A DNA stretch of 64,000 nucleotides from a virus. Location of the stretch: positions 57,947 to 121,946 of the IMG/VR virus record IMGVR_UViG_3300035665_000004; one strand, written 5' to 3'. The first letter of the stretch is position 1. Every line of letters begins with the position of its first letter. This document shows positions 1 to 64,000 of the stretch, in pieces. The notes beneath the pieces were generated by a model that did no database searches, was not told where the DNA came from, and saw only the letters and a list, made by a program, of their open reading frames with translations. The translations under genes were made by a program, and so were the position numbers.

Positions 1-2
1 TT

Positions 3-308
3 AGAGATATTAGTAAAGCTGGTGATTATGAATCTCAAATAAGAGATGAAATATTAAATTCTGTACAAATCCAACGGACATTACAAGATTATCAACGCAA
101 TTCATCCGATAAACGGTCGACTAGAGATTATTTAAAACAACATATTGATTTTTTGGTTAATGTTTCCCCAGGTAAAACAAAAAAAGATATTGTTTCCAAA
201 ATGACAATTGAACATGCGGCAGCCATTATGAAGATAGCTGCAAAAGCAGATGTTCCTGAAAAACTATTAAAGAAACATTTAAAACATCTCAAAAAAGAAT
301 ACACATAA
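3..308 (+). CDS. 3' end of a hypothetical protein (truncated by the window edge)
   Basis: Frame 3 is open from base 3 to TAA at 306-308 (RDISKAGDYESQIRDE...KHLKKEYT*). Confidence 0.7.
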   Translation, partial: RDISKAGDYESQIRDEILNSVQIQRTLQDYQRNSSDKRSTRDYLKQHIDFLVNVSPGKTKKDIVSKMTIEHAAAIMKIAAKADVPEKLLKKHLKHLKKEYT

Positions 309-447
309 CATAACGTCTACACCCCACTACAAAAGTAAATTGATGTCAACTATGTTTGTAGTGGGGTAGAAATAATTGTAACACTGAAACATTTTTAGTA
401 TAATTTATTTGTAGTTGAAATTTTAATTTTTTATAAGGAAAAACAAA

Positions 448-762
448 ATGATTGAATTCGATAATGGTCGAGTAACTGAAGTATTACGTGCATGTTTAAT
501 TATCGTTCAGCAGCAAGAAATGATTGATGAAGTAATTCCAGATATTGCTGATGAATTTGGTGTTAGTAAAGGTTCAGTTAAGAAAATTTGTATGGCATAC
601 GCAAAAGATACATTGCAGAAAACACAGGAAAAATTAGAAGATGAACGGTCAATGCTCGCAAACATTGAATTATTGATAGAAGCGGTTGAAAACATATCAC
701 CTTCAGATATTAAAGAAGTATATGAAGAATCAGATTTAAAAAAACCAGATGTTGAAGATTAG
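448..762 (+). CDS. Putative T4 DsbA-like small dsDNA-binding protein
   Basis: 104 aa with an AAGGA RBS. The pattern 'IPDIADEFGVSKGSVKKICMAYAKD...E' resembles T4 DsbA (I.DI...K.E.GV..K....L..Y.K). Confidence 0.45.
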   Translation: MIEFDNGRVTEVLRACLIIVQQQEMIDEVIPDIADEFGVSKGSVKKICMAYAKDTLQKTQEKLEDERSMLANIELLIEAVENISPSDIKEVYEESDLKKPDVED

Positions 763-834
763 TTACATTATTAAAAATTTTCTTTAGTTTTAACGTTAAA
801 GAATTTATAAATTACTTTTTTTGGGAGATTAACC

Positions 835-1242
835 ATGCATTTCAAAGGAAACATTATTATTACAGATCCATGTTATATTATTGATGAAGAAAATACTGAC
901 GATTGGGATGATTGTGAGTATGGTTGTAATATGGAAGAATTAGGTATCACCAACTATATTTGTCGGGATACACTTTATGGTGATTGGTCTTGTACTGTAT
1001 TCGATACTGTCAACGAAAACAAAATAGGAAATTTTTCTGCAGATGCTGGTATGGTTGCTGTTTTTTTACTTGATGAGGTTTTAAAATACAATCCACATTT
1101 CAACTATCATACCGAAAAACCAAATACCACAACACTTATTAAAAATTTTGATGGTGATGTAACTTTTGAGTTAAATGGAGATAATGTTCATGTAGTTGGT
1201 AAAGGAAACATCAATTTCAAATCAACACAAAATCAATTTTAA
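835..1242 (+). CDS. Hypothetical protein (ITDPCY...ADAG motif family)
   Basis: 135 aa with a GGGAG RBS. Motifs IITDPCYI, YGDW and FSADAGMVAVF look conserved; function unknown. Confidence 0.75.
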   Translation: MHFKGNIIITDPCYIIDEENTDDWDDCEYGCNMEELGITNYICRDTLYGDWSCTVFDTVNENKIGNFSADAGMVAVFLLDEVLKYNPHFNYHTEKPNTTTLIKNFDGDVTFELNGDNVHVVGKGNINFKSTQNQF

Positions 1243-1282
1243 TATAGAAGTAAAATTTATTAGCTAAGTAGCAAAAAAAAAT

Positions 1283-1320
1283 AAACCCAATTAAAATTAA
1301 AAACTTTAATTGGGTTTTTT
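1283..1320 (+). terminator. Intrinsic terminator
   Basis: Stem AAACCCAATTAAA / TTTAATTGGGTTT followed by a T-run, downstream of 835..1242. Confidence 0.7.
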
Positions 1321-1380
1321 AAAATATTTTTTTCAAATATAGAAAAGGAATTATCTATGACTACTCAAAAAAGAAATTTA

Positions 1381-1413
1381 AACTACCTTATTCTTTAGGG
1401 TGGGGTAGTTCAC
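1381..1413 (+). mobile_element. IS200/IS605-family right-end remnant (hairpin plus TCAC)
   Basis: AACTACCTTATTC-TTTA-GGGTGGGGTAGTT-CAC forms a 13-bp stem (with G.T pairs) and a TTTA loop, ending in GTAGTTCAC. This matches typical tnpB-element right ends. No transposase or TnpB gene is nearby. Confidence 0.6.
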
Positions 1414-1592
1414 ATTTTCATCCCTTATATTGTATAATTACTTAATAGAAGTTAGAGAACAGTTGGTATTCATTCCACTATTTTCTCTAGTACGGTAAAT
1501 ACTTTAGATTACTTTTCTTCTTTCTTAGTTATACAACTTAAAACTTTCTTTCACCAAATTTCATATTTTTAACGAAAATAACCGAGGCATAA

Positions 1593-2492
1593 ATGAGAAA
1601 AAAATTACACAAACATACATCACATGATACCGAATTGATTCCTCAAAATATTTTTCCAAAACAAAAGAATGTCTACGTTGGTGAGGACCAAGATAGAAAT
1701 ATAGCGATTGTACTAATATATGGTGTTATTGATGAACCCGATGAGTATGTTGATGAACTATTAAAATTAAACTGTTTATCATCAAAATATGATGTTGTTG
1801 AAGTCACGTTAAATTCACCTGGTGGTAGTTTAAATACAACTGTTGATATGCTTTCAACAATTAATAAATTTGAGGTTGTTATTACTATTGGTAAAGGTGA
1901 GGTTGCATCTGCGGCATTTATGTTATGGGCAAGTGGTGATATTAGAGTAGTTACAGATTATTCAATGTACATGGCTCATAGAGAATCGTATGGTATGTAT
2001 GGAAAAACATCCGAACATAGAGATGCTGCTCAAACATTTGGTAAAGTGTATGAGGAGCTATTTGAGGAATGTTTTGGTGATTTATTAAATGATAAGGAAA
2101 AACTTATTGCTGAAAGATCTGAAACTTGGCTATCTTATAAAGATCTATTAGAAAGAGATAGAGTTATTAGTTATGATAAATATGTTGTTCCTACAAATCT
2201 TTATTCTGTTGTTGAATTGTTTGTTACCGATTCTGGTTCAATATTTATGAAGGACCCTGATTCGGATTCATTCAGAAGTGTAACTCTACAATATGGTGAC
2301 GAAGCTCTCGAAAATATGACCAACTATCTTTATGGTATTGCACCAATAACTAAAATGCCAACTGAGGTACCTACAACAAAACCTAAAGCGAATATATCTT
2401 CAAGATTGAAAAACAAAAATGTAAAATCTACCGATGATACGACATCGACAAACAAAAAACCAAAAAATAAAACTGGAGAAAACAATGAGTGA
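1593..2492 (+). CDS. clpP: ClpP-like serine protease (S14 family)
   Basis: Motifs LNSPGGS, GEVASAA (catalytic Ser), YMAHR (His) and ETWL (acidic triad position). Lys-rich C-terminal tail. Confidence 0.8.
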   Translation: MRKKLHKHTSHDTELIPQNIFPKQKNVYVGEDQDRNIAIVLIYGVIDEPDEYVDELLKLNCLSSKYDVVEVTLNSPGGSLNTTVDMLSTINKFEVVITIGKGEVASAAFMLWASGDIRVVTDYSMYMAHRESYGMYGKTSEHRDAAQTFGKVYEELFEECFGDLLNDKEKLIAERSETWLSYKDLLERDRVISYDKYVVPTNLYSVVELFVTDSGSIFMKDPDSDSFRSVTLQYGDEALENMTNYLYGIAPITKMPTEVPTTKPKANISSRLKNKNVKSTDDTTSTNKKPKNKTGENNE

Positions 2493-3360
2493 TTTATCTG
2501 AATTAGAAATCGAAAGAGCATTAGAAATAGCAAATATACACAAAGAGGGTAATAATATTACTCTGACTGATATTGACCATTATATAAAAAATGCTATAAG
2601 TGTTGAATTTAAATCTAAATTCCCAAATGACAATTTTGATGTATCGTGGCATACCTACAAAGCTATTGGTTGTTTCCCAGCATTGGGAAATGCCTATGAT
2701 ATTGGTATTTCAATTGATAAACCAACTCATTATCTAATGCGATTAGTTGCTACCTGGCATATTGAAAAAGCATTGAAAGCATTAAAATTTGACACCGATA
2801 ACGATCCAAATTTATTAAGTGAACCGGAATTTGCAAACATTGGTACTGCAGGTAGAATTGCGAAAATTTGGGCTGGTAGTAGTTTAGATCCAGAAAATAT
2901 TAGAGAATATGGTGATGGTAGATGGGTAAAACCACCAAGATTAGCAACTTTCCCTGCAAAAGATGCAGATCGTGGAAGACCAGTTACAGTAGTTATTAAT
3001 AATCCAGGTATTGGTAGTGTATGTTCACATCACTTTTTACCATACAGCATACAAAATTCTGAGAACAGCAAAATTGTTATTTCTTATATTCCCAACAAAA
3101 AATTATTGGGATTATCAAAAATTGGTAGATTTGTAGAATGGTGTTTAAATAGACCTTCTTTACAAGAAGAAGCGACTGAATTAATCTTTAAAAAAATTAA
3201 AGAAATTGCCGAAACAGATGATGTTTATGTTGGGTTGATTGAGTTAGAGCATAGCTGTGAGACCACACGAGGTAGCAAACAACATAGCACAACCACTACT
3301 GAGGATTATAGTGGTGCGTATAATGATATTACATATCGAAATTCGATTCTTAAATACTAG
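2485..3360 (+). CDS. folE: GTP cyclohydrolase I (FolE type)
   Basis: Motifs SVCSHHFLPY, LLGLSKIGRFVEW...RPSLQE and HSCETTRG (Zn ligands C-H-C). Start moved to ATG 2485 (GGAG RBS at 2475-2478), overlapping the clpP stop. Confidence 0.85.
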   Translation: MSDLSELEIERALEIANIHKEGNNITLTDIDHYIKNAISVEFKSKFPNDNFDVSWHTYKAIGCFPALGNAYDIGISIDKPTHYLMRLVATWHIEKALKALKFDTDNDPNLLSEPEFANIGTAGRIAKIWAGSSLDPENIREYGDGRWVKPPRLATFPAKDADRGRPVTVVINNPGIGSVCSHHFLPYSIQNSENSKIVISYIPNKKLLGLSKIGRFVEWCLNRPSLQEEATELIFKKIKEIAETDDVYVGLIELEHSCETTRGSKQHSTTTTEDYSGAYNDITYRNSILKY

Positions 3361-3367
3361 TTTGTCG

Positions 3368-3398
3368 ACCACATCATATAATTCATATATGATGTGGT
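3368..3398. terminator. Perfect 13-bp hairpin after folE (terminator or mRNA-stabilising stem)
   Basis: ACCACATCATATA-attca-TATATGATGTGGT, followed by an A-run. Confidence 0.5.
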
Positions 3399-3421
3399 TA
3401 AAAAAATAAAGGTATCAAAAC

Positions 3422-3934
3422 ATGCAATACAATGAAAAATTATCGAATGAAAAATTAGGTGCATTTCAACAAGTTTCATCTGGTTATGATATTGGCAATT
3501 TATCAACACAAAACAAATCATTTATAAAATCAAAAACTAAAAATCCATTATCGTTCAAAATTAAAGATATTGAAACTGTTGGTAACTCCAGTGAAATATT
3601 AAAAGTTTTATTTTCTAATGGATTAGTAGCAAGGATAATTAAATTCACAGATAAAGAAAATCGTGCCTCATCATCATTCGATATAGTTGATGAATTAAAA
3701 AAAGAAATCTTAGTCAATACCGATAAATCATTTACTGGTGGTACTGGTATAGCAGAATCATTATTCAAAATAAATTTTATATCTCAATGGGAGGTGCCAA
3801 TATTTACAAAACTGTGTCGGGGTTTTATTTTAGGTGATCCAGAATCAATAAAAAAACTTATGTTTGACTACAACTTAAAAATAACAGAAGATACCGAATG
3901 GAAAATAAAAGAAATCATTGGAGTTAGCAAATGA
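3422..3934 (+). CDS. Hypothetical protein
   Basis: 170-aa ORF with an AAGGT RBS and an ATGA overlap with the next gene. Confidence 0.75.
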   Translation: MQYNEKLSNEKLGAFQQVSSGYDIGNLSTQNKSFIKSKTKNPLSFKIKDIETVGNSSEILKVLFSNGLVARIIKFTDKENRASSSFDIVDELKKEILVNTDKSFTGGTGIAESLFKINFISQWEVPIFTKLCRGFILGDPESIKKLMFDYNLKITEDTEWKIKEIIGVSK

Positions 3935-4653
3935 AATATGCCCCCTATTCTTTCTCCAAGATTCAAACCTTTTTTGAATGTCAGAAAAAATTTGAATACA
4001 CTTACGTTAATAAAATACCAATCGATTATGATTATGTTGACCCAATATACTTTAAAAGAGGTAGATTTTTACACGCCTATATAGCAGATAGATTAAATGG
4101 TGGTGATGGGCTAACTATAAGTCGACACAATATTGATATTGGTGAAAAACTAAAATTAGTAGAATTTGCAGATGTAACATTAAACAATGAATATATCAGT
4201 CTAACTTATGATTTTAATACCAATAAGGTTGAATCATTCGTTGCACTAGATCACGAATTAAAACCATCAAATAAAAAAAATAAATCGGCATTAAGTGGGT
4301 ATATTGATTATTATGCTGTTCATGATGATTATGGAATGATTGTAGATTGGAAATCAGGAAAATATCATAGTACCCCACACTACTTTCAACTCGAACTATA
4401 TGCGATTTGGATCTTCCAAAAATACCCAGAGGTAACAGAATTAGATTTAGTGTTTTATTATGTTGAGCATAATAAATTTCAAGTCAAAACAATAAATCCC
4501 AATGATGTTTTTGAATTAAAAACCACCCTTTCTGCAAAAATAACTATCATTGAAAATACAAACACCTTTGAGGTAAACAAATCAAAAAAATGTACATCCT
4601 GTCAATTTTTTAATGTGTGTAATTCTGAATTTGGTGTTGTTGGTGATATTTAA
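3931..4653 (+). CDS. Solo Cas4-like / RecB-family PD-(D/E)XK exonuclease with Fe-S cysteines
   Basis: Motifs SFSKIQTFFEC, G.ID...DWKSG and QLELYA. C-terminal CTSCQFFNVC gives the 1+3 Cys staple arrangement. Confidence 0.8.
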   Translation: MKYAPYSFSKIQTFFECQKKFEYTYVNKIPIDYDYVDPIYFKRGRFLHAYIADRLNGGDGLTISRHNIDIGEKLKLVEFADVTLNNEYISLTYDFNTNKVESFVALDHELKPSNKKNKSALSGYIDYYAVHDDYGMIVDWKSGKYHSTPHYFQLELYAIWIFQKYPEVTELDLVFYYVEHNKFQVKTINPNDVFELKTTLSAKITIIENTNTFEVNKSKKCTSCQFFNVCNSEFGVVGDI

Positions 4654-4664
4654 AAAAATGTATT

Positions 4665-4694
4665 TTTAAATCCTATATAATCATAGGATTTAAA
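4665..4694. terminator. Bidirectional terminator between convergent genes
   Basis: TTTAAATCCTAT / ATAGGATTTAAA inverted repeat. Confidence 0.65.
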
Positions 4695-4704
4695 TACGAA
4701 AATA

Positions 4705-5145
4705 TTATGTGATAGTTTTATAACCACCACCACTTTTATTAATACTACTATAAACTGAACCAATGTCAGTAGATATAGGTTTAGTTGCCACAGATTCGTT
4801 AGATGTATTCTGCTCGTTCATAATTTGAATAAGTGCTTTCTTTATAGCTTCCTCATATATAAAATTTGATACTTGACCAGCAATGTTTGCGTAAGGTTTA
4901 TTATTTTTCATAATCACCATTGCTGGAACGGTACTCATCAAAAAATACTGTGCCAATTTACCTGTTTCCTCATCTATTGCACAGGTATATATGTCAATTT
5001 TTCCACAAAATTTTTCATCAAAATTATCAAACATCTTGAAAATATTTTCTAAATTTGGGAGTTTATTAGAATAAAATAAAATCATAAATGTTCGACCATT
5101 AAATAAAACATCATCGATAATATCATCGGTTATCTTAGCAATCAT
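4705..5145 (-). CDS. Thioredoxin-fold protein lacking CXXC
   Basis: Trx-like spacing (MILFY...IDIYTCAID..GKLAQYF.MSTVPAMVIMKN.K...IAG), but SNKLP occupies the WCGPC position. Confidence 0.6.
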   Translation of the reverse strand: MIAKITDDIIDDVLFNGRTFMILFYSNKLPNLENIFKMFDNFDEKFCGKIDIYTCAIDEETGKLAQYFLMSTVPAMVIMKNNKPYANIAGQVSNFIYEEAIKKALIQIMNEQNTSNESVATKPISTDIGSVYSSINKSGGGYKTIT

Positions 5146-5487
5146 ATTTTTTCTCCTTGGTATTATTAATCTACAGGATTATACAAAAAATATTTCTTAG
5201 TAATCTTTGAATTTTGTAGTTAAAGAATAAGATTTACTAGAATATGATAGTGGTGTTAAAACTATATATTAATAAGGTGTTTTTTTGCACATATTCCAAC
5301 AAAATTTATTTCATATGTATATTCGTATATTATTATCAAATCTGAATTTAATTTTGGTTTTTGTTATTGCTGAAAGCAATTATTCCTCAGAGGCTCCTCT
5401 TTAATATTCTTTAATATCTATTCTTTAGGAAAATATTTTTCATTTTTATGCTATATTAATAAAGTGTTTTAACTGGCAAGATGTGAA

Positions 5488-5606
5488 AAATCCATTTTAG
5501 TTTTGGTTGTGGTGGGAAAAAATCAATTTTAGTTTTGGTTGTTTTGACATGAAATCCATTTTAGTTTTGGTTGTGGTGGGAAAAAATCAATTTTAGTTTT
5601 GGTTGT
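5488..5606 (+). repeat. Iteron array: 4 x 23 bp at an exact 32-bp period (putative plasmid-type origin)
   Basis: AAATC(C/A)ATTTTAGTTTTGGTTGT starts at 5488, 5520, 5552 and 5584 with 9-bp spacers. It has AT-rich flanks and lies just upstream of the Rep_3 gene. Confidence 0.85.
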
Positions 5607-5643
5607 TTGCTAATTGAAACAAATTTTGCAAGTATATTCAAAA

Positions 5644-5672
5644 TTGATAAAAAACAATTTTTTTTATATAAT
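5644..5672 (+). promoter_or_regulatory. Sigma70-type promoter of rep
   Basis: TTGATA (5644-5649), 17-bp spacer, TATAAT (5667-5672). Confidence 0.7.
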
Positions 5673-5716
5673 AAAAATGTATAATATGATTATGAAATAA
5701 TCTTTGAGGTAAAAAA

Positions 5717-6913
5717 ATGAAAACTCCCGATAAAATAAATACGGATCGGTATGAAGTAAACAAACCATCAGAACTGTGTCAAGTAATATTCATCAAGAAT
5801 TTTAAAAATGATTTTGAAATTTACAAAATTAGTCCTATGCAATTGGATCTAATAAATGGTATAATTTATAAGGTTCGGGAAATCATAATTAAGGAAAATT
5901 TAAACATCGATGATGAAATTCCATCTACATTATTCGACATAAAACTAAATGATTTTGCAAATATGTTTTCCGCTTATACTAATAACGACTATAAGGTTTT
6001 ACTTGAAAAACTTATAGAATTGTCAGAAATGAAAATTATTATAAATGCCCTAGGTAAAAATAAAGATATTGATGAAACAATCATGACTAGGTTTATTCAT
6101 GAGATACGACTATCAAAACATAAACATCAAAAAAACCAAAGAATTAGAGTTGCGATTTCTAATATTATAATTAACAGGTTTATTAACGTAAAAAAATATT
6201 TTTCCAAAATGTTTTTTACAATCCAATTTTCGATGGTATCAAAATACTCAAAGTTATTATATGAATTATTGAAAGATTATGAAAATATTAAAAAAATAGA
6301 ATTGACTGTAAATTCATTGCATGATTTACTAAATGTTGTTGAACCAAACCAACGCAAATGGACATTATTTAATCAAAATATTTTGAAAAAAGCTGTCAAT
6401 GAAATCAATGAAAAAGCAGATATTAAAGTTTTTTACGAACCTATTAAAGAAAGACCATCATCAACTGAAAGATTGCAGGTAACAAAAGTTAAATTTGTTA
6501 TCGAGAAACAAACGGAGTCAAGACTACAATCACTAGGGTTAATTCATGAATCGATAAAATCCAATAAGTTCTATAATAAGTCGAAAAATAAATTAGACAA
6601 ATTATTGAAAACTGGGTACAAACTAATCGATGAAGAAAAATGGATTGAAACCGACATCAAAAACAATGCTGTCCGATATGATGCTGAAATAAGAATTGAT
6701 AACTGGTTGAAAAATACACCACAAGATGATAAAAATAACATATATGCAATGCTTGCAAAAACACTTGATGATTGTGACGAACAATTTATTTATATTGATG
6801 GATATTTAATTAGAGGAGTTTTTTCGAATGATTCATATACTAGAAACCCAATGGAAACTATTTCTGTAATGAATGAGTTGATCAACCAAATTTCTTCAAA
6901 CTCAACCAATTAA
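5717..6913 (+). CDS. Plasmid replication initiator, Rep_3 (RepA/RepB) family
   Basis: SKYSKLLYELLKDY, TVNSLHDLL, F.QNILKKAVNEINEKADIKV and VTKVKFVI follow the Rep_3 second winged-helix pattern. Iterons lie immediately upstream. Confidence 0.85.
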   Translation: MKTPDKINTDRYEVNKPSELCQVIFIKNFKNDFEIYKISPMQLDLINGIIYKVREIIIKENLNIDDEIPSTLFDIKLNDFANMFSAYTNNDYKVLLEKLIELSEMKIIINALGKNKDIDETIMTRFIHEIRLSKHKHQKNQRIRVAISNIIINRFINVKKYFSKMFFTIQFSMVSKYSKLLYELLKDYENIKKIELTVNSLHDLLNVVEPNQRKWTLFNQNILKKAVNEINEKADIKVFYEPIKERPSSTERLQVTKVKFVIEKQTESRLQSLGLIHESIKSNKFYNKSKNKLDKLLKTGYKLIDEEKWIETDIKNNAVRYDAEIRIDNWLKNTPQDDKNNIYAMLAKTLDDCDEQFIYIDGYLIRGVFSNDSYTRNPMETISVMNELINQISSNSTN

Positions 6914-6969
6914 AATGAACTTCATTATTTTTTTGTAAAATTAATAAAAAAACATGGAATAATAATATT

Positions 6970-9483
6970 ATGCTAAAAAATCCAAATCCAAATCAAGAAG
7001 TGATTGATTTTTATAATTTACTCAAAACCAATCCAGACAAACAGTGGTATGAATACGAGGAATACAAATTTGTATTAATTGCAGAAAAACCTAGTCAAAT
7101 AAAAAGTTTAAGAGCCGTACTTCCTAAAGGGAAACATATCAAAATAATTTCTTTAGCAGGGCATATCATGAGATTAAAAAATTTTGAAGAGTACGATTTA
7201 TCTTTAAAAGATAAATCCTGGTACAAAATGGTAAAAGATGATAATCTACCATTCATACCCAATGAATTTGAATCAGTAGTAAAAGAAAAATCCACAGGTA
7301 AATTCAGAACAGATTACAATGAAATGTTTTTATCGTTGAAGCGTTCGACAAAAGAAGCAGATTTCATTATTTCGGTAGCAGATCCAGATAATGAAGGGTG
7401 TTCATTGATGTATCAACCAGTTGATTATGCTGGTAATAGTCAAAAAATTCTTGGTCAAATCAATATGTCGAAGTTAGATTTTTTCTCATTACAGGAAGAA
7501 ATTAAAACATTTGATACAATCGATTATTTTAGTATGGCACAAGCAGGTATTGCGAGAAGTGAGTTTGATTGGACTTTTGGATTAAACAATACCATATTAG
7601 CATCCGTTCTATTAGGTGGCGGTCAAACATATCATATCGGAGGTGTTAAATCACCAGTATTGAGAATGGTCTATGATAGAATCAAAAGTATTGAATCATT
7701 CAAACCTGAAAAATATTGTCAGTTTTTAGGTGAAGCAAAACATACAAAAACTGGAGTAGATTTTAAATACATTGTTAAAGTTAAACAAAATGATACCGAA
7801 ATTATCAACACTCAGGATAAAATTGATATATTGGAAATGAAGATAAATGGTATGGACAAAGAAAACCCAGAAATATTGGGTGAAATAGGTAATTTATATG
7901 TGGAATTGGGAAAATTGCGATGGAAACTCAACGAATTAATTAAAGATTATGAATCCTCGGAACGAGACATTTACAATAGAACTATACGTACCAAAATAGA
8001 AAATGTAATCAAAGATGGTATGAAATTTAAAATATCAAATTTTGAGACTAAAAAAGGGTTAACTCAAAATCCACCTTTGGCATACTCATTAACCGATTTA
8101 CAGGCTGAGGCTGGTAACAGTCATAATTTTACACCAGCCAAAACATTAGAAATCGCACAGAAACTTTATGAAGGTCAATGGCAGTCTTATCCTCGAACGG
8201 ATAACAGATATTATGCAACTGGTGAGATGGCAAATATAAAGAAAATAATTCCAAATTTATTGGGATTAACAACTTTTTCTAATGTTAAAATACCTGTACC
8301 TTATAAGGTTAATACGGGAGTATTCAACTCAGCAAAAATTTCTGCTCATACAGGGTTATCACCAACAACCAAGGAAATAAAAGATTCATCATTAACTGGC
8401 GAAATGAAAACTATATATGATATGGTTTCAACAAGGTATCTAATTCAATTTATGGACAAATTTGAATACTACCAGGTAAAGTTGGATGTTGATGTTGATG
8501 TTGACATTTATATCACTACACATCAAAATATAGAAGTTAAAAAAGGATGGCGAGAATTATATAATCCTGCAAATATGTATGGTTTCAATTATGTACAAAA
8601 ACAAACATTACCAAATATGTTAATTGGTGATGAAATTGAAATACTATCTATCACTCGTGAAGATTTACAAACAAAACCATCACCAATGTTTAACGATTTT
8701 TCATTGTTGAAAGGTATGGAAAATATTGGTCGAATTTATTCAGAATTGGAGGGATTAGAAAAAGGCATTGGTACACCGGCCACAAGAGCCAGTATCTTGG
8801 ATCAGTTATTTAAGGCAAAATATTTAATTAAGAAAGGAAAAATTGTTGATTTGAGTCCAAAAGCTAAAATGCTCATTAAATTATTACCAGATGAAATGAC
8901 ATCACCAAAATTAAGAGCTGATATGGAAGCAAAGTTAAATGATATTATTTCCAATAAAATAACCAAATTAGATTATGAAACTGAATTTAAAGAATTGATT
9001 TCTGACCAAACTAAATCTTTATATGAAATTTCAAAAAATAACAAAATAGAAGTCATTGATAAAGCAACATTACCACCTTCAGATGCCCAAATAAAATTTG
9101 CAAATCAAATCGCAAAAGAATTAAAATTATCCATACCTAAAGAGGCTTTAAAATTAAAAGACGAGATGATGCAGTGGTTGAAAAAAAATGAAAAAAATAT
9201 GCCTCAACTTTTAAGTGAAAAACAGTATTTATTCCTTAAAGAATATGGTAGTGACGATGAAAAAATTGTTTCGATCTTAGAGGCTCAAGATAATAGAACA
9301 ATGACAAAAGAACAAAAGTTTGAAGCAAGTAAATGGTTAGGTTCGTTCATCAGAACTAGCAAATATCAAAAATTACGTGCCGCAAAAGGAGCAGCTACTA
9401 AAAAAAGAAATAGAGAGGAAAAAATGAAATCTTTAGGTGTTGTTGTACCTGATGTAAAGTTGAAATCTTTAAAAAAGAAATAG
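6970..9483 (+). CDS. topB: Type IA DNA topoisomerase (topoisomerase III-like, plasmid type)
   Basis: Motifs IAEKPS, LAGHI, ADPDNEG, SYPRTDN (catalytic Tyr) and GIGTPATRASIL. C-terminal PPSDAQIKFA...I region. Confidence 0.85.
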   Translation: MLKNPNPNQEVIDFYNLLKTNPDKQWYEYEEYKFVLIAEKPSQIKSLRAVLPKGKHIKIISLAGHIMRLKNFEEYDLSLKDKSWYKMVKDDNLPFIPNEFESVVKEKSTGKFRTDYNEMFLSLKRSTKEADFIISVADPDNEGCSLMYQPVDYAGNSQKILGQINMSKLDFFSLQEEIKTFDTIDYFSMAQAGIARSEFDWTFGLNNTILASVLLGGGQTYHIGGVKSPVLRMVYDRIKSIESFKPEKYCQFLGEAKHTKTGVDFKYIVKVKQNDTEIINTQDKIDILEMKINGMDKENPEILGEIGNLYVELGKLRWKLNELIKDYESSERDIYNRTIRTKIENVIKDGMKFKISNFETKKGLTQNPPLAYSLTDLQAEAGNSHNFTPAKTLEIAQKLYEGQWQSYPRTDNRYYATGEMANIKKIIPNLLGLTTFSNVKIPVPYKVNTGVFNSAKISAHTGLSPTTKEIKDSSLTGEMKTIYDMVSTRYLIQFMDKFEYYQVKLDVDVDVDIYITTHQNIEVKKGWRELYNPANMYGFNYVQKQTLPNMLIGDEIEILSITREDLQTKPSPMFNDFSLLKGMENIGRIYSELEGLEKGIGTPATRASILDQLFKAKYLIKKGKIVDLSPKAKMLIKLLPDEMTSPKLRADMEAKLNDIISNKITKLDYETEFKELISDQTKSLYEISKNNKIEVIDKATLPPSDAQIKFANQIAKELKLSIPKEALKLKDEMMQWLKKNEKNMPQLLSEKQYLFLKEYGSDDEKIVSILEAQDNRTMTKEQKFEASKWLGSFIRTSKYQKLRAAKGAATKKRNREEKMKSLGVVVPDVKLKSLKKK

Positions 9484-9574
9484 ATGAAATAAGTTGATCT
9501 GAAAAAGAGAGGATTTAAAATTAATTTAAAAAAATAATATATTAATTAGACAATACAATCTATTAAAAATCAAA

Positions 9575-9605
9575 ATGGTGTGGAACAGAGATGTTTCCAC
9601 ACCAT
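9575..9605. terminator. Hairpin terminator between the convergent topoisomerase and tail genes
   Basis: ATGGTGTGGAAC / GTTTCCACACCAT inverted repeat. Confidence 0.55.
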
Positions 9606-9720
9606 ATCAATATAAAAAAATTCACATAACACAATCAATTTAGTTAATTCTTTAGTTTAAAAAATTTACATCACAAAATGAAAAATCTACAAATGTAAAC
9701 TCATAATTGATATTTGTGTA

Positions 9721-10800
9721 TCACGCAATGAAAGTTATTTTTATATACCCTTCATAATCATTAAATGTGCCGATATTGGATATATTTGAACCATTAAATA
9801 CGGTAGAATCATCAAACTTACCATCGCTAGTTGCAATGGAAGTGGCTGTATTAATTATAAATGAACCGCCACCAATACCTGAAAGATAAGAACCACCCAT
9901 ACTTGTTTGACCACCTAAACCGCCAGAATAACCTCCACCTCCGCCACCAGAGTTATTACCCGAATGTCCACCACCACCGCCACCAAAACCACCTTGTGCA
10001 GCATTAGTTGTCGAGTTTCCTCCGGTACAATAAAATGGTCCTGAAGCAGATGAAACAGCCCCACCAACAAATGCTGCCCCGTGTGTGTATTGTTGAGCTG
10101 ATGAATCAGTAGCCATTGCCGCAGAATTAGTATAACCTGGATAATCTTCACCACTACCAAACCAACCACCTCCGCCACCACCATGATAACCTCGACCACC
10201 ATAACTTAATGTTGGGTGTGTTCCAGATACCGATGGAGAATAATTGTATCCTGTAAACAATGGTTGTCTTCTAGTTTGACCATTTATATATTCTTGTGTA
10301 GTCATACTACTGTAAAATCCAGCACCACCACCAGCAACAATAATTGGTGTGTTTGTACCATAAAGACAAATAAATGAACCACCACCACCACCAGAATATG
10401 ATGTTCCAGGTGCAATCGAACCTGTATCACCAGGTACTTGACCAACAACCATTTCTAACTTATCAGTTGTAGTAAATGGTATTCTTGCTCTAATTATTGC
10501 ACCTTTACCATTAGTAGATGGCGTAGTATATTGGCCTCTTGCACCTGCGATTTCAATCTCATAAATTCCAGTTTTGGGAATTTGAAACACCTGATACCCC
10601 TGTGCTCTCCCTTGATAGAAATAATTGGTATTTGATGCCCATGTTTGACTACTATATGTGGATTGTAATTGTGCTAATGTTGGACCGTGTCTACCAACTT
10701 TTCCACCAGGCGTAAATGTATGAGTCGTAAACCCAGTATATAATGTTGCTCCACCACCTGAAGATGTATTACTTAAAAAAGATAAATTAATACCACTCAT
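9721..10800 (-). CDS. Glycine-rich tail-tip/adhesin-like protein
   Basis: IPKTGIYEIEIAGARG...GKGAIIRA...GGGGGSF...IVAGGGAG glycine-rich (ALK/LTK-type) domain; coupled to the upstream fibre gene. Confidence 0.6.
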   Translation of the reverse strand: MSGINLSFLSNTSSGGGATLYTGFTTHTFTPGGKVGRHGPTLAQLQSTYSSQTWASNTNYFYQGRAQGYQVFQIPKTGIYEIEIAGARGQYTTPSTNGKGAIIRARIPFTTTDKLEMVVGQVPGDTGSIAPGTSYSGGGGGSFICLYGTNTPIIVAGGGAGFYSSMTTQEYINGQTRRQPLFTGYNYSPSVSGTHPTLSYGGRGYHGGGGGGWFGSGEDYPGYTNSAAMATDSSAQQYTHGAAFVGGAVSSASGPFYCTGGNSTTNAAQGGFGGGGGGHSGNNSGGGGGGYSGGLGGQTSMGGSYLSGIGGGSFIINTATSIATSDGKFDDSTVFNGSNISNIGTFNDYEGYIKITFIA

Positions 10801-11666
10801 GACACATTACCTGTAATTATACCAGTATTTGCATTATAAAAAAGAACAGTACATAATCCGCGTGAAGCGAGTGTTAAAGATGTTTTTGTTGTATTTGAAC
10901 CAGCAACATATGTTGTGATTGCAGAACAGGTAATTGTTAATGTGCTGGCAGTATTATTAAATATTGTGATAATATCACCAGCAGCAAAAACATTTGCGGG
11001 TACTGTTATTGCCCCATTAGTTCCTAAACTTACAAATTTACCGATATCAGAGGTTGATAAAGTATATGATGATGTTTTATCTGTACCAGATAAAGGCATA
11101 TTTCTATATCCAATATCTACTAAATCAATTTTACAATTCACTAAATTACCTGAAACTGGCGTTCCAAGTGCAGGATTTGTTCCAAGTTTAGAATTAACAG
11201 TATTTGTCAATGACGTGATTGCAGCATTATTAGATGTTACATAACCTGCGAATGCATTATCATTAGTTGTATCAACTGAGTTAATCAAAGTAACAATTTC
11301 AGCAAATGAATCTTTATCAGCAGATGATGCTGATAAAATAGCATCAATTCTAGCTTTTTCACTTGCTAAGTTATTGGTTAATGTTGTATCCGCAGCTTGT
11401 CTAGCTAATACCTCATTAGTTAAATTAGTGGTTAATGTGTTATCAGCATTTGTTCTTGAAGTTGCTTCAGAAGCAAGATTATTAGTTAATGTTGTGATAG
11501 CTGTTTCTCTAGATGTAACCTCAGTATTAATCGCAGCTTGTCTAGCTGTTGCTTCATTAGAAATTGCAGCAGTTAAAGTAGTAACTGCTGCTTGTCTGGC
11601 TGTAGCTTCATTGGTAACTGCTGTAGAAACTACACTACCCATTTTTTTAAAAATTGAATCAGGCAT
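10797..11666 (-). CDS. Tail fibre-like protein, DSIFKKMG family (copy A)
   Basis: MPDSIFKKMG N-terminus, 18-aa EA.ARQAADTTLTNNL coiled-coil repeats and a C-terminal beta domain (TSSYTL...VPANVFAAGD). Confidence 0.65.
   Translation of the reverse strand: MPDSIFKKMGSVVSTAVTNEATARQAAVTTLTAAISNEATARQAAINTEVTSRETAITTLTNNLASEATSRTNADNTLTTNLTNEVLARQAADTTLTNNLASEKARIDAILSASSADKDSFAEIVTLINSVDTTNDNAFAGYVTSNNAAITSLTNTVNSKLGTNPALGTPVSGNLVNCKIDLVDIGYRNMPLSGTDKTSSYTLSTSDIGKFVSLGTNGAITVPANVFAAGDIITIFNNTASTLTITCSAITTYVAGSNTTKTSLTLASRGLCTVLFYNANTGIITGNVS
11251..11360. repeat. 110-bp dispersed repeat in fibre genes, copy 1
   Basis: By eye, 2 mismatches to 53898..54007 and 4 to 44861..44970. Encodes EKARIDAILSASSADKDSFAEIVTLINSVDTTNDNAF. 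Confidence 0.9.
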
Positions 11667-11737
11667 TTTTTATCTCCTTTTTTGGTTTGAAAGTATAAGT
11701 TGATGTTATTTATTTTTTACTAATAACACTAATTATA

Positions 11738-11779
11738 TTTATCACTCTTGCCACAAGACATCAACCTTTAGGTCGTGGA
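11738..11779 (+). mobile_element. Putative IS200/IS605 end remnant after TTTAT
   Basis: TTTAT|CACTCTTGCCACAAGACATCAACC-TTTA-GGTCGTGG. Shares GACATC and the TTTA-loop hairpin with 42410 and 52021. Confidence 0.4.
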
Positions 11780-11819
11780 TTCCTAACCAATTTTCAAAAA
11801 TACAATATTTTCCCAATAA

Positions 11820-12863
11820 TTATTTTTTTGCCGGATTTTTAATCGGTTCAATAATTTCTTTAGCATACCAACCTATTTGAAATTCTGTAGAATTTCTTTC
11901 TAATTGTTTAAGAGTGTTTTCACTACAATTCACAAAAATTGGGCAACCGTTATTTTTGTATGATTCAGTTAATTTACGTCTTGAGAGTTTATGTTTTTTG
12001 CAGAAATCATCAAAATTTCCATATGACGTACCAAACAAAGTACCATCCACACGGTAAACTGAAATCTTTTTAGAATTAGGGGAAACGTAAAAATCATAAG
12101 CATCAAACTCACGTTTGGTCACTACCTTATTTTTTCCATCTCTAATATCCAAAACAGTTACTCTATCCTCAGATACATGTTTAAAAAATTCATTTTGTTC
12201 ATATTCCATCTTAGAAACTAACTTGTATTTTTCAGCAATAACATCAAAAACTAAAACACACCCCTTATTTTGTCGAACATAATAATCGAATTCGTAAAAT
12301 TCTTTAGTTGTTACCTGAACTGTGGTTCCATTTCTAATATCAATAACAGAAACTTTTCCAGTAGCCGCAGTAATATATTGATCCGACGAATTATATTCAT
12401 TAACACTTATACTTTTGATAACGTTGTCTTTGGTATCAAAAACAGTAACGAACCCTTTTGTACAATGTTGGTAAAAATCAGTATTTTTTAATTCCTCTTT
12501 CACCACCAACTTTGTTAACCCAGTTCTCACATCAATAACTGGAACTAATCCTACAGTAGTGAAACCATTACTAATTGATTTAACTTTGTTATAATATTCG
12601 GTGTTTCTTGAAACATCATACAATTCGTGTAATCTTATTTCTTCATTGAGTGCATATTCTCTTGTTTCCCAAACTGATAATATTTCTTTTTTAAAATTTT
12701 CAATTCCACCAAATTTAATTGCATTCTTTAAAGGTGTAGAAGACCCCATATATTTCACATCTTTTTCTGGAGAAACTTTTGATGTTCTAACACCTATATA
12801 ATATTTTTGGTTATCGATAGGGACAGTATTAATTATTTTGTAAACATAATGATATTGTTTCAA
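11820..12863 (-). CDS. GIY-YIG (Seg-like) free-standing homing endonuclease
   Basis: YVYKIIN...YYIGVR...YMGSS...E...YYN catalytic domain followed by five 32-aa repeats. TTG start with a GGGAG RBS. Confidence 0.85.
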   Translation of the reverse strand: MKQYHYVYKIINTVPIDNQKYYIGVRTSKVSPEKDVKYMGSSTPLKNAIKFGGIENFKKEILSVWETREYALNEEIRLHELYDVSRNTEYYNKVKSISNGFTTVGLVPVIDVRTGLTKLVVKEELKNTDFYQHCTKGFVTVFDTKDNVIKSISVNEYNSSDQYITAATGKVSVIDIRNGTTVQVTTKEFYEFDYYVRQNKGCVLVFDVIAEKYKLVSKMEYEQNEFFKHVSEDRVTVLDIRDGKNKVVTKREFDAYDFYVSPNSKKISVYRVDGTLFGTSYGNFDDFCKKHKLSRRKLTESYKNNGCPIFVNCSENTLKQLERNSTEFQIGWYAKEIIEPIKNPAKK

Positions 12864-12901
12864 ATTTTCTCCCTGTGCTAAAAATTATTAATTTCCTAAC
12901 C

Positions 12902-12923
12902 ATTATACAAACTATTGTATAAT
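12902..12923. promoter_or_regulatory. Palindromic back-to-back TATAAT boxes between the endonuclease and PolB C-half
   Basis: ATTATACAA-acta-TTGTATAAT is a perfect inverted repeat that places a TATAAT on each strand. Confidence 0.5.
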
Positions 12924-12953
12924 ATAATATATTCTTATTAATTGGTAAAAAAT

Positions 12954-13073
12954 ATGTTGAAAAAAGTTAAAGTTAAATCGGTTAAAAAAATTGATTATTC
13001 TGGTAAAGTATATGATGTAGTTATGAAAAGTAACCCACATACATTTTTTGCAAATAATATTTTGGTACATAAT
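12954..13073 (+). other. Split intein C-fragment (40 aa)
   Basis: MLKKVKVKSVKKIDYSGKVYDVVMKSNPHTFFANNILVHN|S contains block F (VYD) and block G (HN), with +1 Ser. Confidence 0.9.
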
Positions 13074-14099
13074 TCCTGTTATTTCAGAGTAATGGAGGCA
13101 GAAAACTTAGAACAGGCAGAAAAAATAAGTAGAGAGGTAGTTGACGCCTGTGATAAAAAATCTATCCCATCAATAGTTACCAATATTTTTAATGGTAATG
13201 ACATTATGCGTAGTGATTTTGAAGCAATTTCTCGATCAACACTGTCGTATGGTAAGAAAAAACAATACGCATTTCTTAAAGCCTGGGAGGATGGAGAAAC
13301 CTTACCAACTCCAAAATTAAGCATCACTGGTTTATCAATTAAAAGAAGTGATTCACCAAAACAGTTATCTACTGAAATGAAACCATTCTTTACCGAAATT
13401 ATGAAAGGTTTAACAAAAGAACAGATAAAAATCGCAATGGATAAAATTGAAAAAGATTATGATGCTCTACCAACATATGAATTGGCAGCTAAACGTTCAG
13501 CGAATAACTTATCAAAATATTTAAGGGCATTTAACTATGAATTAGTTAAAAAGGATAGACCATACAACATCGAAAAATTAGATGAGGCAGTTGAAAACGC
13601 TTGTGATGGGCGAGTATCCATCGATGATAAAATTTATGATGATTTCATGAGAACAGGCAAAGGTGTTTATTCCATCGAAAATAATAAATTGGTTAAAGAT
13701 ATAAAAGGTGATTTAATCATAGAGGCAAAAGTTAAAATGGTTATTCCATTTCATATCAAAGCATCGATACTTTATAATTATTTGTTAGAATTATACGATT
13801 TAAATGATTTCAATCCAATTTTAGATGGTGAAAAAATAAAATTATTTTATATTCAACCACAAAAATTTAATATAAAATACACGGATCTAGATGGAAACAA
13901 ATATGATATGATACAAACTTTTGATTGTATTGCGTTCCCATCAAACTCAAAAAAAATACCAAATTTTATCAATACATTTACACCAGACAAAAAAAGAATG
14001 TTGGATACTTATTTCTTTGGTAAAATGGAAACAATTTTTGATGTTATCGATTTTAATAAAGAAAAATTAGAAAATATATCAATGGATTTATTGTTTTGA
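12954..14099 (+). CDS. DNA polymerase B (gp43-like) C-terminal half carrying a split-intein C fragment
   Basis: The 40-aa intein-C ends ILVHN and is followed by SCYF, the Ser of the (Y.DTD)S motif. KKKQYA and PKLSITGLSIKRSDSP are PolB palm/thumb motifs. ATG at 12954. Confidence 0.9.
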   Translation: MLKKVKVKSVKKIDYSGKVYDVVMKSNPHTFFANNILVHNSCYFRVMEAENLEQAEKISREVVDACDKKSIPSIVTNIFNGNDIMRSDFEAISRSTLSYGKKKQYAFLKAWEDGETLPTPKLSITGLSIKRSDSPKQLSTEMKPFFTEIMKGLTKEQIKIAMDKIEKDYDALPTYELAAKRSANNLSKYLRAFNYELVKKDRPYNIEKLDEAVENACDGRVSIDDKIYDDFMRTGKGVYSIENNKLVKDIKGDLIIEAKVKMVIPFHIKASILYNYLLELYDLNDFNPILDGEKIKLFYIQPQKFNIKYTDLDGNKYDMIQTFDCIAFPSNSKKIPNFINTFTPDKKRMLDTYFFGKMETIFDVIDFNKEKLENISMDLLF

Positions 14100-14208
14100 T
14101 AGAATAATGTCTACAAAAGTGAAAAAAATACTAATTAATCAACATTTTTGTAGTTTCTATTACAGGGGGCATAAATATATTCAATACCAACAATGATGAT
14201 TAATTATT

Positions 14209-16701
14209 ATGCCCACTAATATAAAAATTGATACCCTGACTATTGATATTTTGAATCATCTCAATATAATTGTGACCGACGCTAATAATAATATAACCTT
14301 TATTAGTGACAACTATTTAAATGCGTTGGAATATACTATCGATGAGGTTATTGGAAAAAATCCTATAATTTTTAGACATCCAACAATTAATAATCTACCA
14401 ATATTAAATTTTGTAAATAAAAATGGTGGACATTGGAACGGATTATTAAAAAATATTACAAAAAGTGGAAAAACTATATATTTCAATGCCGATATTTACA
14501 AAGATTATGATGAAAATGGTAATCATATTGGGTATCATTCAATACATACTGACATAACTACAACTATAACAAACCCCCATAAATTTATTTTTGATAATGA
14601 ACTTTTATCAATTATATTTTCAGAAAATATAGAATACCTAATCATCTGTTTGAGTGACGAGTTCGATGAAAATAAACACGAAATTATCAAGATTAGTCAC
14701 CCATTACTAGAATTGATAGGTATTGAAGCCGATAAATTAGTTGAGCAACACGCAAGTTTTGTAGATTTAATATCACCAAAGTCAATTTATTACAAAAATT
14801 TAAAACTGTTAATGCATGATCTTAACAATGAAAACCCATTACCGGTTGATATAAAAACGAAAAATAGGGATGCAAAATACAGAGTTTCATACACCCCTTT
14901 CAAATTCAATGATAAAGCAGCTCAATTATTTACGATGATTGACATAACCACCGAAATATCTTTTTCCGATCAACTCCAAAGTATAATAAAATCAAAAAAT
15001 GAATTTTTGGCAAATTTAGCCCACGAAATTAAAACTCCATTGAATGCAATTAATGGTTTTATTTCACTACTACAAATGCGTGAAACAAATAAAGAAAAAC
15101 TAGACTATATTGAATTAGTGTTGGAAAGTGTTAAACATGTAATAAACATTTCCAACGATACCATCGATTTTATTGGTATGGATAATAGTAAAATAGAGAT
15201 AAATCCTAGAGAATTTACACCAAAAGATATTCAGTCAACCATAGAAATATTTTTTGCAAAGAGTTTAGAAAAAAACATTGAATTGACTGCATATATTTCA
15301 CCACAATTACCAGAAATAATGTTTCAAGATATTTTGCGATTAAAACAAATCATAACCAATCTTATCAGTAATGCATTAAAATTCGTTAATGTTGATGGTA
15401 GAGGAACTATAGTGATAGAATGTCATTTCAACAATGACAAATTTTATTTTACTATTGTCGATAATGGAATTGGAATGTCCACAGAACAAATAGAAAATAT
15501 ATTTAATCCTTTTTATCAGGCATCAAAAGATACAAAAATGGTTTATGGTGGTACAGGGTTAGGATTGGCTGTTGTTAATCAAATAATTGAACTTATGGGT
15601 GGTAGTATTACTGTAGAAAGTGAACTCGGTGTAGGTTCAACATTTTCAGTTATTATACCAGTAAAATCAGTTAAAGAGTTTCAACATACAATTGGTCGAA
15701 TGGATATACCAAACATTTACATTTATGCCCCATCATTTTCCAATACAAAACATGAAATTTTAAAGAAATATCTGTTCGATTTTACAACCGCAAAGATCAA
15801 TAAAGTTGCAGAAATTGATACATTGAATTCAATAACGGATAGTGTGATACTACTTTATGTATGTGATACAGATATAAAAACTATACTCCAATTAAGTAAA
15901 ACAAATAGAATTATTGTAGTTAAAAAAATGGACATGGTTATCAACAATTTTACAAATTCGTCCGAAATAATAGAAATAAATTTACCCATTTTAGGATCAA
16001 AAATATATGATGCACTAAATTTACTAATATCCGGTAGAATGGAACAATTCTATAAAAATAACTTCTTAGATATGACAATATCTGGTAGAATATTGGTGGC
16101 AGATGATCAAGAATCGAATAGACTACTAATAAATCGATTATTATCATGTTATGATGTAACGATTGATGTAGTATGTGATGGTAGAGAGGCAGTTAATTAT
16201 TTTAAAAAGAGTATAATAGAAAACAAATCGTATTACGACTTAATATTGCTTGACGTCAACATGCCAATATTAAACGGCGTTGATGCCGCGAGAGAAATAA
16301 GACTTTTCGAAAAAATGAATAATATTACTAGAACTACAATAATATCATTAACAGCGGATAGATATACGGACAAAAATGATAGTAGATTGGTAGATATGGA
16401 TGAATATATACCCAAACCTATTAATTTAAAACGGATGTTATATCTAATTGTGAAATACACAACTGATCTAAAATTGGTTGATGAAAACTTGTTATACGAT
16501 GAAAAAATTAAAAAATTGAAAGAGATACGTGACGAATTTTTAAAACCAAATAATGAATTTAAAACAATGATAGACAATTATAAAAAACATTTTGATGGTT
16601 CGGAATTACCAATTATTGAAGGTTTAAAAGATTTAACTAATAAAAATGAATTCACTGCAAACTATAATAAAATTATGAAAATTTTTAGGAAGCACGGATG
16701 A
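14209..16701 (+). CDS. Hybrid sensor histidine kinase (Aer-type PAS - PAS-like - HisKA - HATPase - degenerate REC - REC)
   Basis: PAS: IFRHP...W.G..KN.TKSG. H-box: LAHEIKTPLNAI. N-box: NLISNALKF. G1: DNGIGM. G2: GGTGLGL. REC: VADD...LLDVNMP...LTA...PKP. Confidence 0.92.
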   Translation: MPTNIKIDTLTIDILNHLNIIVTDANNNITFISDNYLNALEYTIDEVIGKNPIIFRHPTINNLPILNFVNKNGGHWNGLLKNITKSGKTIYFNADIYKDYDENGNHIGYHSIHTDITTTITNPHKFIFDNELLSIIFSENIEYLIICLSDEFDENKHEIIKISHPLLELIGIEADKLVEQHASFVDLISPKSIYYKNLKLLMHDLNNENPLPVDIKTKNRDAKYRVSYTPFKFNDKAAQLFTMIDITTEISFSDQLQSIIKSKNEFLANLAHEIKTPLNAINGFISLLQMRETNKEKLDYIELVLESVKHVINISNDTIDFIGMDNSKIEINPREFTPKDIQSTIEIFFAKSLEKNIELTAYISPQLPEIMFQDILRLKQIITNLISNALKFVNVDGRGTIVIECHFNNDKFYFTIVDNGIGMSTEQIENIFNPFYQASKDTKMVYGGTGLGLAVVNQIIELMGGSITVESELGVGSTFSVIIPVKSVKEFQHTIGRMDIPNIYIYAPSFSNTKHEILKKYLFDFTTAKINKVAEIDTLNSITDSVILLYVCDTDIKTILQLSKTNRIIVVKKMDMVINNFTNSSEIIEINLPILGSKIYDALNLLISGRMEQFYKNNFLDMTISGRILVADDQESNRLLINRLLSCYDVTIDVVCDGREAVNYFKKSIIENKSYYDLILLDVNMPILNGVDAAREIRLFEKMNNITRTTIISLTADRYTDKNDSRLVDMDEYIPKPINLKRMLYLIVKYTTDLKLVDENLLYDEKIKKLKEIRDEFLKPNNEFKTMIDNYKKHFDGSELPIIEGLKDLTNKNEFTANYNKIMKIFRKHG

Positions 16702-16705
16702 CGAA

Positions 16706-16713
16706 TATAAATA
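16706..16713 (+). promoter_or_regulatory. T4-type late promoter TATAAATA upstream of the holin-like gene
   Basis: Exact TATAAATA ending 20 bp before ATG 16734. A CATAAATA variant at 14170-14177 precedes the kinase. Confidence 0.7.
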
Positions 16714-16733
16714 TCATAAAAAGGGGGTTATAG

Positions 16734-17123
16734 ATGCATATTTTGCTTGATTTAGATGTTTCACTATATATACTATTATTTTTTATCGCAGGTACGATAG
16801 GATTAGTAGTGCGTATAGATCAATGGGTCGAAGGAGATTTTTCACATCCAATCAAAGAAAACGGTACATTAGATATCCTCAGATCGTTTTGGTCGTATGT
16901 ATTAACATTCTTATTATCGGGATTATCGGGAGCAATTGTATCGATAGGGACAGGTTATATTTTAGAAAATAAGGATACAAACATAATGATCTTCACTGCT
17001 GTAATGATTGGTGCAATTGGAAAACTCATTTTTTATAAACTTGTGGAATGGGTACATTTTAAAGTTGATGATGTGTTGACACCTAAAAAAAATAATAACC
17101 AAGCACATAGAAGAGGGAAATGA
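16734..17123 (+). CDS. Putative class I holin (3 TM)
   Basis: 129 aa, three hydrophobic segments and a strongly basic C-terminus (KKNNNQAHRRGK), under a late promoter. Confidence 0.55.
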   Translation: MHILLDLDVSLYILLFFIAGTIGLVVRIDQWVEGDFSHPIKENGTLDILRSFWSYVLTFLLSGLSGAIVSIGTGYILENKDTNIMIFTAVMIGAIGKLIFYKLVEWVHFKVDDVLTPKKNNNQAHRRGK

Positions 17124-17521
17124 TTATGGTTAACGATTTAATTGATTCTGTTGATTTAAATACTTCTGATGAGTGGAACCAAAAAAAAAGTGTTAACCTT
17201 ATTCGCCACACAGAAACTATCGATAAACTTGTTGTCCAAAATAAAACATTACAAAGAGAATTGCGTGAACTTTCAATACACGCGGAACAATTACAAAATA
17301 AATTATATGACAGCAATGTTAGAATTTCTAAAAATTTATTTTATATTGGATTATTTGCACTCGCTTATTTTGTTTACAGTGTAAATAGCAACCTAATAAT
17401 GTTAAACGATAAGTTAATTGAGATAAATGTTGTAGTTGCACAATACAAAGATATAACTGAAAAAAATAAGTTATACAATCAAATTATGACAGAACAAAAT
17501 GGTATTAATAAAACCAAATAA
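17120..17521 (+). CDS. Single-pass membrane protein with coiled coils on both sides
   Basis: Central TM segment LFYIGLFALAYFVYSV with heptad-rich flanks; ATGA overlap with the holin-like gene. Confidence 0.7.
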   Translation: MIMVNDLIDSVDLNTSDEWNQKKSVNLIRHTETIDKLVVQNKTLQRELRELSIHAEQLQNKLYDSNVRISKNLFYIGLFALAYFVYSVNSNLIMLNDKLIEINVVVAQYKDITEKNKLYNQIMTEQNGINKTK

Positions 17522-17545
17522 TAATAGGGGAAAAGGGAGATAAAA

Positions 17546-18163
17546 ATGCTTAGTAATTTATTTGGTAAAAAAATTCGTAAAGTGGATTATCACAACACTA
17601 ATAAATCTGAAACACACAACTTCACAAATATGCAGGATCAAATCACATGGTTGACAGATAATGGTTGGGTAAATGGAAATACTTTCAATAAAAGTAACAA
17701 AAATATCCTGATAATGGATGACAGACAAGATATAATTTCCGCAGTCATTGATGATTTAGAAAGAATGGACGAAACTGAAATAATAAATCTAAATCATTTT
17801 AACCTGATAACTGTTTCATCAAAAAATGCAGGTTTTCACGTATTGGATATTTTAGAAAAAGCACCAAATATAACCATAGATTATGCACTATTAGATATTG
17901 TATTAGGTGGAAAAAAAATAGTAGATGGTGTAAAACAAATGGTAGATGGTGTTGATGTTGCAATACAAATATGGGAACGGTTTTCAACAGCACAGATACT
18001 TTTTTTTAGTGGTTGTATCATTGAAAATTCTAACGACCGTGATGATTTTAAAAACAGATTTACTAGTTATACACAAGAAGATATATCGGATTATTTGTTG
18101 CCAAAGGACATTGATTTTGATTCCGAAATCGATCAACTAGCAACATTTTTCAACGGTTTTTAA
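17546..18163 (+). CDS. Stand-alone response regulator receiver protein
   Basis: NILIMDD, YALLDIVL (phospho-Asp), ILFFSG (Ser) and LLPK (Lys). N-terminal extension of about 50 aa and no output domain. Confidence 0.8.
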   Translation: MLSNLFGKKIRKVDYHNTNKSETHNFTNMQDQITWLTDNGWVNGNTFNKSNKNILIMDDRQDIISAVIDDLERMDETEIINLNHFNLITVSSKNAGFHVLDILEKAPNITIDYALLDIVLGGKKIVDGVKQMVDGVDVAIQIWERFSTAQILFFSGCIIENSNDRDDFKNRFTSYTQEDISDYLLPKDIDFDSEIDQLATFFNGF

Positions 18164-18171
18164 AATTATTT

Positions 18172-19455
18172 ATGGCTATCGATTTTAAAAATATAGCTAT
18201 TAGTAGTTTAACAATAACTGGGGTAACATTTGCGTCTGTGCTTTGCATAACAATTACTGTAAATTTATATACCACATTTACAATATCAAATGAATTCGAA
18301 CCATCAATAAATTTATTAGCTAGAAATTATATCAATTCAAAAAACTCACCAACATTATTGACGGATAATTTTACCGATTCTCAAATAAATGTAGTTATAT
18401 TTGATGAAGAAAAAAACAAAATATTTAAACTTAATAATAATTCTTTAATTGACATTAGTGATTCATCACCATTTCCAAAATTAATTAGTGTACCATTTGA
18501 TGTTTATATTTCTTCTATGACAACGTTTGAAATGTCCACACTTGCAACTATGTATAATGTAGACAATTTAAAAATAAAACTAGATATATATGATAAGAAG
18601 CATATAGCCGCCGATACATTTATAATGTTACTAATAACTAACAGTCTTATTTCTCATATTTTATATTTTAAATTAGTTGCTAGAAATAAACTGATATTGA
18701 AATCACTGATTAAAGTTGAACAATACGAATACGCTCTTTCACAAAGAACAACAGCAGATTTGGTAAGTATAACACATCATAAATTGAATACGCCCCTAAA
18801 GGTTTTAAATACAAAATCCAGAATGTTGATTGATATAATAAAATCACAGGATAACATTTCACAAAAAACATTAGATAAGGCTTTGTTGGATTATCATAGT
18901 ATTGAATCTTCATTAACCACAATTTCTGAGGTTACTGATACATTAAAATCATTTAATGATTTGAGTAAACATGAATTGAATTTATATAAATTGTTTAACG
19001 TTGCGAAAGAAACTACCAATGTATTGAATGATGATGAATTTGAAATTATATTAGATGAAAAAACTAAATTGTTCAATATTGATAAATCATATATAAATTC
19101 ACATGAAATGATTCAAATTTTTATAAATCAAATAAATTTTTCATTGTCAATGTTAGCAGATAAAATTCATATAAAAGTATTTAATACCTCAAATAATGTT
19201 ATGATATTATTATATTCTGATAATGGGAATATAATTACCGATGATATGATCGATGATCTAAATACCAATAATGAAATATTTGTAAATGCAGATACCAACC
19301 ATAAAAAAAATACACATTATGATTTAACTTTAAACTTTATTATTTTAAATTCGAAAGATTTTTCAAATATAAAAATTCTCTCATCTAATAGAAATGGAAA
19401 CATATTTGAGATTAAACTACCTGTTGTTCGAGCAGATGAAACAAAAAAATTTTAA
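18172..19455 (+). CDS. Membrane histidine kinase-like protein with a degenerate ATPase domain
   Basis: Two TM segments flank a roughly 120-aa extracytoplasmic region. H-box-like ITHHKLNTPLKVL, N-box-like QIFINQIN and YSDNG are present, but there is no G2 GxGLG. Confidence 0.7.
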   Translation: MAIDFKNIAISSLTITGVTFASVLCITITVNLYTTFTISNEFEPSINLLARNYINSKNSPTLLTDNFTDSQINVVIFDEEKNKIFKLNNNSLIDISDSSPFPKLISVPFDVYISSMTTFEMSTLATMYNVDNLKIKLDIYDKKHIAADTFIMLLITNSLISHILYFKLVARNKLILKSLIKVEQYEYALSQRTTADLVSITHHKLNTPLKVLNTKSRMLIDIIKSQDNISQKTLDKALLDYHSIESSLTTISEVTDTLKSFNDLSKHELNLYKLFNVAKETTNVLNDDEFEIILDEKTKLFNIDKSYINSHEMIQIFINQINFSLSMLADKIHIKVFNTSNNVMILLYSDNGNIITDDMIDDLNTNNEIFVNADTNHKKNTHYDLTLNFIILNSKDFSNIKILSSNRNGNIFEIKLPVVRADETKKF

Positions 19456-19456
19456 A

Positions 19457-19801
19457 TCATTGGTTTTTTAAACTATCCATAAGATCATCAAACATAGGTC
19501 TTATTTCATGTAATGGTGTGCCTTTTCGAAGTTCTAACTCCATATCTTGACAAAGATCACTTTCATAATAAAAATCACCATACAATAGTAGATTTTTTAC
19601 TGAGTGTAACTTAGTAGAAACAGCCGATATATTGTTAATATCATCATTGAATAACATAGTATTGATTTCCAACAAAGTCTCTTCAATATTGTCTACCATT
19701 AAAGTTGCTTTTATACTAACCTCATCACCATTTAGAGTTTCACATAAAAAATCATATATAGCATCGTAAAATTTAATTCTATCAATTGATGAGTTCATCA
19801 T
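19457..19801 (-). CDS. HPt (histidine phosphotransfer) domain protein
   Basis: All-helical and acidic, with KLHSVKNLLLYGD...SDLCQDME matching H.LKG...G....L...C..LE. Start placed at ATG 19801 after GGGGGA. Confidence 0.7.
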   Translation of the reverse strand: MMNSSIDRIKFYDAIYDFLCETLNGDEVSIKATLMVDNIEETLLEINTMLFNDDINNISAVSTKLHSVKNLLLYGDFYYESDLCQDMELELRKGTPLHEIRPMFDDLMDSLKNQ

Positions 19802-19864
19802 AGTTTCCCCCAAAATACCACTTATATCTAAAAATTTAACACCAATATTAAAACTTCAAAAAAA

Positions 19865-21073
19865 TCAAATGAATGAATTGTGGGTTGATATATAACCAAC
19901 CAAAAACTCAAAAGAATTTTTATCAGGTTGTTTATACACCATATCTAAACATAAATTCAATAATAAGCCGACATCTTTACCACTAAAACCCATATTAATC
20001 AAATCGACACCATTAACTTTTAAATCTTTTATCATAATTGGACAGTTGGAATTTTTAATTATATTTAACAACTCTATATGGTTATTTATTGCGTTACCAT
20101 GAAAATATCGATGAAATTCCAAAATAATCTCTGTCAACTCAAAATCTTTTGAAACATTACTTAATACTTTTTTAATTTCAAAAGGAGTAATATCCTCGAT
20201 AGAATCTAAAAATTTTAATTGACTAACTATCTTTCTAAATGATATAGGTAATTTAAATTCTGGACACCAACCATTATGATATACCAAAGGTATTAAACTA
20301 TTAGTGTTTATCATATCGGTCAAAATAATATTCGACATTTGTTTATTATGATTTATAAAATCAAAATCCATAACATCACACAGTGAGTTTATAATGAAGG
20401 TTTTATCATCTGAGGTCAACTCAGGCAATGAAAAAATATTATTCAATTCACTATACACCCGTTCAAGTGACAATTTAGAAACATCAAACACTGTTTTTGC
20501 GTCAATCACTGTTTTTTCATCAAAACATAACCCCAACTTTAGTTTAAATCGCACAAACCTTAAAAACCTAAGATTATCTTCTCTGATTCTATCAATAGTA
20601 TTTCCAACAAATCGTAATTTCTTATTATTAATATCATCTAGCCCACCCATAACATCGACAAATTCGTTAGTAAGTGGATTAAACGCCATCGCATTTATAG
20701 TAAAATCTCTGCGAATTAAATCACCAGTTATAGAATCAGAAAATTCTATAGTTGCTCGTCTACCATCGGATGAAACATCATTTCTATACCTGGTTATTTC
20801 ATAATTTTCTCCATTCAAGTGAATGGTCAAGGTTCCATGATCTTCCCCAGTGCAGATAACATGATCAAACAATGTTTTAGTTATTTCTAATGGGCAATTT
20901 GTAGTAAAATCAATATCTTTGGGTTTTAAACCAAATAACAAATCTCTTACTGGTCCACCAACAATCCAGCATTCATATCCCAGGTGTAAATATTTTTCGA
21001 TGATGAACACTATATCATCACGCATATTTTGTGCTATATTATCATTAAATGACTTTTGTAAATTATGATGCAT
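19865..21073 (-). CDS. cca: CCA tRNA nucleotidyltransferase / poly(A) polymerase family
   Basis: Motifs VGGPVRDLL, DIDFTT, DLIRRDFTINAMA and EDNLRFLRFVRF. Confidence 0.88.
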   Translation of the reverse strand: MHHNLQKSFNDNIAQNMRDDIVFIIEKYLHLGYECWIVGGPVRDLLFGLKPKDIDFTTNCPLEITKTLFDHVICTGEDHGTLTIHLNGENYEITRYRNDVSSDGRRATIEFSDSITGDLIRRDFTINAMAFNPLTNEFVDVMGGLDDINNKKLRFVGNTIDRIREDNLRFLRFVRFKLKLGLCFDEKTVIDAKTVFDVSKLSLERVYSELNNIFSLPELTSDDKTFIINSLCDVMDFDFINHNKQMSNIILTDMINTNSLIPLVYHNGWCPEFKLPISFRKIVSQLKFLDSIEDITPFEIKKVLSNVSKDFELTEIILEFHRYFHGNAINNHIELLNIIKNSNCPIMIKDLKVNGVDLINMGFSGKDVGLLLNLCLDMVYKQPDKNSFEFLVGYISTHNSFI

Positions 21074-21159
21074 GTGATGTCCAATTTAAAATATAAGTTG
21101 ACATATTATACTAAAATCCCCAAATATTACAAAAAAATAATTGGGGATTTTAAATTATT

Positions 21160-21747
21160 TTAAACCAATCGCAAATATTTTCTTTCCAAGTATTTTATTA
21201 AACCAAATTCAAATCCTTGAAAATCATCAATTTTTATAAATTCGTTTTCTTTTCTAATATCATTGATTATATTTAAATCATGTTGAATTTCTATTTCTAA
21301 TCCATCAGTAACAGGCATAATCATAGTAAATGGATTTATAAGTTCATCCCTAGAACTTTTTTTACAGGTTGTTAATCTCCATAATGGGAATCGCACCATT
21401 TTTTCGCTCATGTCATCATTAAAATGAATGTACGCGTGAGCCAAACCATCATCAATTTCATATTCGGCATCATATATTGTAGTAAATGGTGTATTTACCG
21501 GATATTTTGTTGTTTTATCTAATAAATCATCAAAATTAATATTATCATCGATATGCCAATCACGCATAAAATAATCAAGTGGAAAATCCTTGTAAGAACT
21601 CCCACCCGTTTGACATTTTACACTATCATCATTAAAGCTTATAGGACTAACAACATAATTAAATAATCGATTATGCCTACATACCTTACCAATAAGCGAT
21701 GCTATTGAAATGTTATTAACACTCACAAACTTACTCTCCACTAGCAT
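21160..21747 (-). CDS. Hypothetical protein
   Basis: 195-aa ORF overlapping the upstream gene; no motif recognised. Confidence 0.7.
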   Translation of the reverse strand: MLVESKFVSVNNISIASLIGKVCRHNRLFNYVVSPISFNDDSVKCQTGGSSYKDFPLDYFMRDWHIDDNINFDDLLDKTTKYPVNTPFTTIYDAEYEIDDGLAHAYIHFNDDMSEKMVRFPLWRLTTCKKSSRDELINPFTMIMPVTDGLEIEIQHDLNIINDIRKENEFIKIDDFQGFEFGLIKYLERKYLRLV

Positions 21748-22729
21748 TTTTTAATGAATCATCCCGTTTAACCTCCTGATTGCCATCTTTAAATGCCCAT
21801 TTATCATATAAATGTGTAGACATACCACGTTTTTTAATTTGTTCAATTGGTGCATTTTTATATTTTTCAACTAAATGATCAACAAAAACATCAACCGCAT
21901 CCATATTATCACCAAAACCATCACCTTTTTTAGCCATGTCAGCCATAACCTCCCGTTCAGTTTCTAAAAATGACATAATCTCAAATTGTACAAATGATGG
22001 ATTAATTCCCAATTGTTCCAGCCATTCTTGGTTTGGTTCATTGATATAACCAATTTGTCTACAACTTCTTAAAGATTGTAAAAAACATCTACGTAAATTA
22101 TAGGTGACATCGGAGGTTTCCATATCAATTTCATCCCAATTTTCTAAACCAAAATGTTTAACAATATCATCATACGCATCCTGATACATACCAATTTCTT
22201 TAACCGCTTGTTCAATGTGTACTCGACCATCGACCATTTTTGATTTGACTTCCTCTAATTCAATTTCAATTCGTTCTAAATCCAATTCCTTATAAACGGG
22301 AGTTGGATATTTTTTACCATCACCAACCTCTGCATCTAAAATTTCCTGTCTACGAAGTAATTTGCGTTTCAGATCATTTTGTTGTTTTAATAATCTGAAT
22401 TGTGCTTCCGATAATGCACCACGTTTAGTTTCAAGTTGGGCGTGAATTTGACGAATATTTCTTTCTGGGGTAGCTTCAGAAAGAGTTAATGCCAATGAAA
22501 CAAACTGAGTATTTGTTTTCGCAAATGCGTTTAAGCCCCTATTGATTTCGGGCATTCTTTCTGCAATTTCTTGCATTCTCGTATCATCAATAGTAACCAT
22601 TGAAAAATCTTCTTGACCAGCTCTGGTAGCAATTTTATGAAATGCAGTAGTTGTGAATTTTTCCAATAAGTTATTTTCTTTAGTAGTCAAAGAATTTTCT
22701 GTTTCTTGTTTTGTTAACGATGTACTCAT
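21731..22729 (-). CDS. Coiled-coil protein of the TP.R..RQ family (propeller-cassette associated)
   Basis: ATPERNIRQIHAQLETK followed by a long coiled coil; similar to 46472..47173 (LTPHRILRQILLELETR). Confidence 0.65.
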   Translation of the reverse strand: MSTSLTKQETENSLTTKENNLLEKFTTTAFHKIATRAGQEDFSMVTIDDTRMQEIAERMPEINRGLNAFAKTNTQFVSLALTLSEATPERNIRQIHAQLETKRGALSEAQFRLLKQQNDLKRKLLRRQEILDAEVGDGKKYPTPVYKELDLERIEIELEEVKSKMVDGRVHIEQAVKEIGMYQDAYDDIVKHFGLENWDEIDMETSDVTYNLRRCFLQSLRSCRQIGYINEPNQEWLEQLGINPSFVQFEIMSFLETEREVMADMAKKGDGFGDNMDAVDVFVDHLVEKYKNAPIEQIKKRGMSTHLYDKWAFKDGNQEVKRDDSLKNASGE

Positions 22730-22761
22730 TTTATTTTCCCTTTAAATAGTGTTAAATAGTT

Positions 22762-24449
22762 TTAACTTATTATACATTTTTTCCATTCAAAAACAGCTAT
22801 ACCACAATCCCAAATACGATTATAACCATTATTTTTCAAGTTTTCCCAAACTGATAGTTTTGAGGAATAGGTTACACAATGTGATTTCACCCAGTGATGT
22901 TCAATTTCATCGATAGATACCAAACCATCAAGAAATTTACCGAAAATGTGAAAATTCGGTGGTGTGGTTTTAACTTTGGTGAATCCAACTAAACTCAATA
23001 TTCGTTCGTCATCATACCGCATATTCAAAAAATATGTTATTTTTGAAACATCATAGGTTTTTAAAAAATAATCCCACAGTTTTTTAAAACCACCATCGAT
23101 TTCACAGTGTGTCTTAACACAAATTCGATTCAAAACAAAACTACCATAACTCCTTTTTGTGAACGTTATTACTAAAACTAAGTCATCATTATTAAAAAGA
23201 CCAAATTGTACATTTGATAAATCAGAACCTTGTAGATGATTATTTTCTAAAAAAACATCCTTTTCTTTTTTTGTTATTTCTTTTGCATCGCAGTGATCAA
23301 CATCAATCAAGATGTTGAATTGATCAAGATACCGGTTAATCAAAGATAACACGATATGTTTTTGTGAATTCCATTCAGTTTCGCAAATATGAATCAGCCG
23401 AATACCCTTTTCAGCACATTTTAGAGTTTTTTCTAAATGATATGATCTACCAACTCCCATTTTCTCACTATGCCACCAAATACCATTAAACTCAATTGCT
23501 AATTTCTTTGATGGAAAGTAAATATCTAACTCTTTTCCATCAAGAACAGTCCTATTGATTGATACTTATCTTCGATATTAATGCTTTCAAATAATTCAGT
23601 TTCCACCTTTGAAATCCCATTCAATTTTGGATTACAGTAATCACAAAATGGTTCACTGTAGATAGTGCTATTAAACTCATTACCACAATCATTACATAAC
23701 CACAAATAATGATAATCGATACCAATATAATCATCTGCTGAAAATAGTGGTTTACATTTTGAAAAGTTTAATATCACAGTATCATAATAATTTTTCCTAT
23801 GGGTTAAAAGACCAGCAGCACGTTTTTAGGATGCATTAATGGTGTTTTAAAACCAAATTTTTTTAAATTTGTTATCTCAGATTTACGTTTTACCGATTTT
23901 ACCTGTTGTGGATTAGTCACGTTATGATGTTTGGCGAAATAGTTTTTAACTTTTTGTTGTATCAATTTTGATTGAAAAGGAAAATCAACACCGATATTTT
24001 TTTGGTTTGTTTCCTTGATTTTGTTTTGAATCTTACGGTCGTTAAAATGATTCTCACAACCATAATTGATAATATTAGTCTTTTTAATTTTTTCTTTTGT
24101 TTCGGTGAGGTGCATATGGTGTTCAACACCATAAGTATCCAAACATTTTACTTTTTTAGCGTGATCAACGGAACAACCAAGTGAATACACATTAACCGAG
24201 TTATTAAACATTCGATTATTGTTACATGATGGATAACCACATATAAGTGGTGATAATATTTGATGTTTTAAAGAATATAATGCTTCTTTAGTAGATTTTG
24301 TCCAGGGAAATATTAGGTGCAAATCATCCAATAATTCCGGGGGTTTCAGTAATTTTTTTAATCCAACTACGGGTATTTACGATTTTGAGAAGAAAATTAT
24401 ATTTTGATATATTTGATTTGATTGAATTTTCACTGAATTTTGATACCAC
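22762..24449 (-). pseudogene. Hef-like homing endonuclease broken by three single-base frameshifts
   Basis: Correcting +1 in the G5 run (24339-43), -1 in the A5 run (about 23823-27) and -1 at about 23555 restores one 563-codon frame. It then reads YGVEH repeats, C..C zinc motifs and ELDIYFPSKKLAIEFNGIWWHSE...IRLIHI.E.EW. Confidence 0.8.
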
Positions 24450-24533
24450 ACTATTTTCCCCACCTTATTTTTTTGTATTTCATTTTACAAAAAACTAAGA
24501 TGGAGAAAATTATGTGTTTAAGTTACTTATTTT

Positions 24534-25271
24534 TTAAACGCCTCTATCAGCATTATATGAATAAGCAGATGTAACAAATTGATTGATTTGTTCTTCTTTT
24601 TCAACAATTTCACTTATTGATTCAATGCCACCTTTTAAATCTGCTCTCATTTTCACTTCATCAGATAATAATGTAGCTGTTAATTTATCCATAGAATTTT
24701 TTGATGGATTTGCATCTTTTTGTGCCTGTGTTCTTGTGTTCCATTCATGTGCAAAATAATAAAGTGCCATTTGAGTAGCAACTTTAGTATCAGCAATATC
24801 ATCCTCAACGTCTACAATATTTCCTCTGATTTGATTTCTCAATACAGATTTAGCATCAAATTTTTGAATCCACGCTTTTGCGTTTTGATAAGGAATAATA
24901 TCTTCAGATGTAAAATTTTTCTGTGATTTATCATCTTTATAATCTAATGGTTCAATTACTGTACCATCTTTTACTCCATCAACACCAACAATAACTTGAC
25001 CTGGATTAAGTTCTAACCGAAGTTTATCGCCAAAACCATTTACATTATATGCAGGTGCATTATAAGCACCCTCATATCTAGGTCCGTTGATTGCAGCACT
25101 AAAATTATCATCAACAGGTTGTACATTAAACTCTTGAATAGATGAAATTGCAGAATCTGATACATCAACAACTACCCAACCATTAATGTTACCAACAATA
25201 TTGACATCTTGTACCTGTGGGGTTGTACCACCAAGTGTTTGAATGTCGTTAGTTTTTAAAATACCTTGCAT
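24534..25271 (-). CDS. Propeller partner / putative fibre chaperone (paralog 3)
   Basis: C-terminal DVEDDIADTK...EW motif shared with 26910..27554 and 29654..30307. Confidence 0.6.
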   Translation of the reverse strand: MQGILKTNDIQTLGGTTPQVQDVNIVGNINGWVVVDVSDSAISSIQEFNVQPVDDNFSAAINGPRYEGAYNAPAYNVNGFGDKLRLELNPGQVIVGVDGVKDGTVIEPLDYKDDKSQKNFTSEDIIPYQNAKAWIQKFDAKSVLRNQIRGNIVDVEDDIADTKVATQMALYYFAHEWNTRTQAQKDANPSKNSMDKLTATLLSDEVKMRADLKGGIESISEIVEKEEQINQFVTSAYSYNADRGV

Positions 25272-25282
25272 TTTTATTCTCC

Positions 25283-26896
25283 TTAGTTGCCAGATGTTGC
25301 GTCAAATTCTTGTCTAGACTGACCAATATTTCCAAAATAATTCGTATTACCTGGGGTATTTGCGTCAAAACTTCTAATTTGTCTCCAACCACACCAACCA
25401 TAACTCCAACCACCAGCAATACTTATAGTTACACCATTACTTGATGATGCTGCATGTGCCATATAATTACCAGTATTACCAAAATATGCTGAACCACCTG
25501 GCGTTGCGATAGTAAGGACTTCGATTGAACCACTAGGTGCCCACCAACCACCAAATACAAACCCTTTAACACCGTTTGTATTGCCAGTGTTACAATATCT
25601 GTTCCACCGTAATTCACCAAAGTATGAACCGTTTGATGGTGTGGCAATAGTGATATAGTCCATACTAGAAAAAATATTCCACCAGTTGTAATAACCACCA
25701 GCATTCACACCTTTAGTACCGTCAGTGATATGAGTGTTTGACCAGAAACGACCCACCCATGATGAACCAAAGTTTTTATAATTTGATGGTGTTGAAATAG
25801 TAACATATTCAACATCACTTCTACTCGCCCACCAACTATTCCAACCACCTGAAAATACTCCTTTCGATCCATCAGAAACACCCTGTGCAGCTAAAGCACG
25901 GTAAACTGCTTCACCAAAATATCTACTATTACCTGGAGTTGAAAATGTAATATATTGGTAGTTTGAAGACCAATTCCATCCAGGTCTTCCACCTTGATGC
26001 CATAAACCTCTACCACCACCAGTAACACCGATTGGATTTCCGTTTACACCACTGATACTTCCAAAATCACGACCATTCATAGGCGTTGATAATTGTACGT
26101 ATTCACTATCAACCCAATAACCGCACCACATATAGCCACCAGAATAAACCATTCTGTCACCCATAAACCCATAAACAGTTCTACCTAATCTAACAGCATT
26201 GTTCATGTCATAAATCAATTGTCCAAATTTTGCATTTGAAGCATCAAATGTTCCGATAGTTCTTTTTACAACTGCGATACCTGTTGATTTATTTAAAATA
26301 ATAACACCTGTTGGGATTTTAGAGACATCATCTTCATTAGAATTAACAGCATAAATGAATGAATCTTTGTTTATATGGTATTTACCTTTATCACCCAAAT
26401 AGATTGATTTATCTCTAATATATAAAGTTCTAAATCTGTTACTATATGAACCTAAATCGTGTGTTTCATTTTTATCTGGAACAATGTTTCCAGATGTTGA
26501 GAATTTTTTCTCCATTACTACTGAACCAGTGATTGTACCACCAGATTTATCAAACTTATCAGAAATATCAACATATGTTAATACCCATGTTTTGATTTCT
26601 TGTGTAGTTCTACCACCAATTTTAGAAACATTGTGTCCCCATTTAGTACCATTGAAAATTTTCAATGTTTTATCTTTTGTATTATACCACATTTGCCCTT
26701 TTAATGGGTCTTCTGGTGCCTTATCATATGCAAAATTTTCAAGGATTTTAACGAAGTTTTGGTTGAAATCCTCGATATATGATTCCGCACCTCTACCGAT
26801 TAAAGCTGTAGAGATAACATCTTTTAAGACCTCTTTAGAACTAACATCGGCGATTACCTCACCGCGAGTATTTTTTACTGTAATTACTGTTGTCAT
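25283..26896 (-). CDS. Virion-anchored six-blade Kelch-like propeller protein (putative RBP 3)
   Basis: N-terminal FVKILENFA...P..P.KGQMWY anchor and six roughly 48-aa GG...Y.TI.TP.N...FG repeats with very Trp-rich loops. Confidence 0.65.
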   Translation of the reverse strand: MTTVITVKNTRGEVIADVSSKEVLKDVISTALIGRGAESYIEDFNQNFVKILENFAYDKAPEDPLKGQMWYNTKDKTLKIFNGTKWGHNVSKIGGRTTQEIKTWVLTYVDISDKFDKSGGTITGSVVMEKKFSTSGNIVPDKNETHDLGSYSNRFRTLYIRDKSIYLGDKGKYHINKDSFIYAVNSNEDDVSKIPTGVIILNKSTGIAVVKRTIGTFDASNAKFGQLIYDMNNAVRLGRTVYGFMGDRMVYSGGYMWCGYWVDSEYVQLSTPMNGRDFGSISGVNGNPIGVTGGGRGLWHQGGRPGWNWSSNYQYITFSTPGNSRYFGEAVYRALAAQGVSDGSKGVFSGGWNSWWASRSDVEYVTISTPSNYKNFGSSWVGRFWSNTHITDGTKGVNAGGYYNWWNIFSSMDYITIATPSNGSYFGELRWNRYCNTGNTNGVKGFVFGGWWAPSGSIEVLTIATPGGSAYFGNTGNYMAHAASSSNGVTISIAGGWSYGWCGWRQIRSFDANTPGNTNYFGNIGQSRQEFDATSGN

Positions 26897-26909
26897 TATT
26901 TACTCCCTA

Positions 26910-27554
26910 TTATAGCTTTTTAGTAAGATAATAATTGTCAACTACTTTAGCAATTTCAACTTCTAAATTGACAACGTCTTCAATTTTTTTCAAATCATTT
27001 TCGATAGTTGATAGTGCATCAATGTTATCAGCAACAGCAACATCTAAATCATCCAAAACTGTTTTAAATCTACTTTTACTTTTATCTTCATCAGATTTTA
27101 CACGCCAATCATCAACAACAAAGGTGATTAAACTTTGAACAATTCTTTTTAAGTCGACTAAATCATCTTCAACATCTTTTATTTCTCTTACTTTCGCTCT
27201 AGTTATTATTTTGGATTCTAAATTATTTATAAACTTTTCAGCCAAATCCATATTTTCTTTATCTGTTTCTGATAAAGATATTTCAATTTCTAAACCAGCT
27301 GGAGCACCCAATTTACCAATATTTGGATCACTACTCAATTCAACATCTTCAACCAATAATCTATCCAATACTTGTAACCCTCTGACAACTTCGGAGGGAA
27401 CTGCAATAAAATCAAATTCTTTGTAGAAATGTGCTTTTTCATCTGGACAATTTGCTAAATTCCAACCTTTATAGTAGGCTAACCCAACTTCAATACCCTG
27501 AGGATGAACACCACCGATGCCAGGAATATTATTTTCTTTATAAATTACATACAT
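26910..27554 (-). CDS. Propeller partner / putative fibre chaperone (paralog 2)
   Basis: Y.IYKEN.IP.IGGV.P.GIE.GLA.Y.GW N-terminus shared with 29654..30307, plus the DVEDDLVDLK motif. Confidence 0.6.
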   Translation of the reverse strand: MYVIYKENNIPGIGGVHPQGIEVGLAYYKGWNLANCPDEKAHFYKEFDFIAVPSEVVRGLQVLDRLLVEDVELSSDPNIGKLGAPAGLEIEISLSETDKENMDLAEKFINNLESKIITRAKVREIKDVEDDLVDLKRIVQSLITFVVDDWRVKSDEDKSKSRFKTVLDDLDVAVADNIDALSTIENDLKKIEDVVNLEVEIAKVVDNYYLTKKL

Positions 27555-27569
27555 TGTTTAAACTCCTTA

Positions 27570-29636
27570 TTAGTTACCTGAGAAATATGCTGAAAATCTA
27601 ATTCCAACACTAGCATTTCCGAATGTTGTTGCCGAACCACCATTTGCATATGATAAATAATCCAAAGTAGTTAAATATTGACTTCCACTAGCGGCTACCA
27701 TTCTACTATCATTTGAAACTGGATCCGCAGTATGTCTAGAATAAGTTAATGTTCCGAAACTTGTTGAATTACTTGGTGTTGCCAATGTTAATTTTTCAAC
27801 ATTGTTGGTGATACCAGCACCATTATTACCTGCAGCCCATAAACCATGTGTACCATTTGATGTAGCACCTGTCCAACCTCTAGAAGTTTGCATCTTACCA
27901 AAATAAATTGAATTGCTTGGTGTAGAAATAGTGACATATCTGTATTCTTGTGCGTTCCATGCAGCAGCACCTCTATCAAAAATAGCTTTAACACCATCAG
28001 AAACAGCAGCATTCCAGTAAGCAGATGTACCTAAATCAGCAAACTTAACAGCGTTCATTGGGGTTGAGAATAACACATAATATGAAGACCCAGCATCATT
28101 TCCACCACCAAAAGTAATTGCGGTAGTACCATCAGAAGCCGCTGCAGATGAATTACCTGCATTATATGTACCAAAATCAACAGCATTGCCAGGTGTTGCG
28201 ATAGTAACATATTGAATGCCACCATATGAATGTTGCCAGAATGATAAACCTCTTACACCATCAGATGCACCCGCAGAATGTCCACCAGATCTACATGAGC
28301 CAAACTGAGTTGAATTTCCTGTAGTTGGAATTGAAACTGCTTGGATATACCCATGTGACCACGAACCCATCCACAAACCTTTGTCACCATTAAAGTTATA
28401 GTTATTTCCACCAATAACAACACCGTATTTTTTATCACCAGATAATTTTTTAAAAGTATTATTATCTGTTGAACCAACAAATGATGCTTTTTTAACAATT
28501 GCTTCACCTGTAGCTCTATTCAAAATCAATGATCCCACTGGAATATTTGTTACTGAATCAGTTTCTTTTTCTACAGTGTAAACAAAAGAATTTTTGTTGA
28601 ATGATTTACCATCACCCATATAAATTGAATTGTCTTCTGATAAATGTAATCTTCTGAAACTTTTATCAACTGTACCTAAATCTTGAATTTCATTACCTGT
28701 TGGTGCTATGCTATCTTTTAAAGTTACTGAACCAGAAAATACAACTGAACCATTAACTGTACCACCAGTTTTATCAAATTTAACAGATAAATCGATACCT
28801 GACAAAATATAACTTCTTAAAGTTTTTAAATCTCTACCATCAATAGTTTCAGATGATGAACCCCATGTAGTACCATTCCAAACTAACAAATTATCATTTG
28901 TTGCGTTTGGAGATATTAATGATGTGTGAGGACTCATACCTTCAGTAGGTACTAATGATTCAAATGATGCATGTGCGAATGCGTAAGTTTTAGCATCATA
29001 ACCCTGTAAATCTTCTGAAATAATACCGAATTTTCCAGTACCAATTGCAGCATATGGATAACGATTCACATCTTTAATTTTATGCCACGCTTGTGAACCC
29101 AATGCACCCATTTTAGTATTTAAATCTTTGTTTGTGCCAATGGCATCATACGACACCAAAACAAACATTTCCGATTCACCAACTGTGCCTAATTTAGATG
29201 CAAGTTGAGTACAGGCAGATGATGCACCATACACGTCATAATTAGTAATAGATTTAACTTTTGTTTTGAACGTATTGTCAAAAATCATAAGTGTTAAACC
29301 ACGTTTAACAGGTACTTTCATATCTACACCATTAATATAGATATAGCAATCTGCCTTATAATTAGTTCCAGTACCTCTAACAGATACAATGTTTGAACCT
29401 TTTTTAGAATACCAAAGTTGACCTATTTGTGGTTTTTTCGGAGCAGTTTTTGATGAGAAATTTTCTAATAATCTATAGAAATTTTCATTTACCTGCTTCA
29501 AATAACTTTCAACACCTTTAGCAAATAAGTTAATAGAAGTGCTGGTAGTGTCTATAGCATTTGGTGTAGTAGTATTGATTGATGCCACCAACGCATTAGC
29601 TGTATTTCTGACTTCAATTTTAGTTTTTACCGTCAT
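27570..29636 (-). CDS. Virion-anchored propeller protein with an inserted ILEI/PANDER-like domain (putative RBP 2)
   Basis: Same anchor (NFYRLLENFS...GQLWY), an insert KRGLTLMIFD...YDVYG...VLVSYDA...LGS...RYPYAAIG, and six propeller repeats. Confidence 0.65.
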   Translation of the reverse strand: MTVKTKIEVRNTANALVASINTTTPNAIDTTSTSINLFAKGVESYLKQVNENFYRLLENFSSKTAPKKPQIGQLWYSKKGSNIVSVRGTGTNYKADCYIYINGVDMKVPVKRGLTLMIFDNTFKTKVKSITNYDVYGASSACTQLASKLGTVGESEMFVLVSYDAIGTNKDLNTKMGALGSQAWHKIKDVNRYPYAAIGTGKFGIISEDLQGYDAKTYAFAHASFESLVPTEGMSPHTSLISPNATNDNLLVWNGTTWGSSSETIDGRDLKTLRSYILSGIDLSVKFDKTGGTVNGSVVFSGSVTLKDSIAPTGNEIQDLGTVDKSFRRLHLSEDNSIYMGDGKSFNKNSFVYTVEKETDSVTNIPVGSLILNRATGEAIVKKASFVGSTDNNTFKKLSGDKKYGVVIGGNNYNFNGDKGLWMGSWSHGYIQAVSIPTTGNSTQFGSCRSGGHSAGASDGVRGLSFWQHSYGGIQYVTIATPGNAVDFGTYNAGNSSAAASDGTTAITFGGGNDAGSSYYVLFSTPMNAVKFADLGTSAYWNAAVSDGVKAIFDRGAAAWNAQEYRYVTISTPSNSIYFGKMQTSRGWTGATSNGTHGLWAAGNNGAGITNNVEKLTLATPSNSTSFGTLTYSRHTADPVSNDSRMVAASGSQYLTTLDYLSYANGGSATTFGNASVGIRFSAYFSGN

Positions 29637-29653
29637 TTTTAATCTCCCTTAAC

Positions 29654-30307
29654 TTATTTCAATTGATCAACGTAGTTAGATTTTACAATTCTAGCAATGA
29701 TAGATTCATCTTTAATAATTGTAGTTATTTTATTAAGAATTTTGTCATTGTTGATTCTCAAATCTTTACCACTTAACGATTCGACAAATGAATTCATTAA
29801 ATCTTTAATTGGGTATTTTTCTTTCTCAGCATCAGTTTTCGTTGAAAAATCTTCTGCTATATAACCCAATAAGAATTCAACTAATAACTTTGTATCAGCC
29901 AAATCATCTTCAAAATCTTTGAATGTTCTAATTTTTGCTCTAGTGATGAATTTCAATTCCAACTTGTCTATATAATCCTTTGCTAACTCAGATAAAACTG
30001 TTTCTTCCTCAGTTAATGCTCTATTATGTTCTGCAGCTTCCACGGCAATACCATTTGGAAGTACAGGAAGATCTAGTTCCGCTTGAATTTGAGTATATTT
30101 TGTTTTCCCCAATAATTTTAAACCAACCGCAATTGATTTGGAAATTGGGTATAATTTGAATTCTGAAAATTTTACAAATTCATCTAATTGCATTGTACAT
30201 AATTTCCAACCACGATATTCTGCCAACCCAATTTCAATTCCCGTTGGGTTTACACCACCCACCAAAGGAATAATATTTTCTTTATATATTGCGTAAATAA
30301 TTTCCAT
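29654..30307 (-). CDS. Propeller partner / putative fibre chaperone (paralog 1)
   Basis: Paralog of 26910..27554 (DFEDDLADTK). Confidence 0.6.
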   Translation of the reverse strand: MEIIYAIYKENIIPLVGGVNPTGIEIGLAEYRGWKLCTMQLDEFVKFSEFKLYPISKSIAVGLKLLGKTKYTQIQAELDLPVLPNGIAVEAAEHNRALTEEETVLSELAKDYIDKLELKFITRAKIRTFKDFEDDLADTKLLVEFLLGYIAEDFSTKTDAEKEKYPIKDLMNSFVESLSGKDLRINNDKILNKITTIIKDESIIARIVKSNYVDQLK

Positions 30308-30327
30308 TTTTTTGTTCCTTATAATTA

Positions 30328-31962
30328 TTAATTACCAGATACACTTGATGGTCTAGCACTTCTTGTTTGTGCCAATGATCCAAAGAATGTAGAATTGCCT
30401 GGGGTTGAAATAGTAATATATTCCATAGTAGTATTCCATAATGAACCAACTAATACCCCACGAATGCCATTTGATACACCTGCACCATCATAAGCGTTTC
30501 CAGTTAATTTACCAAATTGTTGTGCGTTACTTGTAGTAGCAATTGTAAAATATTCGATGTTATTCCAACCAGCTCTTGAATAACCACCCATAATAACACC
30601 TTTAATCGCATCAGTTACAGGTACACCATGTGCACCATAGTTGTATGTACATGAACCAAAATAAGTTGAATTACCTAATGTTTGGATAGTGATGTACTCT
30701 AATACTGAATCCCAACCATTTCTGGAATATCCACCAAAAACTCCTCTAGTACCAGATGAAACAGCAGTACCCCAATACCCTTGTGCAACAGAACCAAATT
30801 TTGATGCGTTTCCTGGGGTTTCAATTGTAACATAGTTAGATATATTATGGTGGCCGGATGGTCCTGTACTTGTCGCATTATATGCTGGACCAATAACACC
30901 TCTAGTGCCATCGGATACACAAGATGAACCATAGTTTTCATAACCAATAGTACCAAAATTTGTCGCATTACCAGGGGTTGCAATAGTTACATAATCCATT
31001 TTACCATTATTTGCAGTATTATACCCCATCCAACCACCTTGGAATACACCACGCACACCATTTGACATACCACAACCCATATGCGACCTACCATAAGTTA
31101 AATTGCCAAAATTTGATGAATTGGATGTTGTTGGGATACTAATTTTATCAATAGATGCAGATGAATAACCACTTGATGGAGTATAACCCCCTGCAATCAA
31201 ACCAGTATTACCTAAGAATGAGAATTTATTACCACCGATAACCGCAGAATTTTGTTTATCATCCGCTAATTTTCTGAATGTCGAATTGTTTTTCCCAAAT
31301 GTACCAGTTGATTTTTTAATAATTGCTTCACCCGTTTCTTGATGTAAAATAATAGCACCAAGTGGAAATTTTGAAACATCTGTTTCATCAGATGCAACCG
31401 CATACACAAAATTATGAGGTTTGAATGTCAACCCCTTAGATTCATCACCTAATCTAATACCATCCTCTTGTAAATAGATGTTTCTAAATCTATTATTTTC
31501 ACCACCCAATGAAACTGTATCAGTTGTACTTGGTAACATTGGTTGTTGAATTTGTACAGCACCGTTAACATTTATTTCACCTGTAACATTACCGCCAGTT
31601 TTAGATAATTTACCAGTAGTATCAATACCAGCCAAAGTATATTCTCTGATTCCATCAAGAGTTTTACCACTTAATGTGGTTGAATTTGACAACCATGCAG
31701 TATCAGTTTTATAATTTATTTTATCATTTGCTGAATCATACCATACTTGACCGGCTACTTTTCCTGCATCAGTCGAAGCTTTTGGTGGTGCTACATCACC
31801 TGAAAAATTTTCTAACAATTTAACAAAATTGTTATTAATTACAAGCATGTAATCTTCGACACTTTCACCAATTAAAGCAGTATCGAATGTTGAGTTGATG
31901 GTTTTATCACCAACAGTTACAATATTCTGTCCCGCAGTATTCGTTACTGTAATATTAGCCAT
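30328..31962 (-). CDS. Virion-anchored six-blade Kelch-like propeller protein (putative RBP 1)
   Basis: NNFVKLLENFS...GQVWYD anchor and six YVTIATPGNA..FG-type repeats. Ends SGN*, as do both paralogs. Confidence 0.65.
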   Translation of the reverse strand: MANITVTNTAGQNIVTVGDKTINSTFDTALIGESVEDYMLVINNNFVKLLENFSGDVAPPKASTDAGKVAGQVWYDSANDKINYKTDTAWLSNSTTLSGKTLDGIREYTLAGIDTTGKLSKTGGNVTGEINVNGAVQIQQPMLPSTTDTVSLGGENNRFRNIYLQEDGIRLGDESKGLTFKPHNFVYAVASDETDVSKFPLGAIILHQETGEAIIKKSTGTFGKNNSTFRKLADDKQNSAVIGGNKFSFLGNTGLIAGGYTPSSGYSSASIDKISIPTTSNSSNFGNLTYGRSHMGCGMSNGVRGVFQGGWMGYNTANNGKMDYVTIATPGNATNFGTIGYENYGSSCVSDGTRGVIGPAYNATSTGPSGHHNISNYVTIETPGNASKFGSVAQGYWGTAVSSGTRGVFGGYSRNGWDSVLEYITIQTLGNSTYFGSCTYNYGAHGVPVTDAIKGVIMGGYSRAGWNNIEYFTIATTSNAQQFGKLTGNAYDGAGVSNGIRGVLVGSLWNTTMEYITISTPGNSTFFGSLAQTRSARPSSVSGN

Positions 31963-32009
31963 ATTAAATTTCTCCTTAGATTTTCAGATATATTTATTTC
32001 ATTTTTATT

Positions 32010-32017
32010 TATTTATA
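32010..32017 (-). promoter_or_regulatory. T4-type late promoter TATAAATA
   Basis: TATTTATA on the + strand, upstream of the 31962 operon. Confidence 0.7.
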
Positions 32018-32071
32018 ATGGTTGAGTTAATTATTGTAAAATTACATCATCTTAAATAAAAAAGGAAAAAA

Positions 32072-33211
32072 ATGAAAAATTTACTTATTGATTTTGCAAA
32101 TTTAACAGCCATCACTAGATTTGGTATAATGTCAAAAAATGCATCGACTCTACTAATGGAGGATGAAGAATGGGAAAATTACTTTTTAGATGCAATGTTA
32201 GTTTCACTCGCAAATTATATAAATGTTTTGAAAGCAGACAGAGTTATTTTAACAGGTGAAAGTAAATCATGGAGAAAAACATTTTATCCACTATACAAAG
32301 CGAATCGTGATGCAAACAAAGAAGCCGATGAAAAACTAGATTTATTTTATAACGCTGTGAATAAAGCAACTGCGTTTATGGAAGATTTTACCAACGCAAA
32401 AGTTATTAGAACCAGTGGTGCTGAAGGTGATGATATTATTGCAGTATTAACTCAAAAATTTTCAGCGGAAGGTGAAAAAACCGTAATCGTTTCGACCGAT
32501 GGAGATTTTAAACAGTTGCTGCGATTCAAAGGGGTTAGAATTTTTCACCCCATAAAAAAAGCCTATATTACTGAATACTCACATTTAGAATATATCACTA
32601 AAATAATTAAAGGTGATGCAGGTGACAATGTACCAACAACTTATCCAAGAATAAAACCTGAAGTGTTGGAGTCAATCGCATTAGATGAAAAGCATTTGGA
32701 ACATCATTTCGATATTGTTGATAAAACTATTGGCCGTCAAAAATTCTTCATTGCGAAATTTTTAGAAATTGATGAGATTCCATCAGATTTAACAACCGAT
32801 GAATGGGAAGAAGTTATATCGATTGCAAAAGAAAAGAAAACAAAATTGCTCAATGCAATCACACTAGCAAAAAATGATGATACTTATAAAACAAATACTG
32901 AGTTACAAAGAAAAGAAAAACGATTGAAAGATATTATTAAAATGGCTAAAAAAGAAAACATTACGGAACCTAGATTATTTAGTATAATAAATTCATTTAG
33001 AGATGGTTTTCACAGAAACAAAAAATTAATATGTTTGCATATTGACAATATACCTGAACATATTACCAATAATATACTTGATGAATACAACCGAGATCAT
33101 AGTGCGTCAAAACAGTCAGAATTTCTAAAATTTGTTAGAAATCACAAATTAAAAGAATTTGCTTTTGGTTCAGAATGGAATACTTTAAAGGCAATACAAA
33201 AAAATATTTAG
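32072..33211 (+). CDS. rnh: 5'-3' exonuclease / T4 RNase H-like flap nuclease
   Basis: Motifs LLIDFAN, SWRKTFYPLYKANR, EGDDIIAVL, STDGDFKQL and KGDAGDNVP. Confidence 0.88.
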   Translation: MKNLLIDFANLTAITRFGIMSKNASTLLMEDEEWENYFLDAMLVSLANYINVLKADRVILTGESKSWRKTFYPLYKANRDANKEADEKLDLFYNAVNKATAFMEDFTNAKVIRTSGAEGDDIIAVLTQKFSAEGEKTVIVSTDGDFKQLLRFKGVRIFHPIKKAYITEYSHLEYITKIIKGDAGDNVPTTYPRIKPEVLESIALDEKHLEHHFDIVDKTIGRQKFFIAKFLEIDEIPSDLTTDEWEEVISIAKEKKTKLLNAITLAKNDDTYKTNTELQRKEKRLKDIIKMAKKENITEPRLFSIINSFRDGFHRNKKLICLHIDNIPEHITNNILDEYNRDHSASKQSEFLKFVRNHKLKEFAFGSEWNTLKAIQKNI

Positions 33212-33222
33212 GAATATTAATC

Positions 33223-34161
33223 ATGGTAACACCATTTAAAAACAAATTTGTAGTTAATTTTCACCACGCAGATTTTGATGGTGCAATAAGTGGTAGTTGC
33301 GTTAGTGCTGCTTTAGGTATCGACAACGTCATCAGTAAAGCATACAGCATTGCAAAAGTTGGCAATGCTGTCAACAATATTATAGGTGATACCGATTTGG
33401 TATTATTAACCGATATTAGCGTATATAAAGATGATTTATTGAAATTAGTGCCCTATATGAAAAAAAATAAACTTATCATATATGACCACCACATAAACGA
33501 ACATTCTAAAGAAACATTTTCAAAGTTTGAAACCGATACACACAGTATCCTTGATCCAGACTTATGTGGTTCGACTATAACTTGGTATAAATTGAGTGAA
33601 TATTACCCACACAATAGTAAATTACAAGATTTGGAACAAATAGTATATCTTAGTGATGTTTATGATATGTGGAGAACTAACAACCCAGATTTTGAATATG
33701 CCTCAACACTTAATGATTTACTAGATTATAAGATAGGTTATAACCCCGATACCTTCAGAGAAAGATTTTTGAAAAACCCGGATCCCTATAATTTATCATT
33801 CGATGAAAAAATGATCATAGAAAGAAAAAAACTTAAACATTATAGTAATTTGAAAATTATGGAAAAAAACGCTATAATTTTTGATTATAAAAAACATGTT
33901 TTTGTTATGGTAGAAGCAAATGCTACGGATTATACAAAAATGCATTTTATGAATTTGATACTTGAAACTGAAAATGTAGATATGTTTATTTTTAAATATA
34001 CTGGAACAACACAATGTTCAATAAGAATACCCAATAAACAGTCGAAAATTAAAGATTTAAATGATTGGTATGAAGATTTTGGTTGTATTGGTCATGAAAA
34101 AGCCGGAGGAATATCAGTGAATGAATTCCCCCGGTTAAAAAAAGTTTTAGAAAATATCTAA
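33223..34161 (+). CDS. DHH-family phosphoesterase (NrnB/RecJ-like)
   Basis: Motifs HHADFDG, LTD, YDHH and GHEKAGG. Start moved to ATG 33223 (AGGA RBS). Confidence 0.82.
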   Translation: MVTPFKNKFVVNFHHADFDGAISGSCVSAALGIDNVISKAYSIAKVGNAVNNIIGDTDLVLLTDISVYKDDLLKLVPYMKKNKLIIYDHHINEHSKETFSKFETDTHSILDPDLCGSTITWYKLSEYYPHNSKLQDLEQIVYLSDVYDMWRTNNPDFEYASTLNDLLDYKIGYNPDTFRERFLKNPDPYNLSFDEKMIIERKKLKHYSNLKIMEKNAIIFDYKKHVFVMVEANATDYTKMHFMNLILETENVDMFIFKYTGTTQCSIRIPNKQSKIKDLNDWYEDFGCIGHEKAGGISVNEFPRLKKVLENI

Positions 34162-34163
34162 AA

Positions 34164-34388
34164 TTATTTTGATTTCAATAACACTACAGATGCTTCAATA
34201 GCAAGATTCAACATATGTGAAGCATAATCTTCACTAATGCTTTTTGCTGCATCTAACACTTTTTCTCTTTTTTCTGAACCACTAAGAGTTTCATCAGTTG
34301 CAACTGTAGCAACCAACGATTGTATTTTACTGAATACGTCATGTCCAATTATATAACGCATTGTTTGTATCAAAAACCACTGCCACAT
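34164..34388 (-). CDS. Small protein resembling LL-H-type holins
   Basis: 74 aa from ATG 34388 (AAAGGAGA RBS). LSGSEKREK...NLAIEASV pattern with only a weakly hydrophobic N-terminus. Confidence 0.4.
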   Translation of the reverse strand: MWQWFLIQTMRYIIGHDVFSKIQSLVATVATDETLSGSEKREKVLDAAKSISEDYASHMLNLAIEASVVLLKSK

Positions 34389-34415
34389 ATTATTTTCTCC
34401 TTTATATTGAAAATT

Positions 34416-34445
34416 ATCCCTGTGAAAATATAACTTCACAGGGAT
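34416..34445 (-). terminator. Hairpin terminator after the 2404-aa gene
   Basis: ATCCCTGTGAA / TTCACAGGGAT, 11-bp stem. Confidence 0.6.
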
Positions 34446-34452
34446 TTAAAAA

Positions 34453-37400
34453 CTACATAGTTTTTGTTGCCTGAGCACCTAAGATAGCTGTAAGTTGTGT
34501 AACGAGCATAGTTTTAAAATTAACTTTACTATACGCATTAGTTGCAACCGCTTCAACTATTGGTGCACCAGCAGCAGTAGTATAAACCGTAGATTTTTTA
34601 GTTACTAATTCCTGCATCCACTTATCGATTTCAAATGAAGTAACTGTATCTAAACCAGCTAAATAGTTAATACCATCTTTAAACATCGCATCGATTTGTG
34701 TTTTAGTATAATACGTAGGTGTTGTCATACTAATAGAAACATTAAGTCTTGACACCCATTTATTAATATCCGCCGAACTTATTGGATCGATACCATTTGA
34801 CAATTTTAAACCAGCTTTAACAATTTCAAATGCTTCTTCTTTGTTATAAGCACCATTTGTACTAGGTATTGGTCTGAATTCATCCGCTCTTGCTATCGCA
34901 TTACCAGTAGTCATATCGGGTTGTACTGTATATCCCAACGCAGAGAATTTACCTGGATTCACAACATCTTTATTATCAATCCAGTTTTCTAAAGATGTAT
35001 GGAATGCTCCAAGTTCTGTATCATTGATAGCAGTTCCTTTTGTCAAAATATGATCTCTGATTTTACTTAAACCACTAATCAATATCAATTTAGTTTCAAG
35101 TTTAGTGAAATAACCGGTTGCATCACCTTTAATGCTAGATGTTAATGATTTCAATTTTGCTGCCCAATTATCTAAACGCATTTTAGTAATTTCTACAGCA
35201 TTATCCATATTAGATGTAGTCATATACTTAATGTTAGCTTTATAATCGGTTGGGTTCCAACCTAATTGAACATAATGTCCACCATCACTTTCAGAATAAG
35301 CCAAGTCAATTCTATACCAACCAGATACTGCAAAATCATATGAATACGCAGTATCTCTACAGCAATATTTATTTCTAGCAATAATCTCTTTATTGATAAA
35401 CACTGCATGTGGATCATCACCATTCAATTTAACATTGTCAATTTTAAATGGTGTACTAACAAAAATCCATGTGGTATAAATCGCATGGTAATTATGTACG
35501 TTACCCCAAACAGTTGGTCCAGCAATAAATCCAGAGTTGAATTCATTACCCAACACATCAGTGTATGTTTTTGTTAATGAGTTGGTTTTAACATTTTTAG
35601 TTGCAACCGGTGTTCTACCATTTTCTAAGAAATCTTGAACTAATTCAAGGTTTTTAGAACCTAAGAAACCAGCGTATCTAACACCTAACCACTCCCAATT
35701 AGTAACATTATCAGTTCCAACTGGAGGCAATACTCTAGCAGACGATGCTAAAATAAACCCTTCGTAAATCAACTCCAATGTTTCCGCTCTTGAATAGAAC
35801 TCGGCACTAACATCAACACCTAAATTTTTAACAGATAATCTCTTAATCCAACGATCTAATTCAGTTGCAGATAACATAGTTTTACCTGTAACTGTTTTTA
35901 ATACAGTAACTAAGAATTTCATGAATTCCAACTTAGTATATGGTCCTTCCATGTTTTCAACAAACGCAGTAATCATATCAGAGATATATACTTTATTTGG
36001 TCTTTGAAGAACTGCACCTGAAGTATCTTTCAACCCATAACCATTACCAGTTGATGATCTCCAACTATCAAATGCATCATTATCCATATCACCAACGATA
36101 CCATCAATAGTATCAATCAACAAATTTTTACTAATATCTTTAGTAAATACATTTGCAGATAAATCTGCTAAATGGGTATTTGTTGTTTCTAATCCCAATG
36201 TTAATACTGCATCTTGTGCATTCATATCTTTTCTAATTGCTGCCTCAGTTGTAGCAATATGTTTGTACAATAAATTTGCAGTAGTATTGATATAATTAGT
36301 AGTTTGATCGAATTTAATATGTGTTTCTTCAGTTAAATCAACCAATTTTTTATAATTTTTATCAACCGCCAGTTCAAGATCTTCAATTCTTTTTCTTTGA
36401 TCATTTGCATCAATTCTTAAATCGATAATATCCCTAGTGTTGATTTCATCATATAATAACCCATCTGGTCTATAAGTAGTTTTTGATACCATAGAACCAC
36501 CAGCTTTATAATCAATTGAGAATAACCAACGCAACATAACTTTGAATTTGGCTTTTCTATCTCTACCAACAGATGAAGTTTCCAATGTCGCATGACGTTC
36601 ATCAACTAAAGTAAACCCTGTAATGTCATCTGCAAAATTAGGTTTATCTTCAGATACATAGATACCATTAATAAAGAATCCAGTACCATTATCATTGAAT
36701 TCTGGGTGGTAAACACCTTGGTTTCTTCTATTAATAATTGCAACTGGAATAGCATGAACATAACCATTATATGATAAAGGTGTTTTTTCCTCAACTGTAA
36801 ATAATGAATCATCATACAATTTACCTTCTTTATATAATAAAGAATTATGGCTAGATGCAATAATTAGATTACCACCCGCAAAAATTTGAGCAGTTTCTAA
36901 AATAGGTTGACCAGCTTTACCTACACCATCAGCAGTTGTATATGTACCAATTTCTCTGGTTACTATTCTTGATGTAACGGGCGATTTACCTTGGAATCTC
37001 AACCCTTGAGACATGTAATCAGATGTACCTTTGAAATAGTTATTAAATAAGTTAAGAGCAACAACTCTTGTTCTATATCTAACTTGAATTAATGTTTCCC
37101 CACTATAATATAAATTATGGTCGGCATTTCTAAAGATTGTAGTTCTTTCAACATCAGATAACGCAGATAATTTCCAGCCTTTACCCACCGTCGTATCTTC
37201 TACAAATGTACTATTGATATATTTTATCTCATCTGCATCAGCCGCTTCAAATGATGTGCCACCATAATAGTTATATACGATGTCACCTTTTTGGAACATT
37301 TGACAGTATTTCTTAGCACCACCATCAATTACTGTAGATTCGCCAGAAACAGTATCATAAAATACGTGGTCAAATACAGTTGTTGGTACGCCATCAGCAG

Positions 37401-40400
37401 TTGTTCCTTGATATTGTACGTTACCAAATGGGAAAATAAATCCTGTTTCAGAAACATCTTCGTGCCATGTTTCAATGAACACTAAATCTTTTCTTTCCAA
37501 TACTACGATGTCAATCAAATCAAACGCATCATTTCTTCTAACAACAACATTCTGTCCAACAGAATCAATCATTGATAATGTTAATGTTTGACCATCCTGG
37601 ACATAATCATCCCCTTCAGACCAATTAATTTGTTCATGTACAACCTCAAATGGAATTTCTGTACCATCATCATACTCGATATTGAAATCAATAGCAAATG
37701 TTAATTCTCCACCCTGTGATGCAACTCTTGTTGAAGTAAATACGTCTACACCAGAAGATAATAAACGAACAACAACCTCATCAGTTGCTTTAGTATGTAA
37801 AATAGTAAACGTTTTTCCAAATCTATAATAACCAACTTTAGATCCAGTAATATCTTCCCACATATTTAATAAAGGTGTTTCAACACCCGAAATAGTTCTT
37901 GATATAAACTGTACTTTGCCTGTAGTTGGATTTATTCCAGTTTCCACCATAAAATTTCTAGTGTAACTGTATTCATAAATATTTTCACCATCTTCATTAA
38001 GAATAGGTTCGCCAAGTGCATCAACTTTTACTTTTTTCAATACAAACTGATCAACGTTAGTTGCCAATACAGCTTTTATAGTTGTTTTAACTCCTGCAGT
38101 CATAATGTCAGTAATTTCAAAAGCATCAATTGCTGCATCATTAAGAACATGAACTGCCGCAGTAATTATATTAGATTTCGCAACTTGTAAATATTCATTA
38201 ACTTTTGTATCGGATGTGTTTAATACTGATAAACCATCACCTCTACCGCTTGGAACTAAATATGTTAGCGACAAACCATCAGATTTAGATAACAGTTCTG
38301 CTTGACCTGCCCAAATTTTTTCCAATTCAATCCAATATCTGTTTGGTGTTAAATCCAATGCCAGTTTATAATACTGTCTCAAAATCTCTTTTTGTACGTT
38401 TTCTGGTTGACGCAATAAAGATTCTCTGGTAGTTGGTACAAATTTACCATTCACCATTTTACCTTTTGTTGGACCAATGTACTTATAAAATTTAACATTT
38501 GCTTTATCAAAAACAACATCACCATTAGTTAATGTTTTTCCATCTGGTAACAAATCGCCCATAAACCACGTATATTCATGTCCATATAATGCTTGTGGAA
38601 CCACAATATCAAACTTATTTTTAATAATTTCGAATGGTATGGTAACAGTAGGTTGAACTACAGTTGAATTAAAATCAATTTTCAATTCAGCCTGTGGAGC
38701 TTGAATTCTACTCAATACCATAGAATCAGTTATTTGTGCAGTTGTAAGATACAATACATAGTTAGATAAGAAATATTCATCACCATAAATCATCGCAGCA
38801 TCTTCATTTTTTGCAACTGTTTGGATGCCAGTTAAATTTAACAAAAATTTATTTGCTCTATTGTTAGTATAAGTTGACCAATATTTGATATTTTCAAGTA
38901 TTAGAATATATGAGGCTAACGCAGGATTTTTATCTAGCATAAAATTAGCATCATTAATAACAAACATATTCGAACCATTATTCGCAGCGATACGCTCTAT
39001 GCTGTAAGTAGGTTTAGTAATAATAACCATTTCACCAGTTACAGGATTTTGTTCCCACACTCTTCTGATAACTGTAAATCTGATTGTGTCACCTTCAGCA
39101 GCATCAATAATTCTAAAGTTTTGTCCTTTACGTTCATATTCTAATTCATAAACAGTAACATCTTCCCAAAATACGCTAAGTGGGTCAACTATAATTGCTT
39201 TATTATCACCCATTTGTTCATATGCTAATGGTGAACCAGTATATTGGTAATATCTATTATTTTTAGCCTTAACAATATCATGAAAATCTAATTGTTTACC
39301 TGCGGTTAATAACTCACCTTCAGTCCAATCAAAATGATTACCTGTTAAAGGTTCGGGCATAACGATGTCACCAGTATTATTTTTCCAATGGCCAGCAACA
39401 TCATTTGTTAATACAGTTGCTGTATTAGGTGAACCTTTTTTCTCCAATCTTAAAATAATATCTTTTTTACCAACACGTTTAACATAAAGTGTATCACCTT
39501 TTTTAGTATCTTCATTAAATTCTAAATCTTTAGATAATTTCAATACTGCTTCCACATTATAATCAAAATATCTTGCTAATTGTGTGCCATTTCTAGTTAA
39601 AACTACGTTACCTTGAACAAAGTTAAAAGGTACTGAAATAACTAAATTCAATACATCTTCCAACACATTTTCAGTTTCAAACAACGGTGACAATTCAGAA
39701 TATGCTACGGTTACTTCAGTTTCAGTACCATCAGCTGCAATAGTAACCATTTTAGTAGCATCAACAACATAAACTTTGGTACCATCTAATTTTTGGAATA
39801 CTCTGTAACCATCCAAGCTAGTTAACTGAATTTGTTGACTATACTCGTTTTCAACATAAGTTCTTAAATTTTCTGAATCAAAGAAAAATACCAATCCGTT
39901 CGCTTTGTAGAACATTTGATTAGAAACTACAGCTGTATCGGTATTAGTAATTGTCCCAGAAAAAATTTCCTGTACATCTTGTGCGGGTGTATATAATTTT
40001 CCTTCAGAATCGATATAATAAATATCTTTATTTTTCTTTCTATAATACTTAGTACCAACTTTATGATGATAATAAAATTCTTTACCTTTACTATATTTTG
40101 GTGATGATGATAATGGTCCAACCATAACTGCATTTAAAGTTCCATCAACAAAAGTAATAGGACGATAAACGTTTGGTTTGTCACCAGCATTATTAAGTGT
40201 ATTGGTAAACACCCCATTTTTATCTAATACAGTCATGTCATTAGTATCTTGGAACATCACAGTATCAATTCTGTAATAAGCCAATGATTCAGTATTAATG
40301 GTATAAACTGGTGTATCAAGTGCACCATTAGAAATATTATCAGTCACCTGAATTTTACCAGTTGCAGGTATTTCTGAACCAATCGACAAATAAGTTCTAT

Positions 40401-41667
40401 AATCTGTATCATATACCAATTTATATTTTGGTCCACCAACTTCGGCTTGCCAGAACATCAATGAAGGGTCTGCGGAAATTTCATCATCTGACAAAACCAC
40501 ATTTTCTCCATCTACACCAATATCATATTTTCTAAATTGGTGATAATAGAATAATTTTGAACTTTCAACGAATACATTAATACCATTTTCAGAAATATAA
40601 GTATAATCACTACCACCAGAAACTAAAGGTGCTGTAACTTTATCAAATTTTGATGCAGATACTAAAGTAGTTACTAATTCCTGATTATCCATACCGTTTA
40701 CAGTGGTAGCAACTACATTATATGTAACCAACATTGGTTTAGTAGTTGTAACATCTTGTTCAACACCATCAATAACATCCCTAACCGTTACAGTCATGGT
40801 TTCCAAATATACTTGGTTATCATTACGTTTCAAGGGAACTTTAACCACATTTGTACCAATAGGACTTTTGATTTCAAATAATGCAGACGTTTGAGGATCA
40901 ACATATTTAACACCAGCATTTTCATCATAAATCATATCAAAACTAAACACTGAACCGAATGTATTAGTAAATTTTGTATATGGTTCAACCAATAAATCTG
41001 TAGGTGCATTTTGTCTATAACTTCTACCATCAACATTCAAATAAAATAAATTTGATGCCTCATCAGTGTAATAATAAATGGTATTATTACCTTCTATGAT
41101 TTTAGAAAGTTGTAATTTGTTAGAATCTGTGATTCTTTTTTTGATTGCAATTTGAATAGCACGGTCTAAAACAGTTTTTGCCCGTGTAACTTTTTTACTA
41201 GGTTGAAACTTCATTACCATATCATTGTCTTCTGGGAAGAAAACAGGTAAATTTGGTGCAATTGGCAATTTCATCATTTTACTCATATCTTGACCGATAT
41301 TACCAACGGTATAATTCAAAATATGTCCACCAATACTAATACCTCTTTTTTGACCATCAATAGTTCTTGGTTCAAAAGGTGATTCATTAGTATTTAAATT
41401 TGAAACCCAAACACCAGTGTCACCTTGTTCGCCAGTTCTGAATGGCACAAAGTTTCTATTGATTTCAATAAACCCTGATTTTTCGAGATTTCTTTTATTT
41501 ACTTCGACATCACGTTCAACCTGTGTAGTTTCTGGTAATCCAAAAATCACATTGATTTCCGCAACTCGATTATCCAAATAATCTAAGATGCTACCTTCTT
41601 TAGCTTTAAGATCATTACTGATCTTAGTAAAGACTTCGGCATGTAACTGATCTAATCTAATACCCAT
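34453..41667 (-). CDS. Very large virion structural protein (baseplate/tail-associated), 2404 aa
   Basis: Lies in the late structural cluster and is beta-rich. Contains RRNQGVYHPEFN and RPDGLLYDEI..RDIIDLR motifs, a coiled coil, a PA14-like segment and C-terminal Y.K.E helical repeats. Confidence 0.6.
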   Translation of the reverse strand: MGIRLDQLHAEVFTKISNDLKAKEGSILDYLDNRVAEINVIFGLPETTQVERDVEVNKRNLEKSGFIEINRNFVPFRTGEQGDTGVWVSNLNTNESPFEPRTIDGQKRGISIGGHILNYTVGNIGQDMSKMMKLPIAPNLPVFFPEDNDMVMKFQPSKKVTRAKTVLDRAIQIAIKKRITDSNKLQLSKIIEGNNTIYYYTDEASNLFYLNVDGRSYRQNAPTDLLVEPYTKFTNTFGSVFSFDMIYDENAGVKYVDPQTSALFEIKSPIGTNVVKVPLKRNDNQVYLETMTVTVRDVIDGVEQDVTTTKPMLVTYNVVATTVNGMDNQELVTTLVSASKFDKVTAPLVSGGSDYTYISENGINVFVESSKLFYYHQFRKYDIGVDGENVVLSDDEISADPSLMFWQAEVGGPKYKLVYDTDYRTYLSIGSEIPATGKIQVTDNISNGALDTPVYTINTESLAYYRIDTVMFQDTNDMTVLDKNGVFTNTLNNAGDKPNVYRPITFVDGTLNAVMVGPLSSSPKYSKGKEFYYHHKVGTKYYRKKNKDIYYIDSEGKLYTPAQDVQEIFSGTITNTDTAVVSNQMFYKANGLVFFFDSENLRTYVENEYSQQIQLTSLDGYRVFQKLDGTKVYVVDATKMVTIAADGTETEVTVAYSELSPLFETENVLEDVLNLVISVPFNFVQGNVVLTRNGTQLARYFDYNVEAVLKLSKDLEFNEDTKKGDTLYVKRVGKKDIILRLEKKGSPNTATVLTNDVAGHWKNNTGDIVMPEPLTGNHFDWTEGELLTAGKQLDFHDIVKAKNNRYYQYTGSPLAYEQMGDNKAIIVDPLSVFWEDVTVYELEYERKGQNFRIIDAAEGDTIRFTVIRRVWEQNPVTGEMVIITKPTYSIERIAANNGSNMFVINDANFMLDKNPALASYILILENIKYWSTYTNNRANKFLLNLTGIQTVAKNEDAAMIYGDEYFLSNYVLYLTTAQITDSMVLSRIQAPQAELKIDFNSTVVQPTVTIPFEIIKNKFDIVVPQALYGHEYTWFMGDLLPDGKTLTNGDVVFDKANVKFYKYIGPTKGKMVNGKFVPTTRESLLRQPENVQKEILRQYYKLALDLTPNRYWIELEKIWAGQAELLSKSDGLSLTYLVPSGRGDGLSVLNTSDTKVNEYLQVAKSNIITAAVHVLNDAAIDAFEITDIMTAGVKTTIKAVLATNVDQFVLKKVKVDALGEPILNEDGENIYEYSYTRNFMVETGINPTTGKVQFISRTISGVETPLLNMWEDITGSKVGYYRFGKTFTILHTKATDEVVVRLLSSGVDVFTSTRVASQGGELTFAIDFNIEYDDGTEIPFEVVHEQINWSEGDDYVQDGQTLTLSMIDSVGQNVVVRRNDAFDLIDIVVLERKDLVFIETWHEDVSETGFIFPFGNVQYQGTTADGVPTTVFDHVFYDTVSGESTVIDGGAKKYCQMFQKGDIVYNYYGGTSFEAADADEIKYINSTFVEDTTVGKGWKLSALSDVERTTIFRNADHNLYYSGETLIQVRYRTRVVALNLFNNYFKGTSDYMSQGLRFQGKSPVTSRIVTREIGTYTTADGVGKAGQPILETAQIFAGGNLIIASSHNSLLYKEGKLYDDSLFTVEEKTPLSYNGYVHAIPVAIINRRNQGVYHPEFNDNGTGFFINGIYVSEDKPNFADDITGFTLVDERHATLETSSVGRDRKAKFKVMLRWLFSIDYKAGGSMVSKTTYRPDGLLYDEINTRDIIDLRIDANDQRKRIEDLELAVDKNYKKLVDLTEETHIKFDQTTNYINTTANLLYKHIATTEAAIRKDMNAQDAVLTLGLETTNTHLADLSANVFTKDISKNLLIDTIDGIVGDMDNDAFDSWRSSTGNGYGLKDTSGAVLQRPNKVYISDMITAFVENMEGPYTKLEFMKFLVTVLKTVTGKTMLSATELDRWIKRLSVKNLGVDVSAEFYSRAETLELIYEGFILASSARVLPPVGTDNVTNWEWLGVRYAGFLGSKNLELVQDFLENGRTPVATKNVKTNSLTKTYTDVLGNEFNSGFIAGPTVWGNVHNYHAIYTTWIFVSTPFKIDNVKLNGDDPHAVFINKEIIARNKYCCRDTAYSYDFAVSGWYRIDLAYSESDGGHYVQLGWNPTDYKANIKYMTTSNMDNAVEITKMRLDNWAAKLKSLTSSIKGDATGYFTKLETKLILISGLSKIRDHILTKGTAINDTELGAFHTSLENWIDNKDVVNPGKFSALGYTVQPDMTTGNAIARADEFRPIPSTNGAYNKEEAFEIVKAGLKLSNGIDPISSADINKWVSRLNVSISMTTPTYYTKTQIDAMFKDGINYLAGLDTVTSFEIDKWMQELVTKKSTVYTTAAGAPIVEAVATNAYSKVNFKTMLVTQLTAILGAQATKTM

Positions 41668-41867
41668 AATGTGTATTCTCCCATATAGTTAATTTTAAAA
41701 TTATGTTACTGCTTTGTTGAATATCATCATGATTTATGCATGGGAGGAATTTTATAGACAAATTCACATAATCGTGAATACAAAGAATATAAAAGTTACC
41801 ACATGCCGTCACAAAGGTATTCAACGCCAATTCCGAGACGGTTTTCCAGGAAATGGTTTCTTATTTT

Positions 41868-41875
41868 TATTTATA
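41868..41875 (-). promoter_or_regulatory. T4-type late promoter TATAAATA
   Basis: Exact motif about 200 bp upstream of ATG 41667. Confidence 0.65.
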
Positions 41876-41923
41876 CTAAACTTACTTTTTTAAGTCATCA
41901 ATTCAAATTATTTAAACCACCAA

Positions 41924-42382
41924 TTAATTAGAAATAATTATTATATCTGCTCGTTTTGAATTTGGAATAATAATGGTATTTCCATTCTGATTATATTCAA
42001 ATGTAGATAAAGTTAACCCATTTCTCGTTATATCGAATGAATTATTAACTATATCAAAAGAGGGGGTAAGTGGCTGTTCTTTTTTAGTAAGTTTAAATTC
42101 ATCTCTACGTTTAACAGGAGTTAACTCTACCCATCCACTCCCATGAAACAATTTTATAATTTGTTCAGATGTATCATACCACAGTTGTCCAGGCATAGAA
42201 TTTTCAGGGGGAACATCATCTGCAAAATTTTGTAATATTTTCAATAAATTTTCATTATTAGTTTTTATCAAATCTGTTGCACCTTTACCAATTAATTTTA
42301 TACCCGCTAACTCTTTTATAGTTTTATTAGGCACATCGGCTAAGGAGGCGTAACCATCTGTTTTAGTTAATATGATTGACAT
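41924..42382 (-). CDS. Short virion protein consisting mainly of the ENFA/GQLWYD anchor domain
   Basis: IGKG...NENLLKILQNFA...P....GQLWYD, the same anchor as the propeller proteins, with only a roughly 60-aa C-terminal domain. Confidence 0.6.
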   Translation of the reverse strand: MSIILTKTDGYASLADVPNKTIKELAGIKLIGKGATDLIKTNNENLLKILQNFADDVPPENSMPGQLWYDTSEQIIKLFHGSGWVELTPVKRRDEFKLTKKEQPLTPSFDIVNNSFDITRNGLTLSTFEYNQNGNTIIIPNSKRADIIIISN

Positions 42383-42409
42383 ATATGATCCTTTAAAATT
42401 TTTAAAATA

Positions 42410-42443
42410 TTTATCCTCTTTGGCATGACATCGGACTAAAGTC
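42410..42443 (+). mobile_element. Putative IS200/IS605 end remnant after TTTAT
   Basis: TTTAT|CCTCTTTGGCATGACATCG-GAC-TAAA-GTC; GACTAAAGTC is the characteristic subterminal mini-hairpin. Confidence 0.4.
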
Positions 42444-42524
42444 TAAGAATAGATAGGAAAGTTCTTAATTAATTTTTTAAAACCAGAGTATTTTCATGAT
42501 GATTGTTTGTAGGAAAAAAAGTCA

Positions 42525-42565
42525 AAAATAAGGTCTACCCAGAAATATGATGTAGACCTTATTTT
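42525..42565 (-). terminator. Intrinsic terminator
   Basis: AAAATAAGGTCTAC / GTAGACCTTATTTT, just past the stop at 42583. Confidence 0.65.
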
Positions 42566-42582
42566 AATTGCATAAATTTAGA

Positions 42583-44049
42583 TTACATTGCTTTAATTAA
42601 CAAATAACCCAATGCACCTGCACCACCTGCAGACGATTTATGTGTACCAGGAGCACGTTCACCTGGGGATGCTAGTTTTGGAGCAACGATTGAATCTGGA
42701 TAAATTCCACCACCGCCACCACCGCCATATCCTGGGTTTGCACTACCACAAACACCTGCACCGCCACCGCCACCTGCACCATAACCAATACCACCCTCAC
42801 CAATACCCGATTTAGGATAAGCAGTATATGTTGGATGTGTTACATTTGGTTGTGGTAAACTTCTACCACCAGTACCATATAATATATGATATGTCGATAG
42901 TGAGGAATACAACGCAGAACCCTGTCCAGTACCTGCACTAAATGTTGATGATCCAGTAGAATCACCACCTGCAGAACCACCATTACCACCATCACCGCCT
43001 GGCGGATTAGATTCTCCATTTGATGCACCTTCACCACCACCAGAACCACCAGAACCACCACCAGCACCAGAACCGTTAAATGATGGTATGCCACCACCAG
43101 CACCACCAGCTGCTGTAAAGATAACTGAATTATTAGACATATCAGTTACAGTAGTTGCGATCCCATTACCACCAACTTTATATGCTTGACCGACACCACC
43201 AGAACCTACGGTAACTTTATACGTTCTATCAGCATACAAATACACGTTACTAGCAATGTTTAATACCCCAGAACCACCACCACCGCCAGAAGAATGCCCA
43301 ACATCCGTTGAACCAGATGAAGCACCACCTGCACCACCGCCACCTAAACCAATCAATACATAATTTCCAGATGCAGCAGGTTGGAAAGTTTTATCTCCAG
43401 CAACGTTAAAATGTGTTTCACCGACACCACCTAACTGTGCAGGTTTACTAATAGATAATGAAACTGATAAATCATGTGTTAAACCACCTTCGGTTAATCT
43501 TATGGTAATAACTTTACTTCCTTCAATAACATTATCTAATGTCATGGTTAGTGATTCTTGACTTGCAATACCTGTTGTTTTTGAAAATGTCATACCTACA
43601 GGTACATTTAAGATACTAAATGAATTAGTAGCATTAATTGCAGGTCCACCATTCCCATAAAAAATTTGGAATGTTGTTGTACTACCATTTTGAATATTAC
43701 TACCAACATTTAGCGTATGACGCATAAATCCAATAACATTATCTACTACAGCAGATATTGTTTTAGTAACTGTGGATGATACATTTCCAGCAGTGTCAGT
43801 TGCGTATGCAGAGTATGTATAATTACCCGATGAAGCAAAAGTTGTAATAAACGATGCAGCATTACCACTTGCTGGGTAAACCGTGGTTACATTTGATGAA
43901 TTAGTAACAGTAAATGACGCGATATTTCCACCATTACTTGAACCATCTAAAGTCGTTGAAAATTGCGAACCCACAGGTACCTGTGGTAATAAATTAAAAT
44001 TTACGGAAATTGCCACTTTACGACGTGGCGAATTTTGTTGGAGAAACAT
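42583..44049 (-). CDS. Tail-tip protein with PKD/Ig-like and glycine-rich domains
   Basis: LDGSS...GNYT...ATDTAGNVS Ig/PKD-like segment and a C-terminal GLGGGGAGG...VTVGSGG poly-glycine domain. Confidence 0.6.
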   Translation of the reverse strand: MFLQQNSPRRKVAISVNFNLLPQVPVGSQFSTTLDGSSNGGNIASFTVTNSSNVTTVYPASGNAASFITTFASSGNYTYSAYATDTAGNVSSTVTKTISAVVDNVIGFMRHTLNVGSNIQNGSTTTFQIFYGNGGPAINATNSFSILNVPVGMTFSKTTGIASQESLTMTLDNVIEGSKVITIRLTEGGLTHDLSVSLSISKPAQLGGVGETHFNVAGDKTFQPAASGNYVLIGLGGGGAGGASSGSTDVGHSSGGGGGSGVLNIASNVYLYADRTYKVTVGSGGVGQAYKVGGNGIATTVTDMSNNSVIFTAAGGAGGGIPSFNGSGAGGGSGGSGGGEGASNGESNPPGGDGGNGGSAGGDSTGSSTFSAGTGQGSALYSSLSTYHILYGTGGRSLPQPNVTHPTYTAYPKSGIGEGGIGYGAGGGGGAGVCGSANPGYGGGGGGGIYPDSIVAPKLASPGERAPGTHKSSAGGAGALGYLLIKAM

Positions 44050-44061
44050 AATTACCTCCTC

Positions 44062-44610
44062 TTACATAGTTCCAGTGATTACACACGCAAAATCAGCAAG
44101 TGTTGAATCAACTGTTACTGGTGAAACAATCGCAATAATATCACCGGCAACAAGTGTAATTTCTGGTGTAGAAATTGTTCCCGTTGTAGAACCAGAAGAA
44201 AATGTTACTGTTCCAACAACAGAACCATTTTTAGTAACCTTGAAAACTGTCGATAAGGTTGCTGAAATTCCAGATTTCATGTAACTACCATTCATATTAG
44301 CAGGGATAGTAACGTTGCGTGGAACAATCACTTTTACTAAAGTTTCACCAGATAATGGTTTACCGTTAACAAATTGTGCAATGTCAAATGGTAATGATGT
44401 TGGTGCACCACCACCAGTTCCAGAGGTAGATGCAACACCAATTTTTTCCCAAGCCCCTTTTGCATTCTTTTTATATTGTACACCATCATCTTTTTCAACA
44501 GTAGTATTAGTTGGTGCGTTTACAACATCACTAGCAACGGAAACAACATTATTATTTTTACTTGCATCACCAACATAGCTAGTGAACTTAAATTTACTTA
44601 AAACACCCAT
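44062..44610 (-). CDS. Tail adaptor-like protein (LSKFKF N-terminal module)
   Basis: The N-terminal 58 aa are paralogous to 50212..50769; the C-terminal beta domain is different. Confidence 0.55.
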   Translation of the reverse strand: MGVLSKFKFTSYVGDASKNNNVVSVASDVVNAPTNTTVEKDDGVQYKKNAKGAWEKIGVASTSGTGGGAPTSLPFDIAQFVNGKPLSGETLVKVIVPRNVTIPANMNGSYMKSGISATLSTVFKVTKNGSVVGTVTFSSGSTTGTISTPEITLVAGDIIAIVSPVTVDSTLADFACVITGTM

Positions 44611-44625
44611 ATCAATATACTCCTA

Positions 44626-45276
44626 TTAAATACCAAACCAAGTTAAAACATTACTATCATTAGTAGCCATATACAGTAAACCTGTGTCGGTATCTTTCCA
44701 TATTGAGCCATCGGTTGCAGACACTGGTGCATTTGCTTGTTGATAATATCTTATATAACCTGAACTAGAAACACCATCAAATAGAGTAGCATCAGCAGCT
44801 TTTTCAGTTTTACCCAATTTACCACTCACAGCGGCATCATTTGATAAAACATAACCAGCAAATGCATTATCATTAGTAGTATCAACTGAGTTAATCAAAG
44901 TAACGATTTCAGCAAATGAATCTTTATCAGCAGATGATGCAGATAAAATAGCATCAATTCTGGCTTTTTCTGTATTAACTGCGACTTTATACGCAGCATC
45001 TAAAGCAGAAATGGTATTTGTTAGAGTGGTATCAGCAGATTGTCTCGCAGATGTTTCCGCAGCTAAATTATTTGTTAGAGTGGTATCAGCAGATTGTCTC
45101 GCAGATGTTTCCGCAGCTAAATTATTTGTTAGAGTGGTATCAGCAGATTGTCTCGCAGATGTTTCCGCAGCTAAATTGTTGGACAATGTGGTATTTCCCG
45201 CCTGTCTAGCAGATGCTTCAGTCGCAACTGAAGCAGCAATAACACTACCCATTTTTTTAAAAATTGAATCGACCAT
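44626..45276 (-). CDS. Tail fibre-like protein, DSIFKKMG family (copy B)
   Basis: MVDSIFKKMG with 18-aa coiled-coil repeats. C-terminal IRY.QQANAP...DGSIWKDTDTG domain shared with 50802..51335. Confidence 0.65.
   Translation of the reverse strand: MVDSIFKKMGSVIAASVATEASARQAGNTTLSNNLAAETSARQSADTTLTNNLAAETSARQSADTTLTNNLAAETSARQSADTTLTNTISALDAAYKVAVNTEKARIDAILSASSADKDSFAEIVTLINSVDTTNDNAFAGYVLSNDAAVSGKLGKTEKAADATLFDGVSSSGYIRYYQQANAPVSATDGSIWKDTDTGLLYMATNDSNVLTWFGI
44861..44970. repeat. 110-bp dispersed repeat, copy 2
   Basis: About 96% identical by eye to 11251..11360, same orientation. Confidence 0.9.
45016..45177. repeat. Perfect 3 x 54-bp in-frame tandem repeat
   Basis: Units start at 45016, 45070 and 45124. 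Encodes NLAAETSARQSADTTLTN three times. Confidence 0.95.
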
Positions 45277-45352
45277 TTTTTATTCTCCCATTTATAAACA
45301 TAGTTTTACTAAACGTAAGTTATATAAACCTAAAATATTATATAACTTATGA

Positions 45353-45360
45353 TATTTATA
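45353..45360 (-). promoter_or_regulatory. T4-type late promoter TATAAATA
   Basis: Exact motif upstream of ATG 45276. Confidence 0.7.
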
Positions 45361-45448
45361 TCTCTGAGAGATTTACATCTTTGGTGGTTGAAATCACAGT
45401 GAATATTTTTCACAATATTCACTGTGACAAAATTATTTTAACTGAGTA

Positions 45449-46465
45449 TTATTGAATTAAACTGTCACACAGTTTACATTTCCAGCAATCAAAGTTACAA
45501 TTTCTAATAGTTTTTAACCACTCCTGCCATTTTTCATCAGAAACATTATACTTACTTTTCAATATTTGGAATTCATCTACTAAATGAGTATTCGTATCAA
45601 AATGGGATACTATTGCTAAACTATTTTCAAAAACTTTTCTGTTTTCTCTACCATGCATTTTAAATACATCAACTATTTCCAAACCTTGTAAAAATTCTTG
45701 ATCATATACAATATTAGCTCTTTTAAAACCATAACTTTTATCTTCTCTTTCCCATTTAATACAAGAGATAGAATTCATTTCGGATTTAAAAAACACTTTA
45801 TTTTGTGTAGTTGGATTATTATTTACATTGTACAAATAATGTTCCTCTTGAATGGGACAGTTACCAACACAACTTTCATTATATAAAATTGATAATCTCA
45901 ATTTTTTACCTAGTTTTTGTTGTGCTGCATTTCGTGCTTCATCAATTAATTTCAGTTTTTCCTGACTTCTCATCAAATTCCTATCAAGATTAACATAATC
46001 AAAACCATTAATAAATGAATCATAAACCTGTCTTGGTTCTGTTAATGCCCACAAAACCGTATTTTTTAAATATAAATCAGGAAATTCTCTCTGAATATCT
46101 CCAAACATCAACCAACTTGTAAATGGTAAAGTTGCACTTCTAACACCAGATTCATACAACGATTTAAAATTCGCAATCCATATTTTCAAATTTTGATAAT
46201 TTGGTGAAATAAACTTATTATTAAAAGTTGCGGAAATAGGTACACCTGTTTTATACTGAACATACAACGCAGTATCAATCGAAGCCGCGGAATCCTCATT
46301 ATAAAAAATAGTACCCATTGCATCTTGATTAAATGGTGGTATTCTACTAGTAAAATAAATATCAAATATTGATTCCCGGTTTTCAATCAAAAATGGAATA
46401 ATATCATTATCTAAATATTCAGGGGCAATATCTGGGTATAATGGAATGGTAAACTGTTTTTTCAT
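45449..46465 (-). CDS. Peptidase U32-like Fe-S protein
   Basis: GVPISATFN, LDRNLMR, LYNESCVGNCP...H and DVFKMHGRE match the U32 (beta/alpha)8 pattern. C-terminal CNFDCWKCKLC. Confidence 0.6.
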   Translation of the reverse strand: MKKQFTIPLYPDIAPEYLDNDIIPFLIENRESIFDIYFTSRIPPFNQDAMGTIFYNEDSAASIDTALYVQYKTGVPISATFNNKFISPNYQNLKIWIANFKSLYESGVRSATLPFTSWLMFGDIQREFPDLYLKNTVLWALTEPRQVYDSFINGFDYVNLDRNLMRSQEKLKLIDEARNAAQQKLGKKLRLSILYNESCVGNCPIQEEHYLYNVNNNPTTQNKVFFKSEMNSISCIKWEREDKSYGFKRANIVYDQEFLQGLEIVDVFKMHGRENRKVFENSLAIVSHFDTNTHLVDEFQILKSKYNVSDEKWQEWLKTIRNCNFDCWKCKLCDSLIQ

Positions 46466-46471
46466 AAAAGT

Positions 46472-47173
46472 TTACTCAGCATCATCTTCATCGGATTTAA
46501 TTAATAATGTGTCCAACATTAATTTTTGTGATTCTGGTTTCATACCAGAAACAGTATGTTCCTCAATTGCGGCAATATAAAGATTTGAACTAACTGCATG
46601 ACTAACAGCATTTTGAACAATTAGATTTTGGTGTTCTTGTGGCATACTCATGATAGCATCTAAAACACCTTTACCAATTCTACCAGTTGTCATAATATCA
46701 ACTTGTGCCTCCTTAATAAATTTGTTAATCCAATATTCTTCTTCACCATTACCATCGAGCATTAATTCTTCCATGTTTCCACATTTTTCTTTAAGAACTG
46801 CGTATTCTTTTTCCAAAACATTAATTTCATATTCCATATTCATTACATTTTTTCTTAATGCTGATAAATCAATTTCTCTACGAGAAATTTTAAGTTCCTG
46901 TATTTCACGGTCGATCCCATTACACACTGAAATGTTTTGTTGAAGAAGTTTAATTTCCAACTCCTCAATTTTGATGTCCGTTTGATATAGTTTATGATTT
47001 TTATAGCGAGTTTCTAATTCTAATAATATTTGTCTTAGAATTCTATGGGGGGTTAATTTCTCACCAACAACAAAATGGTCAATTTGATATTGACTCATAC
47101 TGGTGTGGTGTTTTGTGATTAAATCTTCAATTTCTGTTTTGTAAGTAGGTTCTACCATAATATTTCTCCTCAA
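46472..47173 (-). CDS. Coiled-coil protein of the TP.R..RQ family
   Basis: MSQYQIDHFVVGEKLTPHRILRQILLELETR; similar to 21731..22729. Confidence 0.65.
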   Translation of the reverse strand: MRRNIMVEPTYKTEIEDLITKHHTSMSQYQIDHFVVGEKLTPHRILRQILLELETRYKNHKLYQTDIKIEELEIKLLQQNISVCNGIDREIQELKISRREIDLSALRKNVMNMEYEINVLEKEYAVLKEKCGNMEELMLDGNGEEEYWINKFIKEAQVDIMTTGRIGKGVLDAIMSMPQEHQNLIVQNAVSHAVSSNLYIAAIEEHTVSGMKPESQKLMLDTLLIKSDEDDAE

Positions 47174-47220
47174 GGATGTTTAAAATTATAGAACCTATTT
47201 TACATTACTTTATTCCAAAA

Positions 47221-47913
47221 TTAGAATGTTTCAACAGAAATTTTCAATTCATTTAATGCAGCATCAGTTGCAGCTGTTTGAATTTGTGTTTCTAAAGCTT
47301 GTTTAGAACCAATAAGTTCAGAAACTAAACCTTGATATATAGTTGCTTTTTCAACAACTTTTTGTGCTAATTCATCAACAGTGATACCTCTACCAACTGC
47401 AATACCTGATAATAAAGGTGTTGCTGCAGTTGAATCTGCTAAAAATGCTTTTGCTTCAGCTAACTGTGAATCCCATGTAGATTTTTCAATAGATGAAAAT
47501 TGATTAAAATACGATGATAATTTTTTGTCTAAATTTCTATTAAGTGCAAGTACTAAAATGAATTTTTTAGAGTTTACTTGACTAACTTTTTGTGCATCAG
47601 TTAAAGAAACTAATATTTTTTCTTTTCCTTCATTTACTGCACCAAATGCACTGAATTTTGACACTTCACCATCAACAACATGAAAATGTTGTAAACCACT
47701 TGCAATTTCTTCCGTAACTTCAACCATGTTGAATCCATCAACGATTACAGGTGTATAACCAACAAACCACGAATCCAAACCAATCATGACTGTAGATGGG
47801 ACAAATTGTTTAATAGCCGAATTTGGTGTTTCACCAATACTATTTGGTGTGTACAATACAATTTTTTTACCAGAGATCAAATCTCCTAAATTTACGTCCG
47901 CTTCAATTGACAT
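47221..47913 (-). CDS. Tail fibre assembly/chaperone-like protein
   Basis: EKSTWDSQLAEAKAF.AD..AATPLL..IA..RG....LA.KV..KA..Y...L.G..Q motif, typical of fibre-adjacent phage chaperones. Confidence 0.6.
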   Translation of the reverse strand: MSIEADVNLGDLISGKKIVLYTPNSIGETPNSAIKQFVPSTVMIGLDSWFVGYTPVIVDGFNMVEVTEEIASGLQHFHVVDGEVSKFSAFGAVNEGKEKILVSLTDAQKVSQVNSKKFILVLALNRNLDKKLSSYFNQFSSIEKSTWDSQLAEAKAFLADSTAATPLLSGIAVGRGITVDELAQKVVEKATIYQGLVSELIGSKQALETQIQTAATDAALNELKISVETF

Positions 47914-47925
47914 ATAAACTCCTAA

Positions 47926-48144
47926 TTATTTAATATTATTAACTTTAATTTGAAGTTGATTTAACGCATCATTTAGTGATGAAATACGTGAATCAACTTC
48001 AGTTTTCGTATAGTAACGAGTTGCGTGTGAATGGTTATTATCAGTAATACTGATTTGTGGAGTATCTTTAACAAAGTTCCAATCTACTTTTCCCGCAGCA
48101 TCTACTACGTTATTACCATTGATTTCAAATGTTTTTACTTGCAT
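47926..48144 (-). CDS. 72-aa protein equal to the N-terminal module of the two propellers at 48159-50198
   Basis: GKVDW..VK.TP...HSH..RYY shared with 48159..49148 and 49158..50198. Confidence 0.6.
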   Translation of the reverse strand: MQVKTFEINGNNVVDAAGKVDWNFVKDTPQISITDNNHSHATRYYTKTEVDSRISSLNDALNQLQIKVNNIK

Positions 48145-48158
48145 TTCAATCTCCTTTA

Positions 48159-49148
48159 TTAAGCTTCAATACCAGAACCGCCAGTTAAATCAACACTACA
48201 TGATCCTGCCGCAGCAACAACTTCTGTAGCCCACGTAATTTTCTGGACATTAGTTTGACTTGAACCAGAAATACTATAGCCGTCAAATTCACAAGCTAAC
48301 ATATTAGCATTAGAAAAATTAATAGTAAATAACGGCAATTGAATAACACTATCAGAAACATAAGAATGTTTAATATTTGAATCTGTGTTTGCAATCCAAT
48401 AACCATACGTACCATTTCTATTTAATCCAGCAGGTGTTCCAGTTACCGCAAATGAAATTGTTGCTGCAGATGTACTTGTACTATAAGTATATTTATATGA
48501 TGTATTTGTACCTGTTGCCTTAGTTAATCCATAAGTGTAACTTGATAACATCGGTCTTCCTGCAGATGTTGATGTTGCAGATGTTCTTGTTTCCCATATA
48601 TCAGTGGTAGTATCAATAGTAGCCCAAGATCCTGAACCATTAGTGATATAACCTCTCGATTGTACAGCATGGTCAACTAAAGAACCACCCATACCAATAG
48701 GACAACTGTTAGTATTTGCAGCAGACTGTGTTGAATGTGTAAATTTTGTTACCGTTTGGTTTGTATTGGTCATGTATCCACGGATTTTAGAGGATATACT
48801 CGGACTATTATTTGGTGAATGTGATAATAAACCACCTAAATTCGATGTCGTTTGTGTAGTTTTATCATACTTACAAACACTAGAACCATTTGATGCTCCA
48901 CCACCAATATAAGCAGTAGTTTTAATACCAACCGCTTCAATTTGTACTCTAATACTTTCCAATGTACTGTTTACAGTGTTAAACATACTATCGGTTTGTG
49001 TTGATAAATAGTGTACTGCATTGTGATCGTGACCAGAAGCAGATACAATAGTAGCAGGAGTATTTTTGAATTTTGCCCATGCAACCTTTCCATCGGTTTC
49101 AATAACTTGAATACCCGCAACTGTTAAACTTTTAAGTGCTGTTGTCAT
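48159..49148 (-). CDS. Kelch-like six-blade propeller virion protein (second type)
   Basis: G.V.W...KNTP...HDH N-terminal module and repeated GY.xGG...K.T..T blades. Confidence 0.55.
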   Translation of the reverse strand: MTTALKSLTVAGIQVIETDGKVAWAKFKNTPATIVSASGHDHNAVHYLSTQTDSMFNTVNSTLESIRVQIEAVGIKTTAYIGGGASNGSSVCKYDKTTQTTSNLGGLLSHSPNNSPSISSKIRGYMTNTNQTVTKFTHSTQSAANTNSCPIGMGGSLVDHAVQSRGYITNGSGSWATIDTTTDIWETRTSATSTSAGRPMLSSYTYGLTKATGTNTSYKYTYSTSTSAATISFAVTGTPAGLNRNGTYGYWIANTDSNIKHSYVSDSVIQLPLFTINFSNANMLACEFDGYSISGSSQTNVQKITWATEVVAAAGSCSVDLTGGSGIEA

Positions 49149-49157
49149 AATATCCTC

Positions 49158-50198
49158 CTATGCCTCAGCCGTTCCAGCAGATGACTGTTCATATGCCAAA
49201 TCACCACCAATTACCAAAGAAGCAACTTCCGTTGTCCATATCATTTTTTGTACTTTACCATGTTGAGTATTATCCGCACCACCACTGTATCCACCCATCA
49301 AATAAGCAGCTGTATCGCCACCAACTGCATTACTTTCAGAAAAGTTAATTGAAAATACCGATATTGTTGTTGATGTATCGGTAATCATATTAATGCGATG
49401 ATTTGCATTAGTAAAACCAACCCAATAACCAACATCTTTATTTCTAGAAACCCCAACCATTTGCCAACCAGAACCACCTGTACTTGCGGCTGCAGAAGAT
49501 GTACCAGTAGCATAGATATATTTATAAAAACCCGAACTACCCGTTCCACCAGCATAACCAAAGGTTGCACTTGATAACATCTGTCTACCATCGGTATAAG
49601 CCGAGGCACTTGCCAAACCTGAATAAGTTTTAGTTACTGGATTTAATAATGTCCATTGGTTACTATTATTTGTTAAAAATATCTTCGTTTGTTGATATAA
49701 ATCATAAAGTGTACCATTGATAGTATATGGTGCATTTCCAGCAACAGTTGAACATGTTTCAGTCGCATAAGTGATACTATCACTTTTTGATCTATCAGTC
49801 ATGTCATGGAAAAATCCAACTTTTTCAGATGAACTACCAGGTGAGTAATAACAAGTAACACTAGAGATTTGACCCATATCAGAACCAGTTTCGGTTGTTG
49901 CGTTAAATCTTTGAACTCTAAGTGTTTTAATCCCTGTTGAACCTTTATAACCACCATTTAAATAACCCTTTGTTTTTAACGGTCTTGATGTTAAAGATTT
50001 TGTTATTTCTTGCACAGTATTCATTGTTGTAGTAAATCTATCTTCGATAGATGCCTTTGATGAATAAAGTGAATCATGGTTGTGGTTTGAAGTATCAACA
50101 ACTGAAGCTGGCACGTTTTTAATTGCGTTATAACTTATCTTACCACTAGAATCAATGATAACTGAACCGTTATAACTTATTTGTTTAAACTTAGCCAT
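49158..50198 (-). CDS. Kelch-like six-blade propeller virion protein (second type)
   Basis: Paralog of 48159..49148 (KGYLNGGY...QRFNATTET; AYLMGGY...QKMIWTTE). Confidence 0.55.
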   Translation of the reverse strand: MAKFKQISYNGSVIIDSSGKISYNAIKNVPASVVDTSNHNHDSLYSSKASIEDRFTTTMNTVQEITKSLTSRPLKTKGYLNGGYKGSTGIKTLRVQRFNATTETGSDMGQISSVTCYYSPGSSSEKVGFFHDMTDRSKSDSITYATETCSTVAGNAPYTINGTLYDLYQQTKIFLTNNSNQWTLLNPVTKTYSGLASASAYTDGRQMLSSATFGYAGGTGSSGFYKYIYATGTSSAAASTGGSGWQMVGVSRNKDVGYWVGFTNANHRINMITDTSTTISVFSINFSESNAVGGDTAAYLMGGYSGGADNTQHGKVQKMIWTTEVASLVIGGDLAYEQSSAGTAEA

Positions 50199-50211
50199 AA
50201 GTTGACCTCCA

Positions 50212-50769
50212 TTATTTAATTTGTTGTTTCAACTCATCGATTTGAGCTTGTTGACTTTTAACTACTTCAACTAACAATGCAGTTAATCTACCATAATTCA
50301 TACCTTCAACTTCACCTTCAGAGGTTTTATCAACAATTTCAGGTAATACTTTTTCAACTTCTTCAGCAATAAAACCAATATCTTTTTTACCACTTACTTT
50401 CCAATCATAAGAAACACCTTGTAACTGTGAAATCGTTTCAAAAGCATTCTGTAATGGCACAACATTCTCTTTAAATCTAATTGATGACGTTTCAACGAAA
50501 TCAGTCACAGTTAAAGTTCCATTGACTGTGACGTTACCAGTAATAGTCCCACCAGTAACTTTAAGGTACGTACTACCCAAATCAACTACCGCTGGTGGAA
50601 TTTTTTCCCAACTACCTTTAGTATTCTTTTTAAATTGTGTACCATCGTCTTTTTCAAAAATTGAATTTGTTGGTGCTGATGTTACAAGTGCTGGATTTGA
50701 AATAGTAGTATTATCTTTACTACTATCACCCACATATGTTTTGAATTTGAATTTACTTAAATAACCCAT
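50212..50769 (-). CDS. Short fibre/adaptor with a peptidase S74 intramolecular chaperone domain
   Basis: TSSIRFKENV...GVSYDWK...DIGFIAEEVEKVLPEIV...NYGRLTALLVEVVK plus a terminal coiled coil. The Ser and +5 Lys dyad is intact. Confidence 0.8.
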   Translation of the reverse strand: MGYLSKFKFKTYVGDSSKDNTTISNPALVTSAPTNSIFEKDDGTQFKKNTKGSWEKIPPAVVDLGSTYLKVTGGTITGNVTVNGTLTVTDFVETSSIRFKENVVPLQNAFETISQLQGVSYDWKVSGKKDIGFIAEEVEKVLPEIVDKTSEGEVEGMNYGRLTALLVEVVKSQQAQIDELKQQIK

Positions 50770-50801
50770 TTTTTATCTCCTTTAAATTGTATTCAATCAG
50801 A

Positions 50802-51335
50802 TTACATACCTAACCATGTTAAAACACCTGCATCATTTGCAGCCATATATAACACGCCAGTATCAGTGTCTTTCCAAATTGAACCATCAACAGCAGTTGC
50901 TGGAGCATTTGCTTGTTGGAAGAATCTGATATAACCAGTTGAATCGACACCAGCTAATTTTTGTGAATCTGCAGCTGTAGCAGTAGTAGATAACTTACCA
51001 TCAATGCTGGTCTGTAATGTTGAAACTGCATTTGTTCTTGCAGTTATTTCACTAGTGATTGACGCTGATAATGTTGCGTCAGCAGATTTATAAGCTGAAT
51101 CTAATGCAGAAATAGTATTTGTTAACGTTGTAATTGCAGCTTGTCTCGCAGATGTTTCAGATGCGATTGCTGTTTGTCTAGCAGCTACTTCAGCAGAAAC
51201 CGCAGATTGTCTAGCATTTGTTTCGGAAGTAAGTGACGTTTGTAACGCAGTATCCGCGTTTTGTCTAGTAGTAGCTTCCGTTTGAACTGCAGTGGCAATA
51301 ACACTACCCATTTTTTTAAAAATTGAATCAGGCAT
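50802..51335 (-). CDS. Tail fibre-like protein, DSIFKKMG family (copy C)
   Basis: MPDSIFKKMG, coiled-coil repeats and a C-terminal domain shared with 44626..45276. Confidence 0.65.
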   Translation of the reverse strand: MPDSIFKKMGSVIATAVQTEATTRQNADTALQTSLTSETNARQSAVSAEVAARQTAIASETSARQAAITTLTNTISALDSAYKSADATLSASITSEITARTNAVSTLQTSIDGKLSTTATAADSQKLAGVDSTGYIRFFQQANAPATAVDGSIWKDTDTGVLYMAANDAGVLTWLGM

Positions 51336-51370
51336 TTTTTATCTCCTTTTTTGATAATTTTTCTAAAGAA

Positions 51371-51401
51371 AAGGTGGTAATTTTTTAAAATTTACCACCT
51401 T
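51371..51401 (-). terminator. Intrinsic terminator
   Basis: AAGGTGGTAA / TTACCACCTT stem after the stop at 51414. Confidence 0.6.
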
Positions 51402-51413
51402 CGCCAATGAATT

Positions 51414-51905
51414 TTATGCTATGCCCATACCAGCATTAAATTCATTCAATTCATTGTTGGTTAATACTATATAAATTCCACCAAAGAATCCACCAAGATT
51501 ATTTTCATAACCAGTTACTACTCTGTTAGTAAATCCATCAAGGAATTCACCCATTTCTTGATCAAATCCATCATTCTCGTTGAAAAAGTTGTTGATTCTT
51601 TCCGCAACTAAAGGACTTTGTGCAACTACTTGTTTAGCAAATGTTACATCAGGATTATATCCAGTAACAACTTTTGGAAAATATGTCAATTTTTGAACTA
51701 ATGGTAATGTTTCTTTATCAGCGTTTTGATCGTTGAATGGTAAAACCGTAACTTGTGTATGTTGACCAGAATTAGTTGCATCCTGTGCGATAACAATCAC
51801 AGGTAAATTATTAGCAGCTTCCGCTTTTGCTAATGCTGGACCTTTGATCATTTCAATCGTTTTAAAATGAAATACTTCTAGTGGTTGAATACTTAAATCT
51901 ATCAT
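51414..51905 (-). CDS. Hypothetical late protein
   Basis: 163 aa with an AGGAG RBS and a TATAAATA promoter at 51944-51951. Confidence 0.75.
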   Translation of the reverse strand: MIDLSIQPLEVFHFKTIEMIKGPALAKAEAANNLPVIVIAQDATNSGQHTQVTVLPFNDQNADKETLPLVQKLTYFPKVVTGYNPDVTFAKQVVAQSPLVAERINNFFNENDGFDQEMGEFLDGFTNRVVTGYENNLGGFFGGIYIVLTNNELNEFNAGMGIA

Positions 51906-51943
51906 ATCAATTCTCCTATCATGTGTTTAATATGTTACTCTTT

Positions 51944-51951
51944 TATTTATA
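51944..51951 (-). promoter_or_regulatory. T4-type late promoter TATAAATA
   Basis: Exact motif 39 bp upstream of ATG 51905. Confidence 0.7.
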
Positions 51952-52020
51952 TCTTCAGCCATATTATTTGAAAATCACAATGGCATAGAAATCAAATTTA
52001 TCTTACTTTGATCACAGTTA

Positions 52021-52077
52021 TTTATCACTACTGTAGAAAGACATCGAAATTTAGGTTGGGAGTGGTAGGTAATTCAC
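52021..52077 (+). mobile_element. Putative miniature IS200/IS605 remnant
   Basis: TTTAT|CACT...AAGACATC...TTTAGGT...GGTAGGTAATTCAC combines the start motif seen at 11738 with an RE-like ...TTCAC end as at 1413. Confidence 0.4.
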
Positions 52078-52227
52078 ATTTTTTATGAAAATAATTGAAC
52101 TTGTCAACATTTAGTTTACAATCATTAAAACCGGTAATGATGATTTGTGGTCTCTCGAACAGAAGAATATAATTAATCTTTTAGTGATTAAAACTCAGGA
52201 ATATTGGTCATTTAAGGACATAAGAAC

Positions 52228-52261
52228 AAAACACCCTTTAATATTAACTAAAGGGTGTTTT
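52228..52261. terminator. Bidirectional intrinsic terminator
   Basis: AAAACACCCTTTA / TAAAGGGTGTTTT, after the stop at 52295. Confidence 0.7.
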
Positions 52262-52294
52262 GACATATTAACAAGATGAAAATATGTATATTTT

Positions 52295-54172
52295 CTATGC
52301 GGGTAAATCAGTTCTATTAATAATCCAATAATAGAAATCAGCATATGGGTTGGTTCTTATAGACAACATAATTCTTGAATTTGGTAACAAATTCAATTTC
52401 ATATAGCTGCCACCACCAAATCCAACCATTTTTGACCATGATTTAGTCCAGGCATAAGTTGATGTATTAATAGACCATTTGGAAATAGTTAAAAAGGATG
52501 CAGATGGATGCACAATCAACCAACTATTCGCACCATCGGGAACAATACATGCACCACCAAAATTAGGGTCAGACCCAAAACCTACAGATGTTCCCGCAGT
52601 TGAGGTAACATCTGAATATGAGGTATATGAATTATAAAGATATGTTTTTGCACCATGATATACTAATACTGCCCCTGTACTCAACGCAACACCCCAAAAC
52701 TGGGATGATGATAAGGGGTTATCCCAACCACCAGCACCAGCATTCACATCATTATATGAGGTGGAGCTACCGGAAAATACTCTTGCGTAACATTGTGATC
52801 CACTTTGATACCAATGTGTTACACCAGAAATAGCAGTATTTGCAGTTGTACTGTTTGCTTGTAACAAGAATTGCATTACTGGAGATGTAGATGTTGTTGC
52901 CCCTGGGTTATATACCGAAACAGATGGTGATTCTGGATTTCTAAAATCCAAACCATGAATTCTAGTTCTAGAATCGGATGCACTATAACCAGTATTTGCA
53001 CCTAACCAACCTGAACCATCAGAATCCGGCAATCCAAAATATTGTCCATTATGATCGTGAATACCTTGTGAATTGTCAGTACCAGATTGATAAATATGTC
53101 TAGCAGTGTTATTGGCATTTAAAATAGCAGTTGCGTAACCCATAACGTGCGAACCATTACCTGGCCATGGAATGTTACCACTGTAATGAAACGAACCGGA
53201 TTTATTATCAGATACCATCGAACAAGTAGAAAAATCGTATGGTGATGAGTTATTAGTCCACAATTTTGTTGCGGTACCAACAGTAACCGTATTATCTGCA
53301 TTTACTTGAAATGGTAAAATAGTTGAACAACAACCACCTATAGCGATTGGTCTGTATCCACCTTGCATCAACCCAAACTGTGCTACACCCGCAGATACAC
53401 CATCAGTTCTTTGTACTAACCAACCATAACTTTGAGTATTTGTATTGTTCCAGTTAATATCTGGAAAATACTGTGATAATGAAATTGAACCTGTAGCGGC
53501 AAAAGTTATTCCCGTCGAACTACTACTTGAACCACCAGAAATAGTAATATCCCCTGAACCAACCAGTGAATTACCATTTATAGTTTTTAGTCCAGTAGTA
53601 GATAATTTTGCATCTAACGCAGATTGTAACCCAGTAACAGTGGAAATAGAGTGATTATGTGAATCATCAACAACAGTAGTAGTTATTGAAACATTACCAG
53701 TACCATCAAATGAAACTGACCCAGTAACATCACTAGTCAAAGAAATAGTTCTTGCAGTTGCTAATTTAGTTGCTGCTGTTGCAGTTGCAGTTAGACCTAA
53801 TTTACCATCAATGTTTGTTTGTAATGTATTCACCGCAGTAGTTCTAGCTGTAACTTCATTAGCCAATGCAGTATTGTTTGATGTAACATATGATGCGAAT
53901 GCGTTATCATTAGTAGTATCAACTGAGTTAATCAAAGTAACAATTTCAGCAAATGAATCTTTATCAGCAGATGATGCTGATAAAATAGCATCAATTCTAG
54001 CTTTTTCGGTATTGATAGCATTTGTTAAAGTTGTATCAGCAGATTGTCTAGAATTTGTTTCAGATGTAAGTGCAGTCTGTAAAGTCGTATCTGCATTTTG
54101 TCTAGCGGTAGCTTCATTTGCAACCGCTGTTGCAACTACACTACCCATTTTTTTAAAAATTGAATCAACCAT
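52295..54172 (-). CDS. Tail fibre, DSIFKKMG family (copy D), with a large receptor-binding C-terminus
   Basis: MVDSIFKKMG, a coiled coil, an ATKLATARTISL...FDGTGNVSI fibre shaft repeat and a roughly 410-aa Ser/Thr/Gly/aromatic-rich tip. Confidence 0.7.
   Translation of the reverse strand: MVDSIFKKMGSVVATAVANEATARQNADTTLQTALTSETNSRQSADTTLTNAINTEKARIDAILSASSADKDSFAEIVTLINSVDTTNDNAFASYVTSNNTALANEVTARTTAVNTLQTNIDGKLGLTATATAATKLATARTISLTSDVTGSVSFDGTGNVSITTTVVDDSHNHSISTVTGLQSALDAKLSTTGLKTINGNSLVGSGDITISGGSSSSSTGITFAATGSISLSQYFPDINWNNTNTQSYGWLVQRTDGVSAGVAQFGLMQGGYRPIAIGGCCSTILPFQVNADNTVTVGTATKLWTNNSSPYDFSTCSMVSDNKSGSFHYSGNIPWPGNGSHVMGYATAILNANNTARHIYQSGTDNSQGIHDHNGQYFGLPDSDGSGWLGANTGYSASDSRTRIHGLDFRNPESPSVSVYNPGATTSTSPVMQFLLQANSTTANTAISGVTHWYQSGSQCYARVFSGSSTSYNDVNAGAGGWDNPLSSSQFWGVALSTGAVLVYHGAKTYLYNSYTSYSDVTSTAGTSVGFGSDPNFGGACIVPDGANSWLIVHPSASFLTISKWSINTSTYAWTKSWSKMVGFGGGSYMKLNLLPNSRIMLSIRTNPYADFYYWIINRTDLPA
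53898..54007. repeat. 110-bp dispersed repeat, copy 3
   Basis: About 98% identical by eye to 11251..11360, same orientation. Confidence 0.9.
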
Positions 54173-54199
54173 TTTTATTCTCCATATTATTATAAAATT

Positions 54200-54685
54200 T
54201 TAAACACCTAATTGAGCAACTACTGCGTCAAACTCTTCAACAGTTGCGGTCGATCTTATTTGTAATTCTGTGGCGTTTCCATCAACTCTTAATTGTTCAA
54301 CTTGTTCAAACAATGTATTCAACTCATGTAATTTATCAGTTTCATCTGTACTGATTGTACCATTAACTAATTTCAATGTAAGTTGAACAGCTTTTGCGGT
54401 AAGATTCCGTTGCTTTACTTCATCACCAACTAATGAAATAATAGTAGCGGCTGTTTCTGCGTCAATTTCGTGACATTTTGCATCTTTAAGTAAATTCAAA
54501 TCTGTGAAATCTACGGTGTCTAATAACAAAACATTTGAGTTTGTCAATAACGAAAATTTTATTCTTGCATCAGTGGGCATAATTCCCACAATCAAACTTT
54601 GTAATGAAACTTGTAATAACACTTTTGTCGTTTCATCAGATTCCTGTTCGATATATTTTCTTAGTAAAGTAATGTATTTTTCCAT
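54200..54685 (-). CDS. Hypothetical protein, possibly a tail fibre chaperone
   Basis: 161 aa with a helical C-terminus (VEQLRVDGNATE..I...), directly upstream of fibre D. Confidence 0.55.
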   Translation of the reverse strand: MEKYITLLRKYIEQESDETTKVLLQVSLQSLIVGIMPTDARIKFSLLTNSNVLLLDTVDFTDLNLLKDAKCHEIDAETAATIISLVGDEVKQRNLTAKAVQLTLKLVNGTISTDETDKLHELNTLFEQVEQLRVDGNATELQIRSTATVEEFDAVVAQLGV

Positions 54686-54839
54686 TTTAGTTTCCTTGCA
54701 TAAAAATAATATTGAAATGTATATTTTTTCTACTATACACCCTACCTATATTTATCATGTGCACGATAAATTACCACCCTTTAAAAAAGTATTGTAAAAT
54801 AATTTTTGCGGATGATAACTTAAAAATTGGATCTACAGC

Positions 54840-55895
54840 ATGGATAATTGGACAAAAAATACAATCTTAAAAAAAATCCATAATGGTGAAGTAAAACAAT
54901 CAACTGTTATTTGGAAAAAATTATCTACGAACGACTTAACCGAAATTGAAAATTCTCCAGGTATTAAAAAAGTAGAAAAACTATACAACTGGTTGTATGA
55001 TAACCCATCGGTGAATTGTAAACAATGTTATTCTAGCAAAGTATCATTTAGAAATTTCACCAAAGGATATGCAACTTTTTGCTCACCACAATGTTCAGGC
55101 GATTGGTACAGAACCAATGAAACAAATGAACAAAAAAAAGTAAAAGGTAATAAGATTTCTAAAACATTGAATTCCAAATCTGTGAATGAATGGAAATTAA
55201 CGATAAGTAAAAGAAAACAAGAAAAATTTAAAAAATATGGTGATGAAAATTTTAACAATAGAGTTAAACACTGTAATACGATGCTATCAAGATACAATGT
55301 CAAGTATCCATTACAAATACAAGAAATCAATACCAAATTTAAAAATACCATAGCGACAAAGGATTGGTCACAATCCATCAAATTGCGTAAACAAACCCTA
55401 CTAAAAAACACAGGATTTGAACATCAATTAAAAAACCCAGTGGTGAAAGAAAAAATTAAAATTTCAAATTTCAAAAAATTTGGAGTTGAAAACCCAAGTC
55501 AATGTCCGGTGGTAGCAAAAAACAAACTAAAATCCTCCTATTTAAAAAAGGAATATATTTTTCCCAGTGGTCGAAAAGAATTAGTTCAAGGTTATGAACA
55601 TTTTGAAATTACCAGATTATTGAAAATTTACCACGAAGATGATATTGTAATCAATCAATTGGAAATGCCAGAAATTTGGTATTTTAAAGATGGTAAAAAA
55701 CATAGGTACTTTCCAGATATTTTCATACCAAAAGAAAACAAAATTATTGAGGTAAAAAGTGATTATACTTTAAAATTACATTTAGAAGCAAATTTACTCA
55801 AAAAATTAAGATGTCTCGAATTGGGGTTTAATTTTGAATTTAGGATATATGATGCTAATATGAATTTGTTAGATGAGGAGGAATTTTTCAATTAA
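54840..55895 (+). CDS. Free-standing PD-(D/E)XK homing endonuclease-like protein
   Basis: C..C...FCSPQC zinc finger, YG/FGVENPSQ repeats and a C-terminal RYFPDIFIP..NKIIEVKS nuclease motif. Confidence 0.75.
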   Translation: MDNWTKNTILKKIHNGEVKQSTVIWKKLSTNDLTEIENSPGIKKVEKLYNWLYDNPSVNCKQCYSSKVSFRNFTKGYATFCSPQCSGDWYRTNETNEQKKVKGNKISKTLNSKSVNEWKLTISKRKQEKFKKYGDENFNNRVKHCNTMLSRYNVKYPLQIQEINTKFKNTIATKDWSQSIKLRKQTLLKNTGFEHQLKNPVVKEKIKISNFKKFGVENPSQCPVVAKNKLKSSYLKKEYIFPSGRKELVQGYEHFEITRLLKIYHEDDIVINQLEMPEIWYFKDGKKHRYFPDIFIPKENKIIEVKSDYTLKLHLEANLLKKLRCLELGFNFEFRIYDANMNLLDEEEFFN

Positions 55896-55923
55896 TTCTT
55901 CCTCATCCTAATCCATTACAAAT

Positions 55924-57561
55924 TTAGAAATGTAAGTGTTTTTTTCTTAGTAATTTATGAATTTCAGGTTTGAGATTATTAGTTTCAACAATCTCTATTT
56001 GTTGATTTTCAACATTAAAGATGGGATGTTTATGATTTTCGGAAAATGATAAACCACTACCATCTACAGAAATAACCCACTCTTCTTTCTCAATGGTATC
56101 GTTAACAATCACAGATTTTAACTCACCCGTATGTGTTAGAACTCGTTCACCAATAATCACATCACTAATTTTTTTATTTCCAAATTCAGTATGGATAAGA
56201 GTATCTGACTTTACACAATCCCCTTCAGAAAAAGCAATACTACAAATTGACCTATCTTTAGAATAACAATCAATTAACTTATGAAGTTTTCCTCGTTTCC
56301 CTTTCTGATTTTTTTTCACCTTAGCCATATCAGAAATACGTTGTCTAAATTCGGCTCTTGATAAAACTTCGTCAACCCAATCTTTGTTTTGAGAAATAAA
56401 TTTACCAATATTATCTATCACCATTTTGTCAATATGTTTTTTGATCTCTGGGGAAATCAAACGTGTTTTTGATTGATTGTCATATCGAGGATTTTTCATT
56501 TTTACATCGGCAATAACCAACATATTATGTCTAACATCATGTTTATTAAGTTCAATCTTTCTTTTCTTACATTCAGATTTAAGTTTTTCAGTTACAGATG
56601 AAAAGAAAGTATTGAAAAACATAAATGCTGCTGTCCCACCTTCAAATAACAAAGAGGAATTAACATAAACAAATACTTTTTCATCAATACCCTGATACTT
56701 ATCCAAAATTAAATAATATTTTGCTGTGAATTCTGGATCAACATATTTAAATTCAAAAAATCTATCAGAAACATTTTTGATGTATTCACCCATACCACCT
56801 TTGAAACAAAAATCTTCCTCAATATGTTCTTCCTCACCATCTGCATCCAACTGTTTTCGAGAATAACTCATTTCAATTTCTGGATTATTAAGAGCAATTT
56901 CAAAAACTCGATTTTCGATTAATTCTGGATCAATTTCAGTAGTAGCAAATTGAGTTAAAGTAGTATCAAATTTAAATTCAGTACCAGTACCAGTATCTTT
57001 ACCTTTATAAATGTTTATTGATGGGGGATCAATTGAATTTGTACCATCCCTATACATCTGTTCATAAAACTTACCATCTCGTTTAATCGAAACTTGAAAT
57101 TCTTCGGATAACATAGCAACAACCGAACTACCAACACCATTAGTTCCAATAACACCACTATCTTTTGAGGAATCATCGAAATTTCTTCCAGAACGCAATT
57201 CTGTGAATACTGTTTCGGGAGTATATCTTCCTGTTTGTGGATGTACGTCAATAGGTACACCACGACCATTATCAACAACTTTAAATCTATTATCGACAAC
57301 ATTATGAAACACCGATATTTTCTTATCTTTCTTTTTTAATTGTGTTAATTCATCAATAGAATTGTCAACAATTTCATTAAATGATTTATATAATGCTGGA
57401 ATAAAATCTTTTTGTTTTATAAAAATATCATTTTTTTCAAAAATTGGCATTTCATAAGATGTCATTTCGGTTGAACCAACATATATTTGTGATCTCAAAC
57501 GACAATGATCTCTATCGGATAATACCTGAATATCGCTTGATGAATAACTCTTATCGGTCAT
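55924..57561 (-). CDS. Type II DNA topoisomerase gp39/GyrB-like N-terminal half ending in a split-intein N fragment
   Basis: GHKL motifs EIVDNSIDE, DNGRGVP and SGRNFDD...GTNGVGS, then YDNQSKTRL and ...KLIDC...FSEGD, followed by intein Cys1 and a stop after 97 aa. Confidence 0.9.
   Translation of the reverse strand: MTDKSYSSSDIQVLSDRDHCRLRSQIYVGSTEMTSYEMPIFEKNDIFIKQKDFIPALYKSFNEIVDNSIDELTQLKKKDKKISVFHNVVDNRFKVVDNGRGVPIDVHPQTGRYTPETVFTELRSGRNFDDSSKDSGVIGTNGVGSSVVAMLSEEFQVSIKRDGKFYEQMYRDGTNSIDPPSINIYKGKDTGTGTEFKFDTTLTQFATTEIDPELIENRVFEIALNNPEIEMSYSRKQLDADGEEEHIEEDFCFKGGMGEYIKNVSDRFFEFKYVDPEFTAKYYLILDKYQGIDEKVFVYVNSSLLFEGGTAAFMFFNTFFSSVTEKLKSECKKRKIELNKHDVRHNMLVIADVKMKNPRYDNQSKTRLISPEIKKHIDKMVIDNIGKFISQNKDWVDEVLSRAEFRQRISDMAKVKKNQKGKRGKLHKLIDCYSKDRSICSIAFSEGDCVKSDTLIHTEFGNKKISDVIIGERVLTHTGELKSVIVNDTIEKEEWVISVDGSGLSFSENHKHPIFNVENQQIEIVETNNLKPEIHKLLRKKHLHF
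55927..56217 (-). other. Split intein N-fragment (97 aa)
   Basis: EGD|CVKSDTLIHT (block A), KKISDVIIGERVLT and SENHKH (block B, S/TxxH). No block F/G or terminal HN before the TAA. Confidence 0.88.
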
Positions 57562-57760
57562 ATAAATTTCTCCAATTTGTAAATATTTTTTATATTATAT
57601 TATATTATACACTATTTTGATGAAAAAATGACAAATTTTACGAAGGTATTTGTTTGAATTTTGATTAAAAATAATATCATTAAATTATACTATTTTAGTC
57701 AACCATCCTTAATGAGTTTGAGTGAGTGTAACACGAGTGAACAAACTATTGAAAATATTA

Positions 57761-58246
57761 TTAGAATTCTGTACCAAACGGTGGTAATACAATGGGGGCA
57801 ACCTTGAATTTATCCCACCCTAGATGATCGGGATGTAAAAAAACTATAGAAGTAACTATGGTCATGCGAAATATTTCACCCAAATCATCAAATTTTTTAC
57901 TATAAGTATTCAATAAATACCCAAGAGTATTCAACAATCTTTGATATTCTTTTTCATCAGGTTGATAAATATCAACTAATTGTTCCACCAACCAACTATA
58001 TTCAAACACATATTCGGTTTCAACACATAGCCAGTTTCCACGCAATTTTTTTGTTATGTCGTTAATACCTTCATTAGTAATAAACAACCCATCTTTTTGC
58101 CATATGGTATCAGTAACATCAAAATAATTTGAATCCATCACACATTCAATTAAACTATCCAACAATTCAAAATATTTTTCATTATCAGTATTCGATCTAA
58201 CCTCACATAATACTTGACCAATAATTGTATCCATGTAAAACTCCAT
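57761..58246 (-). CDS. Hypothetical protein
   Basis: 161-aa acidic ORF; no motif recognised. Confidence 0.7.
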   Translation of the reverse strand: MEFYMDTIIGQVLCEVRSNTDNEKYFELLDSLIECVMDSNYFDVTDTIWQKDGLFITNEGINDITKKLRGNWLCVETEYVFEYSWLVEQLVDIYQPDEKEYQRLLNTLGYLLNTYSKKFDDLGEIFRMTIVTSIVFLHPDHLGWDKFKVAPIVLPPFGTEF

Positions 58247-58430
58247 AATTTATTTTTTCCCTGATTATGTTAAAAACCATTAATTCATTATAATTATAAT
58301 ACCAAAATGTTGAAATAGGTGTATTCAATATTTATTTATCCGTGTGCCAAGTTAATAACAAAAAAAATGCAATAAAAAAGTGGGTCTACCAAGATATTTC
58401 TTCTTAATAGCACCCACCAATTTTTAAAAT

Positions 58431-59051
58431 CTATGCTTTCCTAGTAACATTATAGAAAATATGCCCACCAATCATGACAGTTATTCGCATTCTCCTACAC
58501 CATTTAGGTTTAACATGTCTTTCATGATAGAATTCTGCACCACCGGTAACATCATCTAATTCACCTAGTAATGCCAATAATGCAATTTCTTTTGATTCCG
58601 CATATGATAATCCCCTATGAGGTATATTACTGCGTTTATCACACGTCCAACTAAAAGCACAACTTCTATTGTTGCGAGAATAAACCACCCCACATACTGA
58701 TTTACCATATTTGCCACTACTAACTCTTTTCAAAGTTACATTGGCAATCGCAATCTTCCCTTTCCTAGATTCCCCACCAGCTTCAAAATAAATATTATCC
58801 GCTAAACAGGATAAATCATTAGAACTTTTCACCCCCGAGTTTCTAGAGTTGTTTTTCGATATTTTATTTTCACTTACCAATTTAGGATTTATAGATGTTG
58901 AAAATGCCGTCTTTGCTTCATGTTTAACCGGTTTTTTAGTATTTGAACTAACAACTTTTGAATTTTCTTTAACATCTTTTATTGATGCCTCAGATACATT
59001 AACATGAAACATAAACGCTATCGCCCATAAAATGCAATGCGTATTTTTCAT
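58431..59051 (-). CDS. Cell wall hydrolase, SleB/Hydrolase_2 family (lytic transglycosylase-like)
   Basis: CLADNIYFEAGGE...AIANVTLKRV...VCGVVY...FSW...TGGAEFYH...IGGHIFY, with a hydrophobic N-terminal signal/SAR-like segment. Confidence 0.85.
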   Translation of the reverse strand: MKNTHCILWAIAFMFHVNVSEASIKDVKENSKVVSSNTKKPVKHEAKTAFSTSINPKLVSENKISKNNSRNSGVKSSNDLSCLADNIYFEAGGESRKGKIAIANVTLKRVSSGKYGKSVCGVVYSRNNRSCAFSWTCDKRSNIPHRGLSYAESKEIALLALLGELDDVTGGAEFYHERHVKPKWCRRMRITVMIGGHIFYNVTRKA

Positions 59052-59452
59052 TTTTTTCCCTCAATAATCTTTATAACGATAAATCATTATAACGTTTCTA
59101 TTTGTAACTCTAATCTCTCCAATTATGAAAACCACATATACATTCTTTATGATTCCCTCAACAATTCCATTTCAATGAAACTGTATATATCCGAGGATTA
59201 TTAGCGTTCCACATTCAGTTGTTTTTTGTTATATTACTAAATGAAGAAACTTTTAACTAAACTACTATTCCTCTTTACCCTTGAGAATCGTTTTAAGTTT
59301 TAACCACCAATAATTCCACTACATACAACATTATTATACCATAAAAACTGATATTTTTACTAACAATGTTCCTCATGATGTAGTCAAATTAGAAAAAAGT
59401 TACACTAATGTAGTTTTATTTTACAAAAAAAATATAAAATAATACAACCTAC

Positions 59453-59510
59453 TATTTATATATGTCAAAAAATATTTTTATAGTACAGTTTTGAAATAGT
59501 GGTATAAATA
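59453..59510. promoter_or_regulatory. Divergent pair of late promoters
   Basis: TATAAATA on the - strand (59453-59460, toward the hydrolase) and on the + strand (59503-59510, toward 59549). Confidence 0.6.
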
Positions 59511-59548
59511 AAAGAATAAAACATCACAAATAAAGAGGAAAAAATGTT

Positions 59549-59998
59549 ATGAAATTGATGACTATTTTAAAAGAAGTTAGAGAATTAGAAAATGTGCATA
59601 TGCTATTGGAAGCAGAAAGAAAAGAGATCAATACCATTTACAATGAATCCACAGATGATTCCTTATTCCCAGGTTTTGACATAAATCAATCATACTCTAA
59701 AGAAAAAGCAAAAAGTATTATAGTTAAGGCACAGAACAATAAAAAAGTTGCTGCGGTCAGAGATGATATTATCGCTGCAATCATTGATAATAACCCACAA
59801 ATAAATGATATTAAAACTTTATTGAAATCAAAAACTAAAAACCAAATTACAGTTGACTATTTAACATTATTAGCAGCGGCTCATGGTGGTGAAGATAAAC
59901 TACTTGCGGCATCTGGTGATGAAAAAAGTTTCTTTCAAAAAATCTATGATTTACTTCCAAAAAAATCTGAAACCACAGATACTAAAAATTCAGATTGA
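59549..59998 (+). CDS. Hypothetical late protein
   Basis: 149 aa with a GAGG RBS and a late promoter upstream. Confidence 0.75.
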   Translation: MKLMTILKEVRELENVHMLLEAERKEINTIYNESTDDSLFPGFDINQSYSKEKAKSIIVKAQNNKKVAAVRDDIIAAIIDNNPQINDIKTLLKSKTKNQITVDYLTLLAAAHGGEDKLLAASGDEKSFFQKIYDLLPKKSETTDTKNSD

Positions 59999-60031
59999 TA
60001 GTAAACCATTTTCAACATTATTTCAGACGTT

Positions 60032-60063
60032 AAAAAAAGGAGATTTTAAAATCTCCTTTTTTT
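60032..60063. terminator. Bidirectional terminator
   Basis: AAAAAAAGGAGAT-tttaaa-ATCTCCTTTTTTT between convergent genes. Confidence 0.8.
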
Positions 60064-60083
60064 CAAAATGAAAAAATTAAAAA

Positions 60084-62393
60084 TTAAACATTTTCATTAA
60101 TTTGTTCTTTCTTTGATTTGACATCTAATTTCTTTGCATCTAAATCCTCTTGAGATGTATATTTGAGAGAAATTTCACCATCTTTTGAAACATCAACCTT
60201 AACTCTACCACCTTTAGACAATATACCCAACACAATTTCCTTAGCTATAGGTTTTTTAACAAGGTCTTGTATAACTCGCTTCATAGGTCTAGCACCTAAT
60301 TCTTTATCAAACCCTCTTTCAGCCATAAGTTCTTTTGCAGCTTTAGTAACTGTAAGTTGAACATTTTTGGTTTTAAGTTGATCTCGCACCTCATTAAGAA
60401 TTTTTTCAGCAACTTTAAAAATTTGTTCGTTTCCAAGCACATTGAAACTAATAATACCATCCAATCGATTTCTGAATTCTGGTGAAAATATTTTTTCAAT
60501 TTCTACTTTTGATTTTGATTTTGCCGCATCCTCATTACCAAAACCAACAGTTTTACCAATCTTTGTTCCGGCATTAGTAGTGAAAATAATAAACACATTT
60601 CGGAAATCAGCTTTCGTTCCATCGGATGATGTTAATTCTGCTTCTTCTAAGATTTGAAGAAACGTATTTTGAATTTTAGAATGGGATTTCTCAAATTCAT
60701 CGAGCAACAAAATACAATGTGGATGTTTTTTAATATCGTTGATTAATCGACCACCTTCTTCATAACCAACATAACCTTGTGATGAACCAGTTAACTTAGA
60801 TACACTGGCTTCTTCCATATACTCACTACAATCGATACGCATTAATTTAAGATTTCCGAGTTGTAGTGAAAGTTGTCTTGCCAATTCAGTTTTACCCGTA
60901 CCTGAATTACCCGCTAACAAAAAAGCACCCAACGGTTTATTAGGTTCATTTAAACCTGCTCTCCCCATCATAATCTTATCTACAATTTCATCTACAGCGT
61001 GATCTTGCCCATACAATTTTGTTTTGATATTTTCTGATAAATTTGCCAATCCTAATTTATCATCACCTTCTTCAATTACTACTGGAACTCTAGCTTTTTT
61101 AGAAATTAAATCGGTAATATCCTTTTCTTTAATCGCAATTCTATTATCTGTATTATTTTTAAGTTTGATAATTGAACCAACCTCATCAACAATATCAATT
61201 GCTTTATCTGGGAAATGAAGATCAACTAAATGTTTTCCACTTAAAGACACAATCTGTTTTAAAATTTTATCAGTATATGAAACATTATGGTATTCTTCAA
61301 ATGTTTGCTTCAAACCTTTAAGAATTGCAAACGTAGTTTCTTCATCGGGTTCAGTAATATCAATTTTTTGAAATCTTCGCAACATTGGTTTATTTTTATC
61401 AACCGTACTTTTTGCCTCTTCATACGTAGTTGCACCTGCAATTCTAATTTTACCATTCAACATAGCAGGTTTTAAAATATTTGTTGCATCTAACTGATTA
61501 GAACTATTTGCACCTAAACCGAACATAGTGTGAAATTCATCAATAAATGCTATACAATTTTCTTTGCTTTCCAACTCTTTGAGAATATCTTGTAAACGTT
61601 TTTCAAAATCACCACGAAATTTAGCACCAGCAATCATCGCAGTTACATCAATAGAAAATACTTGCCACCCTGAAATTTGTTTTGGTACAGAACCACCAAC
61701 AATATCAAGGGCTAATTTTTCAGCACACGCAGACTTACCCACTCCAGCCTCACCAACTAACAAAGGATTATTCTTCTTTTTTCGACATAAAATTTGTATC
61801 ATTCGTTCAGTTTCTTCATCTCGTCCAATAACAGGATCTAATTTACCATCACGGGCTAATTCTGTTAAATTTGTGGAGTATAACTCTAACGCTGATTTTT
61901 TCTTTGTTTTTCTACCATTACCAGTATTTTCAGATTGTGGTGGGTATTCTTCATCAACGTGTTCTGGTTCACGAATTTCAGTAATATACTCTTTTAATAC
62001 ATAGGCATCAACACCATATTTACTCATTAAAAATACAGCCATTGTATCTTGTTCGGTAAACATTGCTATCAACAAATCTTCAACCTTTGAGATTTTACCA
62101 GATGATTGAGTATGGAATATGAGATGTTGTAAAATCTTTTTAAACATAATTGTTTGTTTTGGGTGTTTAGCATTTTCAATTTTCTCGATCTCATTAGTCA
62201 AAAATAAATCTACTTCACTGCGTAATTTTTTCCAATCAACATCCAAATCAATCATCAGATTTTGTACCTCTTTCGTACCCAACGAAACAAATAGAATATT
62301 TTCCAATAACAAATATTCCTGTTGTCTCTCAGAAGCATCAACCCATGCTTTGTTGATAATATCTTCTACTTCGGCACTTAATAATTTAATCAT
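60084..62393 (-). CDS. clpA: ATP-dependent Clp protease ATPase ClpA
   Basis: Clp N-domain. NBD1 GEAGVGKS/FIDEFH and NBD2 GNSGTGKT/LLDEFEK. VGF ClpP-docking loop and GARP motif. No middle coiled coil, so not ClpB or ClpC. Confidence 0.9.
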   Translation of the reverse strand: MIKLLSAEVEDIINKAWVDASERQQEYLLLENILFVSLGTKEVQNLMIDLDVDWKKLRSEVDLFLTNEIEKIENAKHPKQTIMFKKILQHLIFHTQSSGKISKVEDLLIAMFTEQDTMAVFLMSKYGVDAYVLKEYITEIREPEHVDEEYPPQSENTGNGRKTKKKSALELYSTNLTELARDGKLDPVIGRDEETERMIQILCRKKKNNPLLVGEAGVGKSACAEKLALDIVGGSVPKQISGWQVFSIDVTAMIAGAKFRGDFEKRLQDILKELESKENCIAFIDEFHTMFGLGANSSNQLDATNILKPAMLNGKIRIAGATTYEEAKSTVDKNKPMLRRFQKIDITEPDEETTFAILKGLKQTFEEYHNVSYTDKILKQIVSLSGKHLVDLHFPDKAIDIVDEVGSIIKLKNNTDNRIAIKEKDITDLISKKARVPVVIEEGDDKLGLANLSENIKTKLYGQDHAVDEIVDKIMMGRAGLNEPNKPLGAFLLAGNSGTGKTELARQLSLQLGNLKLMRIDCSEYMEEASVSKLTGSSQGYVGYEEGGRLINDIKKHPHCILLLDEFEKSHSKIQNTFLQILEEAELTSSDGTKADFRNVFIIFTTNAGTKIGKTVGFGNEDAAKSKSKVEIEKIFSPEFRNRLDGIISFNVLGNEQIFKVAEKILNEVRDQLKTKNVQLTVTKAAKELMAERGFDKELGARPMKRVIQDLVKKPIAKEIVLGILSKGGRVKVDVSKDGEISLKYTSQEDLDAKKLDVKSKKEQINENV

Positions 62394-62592
62394 CTCTTTA
62401 TTCCTTGTTTCAAAATTATAATTTTACACAATAGTTTTAAAGTTCACTGAATAGAATCATAGAAATTTAAATAACTGGGGTGTTAACCAAAACAAACCAC
62501 ATCTTTAATTAAAATATAACTATCGCAAACACAACAAAAACATATCCTACAAATATGATACTAAATTTTTTTATATTTTAAAAAACGAATGT

Positions 62593-62623
62593 GAAAAAAG
62601 GAATCAAATGATTCCTTTTTTTC
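62593..62623 (-). terminator. Terminator between clpS and clpA
   Basis: GAAAAAAGGAATC / GATTCCTTTTTTTC, just after the clpS stop. Confidence 0.7.
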
Positions 62624-62629
62624 ATATTT

Positions 62630-62926
62630 TCAAATTTTCTTCATGATAGTTCTTAGTGGTTGTTTATTTGCTTTTGCGAATTCCGATGCAGCGTAAACTT
62701 TTGATTCGGCTATTTCCTTGGTATAGATACCACATAAACCCTCTCCACCAGAATGTACACTAGCAGTAATATCATTTGCTTCTAATTCTGATTTATTAAA
62801 AATCGTAATCAATGTCATTACTACAAATTGCCAGGTACTATAATCATCATTCAATATAAAAACCGCATATTTACTCGGTCTTTTAATCTTAGTTTTTTCT
62901 TCTACTTCAGGCAATGAAACACTCAA
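62630..62926 (-). CDS. clpS: N-degron adaptor ClpS
   Basis: P.KYAVFILNDDY...FVV..L..IF...A..I...VH..G.G.CGIYTKEIAESKV. Confidence 0.92.
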   Translation of the reverse strand: MSVSLPEVEEKTKIKRPSKYAVFILNDDYSTWQFVVMTLITIFNKSELEANDITASVHSGGEGLCGIYTKEIAESKVYAASEFAKANKQPLRTIMKKI

Positions 62927-62997
62927 AATAAACTCCTCAAATAATAATTAAGATATAGAATATTATACTATATTTTTGACACTTATTTCACAATTTA

Positions 62998-63999
62998 TTA
63001 TTTTTGGTTTATGCCACCATAATAGGATATATTACTTTTTTCACCTAATAATTTGACATAATTCACATAATCTATGTATTCACATCCGATTAACGCAAAT
63101 TGCTTCTTACCATTTTTATAAATTTGTTCCAATTGTGTTGCGTTTGATCCACCAGAAATATCACTGTCAGAAAATAAAATAATGTTAAAGTTTTTTTCAA
63201 ACAGAGTTTTAAGGGTAACGGTAACTAATGATGACAATTCAGTTGCACCATCAAAGCGTTTAGTGAATAAAATATCAGTAGATTCCGTACATTTTACTTC
63301 CGATTTACCAGTTGCAATAAAATCATGTATATCATCAACAATACCATATTTTTTCTTCTGTACATCTACTTTATAAATGTGTACATCATTTGCGTATTTC
63401 AAAACATACATTGTACCATTTAACTTTGAAGCATTCACTTTTAACAGTTGCATAATATCATTTTGCATCTTACCTAAATACTCACCCATCGAACCAGATG
63501 TATCCAATACAAAGCATAAGCTAATTTTATCACTTTTATTATCACGCATACCAGGTTTTACAACACCGACACCAGTTTGAGCAATAGAAACCATCGATGA
63601 TGTGGTTCTTCTCGATGGTTTGGAATAAGATTCATCTTTTACTACCCCACTTGGAATCATCTTTTTAATGAGTGTTTTCCAATCTAGTGATGGTTTATAC
63701 TTCTTATTATCTAATCCATAAGACTGTCCATCGGCTGAATTTTTACCAGAACCAGTATTTTCACCACTCATCATTTTTGATAGATCACCTGGAGATGGTA
63801 AATTTTTATTTACATCACCAACAGTTGAACCAGAAGCATCATTTTGCCCATCACTCAAAATAGAATTATTTTTCTTTCTGACATTATCCATATCATTAAT
63901 TTCAGCGGCTTTTTCTTCTCTTGCTCGTCTTTCATTATCGGCAATACCATCAAGGGCTTCAGCTTCTTTTCTTTTCTGTTCATCGGGATCAGTTCCTTG
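62998..63999 (-). CDS. VWA-domain protein (DUF2201/metallopeptidase-associated type), 5'-truncated by the window
   Basis: LDWKTLIKK...SYSKPSRR...PG...VLDTSGSM (MIDAS). The frame stays open to the window edge beyond the ATG at 63891. Confidence 0.75.
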   Translation of the reverse strand, partial: QGTDPDEQKRKEAEALDGIADNERRAREEKAAEINDMDNVRKKNNSILSDGQNDASGSTVGDVNKNLPSPGDLSKMMSGENTGSGKNSADGQSYGLDNKKYKPSLDWKTLIKKMIPSGVVKDESYSKPSRRTTSSMVSIAQTGVGVVKPGMRDNKSDKISLCFVLDTSGSMGEYLGKMQNDIMQLLKVNASKLNGTMYVLKYANDVHIYKVDVQKKKYGIVDDIHDFIATGKSEVKCTESTDILFTKRFDGATELSSLVTVTLKTLFEKNFNIILFSDSDISGGSNATQLEQIYKNGKKQFALIGCEYIDYVNYVKLLGEKSNISYYGGINQK

Positions 64000-64000
64000 T

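Follow-up and report, generated by a model that had tools for sequence, protein, structure and literature searches.

The combination of a Rep_3 initiator gene and phased iterons constitutes the canonical theta replicon of low copy number, and its iterons can limit this number by handcuffing. What such a plasmid-type unit does in the genome of a large phage that has T4-type replication genes of its own is the question raised by the locus described here. The locus is part of a window of 64 kb at the end of a linear IMG/VR virus record of 121,946 bp from lake water, which is designated G000 and has a CheckV completeness of 48%. According to the original prediction, which was made from this window, the unit may allow the phage to persist as a low-copy episome, in lysogeny or in a carrier state (a phage-plasmid), or may be a captured piece of a plasmid. 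How the copying of the 200-300 kb genomes of giant virulent phages is started is largely unmapped, and the clade to which the unit belongs would give a readable pair of initiator and origin.

Anatomy of the Rep/iteron unit

The unit is composed of a non-coding stretch of 570 nt followed by the rep gene, which encodes 398 amino acids, and is located between a thioredoxin-like gene and a type IA topoisomerase gene (Table 1). A chimeric assembly, which had been named as a concern in the original prediction, is excluded because identical contigs of independent lake metagenomes span all three gene borders. These contigs, which four further lake or freshwater runs belonging to different studies (2016-2024) provided and which show zero differences to the window, bridge the left border at 5146 (contigs 4723-5228 and 4975-5749), the border at 6913/6970 (contig 6357-7212), and the border at 9483 (contig 9358-9918). 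The phage genes reported around the locus and the gp43- and gp39-like genes in the same window were confirmed as well, the latter as a PolB part and the large subunit of topoisomerase II. In addition, G000 encodes a clamp loader (phrog_168, 5e-67), PolB parts, an NAD ligase, and long-tail-fibre-like proteins. It is one of five Rep-bearing contigs (G000 to G004, about 1.1 Mb), of which the other four are 61-87% complete, three of them 85-87%. A T4-type gp23 capsid protein was detected at about 1e-80 in G001, G002, and G004, of which G002 is collinear with G000; in G000 itself, with its completeness of 48%, none was detected. The topoisomerase IA was considered as a further part of the Rep module, which was rejected, as the same topoisomerase is located far from Rep in G002 and G004 and, in G002, directly abuts the thioredoxin-like gene.

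The rep gene is intact, as had been stated, and both Rep_3 domains of the protein (PF01051 and PF21205) score above the Pfam cut-offs, Rep3_N with 7.1e-10 and 39.9 bits (cut-off 22.4) and Rep3_C with 2.7e-9 and 37.6 bits (cut-off 21.1). With a profile of 72 family members, PDB matches covering residues 45-258 were obtained to the π protein of R6K (2nra, 2.1e-9) and to RepE of F. The AF2 model of Rep (pLDDT 92.3, pTM 0.79) has as its top Foldseek matches monomeric RepE54 in complex with iteron DNA and RepE with a single strand of the DUE (7sgc, 1rep, 8ac8). These structures were matched with E values of 3e-12 to 5e-10, an rmsd of about 3 Å, and target-normalised TM scores of 0.81-0.85, compared to a TM score of only 0.42 (likewise normalised by target) for the dimeric, operator-bound form of RepE. 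For the two winged-helix domains of Rep, WH1 and WH2, the fold predicted is, with high confidence, that of the RepE monomer on its iteron. The family-specific C-terminal domain of about 135 residues is modelled with a pLDDT of 85.8 and is conserved across the family. No Pfam family matched this domain, and comparison of its fold yielded an Atlas score below 0.9, a TM score below 0.5, and a best structural Z of 5.5 to helical bundles, which is not meaningful.

The four 23-bp repeats with an exact 32-bp period that were described in the original prediction were recovered at 5488-5606, all three start-to-start distances being 32 nt. When up to three mismatches are allowed, the 64-kb window contains four matches to the 18-nt core of the iterons, compared to 0.43 expected ones, and none of 100 shuffled sequences contained four or more. 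Because the array consists of a 64-nt unit that is present twice, with 57 nt identical, two iteron variants alternate in it. One contig of run X5 contains a joint that skips 64 nt (5487 to 5552), which could be either a true two-iteron variant or an assembler collapse of the 57-nt identical repeat. No inverted copy of the iteron, as an operator, was found in the window at up to three mismatches; as such a copy is missing near the rep promoter, the usual autoregulation is not evident in the window copy. One of the related loci, L002, does contain a single inverted iteron copy between the promoter and the Rep start.

The predicted promoter TTGATA-17-TATAAT is present, agrees in 11 of 12 positions with a sigma-70-like promoter, and represents the best match within 4600-7100. 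In this region, 21 promoter-like sites were counted and 20.8 were expected, which is chance level in DNA of 25% G+C, and the weight of the rep promoter therefore lies in its position and in a -10-like stretch that is conserved in relatives, not in the site count. The AT-rich flanks of the array were borne out by a nearest-neighbour profile. A duplex stability of -36.3 kcal per 40-mer was obtained for the stretch 5640-5700, compared to a mean of -47.0 (sd 3.4) and a maximum of -35.8 in the window. For the stretch 5400-5440 the value is -38.4 kcal per 40-mer, and these are the least and the second least stable duplexes of the region. Candidates for the melting site are thus a T-rich block at the second of these stretches and, on the other side of the iterons, the stretch overlapping the promoter.

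Table 1 Features of the Rep/iteron unit and of its surroundings in the 64-kb window
Feature	Position	Strand	Remark
Thioredoxin-like gene	4705-5145	minus	Left neighbour of the Rep unit
Left 7-nt palindrome arm	5178-5184	.	Palindrome split by the insert; intact empty site in G002
Whole Rep/iteron cassette	about 5185-6927	+	Insert of ~1.74 kb compared to collinear G002; homology resumes on both sides
17-nt element, first copy	5267-5283	+	Conserved; only at Rep loci in G000
13-mer	5367-5379	+	Small, conserved, hairpin-forming; unique in G000
T-rich block	5397-5429	+	Three TTCTTTA repeats; conserved; second least stable duplex; candidate unwinding element or single-strand site
17-nt element, second copy	5454-5470	+	Conserved; between T-rich block and iterons
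Iteron 1	5488-5510	+	23-nt direct repeat
Iteron 2	5520-5542	+	23-nt direct repeat
Iteron 3	5552-5574	+	23-nt direct repeat
Iteron 4	5584-5606	+	23-nt direct repeat
Most easily melted stretch of the region	5640-5700	.	Nearest-neighbour profile; overlaps rep promoter; alternative candidate unwinding element
Sigma-70-like rep promoter	5644-5672	+	TTGATA (5644-5649), 17 nt, TATAAT (5667-5672); 11/12
Alternative -10 hexamer TATAAT	5680-5685	+	Within stretch conserved in relatives
GAGG	5706-5709	+	Upstream of rep ATG
rep (Rep_3 initiator)	5717-6913	+	WH1 (about 36-160), WH2 (about 162-264), family-specific C-terminal domain (about 265-398); Pfam, PDB profile, AF2, Foldseek
Right 7-nt palindrome arm	6935-6941	.	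Palindrome split by the insert; intact empty site in G002
Type IA topoisomerase gene	6970-9483		Right neighbour of the Rep unit
PolB part	12942-14099		Confirmed in the window
Topoisomerase II large subunit	55924-57561		phrog_543, 6e-90

Conserved and diverging elements in related loci

Among 5.8 billion proteins, 107 Rep homologues with 30-65% identity were found, many of them on contigs of 170-306 kb, and a profile search of 1.84 billion representatives yielded 45 clusters (50% identity) at E <= 1e-30, which were followed by a large number of ordinary Rep_3 proteins. All relatives with more than 30% identity are encoded on contigs of uncultured viruses or of metagenomes. A maximum-likelihood tree places the phage Reps in a single clade (SH-aLRT 98), to which the plasmid-type and other Rep_3 outgroups do not belong. 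Cultured phages (50,697 records) gave no BLAST match at the DNA or protein level even at E 1, the 72,556 plasmids of PLSDB gave no Rep match with tblastn, and the 185,579 prokaryote species genomes searched contained no Rep relative above 30% identity. The best match in the latter set has 29% identity over residues 80-248 and is located on small Psychrobacter contigs of about 6-12 kb. A capture of the unit from a plasmid, the second of the two possibilities considered initially, is contradicted by this distribution of the family, as far as sequence searches can tell.

The architecture of the origin region recurs in the family. In most of about 25 related loci, direct repeats with a length of about 20-23 nt and a spacing of 30-32 nt (sometimes 22) are present in three to five copies, and the Rep gene starts roughly 90-250 nt downstream of them. 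The sequence of the iterons differs in almost every related locus, even at a Rep identity of 62%. Related iterons seem to share a 3' core and to differ in their 5' halves; as this motif was derived from the same sequences and its test is circular, the shared core is a lead only. Within Rep, a part of WH1 (residues 61-103) is the most variable region (2.3-3.0 bits) and WH2 (residues 167-264) the most conserved one (0.7-1.3 bits). A variable WH1 and a conserved WH2 on the protein side, together with a variable 5' half and a 3' core on the iteron side, form the pattern that would be expected for two-part recognition by co-evolving pairs of Rep and iterons.

Upstream of the iterons, several elements are conserved. 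The T-rich block was found with up to two mismatches in 20 of 21 loci, about 265-335 nt before the Rep start and whatever the iteron sequence; in G000 it is confined to Rep loci and in G001 its best matches are located at both Rep loci. The closest matches of the 17-nt element in G001 flank both Rep genes, all other listed matches having three mismatches, and the hairpin-forming 13-mer has a copy at both Rep loci of G001 and also at locus L038. Rep proteins have been described to bind one strand of a repeated DUE with sequence specificity, and the T-rich block is in line with the unwinding elements, repeated and bound strand-specifically, that are known for RepE and TrfA (PMC10602881), to which it may be analogous. 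A structured RNA was considered for the conserved block and rejected, since no Rfam family matched 5100-5760 and the single-strand folding of 5355-5480 was no better than that of shuffled sequences (z -0.41). The reading of the 17-nt element as a hairpin followed by a T run, i.e. as a terminator, was rejected as well, because its left half is non-complementary in several loci. DnaA boxes are not enriched, with four found and 4.3 expected in 22 origin regions.

Position and mobility of the cassette

G000 is collinear over about 60 genes with the 289,880-bp contig G002, in which only 75 nt separate the homologue of the thioredoxin-like gene from that of the topoisomerase IA gene and no Rep is located between them. 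The complete Rep_3 and iteron module that had been recognised in a large phage with T4-type replication genes is therefore also a discrete insert, and it splits a small palindrome whose arms are about 8 nt apart in the empty site of G002 and 1.75 kb apart in the window. Because G002 as the closest large relative has no cassette there, the window cassette is dispensable at this position. Two further pairs of filled and empty sites were found. One of them is formed by the cassette of G002 at 118,053-120,158, which corresponds to a 195-nt spacer in G001, and the other by a cassette of G001 (about 66.6-68.6 kb), which corresponds to 85 nt in G002. At least one Rep copy is present in each of the five large contigs searched. 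G001 possesses two full cassettes, which are 49.6% identical, belong to different subclades, and have different iterons, and G003 possesses one cassette and a divergent second Rep gene. If each copy has its private Rep-iteron specificity, several cassettes can therefore coexist in one genome. In G001, the GC skew follows the gene strand, and neither the skew nor the strand profile indicates an origin at the two Rep loci.

The Rep tree is incongruent with the kinship of the genomes, as the identity of the Reps does not track the number of common ORFs. G000 and G002 have 61 of 167 ORFs in common and Reps of only 34% identity, whereas G000 has only 15 and 5 ORFs in common with G001 and G003, respectively, yet the Reps are 53-60% identical. 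The comparison of these contigs suggests that the Rep/iteron cassette moves between jumbo-phage genomes.

Possible functions and comparison with known systems

We consider it fairly probable (roughly 0.6) that the ~1.74-kb unit is a portable, self-specific Rep_3/iteron origin, which would start lytic replication and hand over to the T4-type replisome of the phage. The binding of the iterons, their effect on melting, the recruitment of a helicase, the timing, and the use in replication are inferred and modelled on RepE, π, and TrfA. Rep would be made early from its own promoter, and Rep monomers would bind to the four iterons, which are three helical turns apart, on one face of the DNA. In this interaction, the variable WH1 domain may read the variable 5' half of the iteron and the conserved WH2 domain the semi-conserved 3' core. 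The loaded array would then melt an adjacent AT-rich element, either the T-rich block or the stretch overlapping the rep promoter, and the T-rich block might perhaps be held single-stranded by a conserved face of Rep, according to a loop-back model. The family-specific C-terminal domain could recruit a helicase, and the T4-type replisome of the phage, including PolB, the clamp loader, the ligase, and the topoisomerases, would copy the genome from the cassette in the course of the lytic infection.

The completeness of the module would also fit the episomal maintenance of the phage genome that was initially proposed, yet the phage-plasmid interpretation is not supported by the gene content and the distribution of the family and appears improbable. 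The look-up of parA/parB and of a repressor, which had been suggested along with it, revealed neither ParA (PF13614, PF01656) nor ParB (PF02195) nor an S24 repressor in the five incomplete contigs of about 1.1 Mb, and tyrosine or serine recombinases (integrase, resolvase) were likewise absent from them; the positive controls were detected in each of these searches, which covered the families named here. Phage-plasmids normally appear as extra contigs in assemblies of prokaryote genomes, and these genomes as well as PLSDB lack relatives of this Rep within the limits given above, the hosts of the phages being uncultured. The T4-type gp23 capsids of the relatives, the presence of two cassettes in one genome, and the location of cassettes at non-homologous sites also argue against a phage-plasmid. 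A Rep_3 match in a viral contig alone is no proof of a phage-plasmid or of plasmid contamination.

A different explanation for the same insertions is a selfish unit, which spreads among co-infecting jumbo phages by over-replication of its neighbourhood or via homing nucleases and is of little or no benefit for the phage. The filled and empty sites between collinear genomes and the incongruence of the Rep tree with genome kinship are in line with such a lifestyle, as are the position of Rep as the lone gene on its strand in several loci, the N-terminal T5orf172/MUG113 nuclease-type domain in 5 of the 107 homologues, and a tandem of two Rep genes at locus L034, the second of which is fused to a T5orf172 domain. 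The cassette of the window, however, contains no nuclease gene, none of the five large contigs searched is devoid of a copy, and the preservation of the full architecture and of the 135-residue extra domain over a deep divergence of the Reps suggests a selected function. We regard a selfish unit as rather unlikely; it is compatible with, and not exclusive of, a function as portable origin. The least probable explanation in our view is that Rep is a winged-helix protein that controls transcription only, with the direct repeats serving as operators and without any role in replication. It is prompted by the location of the repeats just upstream of the promoter of rep itself, and autorepression is known for the dimers of Rep_3 proteins. 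The operators used by these proteins consist of inverted repeats, whereas the repeats at the loci discussed here are direct, number three to five, have a phasing of whole helical turns, and are accompanied by a conserved AT-rich repeated block. The Rep model also fits RepE far better in its monomeric, iteron-bound form than as a dimer when normalised by target.

If the unit is an origin, the clade would amount to a naturally arisen set of orthogonal Rep-iteron specificities and would provide evidence of origins that are gained, lost, and moved as 1.7-kb cassettes. A more far-reaching and tentative idea is that lake jumbo phages trade small, mutually orthogonal origin cassettes, each with a private Rep-iteron pair and a common unwinding block, so that the number and placement of origins would be mobile and selectable. 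The fast divergence of the iteron specificity might then result from competition of co-infecting phages, i.e. from incompatibility or origin theft. If such trading takes place, replication origins would be horizontally transferable in virulent phages, and a new initiator domain coupling a plasmid-type initiator to a T4-type replisome would be indicated.

The closest known counterparts of the cassette are the iteron initiators of theta plasmids, such as RepE (mini-F), π (R6K), and RepA (pPS10, pSC101). The WH1-WH2 fold, which is predicted for the phage Rep, is common to them, and the plasmid systems likewise have direct repeats phased at whole turns next to rep, an adjacent AT-rich element, and a promoter between iterons and gene. 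The phage Rep is only 13-14% identical to RepE in the structural alignment and has the conserved 135-residue C-terminal domain in addition, and its iterons have a period of 32 nt instead of about 22 nt. The phage loci further differ from theta plasmids in that DnaA boxes do not exceed chance, an inverted-repeat operator is absent from the window copy, no partition genes were found, and the cassette resides in phage contigs of 120-306 kb with a replisome of their own.

A phage-encoded initiator acting on a repeat array beside an AT-rich stretch is also known from O and ori-lambda of phage lambda and from RepA and oriR of P1, the same layout being present here, and P1 RepA shares the RepE-like arrangement (PMC10602881). 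The iterons of lambda are, however, located inside the O gene and O recruits the host DnaB through P, an arrangement not seen here, and oriR of P1 serves the maintenance of the plasmid prophage together with ParAB, which was not found in G000 to G004. A plasmid-family initiator with cognate iterons is moreover used by PLE, a phage satellite of Vibrio cholerae, whose RepA (RepA_N) fires only in phage infection and uses the phage machinery (PMC7145576). Unlike the phage Rep, it belongs to RepA_N and not to Rep_3, and its gene resides not inside a phage genome but on a chromosomal satellite, by which the helper phage is blocked.

For T4-like or jumbo phages, no description of Rep_3/iteron origins was found in the literature searched, and a comparative survey of jumbo phages mentions none. 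The original prediction had set T4-like phages, with R-loop and recombination-dependent replication, apart from iteron origins. This was too strong, since oriE, the one origin of T4 with iterons, contains 12-nt repeats, the role of which is unsettled and to which no initiator has been assigned (PMC3016281). Evenly spaced direct repeats at an origin, an early-type promoter, and a T4-type phage are features that oriE (repEA/repEB) has in common with the locus described here (PMC3016281); the difference is that no initiator is tied to the repeats of oriE, whereas a Rep_3 initiator is encoded beside the iterons in the present case. T4 oriE, oriF, and oriG lie close to strand switches (PMC3016281), and the cassette of G002 is, similarly, located exactly at the main divergent strand switch of that contig.

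Genes bordering the Rep cassette

The type IA topoisomerase next to the cassette (Table) shares 67 % identity with its counterpart in G002, a Rep-bearing relative collinear with our contig, and a type IA topoisomerase is also encoded by G004, a further large Rep-bearing relative. The gene belongs to the phage independently of the cassette and is no component of the Rep module. On the other side, the genes for the exonuclease and the thioredoxin-like protein are syntenic in G002 and therefore neither of them is cargo of the cassette.

Features of the window outside the Rep cassette
Feature	Position (nt)	Strand	Remarks
PD-(D/E)XK/Cas4-like exonuclease	3931-4653		left side of cassette
Thioredoxin-like protein	4705-5145		left side of cassette
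Type IA topoisomerase	6970-9483		837 aa; Topoisom_bac (9.5e-78) and Toprim
Genes sharing one common domain	9721-10800, 10797-11666, 44626-45276, 50212-50769, 52295-54172	minus	
GIY-YIG SegE-like homing endonuclease	11820-12863		divergent from PolB C-terminal piece

Variation of the iterons, the insertion site and the Rep genes

In one contig from an independent freshwater run, exactly one 64-nt unit of the array (window 5487-5552) is skipped, leaving two iterons versus four; either the copy number varies naturally here, or the assembler has collapsed the repeat. The cassette of G002 contains four iterons arranged as two pairs, between which lies a very AT-rich stretch of about 390 nt, and its position is exactly that of the main divergent strand switch of this genome (region G002:C1:119405-120158). 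The empty site of the relative G001 (G001:C1:44278-44473) retains a small palindrome resembling the conserved 17-nt element. Among the 107 Rep homologues, five carry T5orf172/MUG113 N-terminal domains. A related locus, L034:384-3241 (JACCDZ010224756.1), harbors a tandem pair of Rep genes, the second of which has an N-terminal T5orf172-type domain fused to it.

Other regions of the contig

The minus-strand genes with a common domain all match the same G001 and G002 proteins (40-66 % identity), and one of them matches the ALK/LTK glycine-rich domain. Contigs of other samples break and rejoin around window 9966-10400, which suggests that these fibre-like genes are hypervariable or rich in repeats as a set. 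Upstream of the window, a simple ORF call revealed no ORFs of at least 150 aa across about 14 kb (G000:C1:2153-16638, in record coordinates). The SegE-like homing endonuclease gene lies directly upstream of the PolB C-terminal piece (window 12942-14099).

Follow-up and report, generated by a model that had tools for sequence, protein, structure and literature searches.

A complete set of bacterial-style phosphorelay genes in a clade of uncultured freshwater giant phages

The stretch of viral DNA that we analyzed (64,000 nucleotides, referred to as the window) belongs to a clade of uncultured freshwater giant phages that has its own complete, bacterial-style phosphate-relay circuit. The cassette is comprised of a sensor kinase, a shuttle protein, a receiver, a disabled second kinase and two small membrane proteins (Table 1), and the His-Asp-His-Asp parts list is complete in it. 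The six ORFs are open (14209-19813), no terminator was found within the cassette, and all six genes are kept together in 6 of the 6 related lake-phage loci with enough flank, at protein identities of 34-68%. Because the block is syntenic in every one of these loci despite this divergence, comparative sequence analysis indicates that the relay is real and under selection. The first-pass annotation of this DNA had described the six genes and proposed a full relay set, and our tools bore out both the ORFs with their domains and the parts list; in addition, in no relative is the three-TM gene unlinked from the signalling genes. Genome coverage was approximately 48% and our reading of the cassette rests on the available part; the remaining half or so of the genome could encode a terminal regulator that has an output domain.

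Table 1. Genes and late-promoter-like elements of the relay cassette, with their positions in the window
Feature	Position	Strand	Description
CATAAATA	14170..14177	+	T4-type late-promoter-like element, one mismatch; 31 nt before the hybrid kinase ATG; direct reading
ORF1	14209..16701	+	830-aa cytoplasmic hybrid histidine kinase (Pfam, NCBIfam and PDB matches): Aer-like PAS 20-117; second, weak PAS-like region; HisKA 262-321 (H272); HATPase_c 374-486; conserved linker 495-622, no assignment; REC 628-744 (D682); helical tail
TATAAATA	16706..16713	+	Exact late-promoter motif; 21 nt before the ORF2 ATG
ORF2	16734..17123	+	129 aa; three TM segments (8-26, 56-74, 86-104); basic C-terminal tail
ORF3	17120..17521	+	133-aa membrane-anchored helper; one TM segment, ~73-89
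ORF4	17546..18163	+	205-aa stand-alone divergent receiver; REC ~50-205, from fold and residue set
ORF5	18172..19455	+	427-aa two-TM histidine-kinase homolog; extracytoplasmic loop of ~120 aa
ORF6	19457..19813	-	118-aa stand-alone HPt; convergent with ORF5

ORF1 scored above the Pfam cut-offs for PAS_9, HisKA, HATPase_c and Response_reg, and in the alignment with its relatives (A5) the kinase residues H272, N384/N388, D418xGxG and the G448-G452 lid are invariant, as are the receiver residues D632/D633, D682, T715 and K736, in agreement with the PAS-HisKA-HATPase-REC kinase with all catalytic boxes described earlier. It scored best against the BarA, LuxQ, RcsC, ArcB and TorS models (NCBIfam, ~1e-62 to 1e-69). 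All of these scores lie far below the equivalog cut-offs (234 bits against the BarA model, where the cut-off is 890), so that ORF1 is, by this measure, an ortholog of no named kinase. No TM segment was found in ORF1, and neither the relatives' alignment nor hhalign revealed a built-in HPt, the tail having no conserved His, so that the HPt has to be supplied as a separate protein. Among solved structures, the PAS domain is closest to the FAD-PAS of E. coli Aer (PDB 8dik, 3.7e-7), with which the RHP...W.G..KN..K.G residues align, and the next PDB matches are also flavin PAS domains (LOV, MmoS and NifL). The earlier recognition of an Aer-type FAD signature is supported to this extent, but none of the 3 aligned relatives keeps the His of the RHP motif, which makes flavin binding uncertain; we regard the domain as Aer-like and probably flavin-binding.

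Late-promoter-like elements lie ahead of both ORF1 and ORF2 in all loci. Among the related loci (designated by L numbers), the element at the same position upstream of the ORF1 homologs is an exact TATAAATA in L006 and a one-mismatch form in L004, L008, L027 and L028; the one upstream of ORF2, at the same distance as in the window, is exact in L008 and has one mismatch in L004, L006, L027 and L028. The raw count of TATAAATA shows no excess over chance (11 observed, 16 expected). Its upstream placement in the contig is non-random, with 7 of 17 copies lying within 80 nt upstream of a same-strand start as compared to 9% for 8-mers of the same composition (p=5e-4).

The convergent HPt gene and the output-less receiver of the first-pass annotation both withstood closer analysis. 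H70 of ORF6 is invariant (alignment A6) within K(L/F)H..KN..(L/V)YGD, the protein aligns with the HPt domains of a Shewanella hybrid kinase and of BarA, a phmmer search of the PDB retrieved the HPt 3myf (1.2e-4), and the NCBIfam BarA model meets ORF6 on its HPt segment (9e-4); it does not pass the Pfam Hpt model. The AF2 model of ORF6 (pLDDT 89.7) gave top Foldseek matches that are almost all HPt proteins, with weak E-values of 0.013 and above, and homologs are present in 5 of 5 relatives, approximately 1.5 kb further along. ORF4 has a 50-aa N-terminal extension, a beta-hairpin insert (123-132) and no output domain. Its AF2 model (pLDDT 83.8, pTM 0.82) gave 282 Foldseek matches in the PDB at E<=0.001, mostly to receiver domains of response regulators. 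D58, D59, D117 and K187 are invariant in the family and S155 nearly so (S or T), and the model places D58/D59, D117, S155 and K187 at the C-terminal ends of strands beta1, beta3, beta4 and beta5, respectively. No receiver match was obtained at the sequence level with Pfam Response_reg, with the family profile against PDB sequences or with hhalign against the REC domain of ORF1, and NCBIfam gave no match; the assignment of ORF4 as a receiver is one of predicted fold and residue geometry alone.

The PAS domain of ORF1 is most like that of the aerotaxis receptor and ORF4 is, as CheY, a single-domain receiver, so that the relay could end on a host target (the flagellar motor or switch, chemotaxis, or host response regulators) and the motility or physiology of the infected cell would then follow an Aer-like energy signal chosen by the phage. 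The variable island directly beyond the HPt gene is consistent with this possibility, for it contains flagellin, FlaG and a true CheY-like gene in L004, flagellin and a FlgK-like gene in L028, and Cache and CHASE4 sensors and a TonB-dependent receptor in L027. We nevertheless consider this explanation unlikely: the window's own island is empty and flagellin is missing from its contig, flagellar genes are accessory (2 of 6 loci) whereas the relay is constant, ORF4 is no CheY ortholog and matches nothing in NCBIfam or Pfam, and late expression would leave little time for a behavioural effect.

The two small membrane proteins bear on another possibility, that of a signal-controlled lysis switch. 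ORF2 has 57 invariant columns (alignment A2) and a highly conserved loop, VRIDQWVEG..HP, and its 42 homologs, all 54-76% identical, all fall within the hybrid-kinase clade. It overlaps ORF3 (ATGA), so that the two are translationally coupled; ORF3 is composed of a cytoplasmic helical N-terminus with an invariant TETIDKLVxQNKxLQ, the TM segment and a 45-aa tail, as expected for the single-pass membrane protein that had been annotated. ORF2 would in this case be a holin or a holin regulator, and phosphorylated ORF4 would bind ORF2 or ORF3 and delay or trigger hole formation, a possible phosphorelay analogue of T4 lysis inhibition. In that system the holin T is controlled by the antiholins RI and RIII, and in bacterial hosts the two-component system LytSR controls the holin-like LrgAB/CidAB. 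The sole idea shared with these systems is that of a signal modulating a small membrane protein late in infection. The gross shape of ORF2 is that of a class I holin, the late motif precedes it, it accompanies the relay in 6 of 6 loci, and an Atlas feature search placed some holin-family clusters at 0.81-0.85 for it, under the tool's own lead threshold. Furthermore, neither a T4-type holin nor a T4 lysozyme was found in the available half of the genome, and the only lysis-type pair found in the contig, a two-TM/SLT pair 40 kb from ORF2, has a TATAAT-type element upstream in place of the late motif and is thus no secure lysis cassette.

Several observations make us rate the lysis switch as rather improbable, somewhat below the host-directed explanation. 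ORF2 has no match to any family in Pfam, PHROGs or NCBIfam, holin and LrgA families included, no relative among the annotated genes of 50,697 phage records, and no holin T homolog was found. Holins tend to rank with the most variable proteins of a phage, whereas ORF2 is 62-68% identical across the clade loci, a conservation that resembles that of virion and core genes and exceeds that of the signalling proteins. No endolysin or spanin adjoins the cassette in any of the 6 loci, and in the one distant genome with a locatable endolysin family the endolysin lies approximately 98 kb from the older signalling module described below. That module works without ORF2, which is absent from all 15 loci that carry it. 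Nor does late expression set ORF2 apart, since the kinase gene has a late motif ahead of it as well. The three TM segments and the exact TATAAATA of the annotated holin-like gene were therefore confirmed and its identity as a holin was not; the lysis switch built on it is unsupported. ORF2 is holin-like only loosely, in being small, with three TM segments and a charged tail.

ORF5 had been taken for a second membrane sensor kinase. It is indeed a two-TM kinase homolog, since its family profile (A4) matches SrrB (1e-14) and HK853 (4e-12) in the PDB over the DHp and CA domains, and the His box is kept (HHKLNTPL, with H203 and T207), but it is no plain sensor kinase: a box-by-box comparison showed the loss of the Mg/ATP-binding Asn of the N-box, the second Gly of G1 and the G2 lid. 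We found its likely origin in an older module, seen only on viral DNA, of a receiver, a membrane kinase and a small anchored helper. On 15 further viral contigs this module has an intact kinase (H, N, G1 and G2 boxes) and the hybrid kinase, the three-TM gene and the HPt are absent; the order is small anchored protein, divergent receiver and two-TM kinase, with the receiver-kinase pair adjoining in 13 of 15 loci. In most of the distant loci, a single-TM gene of 140-170 aa, a possible counterpart of ORF3, occupies the corresponding position upstream of the receiver. No member of the ORF4 or ORF5 families was found in 185,579 cellular species genomes or in GenBank phages. The 14 ATP-site-degenerate ORF5 proteins all fall on one long branch (SH-aLRT 100), and every degenerate locus with readable context has the hybrid kinase, ORF2 and the HPt; the coincidence of loss and gain amounts to one evolutionary event and not to independent replicates. 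In the window's clade, a two-component pair was probably turned into a four-step relay by the addition of a PAS hybrid kinase, an HPt and a three-TM protein, together with the disabling of the ATP site in the original kinase.

These different histories (a receiver-kinase pair that is ancient and virus-only; a hybrid kinase, HPt and ORF2 that came later), the likeness of ORF1 to cellular BarA/ArcB/TorS-type kinases, and the convergent HPt gene, which two unrelated genes separate from ORF5 in 5 of 6 loci, would also fit two circuits placed together by history, a relic ORF5-ORF4 pair and a host-derived ORF1-HPt module addressing host regulators, but we give this the lowest probability of all because the six-gene set is intact in all 6 loci at protein identities of only 34-68% and because the loss of the ORF5 ATP site coincides precisely with the appearance of the new kinase and HPt, with the ORF4 acceptor set and the ORF5 His invariant, as expected if the phosphate of ORF4 now comes from the new branch.

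We favor, with moderate confidence, a single phage-encoded, multi-step phosphorelay that is expressed late and located at the inner membrane. ORF1 would sense the redox or energy state through its PAS domain, autophosphorylate H272 and pass the phosphate to its own D682, and H70 of ORF6 would then ferry it to D117 of ORF4. ORF5 is probably the descendant of the original cognate membrane kinase of ORF4; with ATP binding lost and the DHp His and Thr kept, it would most likely serve ORF4 as a membrane-bound phosphatase, a docking site or a Spo0B/ChpT-like transferase, possibly gated by its extracytoplasmic loop. The transferase role would be redundant with the HPt, and phosphatase and scaffold roles are not separable on sequence. 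Having no output domain, ORF4 would have to act by protein contact, and the two small membrane proteins conserved alongside it are its most likely targets: ORF3 as the partner from the older module, ORF2 as the one that arrived together with the hybrid kinase and the HPt.

The proposed relay is like ArcB-ArcA, BarA-UvrY, TorS-TorR, RcsC-RcsD-RcsB and LuxQ-LuxU-LuxO in its HisKA/HATPase_c kinase with receiver, HPt His and second receiver. Unlike these, it is virus-encoded and probably driven by late phage promoters, its last receiver lacks an output domain, DNA-binding or other, and has diverged beyond the reach of the Pfam model, and it adds two small membrane proteins and a disabled second kinase. 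Unlike Aer, ORF1 has a histidine kinase as output in place of HAMP/MCP and no membrane anchor. Spo0B (sporulation in B. subtilis) and ChpT (the Caulobacter CckA-ChpT-CtrA/CpdR pathway) are soluble histidine phosphotransferases that arose from kinases and whose CA domain has lost the ability to bind ATP. ORF5 resembles them in keeping the DHp His box with degenerate N-box Asn, G1 and G2, a likeness of general kinase fold, and in its setting, downstream of a hybrid kinase and adjoining a single-domain receiver; it differs in being anchored in the membrane by two TM segments, in having an extracytoplasmic loop, and in sharing its cassette with a canonical HPt.

The process under control would be some late, membrane-located decision of the infection cycle, with lysis timing as one candidate among several. 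With a phosphate-relay circuit of its own, the virus of this clade probably reads the redox or energy state of the infected cell late in infection.

The prediction that this phage encodes a multi-step phosphorelay is well supported by sequence, by fold, by invariant catalytic residues and by synteny of the block. The six ORFs of the cassette described in the first-pass annotation are all open. The cassette is flanked by a split DNA polymerase gene on one side and the gene for a CCA-adding enzyme on the other, with tail-fibre and virion protein genes on the minus strand downstream. The viral contig, from IMG/VR, is 121,946 bp long, and the window takes up its last 64 kb; CheckV puts the contig at ~48% completeness, so the genome should be near 250 kb. 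The GC content of the DNA is ~30%, no tRNAs were found in the window, and DNA nearly identical to it occurs in several independent metagenomes of lakes and fresh water (2016 to 2024). Judged by the fragment of family-B DNA polymerase (PolB), the closest deposited phages are jumbo Pseudomonas, Salicola and Aeromonas phages, at only 22-27% identity. This fragment starts with an intein C-terminal block (Intein_splicing, 4e-4). Elsewhere in the window, a very long ORF stands amid tail-fibre-like genes, and an ATP-dependent protease-like protein matches phrog_4871 over nearly its full length (754 bits), the strongest PHROG match of the window genes scanned.

Coordinates of the cassette genes and of other features; positions without a locus prefix are those of the window, and identities are percent identity to the window
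Feature	Position	Strand	Protein length (aa)	Identity (%)
GIY-YIG (SegE-like) homing endonuclease gene, divergent from PolB C-terminal fragment	11820-14099		385 (PolB fragment)	73-81 (PolB fragment)
Late-promoter-like element before kinase gene	14170-14177			
ORF1, hybrid kinase	14209-16701	+	830	40-48
Conserved ORF1 segment (residues 495-622)	15691-16074	+	~130	
ORF2, 3-TM protein	16734-17123	+	129	62-68
ORF3, anchored helper	17120-17521	+	133	37-48
ORF4, stand-alone receiver	17546-18163	+	205	45-52
ORF5, two-TM kinase homolog	18172-19455	+	427	34-53
ORF6, HPt protein	19457-19813	-	118	40-50
ORF amid tail-fibre-like genes	34453-41667	-	2404	
ATP-dependent protease-like protein	60084-62393	-	769	
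Two-TM/SLT gene pair	G000:C1:33920-34821 (L025:1429-2330)		107 and 198	
Small gene and DnaJ gene of five relatives	L004:11980-13517; L006:11938-13425; L008:11930-13404; L027:8391-9827; L028:8241-9761		107-129 (small gene)	
Variable island beyond HPt gene	L004:14109-18013; L028:10619-13265; L027:11654-15335			
Two genes after kinase in distant loci	L009:2836-4298; L016:10764-12310; L011:10717-12185; L018:10768-12308		~90 and ~400	

ORF1 bears out its description as a PAS-HisKA-HATPase-REC hybrid kinase with all catalytic boxes, since its matches to PAS_9, HisKA, HATPase_c and Response_reg all exceed the Pfam thresholds and its key residues are invariant among the aligned relatives. These are H272 of HEIKTPL in HisKA (1.4e-14), N384/N388, D418-G420-G422, F432 and G448-G450-G452 in HATPase_c (4e-30), which leave the N, G1, F and G2 boxes intact, and D632/D633, D682, T715 and K736 in Response_reg (5.4e-15). 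No TM segment was found in the protein. In NCBIfam the top-scoring models are BarA, LuxQ, RcsC, ArcB and TorS, all far under the equivalog cut-offs, and on this basis ORF1 is assigned to the architectural class of these hybrid kinases and as ortholog of no named one. The 85-aa tail that follows the receiver was considered as a built-in HPt and rejected, as it has no conserved His and its hhalign probability is 0.2%; the relay would therefore need an external HPt. Between the ATPase and the receiver lies a conserved segment with an alternating strand/helix-like pattern and no detectable likeness to receivers or to any family, and hhalign gave no support for taking it as a pseudo-receiver. Among PDB entries the PAS domain is most similar to that of E. 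coli Aer, which binds FAD (8dik, 3.7e-7); the residues of RHP...W.G..KN..K.G are aligned, and the next matches are LOV, MmoS and NifL, all of them flavin PAS domains. R56, W76, G78, K81, N82, K85 and G87 are invariant, but H57, the His of RHP, is replaced by D, Y or F in the three aligned relatives. An Aer-like flavin sensor is therefore likely but not secure.

Two other parts of the relay, an output-less receiver and a convergent HPt gene, were also upheld. ORF4 has no Pfam, NCBIfam or PHROG match, a profile of its family retrieves nothing from the PDB sequences at E<=1, and comparison with the ORF1 receiver by hhalign yields a probability of 0.6%, which is no link. The AlphaFold2 model of ORF4, built from a 33-sequence alignment (pLDDT 83.8, pTM 0.82), has 282 Foldseek matches in the PDB at E<=0.001 that are mostly receiver domains (ComE, DesR, PmrA, CheY, Spo0F and RR468, for example); the best-ranked isolated receiver domains reach target TM-scores of 0.57-0.78. 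The Atlas model likewise gives REC families. Across the 33 sequences D58, D59, D117 and K187 are invariant and S155 nearly so (S or T), and the model places these residues where strands 1, 3, 4 and 5 (52-58, 113-117, 150-155 and 184-186) end. From its fold and residues, ORF4 is predicted to be a very divergent single-domain receiver, competent for phosphorylation, extended at the N-terminus by 50 aa and carrying a hairpin insert. The Pfam Hpt family (PF01627) has no match in ORF6 at E<=0.1 and none across the contig at E<=10. ORF6 does match the solved Shewanella HPt domain 3myf (1.2e-4; 3.1e-4 by profile) and the HPt segment of the NCBIfam BarA model (9e-4), and its AlphaFold2 model is a helical bundle of five helices (pLDDT 89.7) whose top Foldseek matches are nearly all HPt proteins (3myf, BarA, YojN/RcsD, HptB, plant AHPs and CheA-P1), at weak E-values of 0.013-0.7. 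H70, which aligns with the His of 3myf, is invariant within K(L/F)H(S/T)xKN in a 4-sequence alignment and is present also in the homologs at L027 and L028, two of the related lake-phage loci.

Relatives of the cassette keep the six genes together. ORF4 has >130 homolog clusters in metagenomes (46-57% identity), some on contigs of 150-350 kb; relatives were obtained only from big protein collections, and scans of IMG/VR with the single ORF4 or ORF2 protein gave no match. Six loci have enough flanking sequence (the window and the related loci L004, L006, L008, L027 and L028), and all six show the order hybrid kinase, ORF2, ORF3, ORF4 and ORF5 on one strand, followed by the convergent HPt gene. 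ORF5 and the HPt gene are separated in the five relatives by a small, unrelated gene and a gene for DnaJ; both are absent in the window's phage, and for this reason the ends of its ORF5 and HPt genes are one base apart. The small gene is conserved and belongs to no known family, and the DnaJ is full, with J domain, Zn finger and C-terminal domain. The view that the HPt gene is not conserved, because an unrelated convergent gene occupies the same spot in the relatives, was rejected when HMM searches found the homologs 1.5 kb further on.

Distant ORF5 homologs (20-31% identity) occur on 15 further IMG/VR contigs, four of them complete genomes of 96-223 kb. The gene immediately upstream of the kinase encodes an ORF4-like receiver in 13 of these 15 loci, with the DD/D/S/K residue set of ORF4 kept. 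Most of the loci also have a single-TM gene of 140-170 aa before the receiver and two signal-anchored proteins, of ~90 and ~400 aa, after the kinase, while no hybrid kinase, ORF2 or HPt was found within 10 kb in any of the 15. Most of the ~90-aa and ~400-aa proteins have an N-terminal hydrophobic segment, and neither they nor the other conserved flanking genes of this ancestral module have a family in Pfam or PHROGs; the two proteins are candidates for the output or partner that the ancestral system first had. The ORF4 and ORF5 families were undetected in 185,579 cellular species genomes and in GenBank phages.

The comparison with these distant proteins changes the reading of ORF5, which had been taken for a second membrane sensor kinase. 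Its two TM segments, which enclose a loop of ~120 aa, and its histidine-kinase homology hold: the family profile A4 matches SrrB (1e-14) and HK853 (4e-12) in the PDB over residues 191-415 and covers both DHp and CA. The H-box is HHELNTPL in the distant proteins and HHKLNTPL in the window's clade, with the His and the Thr at +4 kept and the Glu at +1 changed to Lys. The N-box goes from N..KNS to N..KFS (second Asn to Phe), G1 from DNGNG to DNGNx, and the G2 lid, RGNG(L/M) in the distant proteins, is missing from the clade (xYDLx). In kinases such as EnvZ the Asn that is missing from the N-box is the one that binds Mg-ATP. The ATP boxes are degenerate in all 14 ORF5 proteins of the window's clade and intact in the other 37. 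In a quick maximum-likelihood tree the 14 form a single long branch (SH-aLRT 100), so they count as one event and not as replicated evidence. The hybrid kinase, ORF2 and the HPt are present for every degenerate member with readable context. Because the N-box Asn, G1 and G2 are degenerate, ORF5 is not a plain sensor kinase and is better described, from its motifs, as a kinase-derived protein that has presumably lost its ATP site. The predicted likeness to Spo0B and ChpT is that the DHp His is kept and the ATP-binding motifs are lost; the kinase homology is by profile.

Expression of the cassette was approached through the T4-type late-promoter-like element TATAAATA, which had been reported as an exact late promoter at ORF2. 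The element is not over-represented (11 observed against 16 expected). In the whole contig it has 17 copies, of which ten are intergenic and seven are followed within 80 nt by a start on the same strand; the 56 8-mers that share its base composition are so placed in 9% of cases (p=5e-4), and the one-base-shifted ATAAATAT ranks first. Given this non-random placement, T4-type late promoters seem to be in use by the phage. Ahead of ORF2, the window and L008 have the exact element, and L004, L006, L027 and L028 have it with one mismatch; a like element stands before the kinase gene, exact at L006 and with one mismatch in the window. No terminator was found inside the cassette. With such elements before both genes, late expression would belong to the cassette as a whole and would not mark out ORF2. 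A scan for sigma-70-like promoters was at chance level.

Two rival readings concern what the relay controls. One is that it manipulates host motility or sensing, and this reading stays alive because of the genes that relatives carry in a variable island just beyond the HPt gene and because the sensor of ORF1 is Aer-like. At L004 the island encodes flagellin, FlaG and a true CheY-like protein of 129 aa (3e-39 to the CheY model), and at L028 flagellin and a FlgK-like hook-associated protein. At L027 its genes are for a TonB-dependent receptor (Plug and barrel), a protein with a CHASE4 domain and one of the dCache_2/sCache_2 type. The sensory and outer-membrane genes of this last island are unusual for a phage. 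Against this reading, the window's contig has no flagellin gene, and its island has no flagellar genes.

The other rival, that the relay controls lysis with ORF2 as holin, draws on the shape of ORF2 and is unsupported. ORF2 is small, with TM segments at 8-26, 56-74 and 86-104 and a charged, K/R-rich basic C-terminal tail, as in a holin, but it matches no holin family in Pfam, PHROGs or NCBIfam, a tblastn search of 50,697 phage records (E<=10) returned nothing relevant, and its conservation matches that of virion and core genes, a level not usual among holins. The Atlas language-model search with ORF2 gave only sub-threshold leads, and the JGI automatic name 'DedA' on two clusters of ORF2 homologs was set aside because Pfam gives it no support. 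The neighbours of ORF2 are the kinase and ORF3, a protein in which a conserved helical N-terminus is followed by one TM segment and then a short tail, and whose start overlaps the ORF2 stop; no endolysin or spanin adjoins the cassette at any of the six loci. When ORF4 (25-205) was co-folded with the cytoplasmic residues 1-72 of ORF3, the score was 0.19 against a mark of 0.32, which weighs neither for nor against a contact. T4 lysozyme, Amidase_2 and holin T were not found in the available ~48% of the genome. For holin T, the central protein in T4 lysis inhibition, PF11031 had no match in the contig at E<=1. The only endolysin-type gene found in the contig lies ~23 kb before the window start and ~40 kb upstream of the cassette, where a two-TM gene overlaps the start of a gene for an SLT-domain protein with a signal-peptide-like N-terminus that matches the PHROG endolysin and lytic tail families at ~1e-29. 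These two genes are only a candidate holin/endolysin pair, because the element upstream of them is of the TATAAT type and not the late motif. Seven endolysin families searched in up to 15 distant records gave a single match, ~98 kb from the ancestral module. Of the signal-controlled lysis switch proposed in the first-pass annotation, then, the phosphorelay finds support, while the holin and the switch itself do not, and control of lysis keeps a low probability.

Returning to the phosphorelay, the simplest reading is that the new branch, running from ORF1 to the HPt, would now supply ORF4 with phosphate, and that the old kinase ORF5 would persist as a membrane-bound phosphatase, a docking partner or a Spo0B/ChpT-like transferase. 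We can extend this to one joint claim, which as a whole we think improbable: that large uncultured phages own a virus-only two-component lineage made of an anchored helper, a divergent receiver and a membrane kinase; that one freshwater clade upgraded it to a four-step phosphorelay by capturing an Aer-like redox-sensing hybrid kinase, an HPt and the 3-TM protein; that the original kinase was converted to a Spo0B/ChpT-like membrane transferase or phosphatase; and that a phosphorylation-dependent output on an ORF2/ORF3 membrane complex sets a late decision, such as the time of lysis, by the energy state of the host. As far as sequence and models can tell, the system is a multi-step phosphorelay in an unusual virus-specific setting and with a traceable origin.

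We found no paper describing such a phage relay in the literature searched. A census of two-component proteins left phages out (PMC4558063), an overview of jumbo phages mentions only a receiver variant outside kinase systems (PMC7824862), and the curli clusters of pelagiphages have lone kinases (PMC9599517). The comparison with the ancestral module would catch a two-component pair becoming a phosphorelay, with the old kinase losing ATP binding in the same step, a transition that is rarely so clean, and the change in ORF5 would mirror how Spo0B and ChpT presumably arose. In the usual view, it is host regulators, small-molecule receptors or peptide signals that inform phages of the state of the host. 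A complete and conserved His-Asp-His-Asp relay encoded by the virus would mean that large lytic phages do their own multi-input signal processing during infection.
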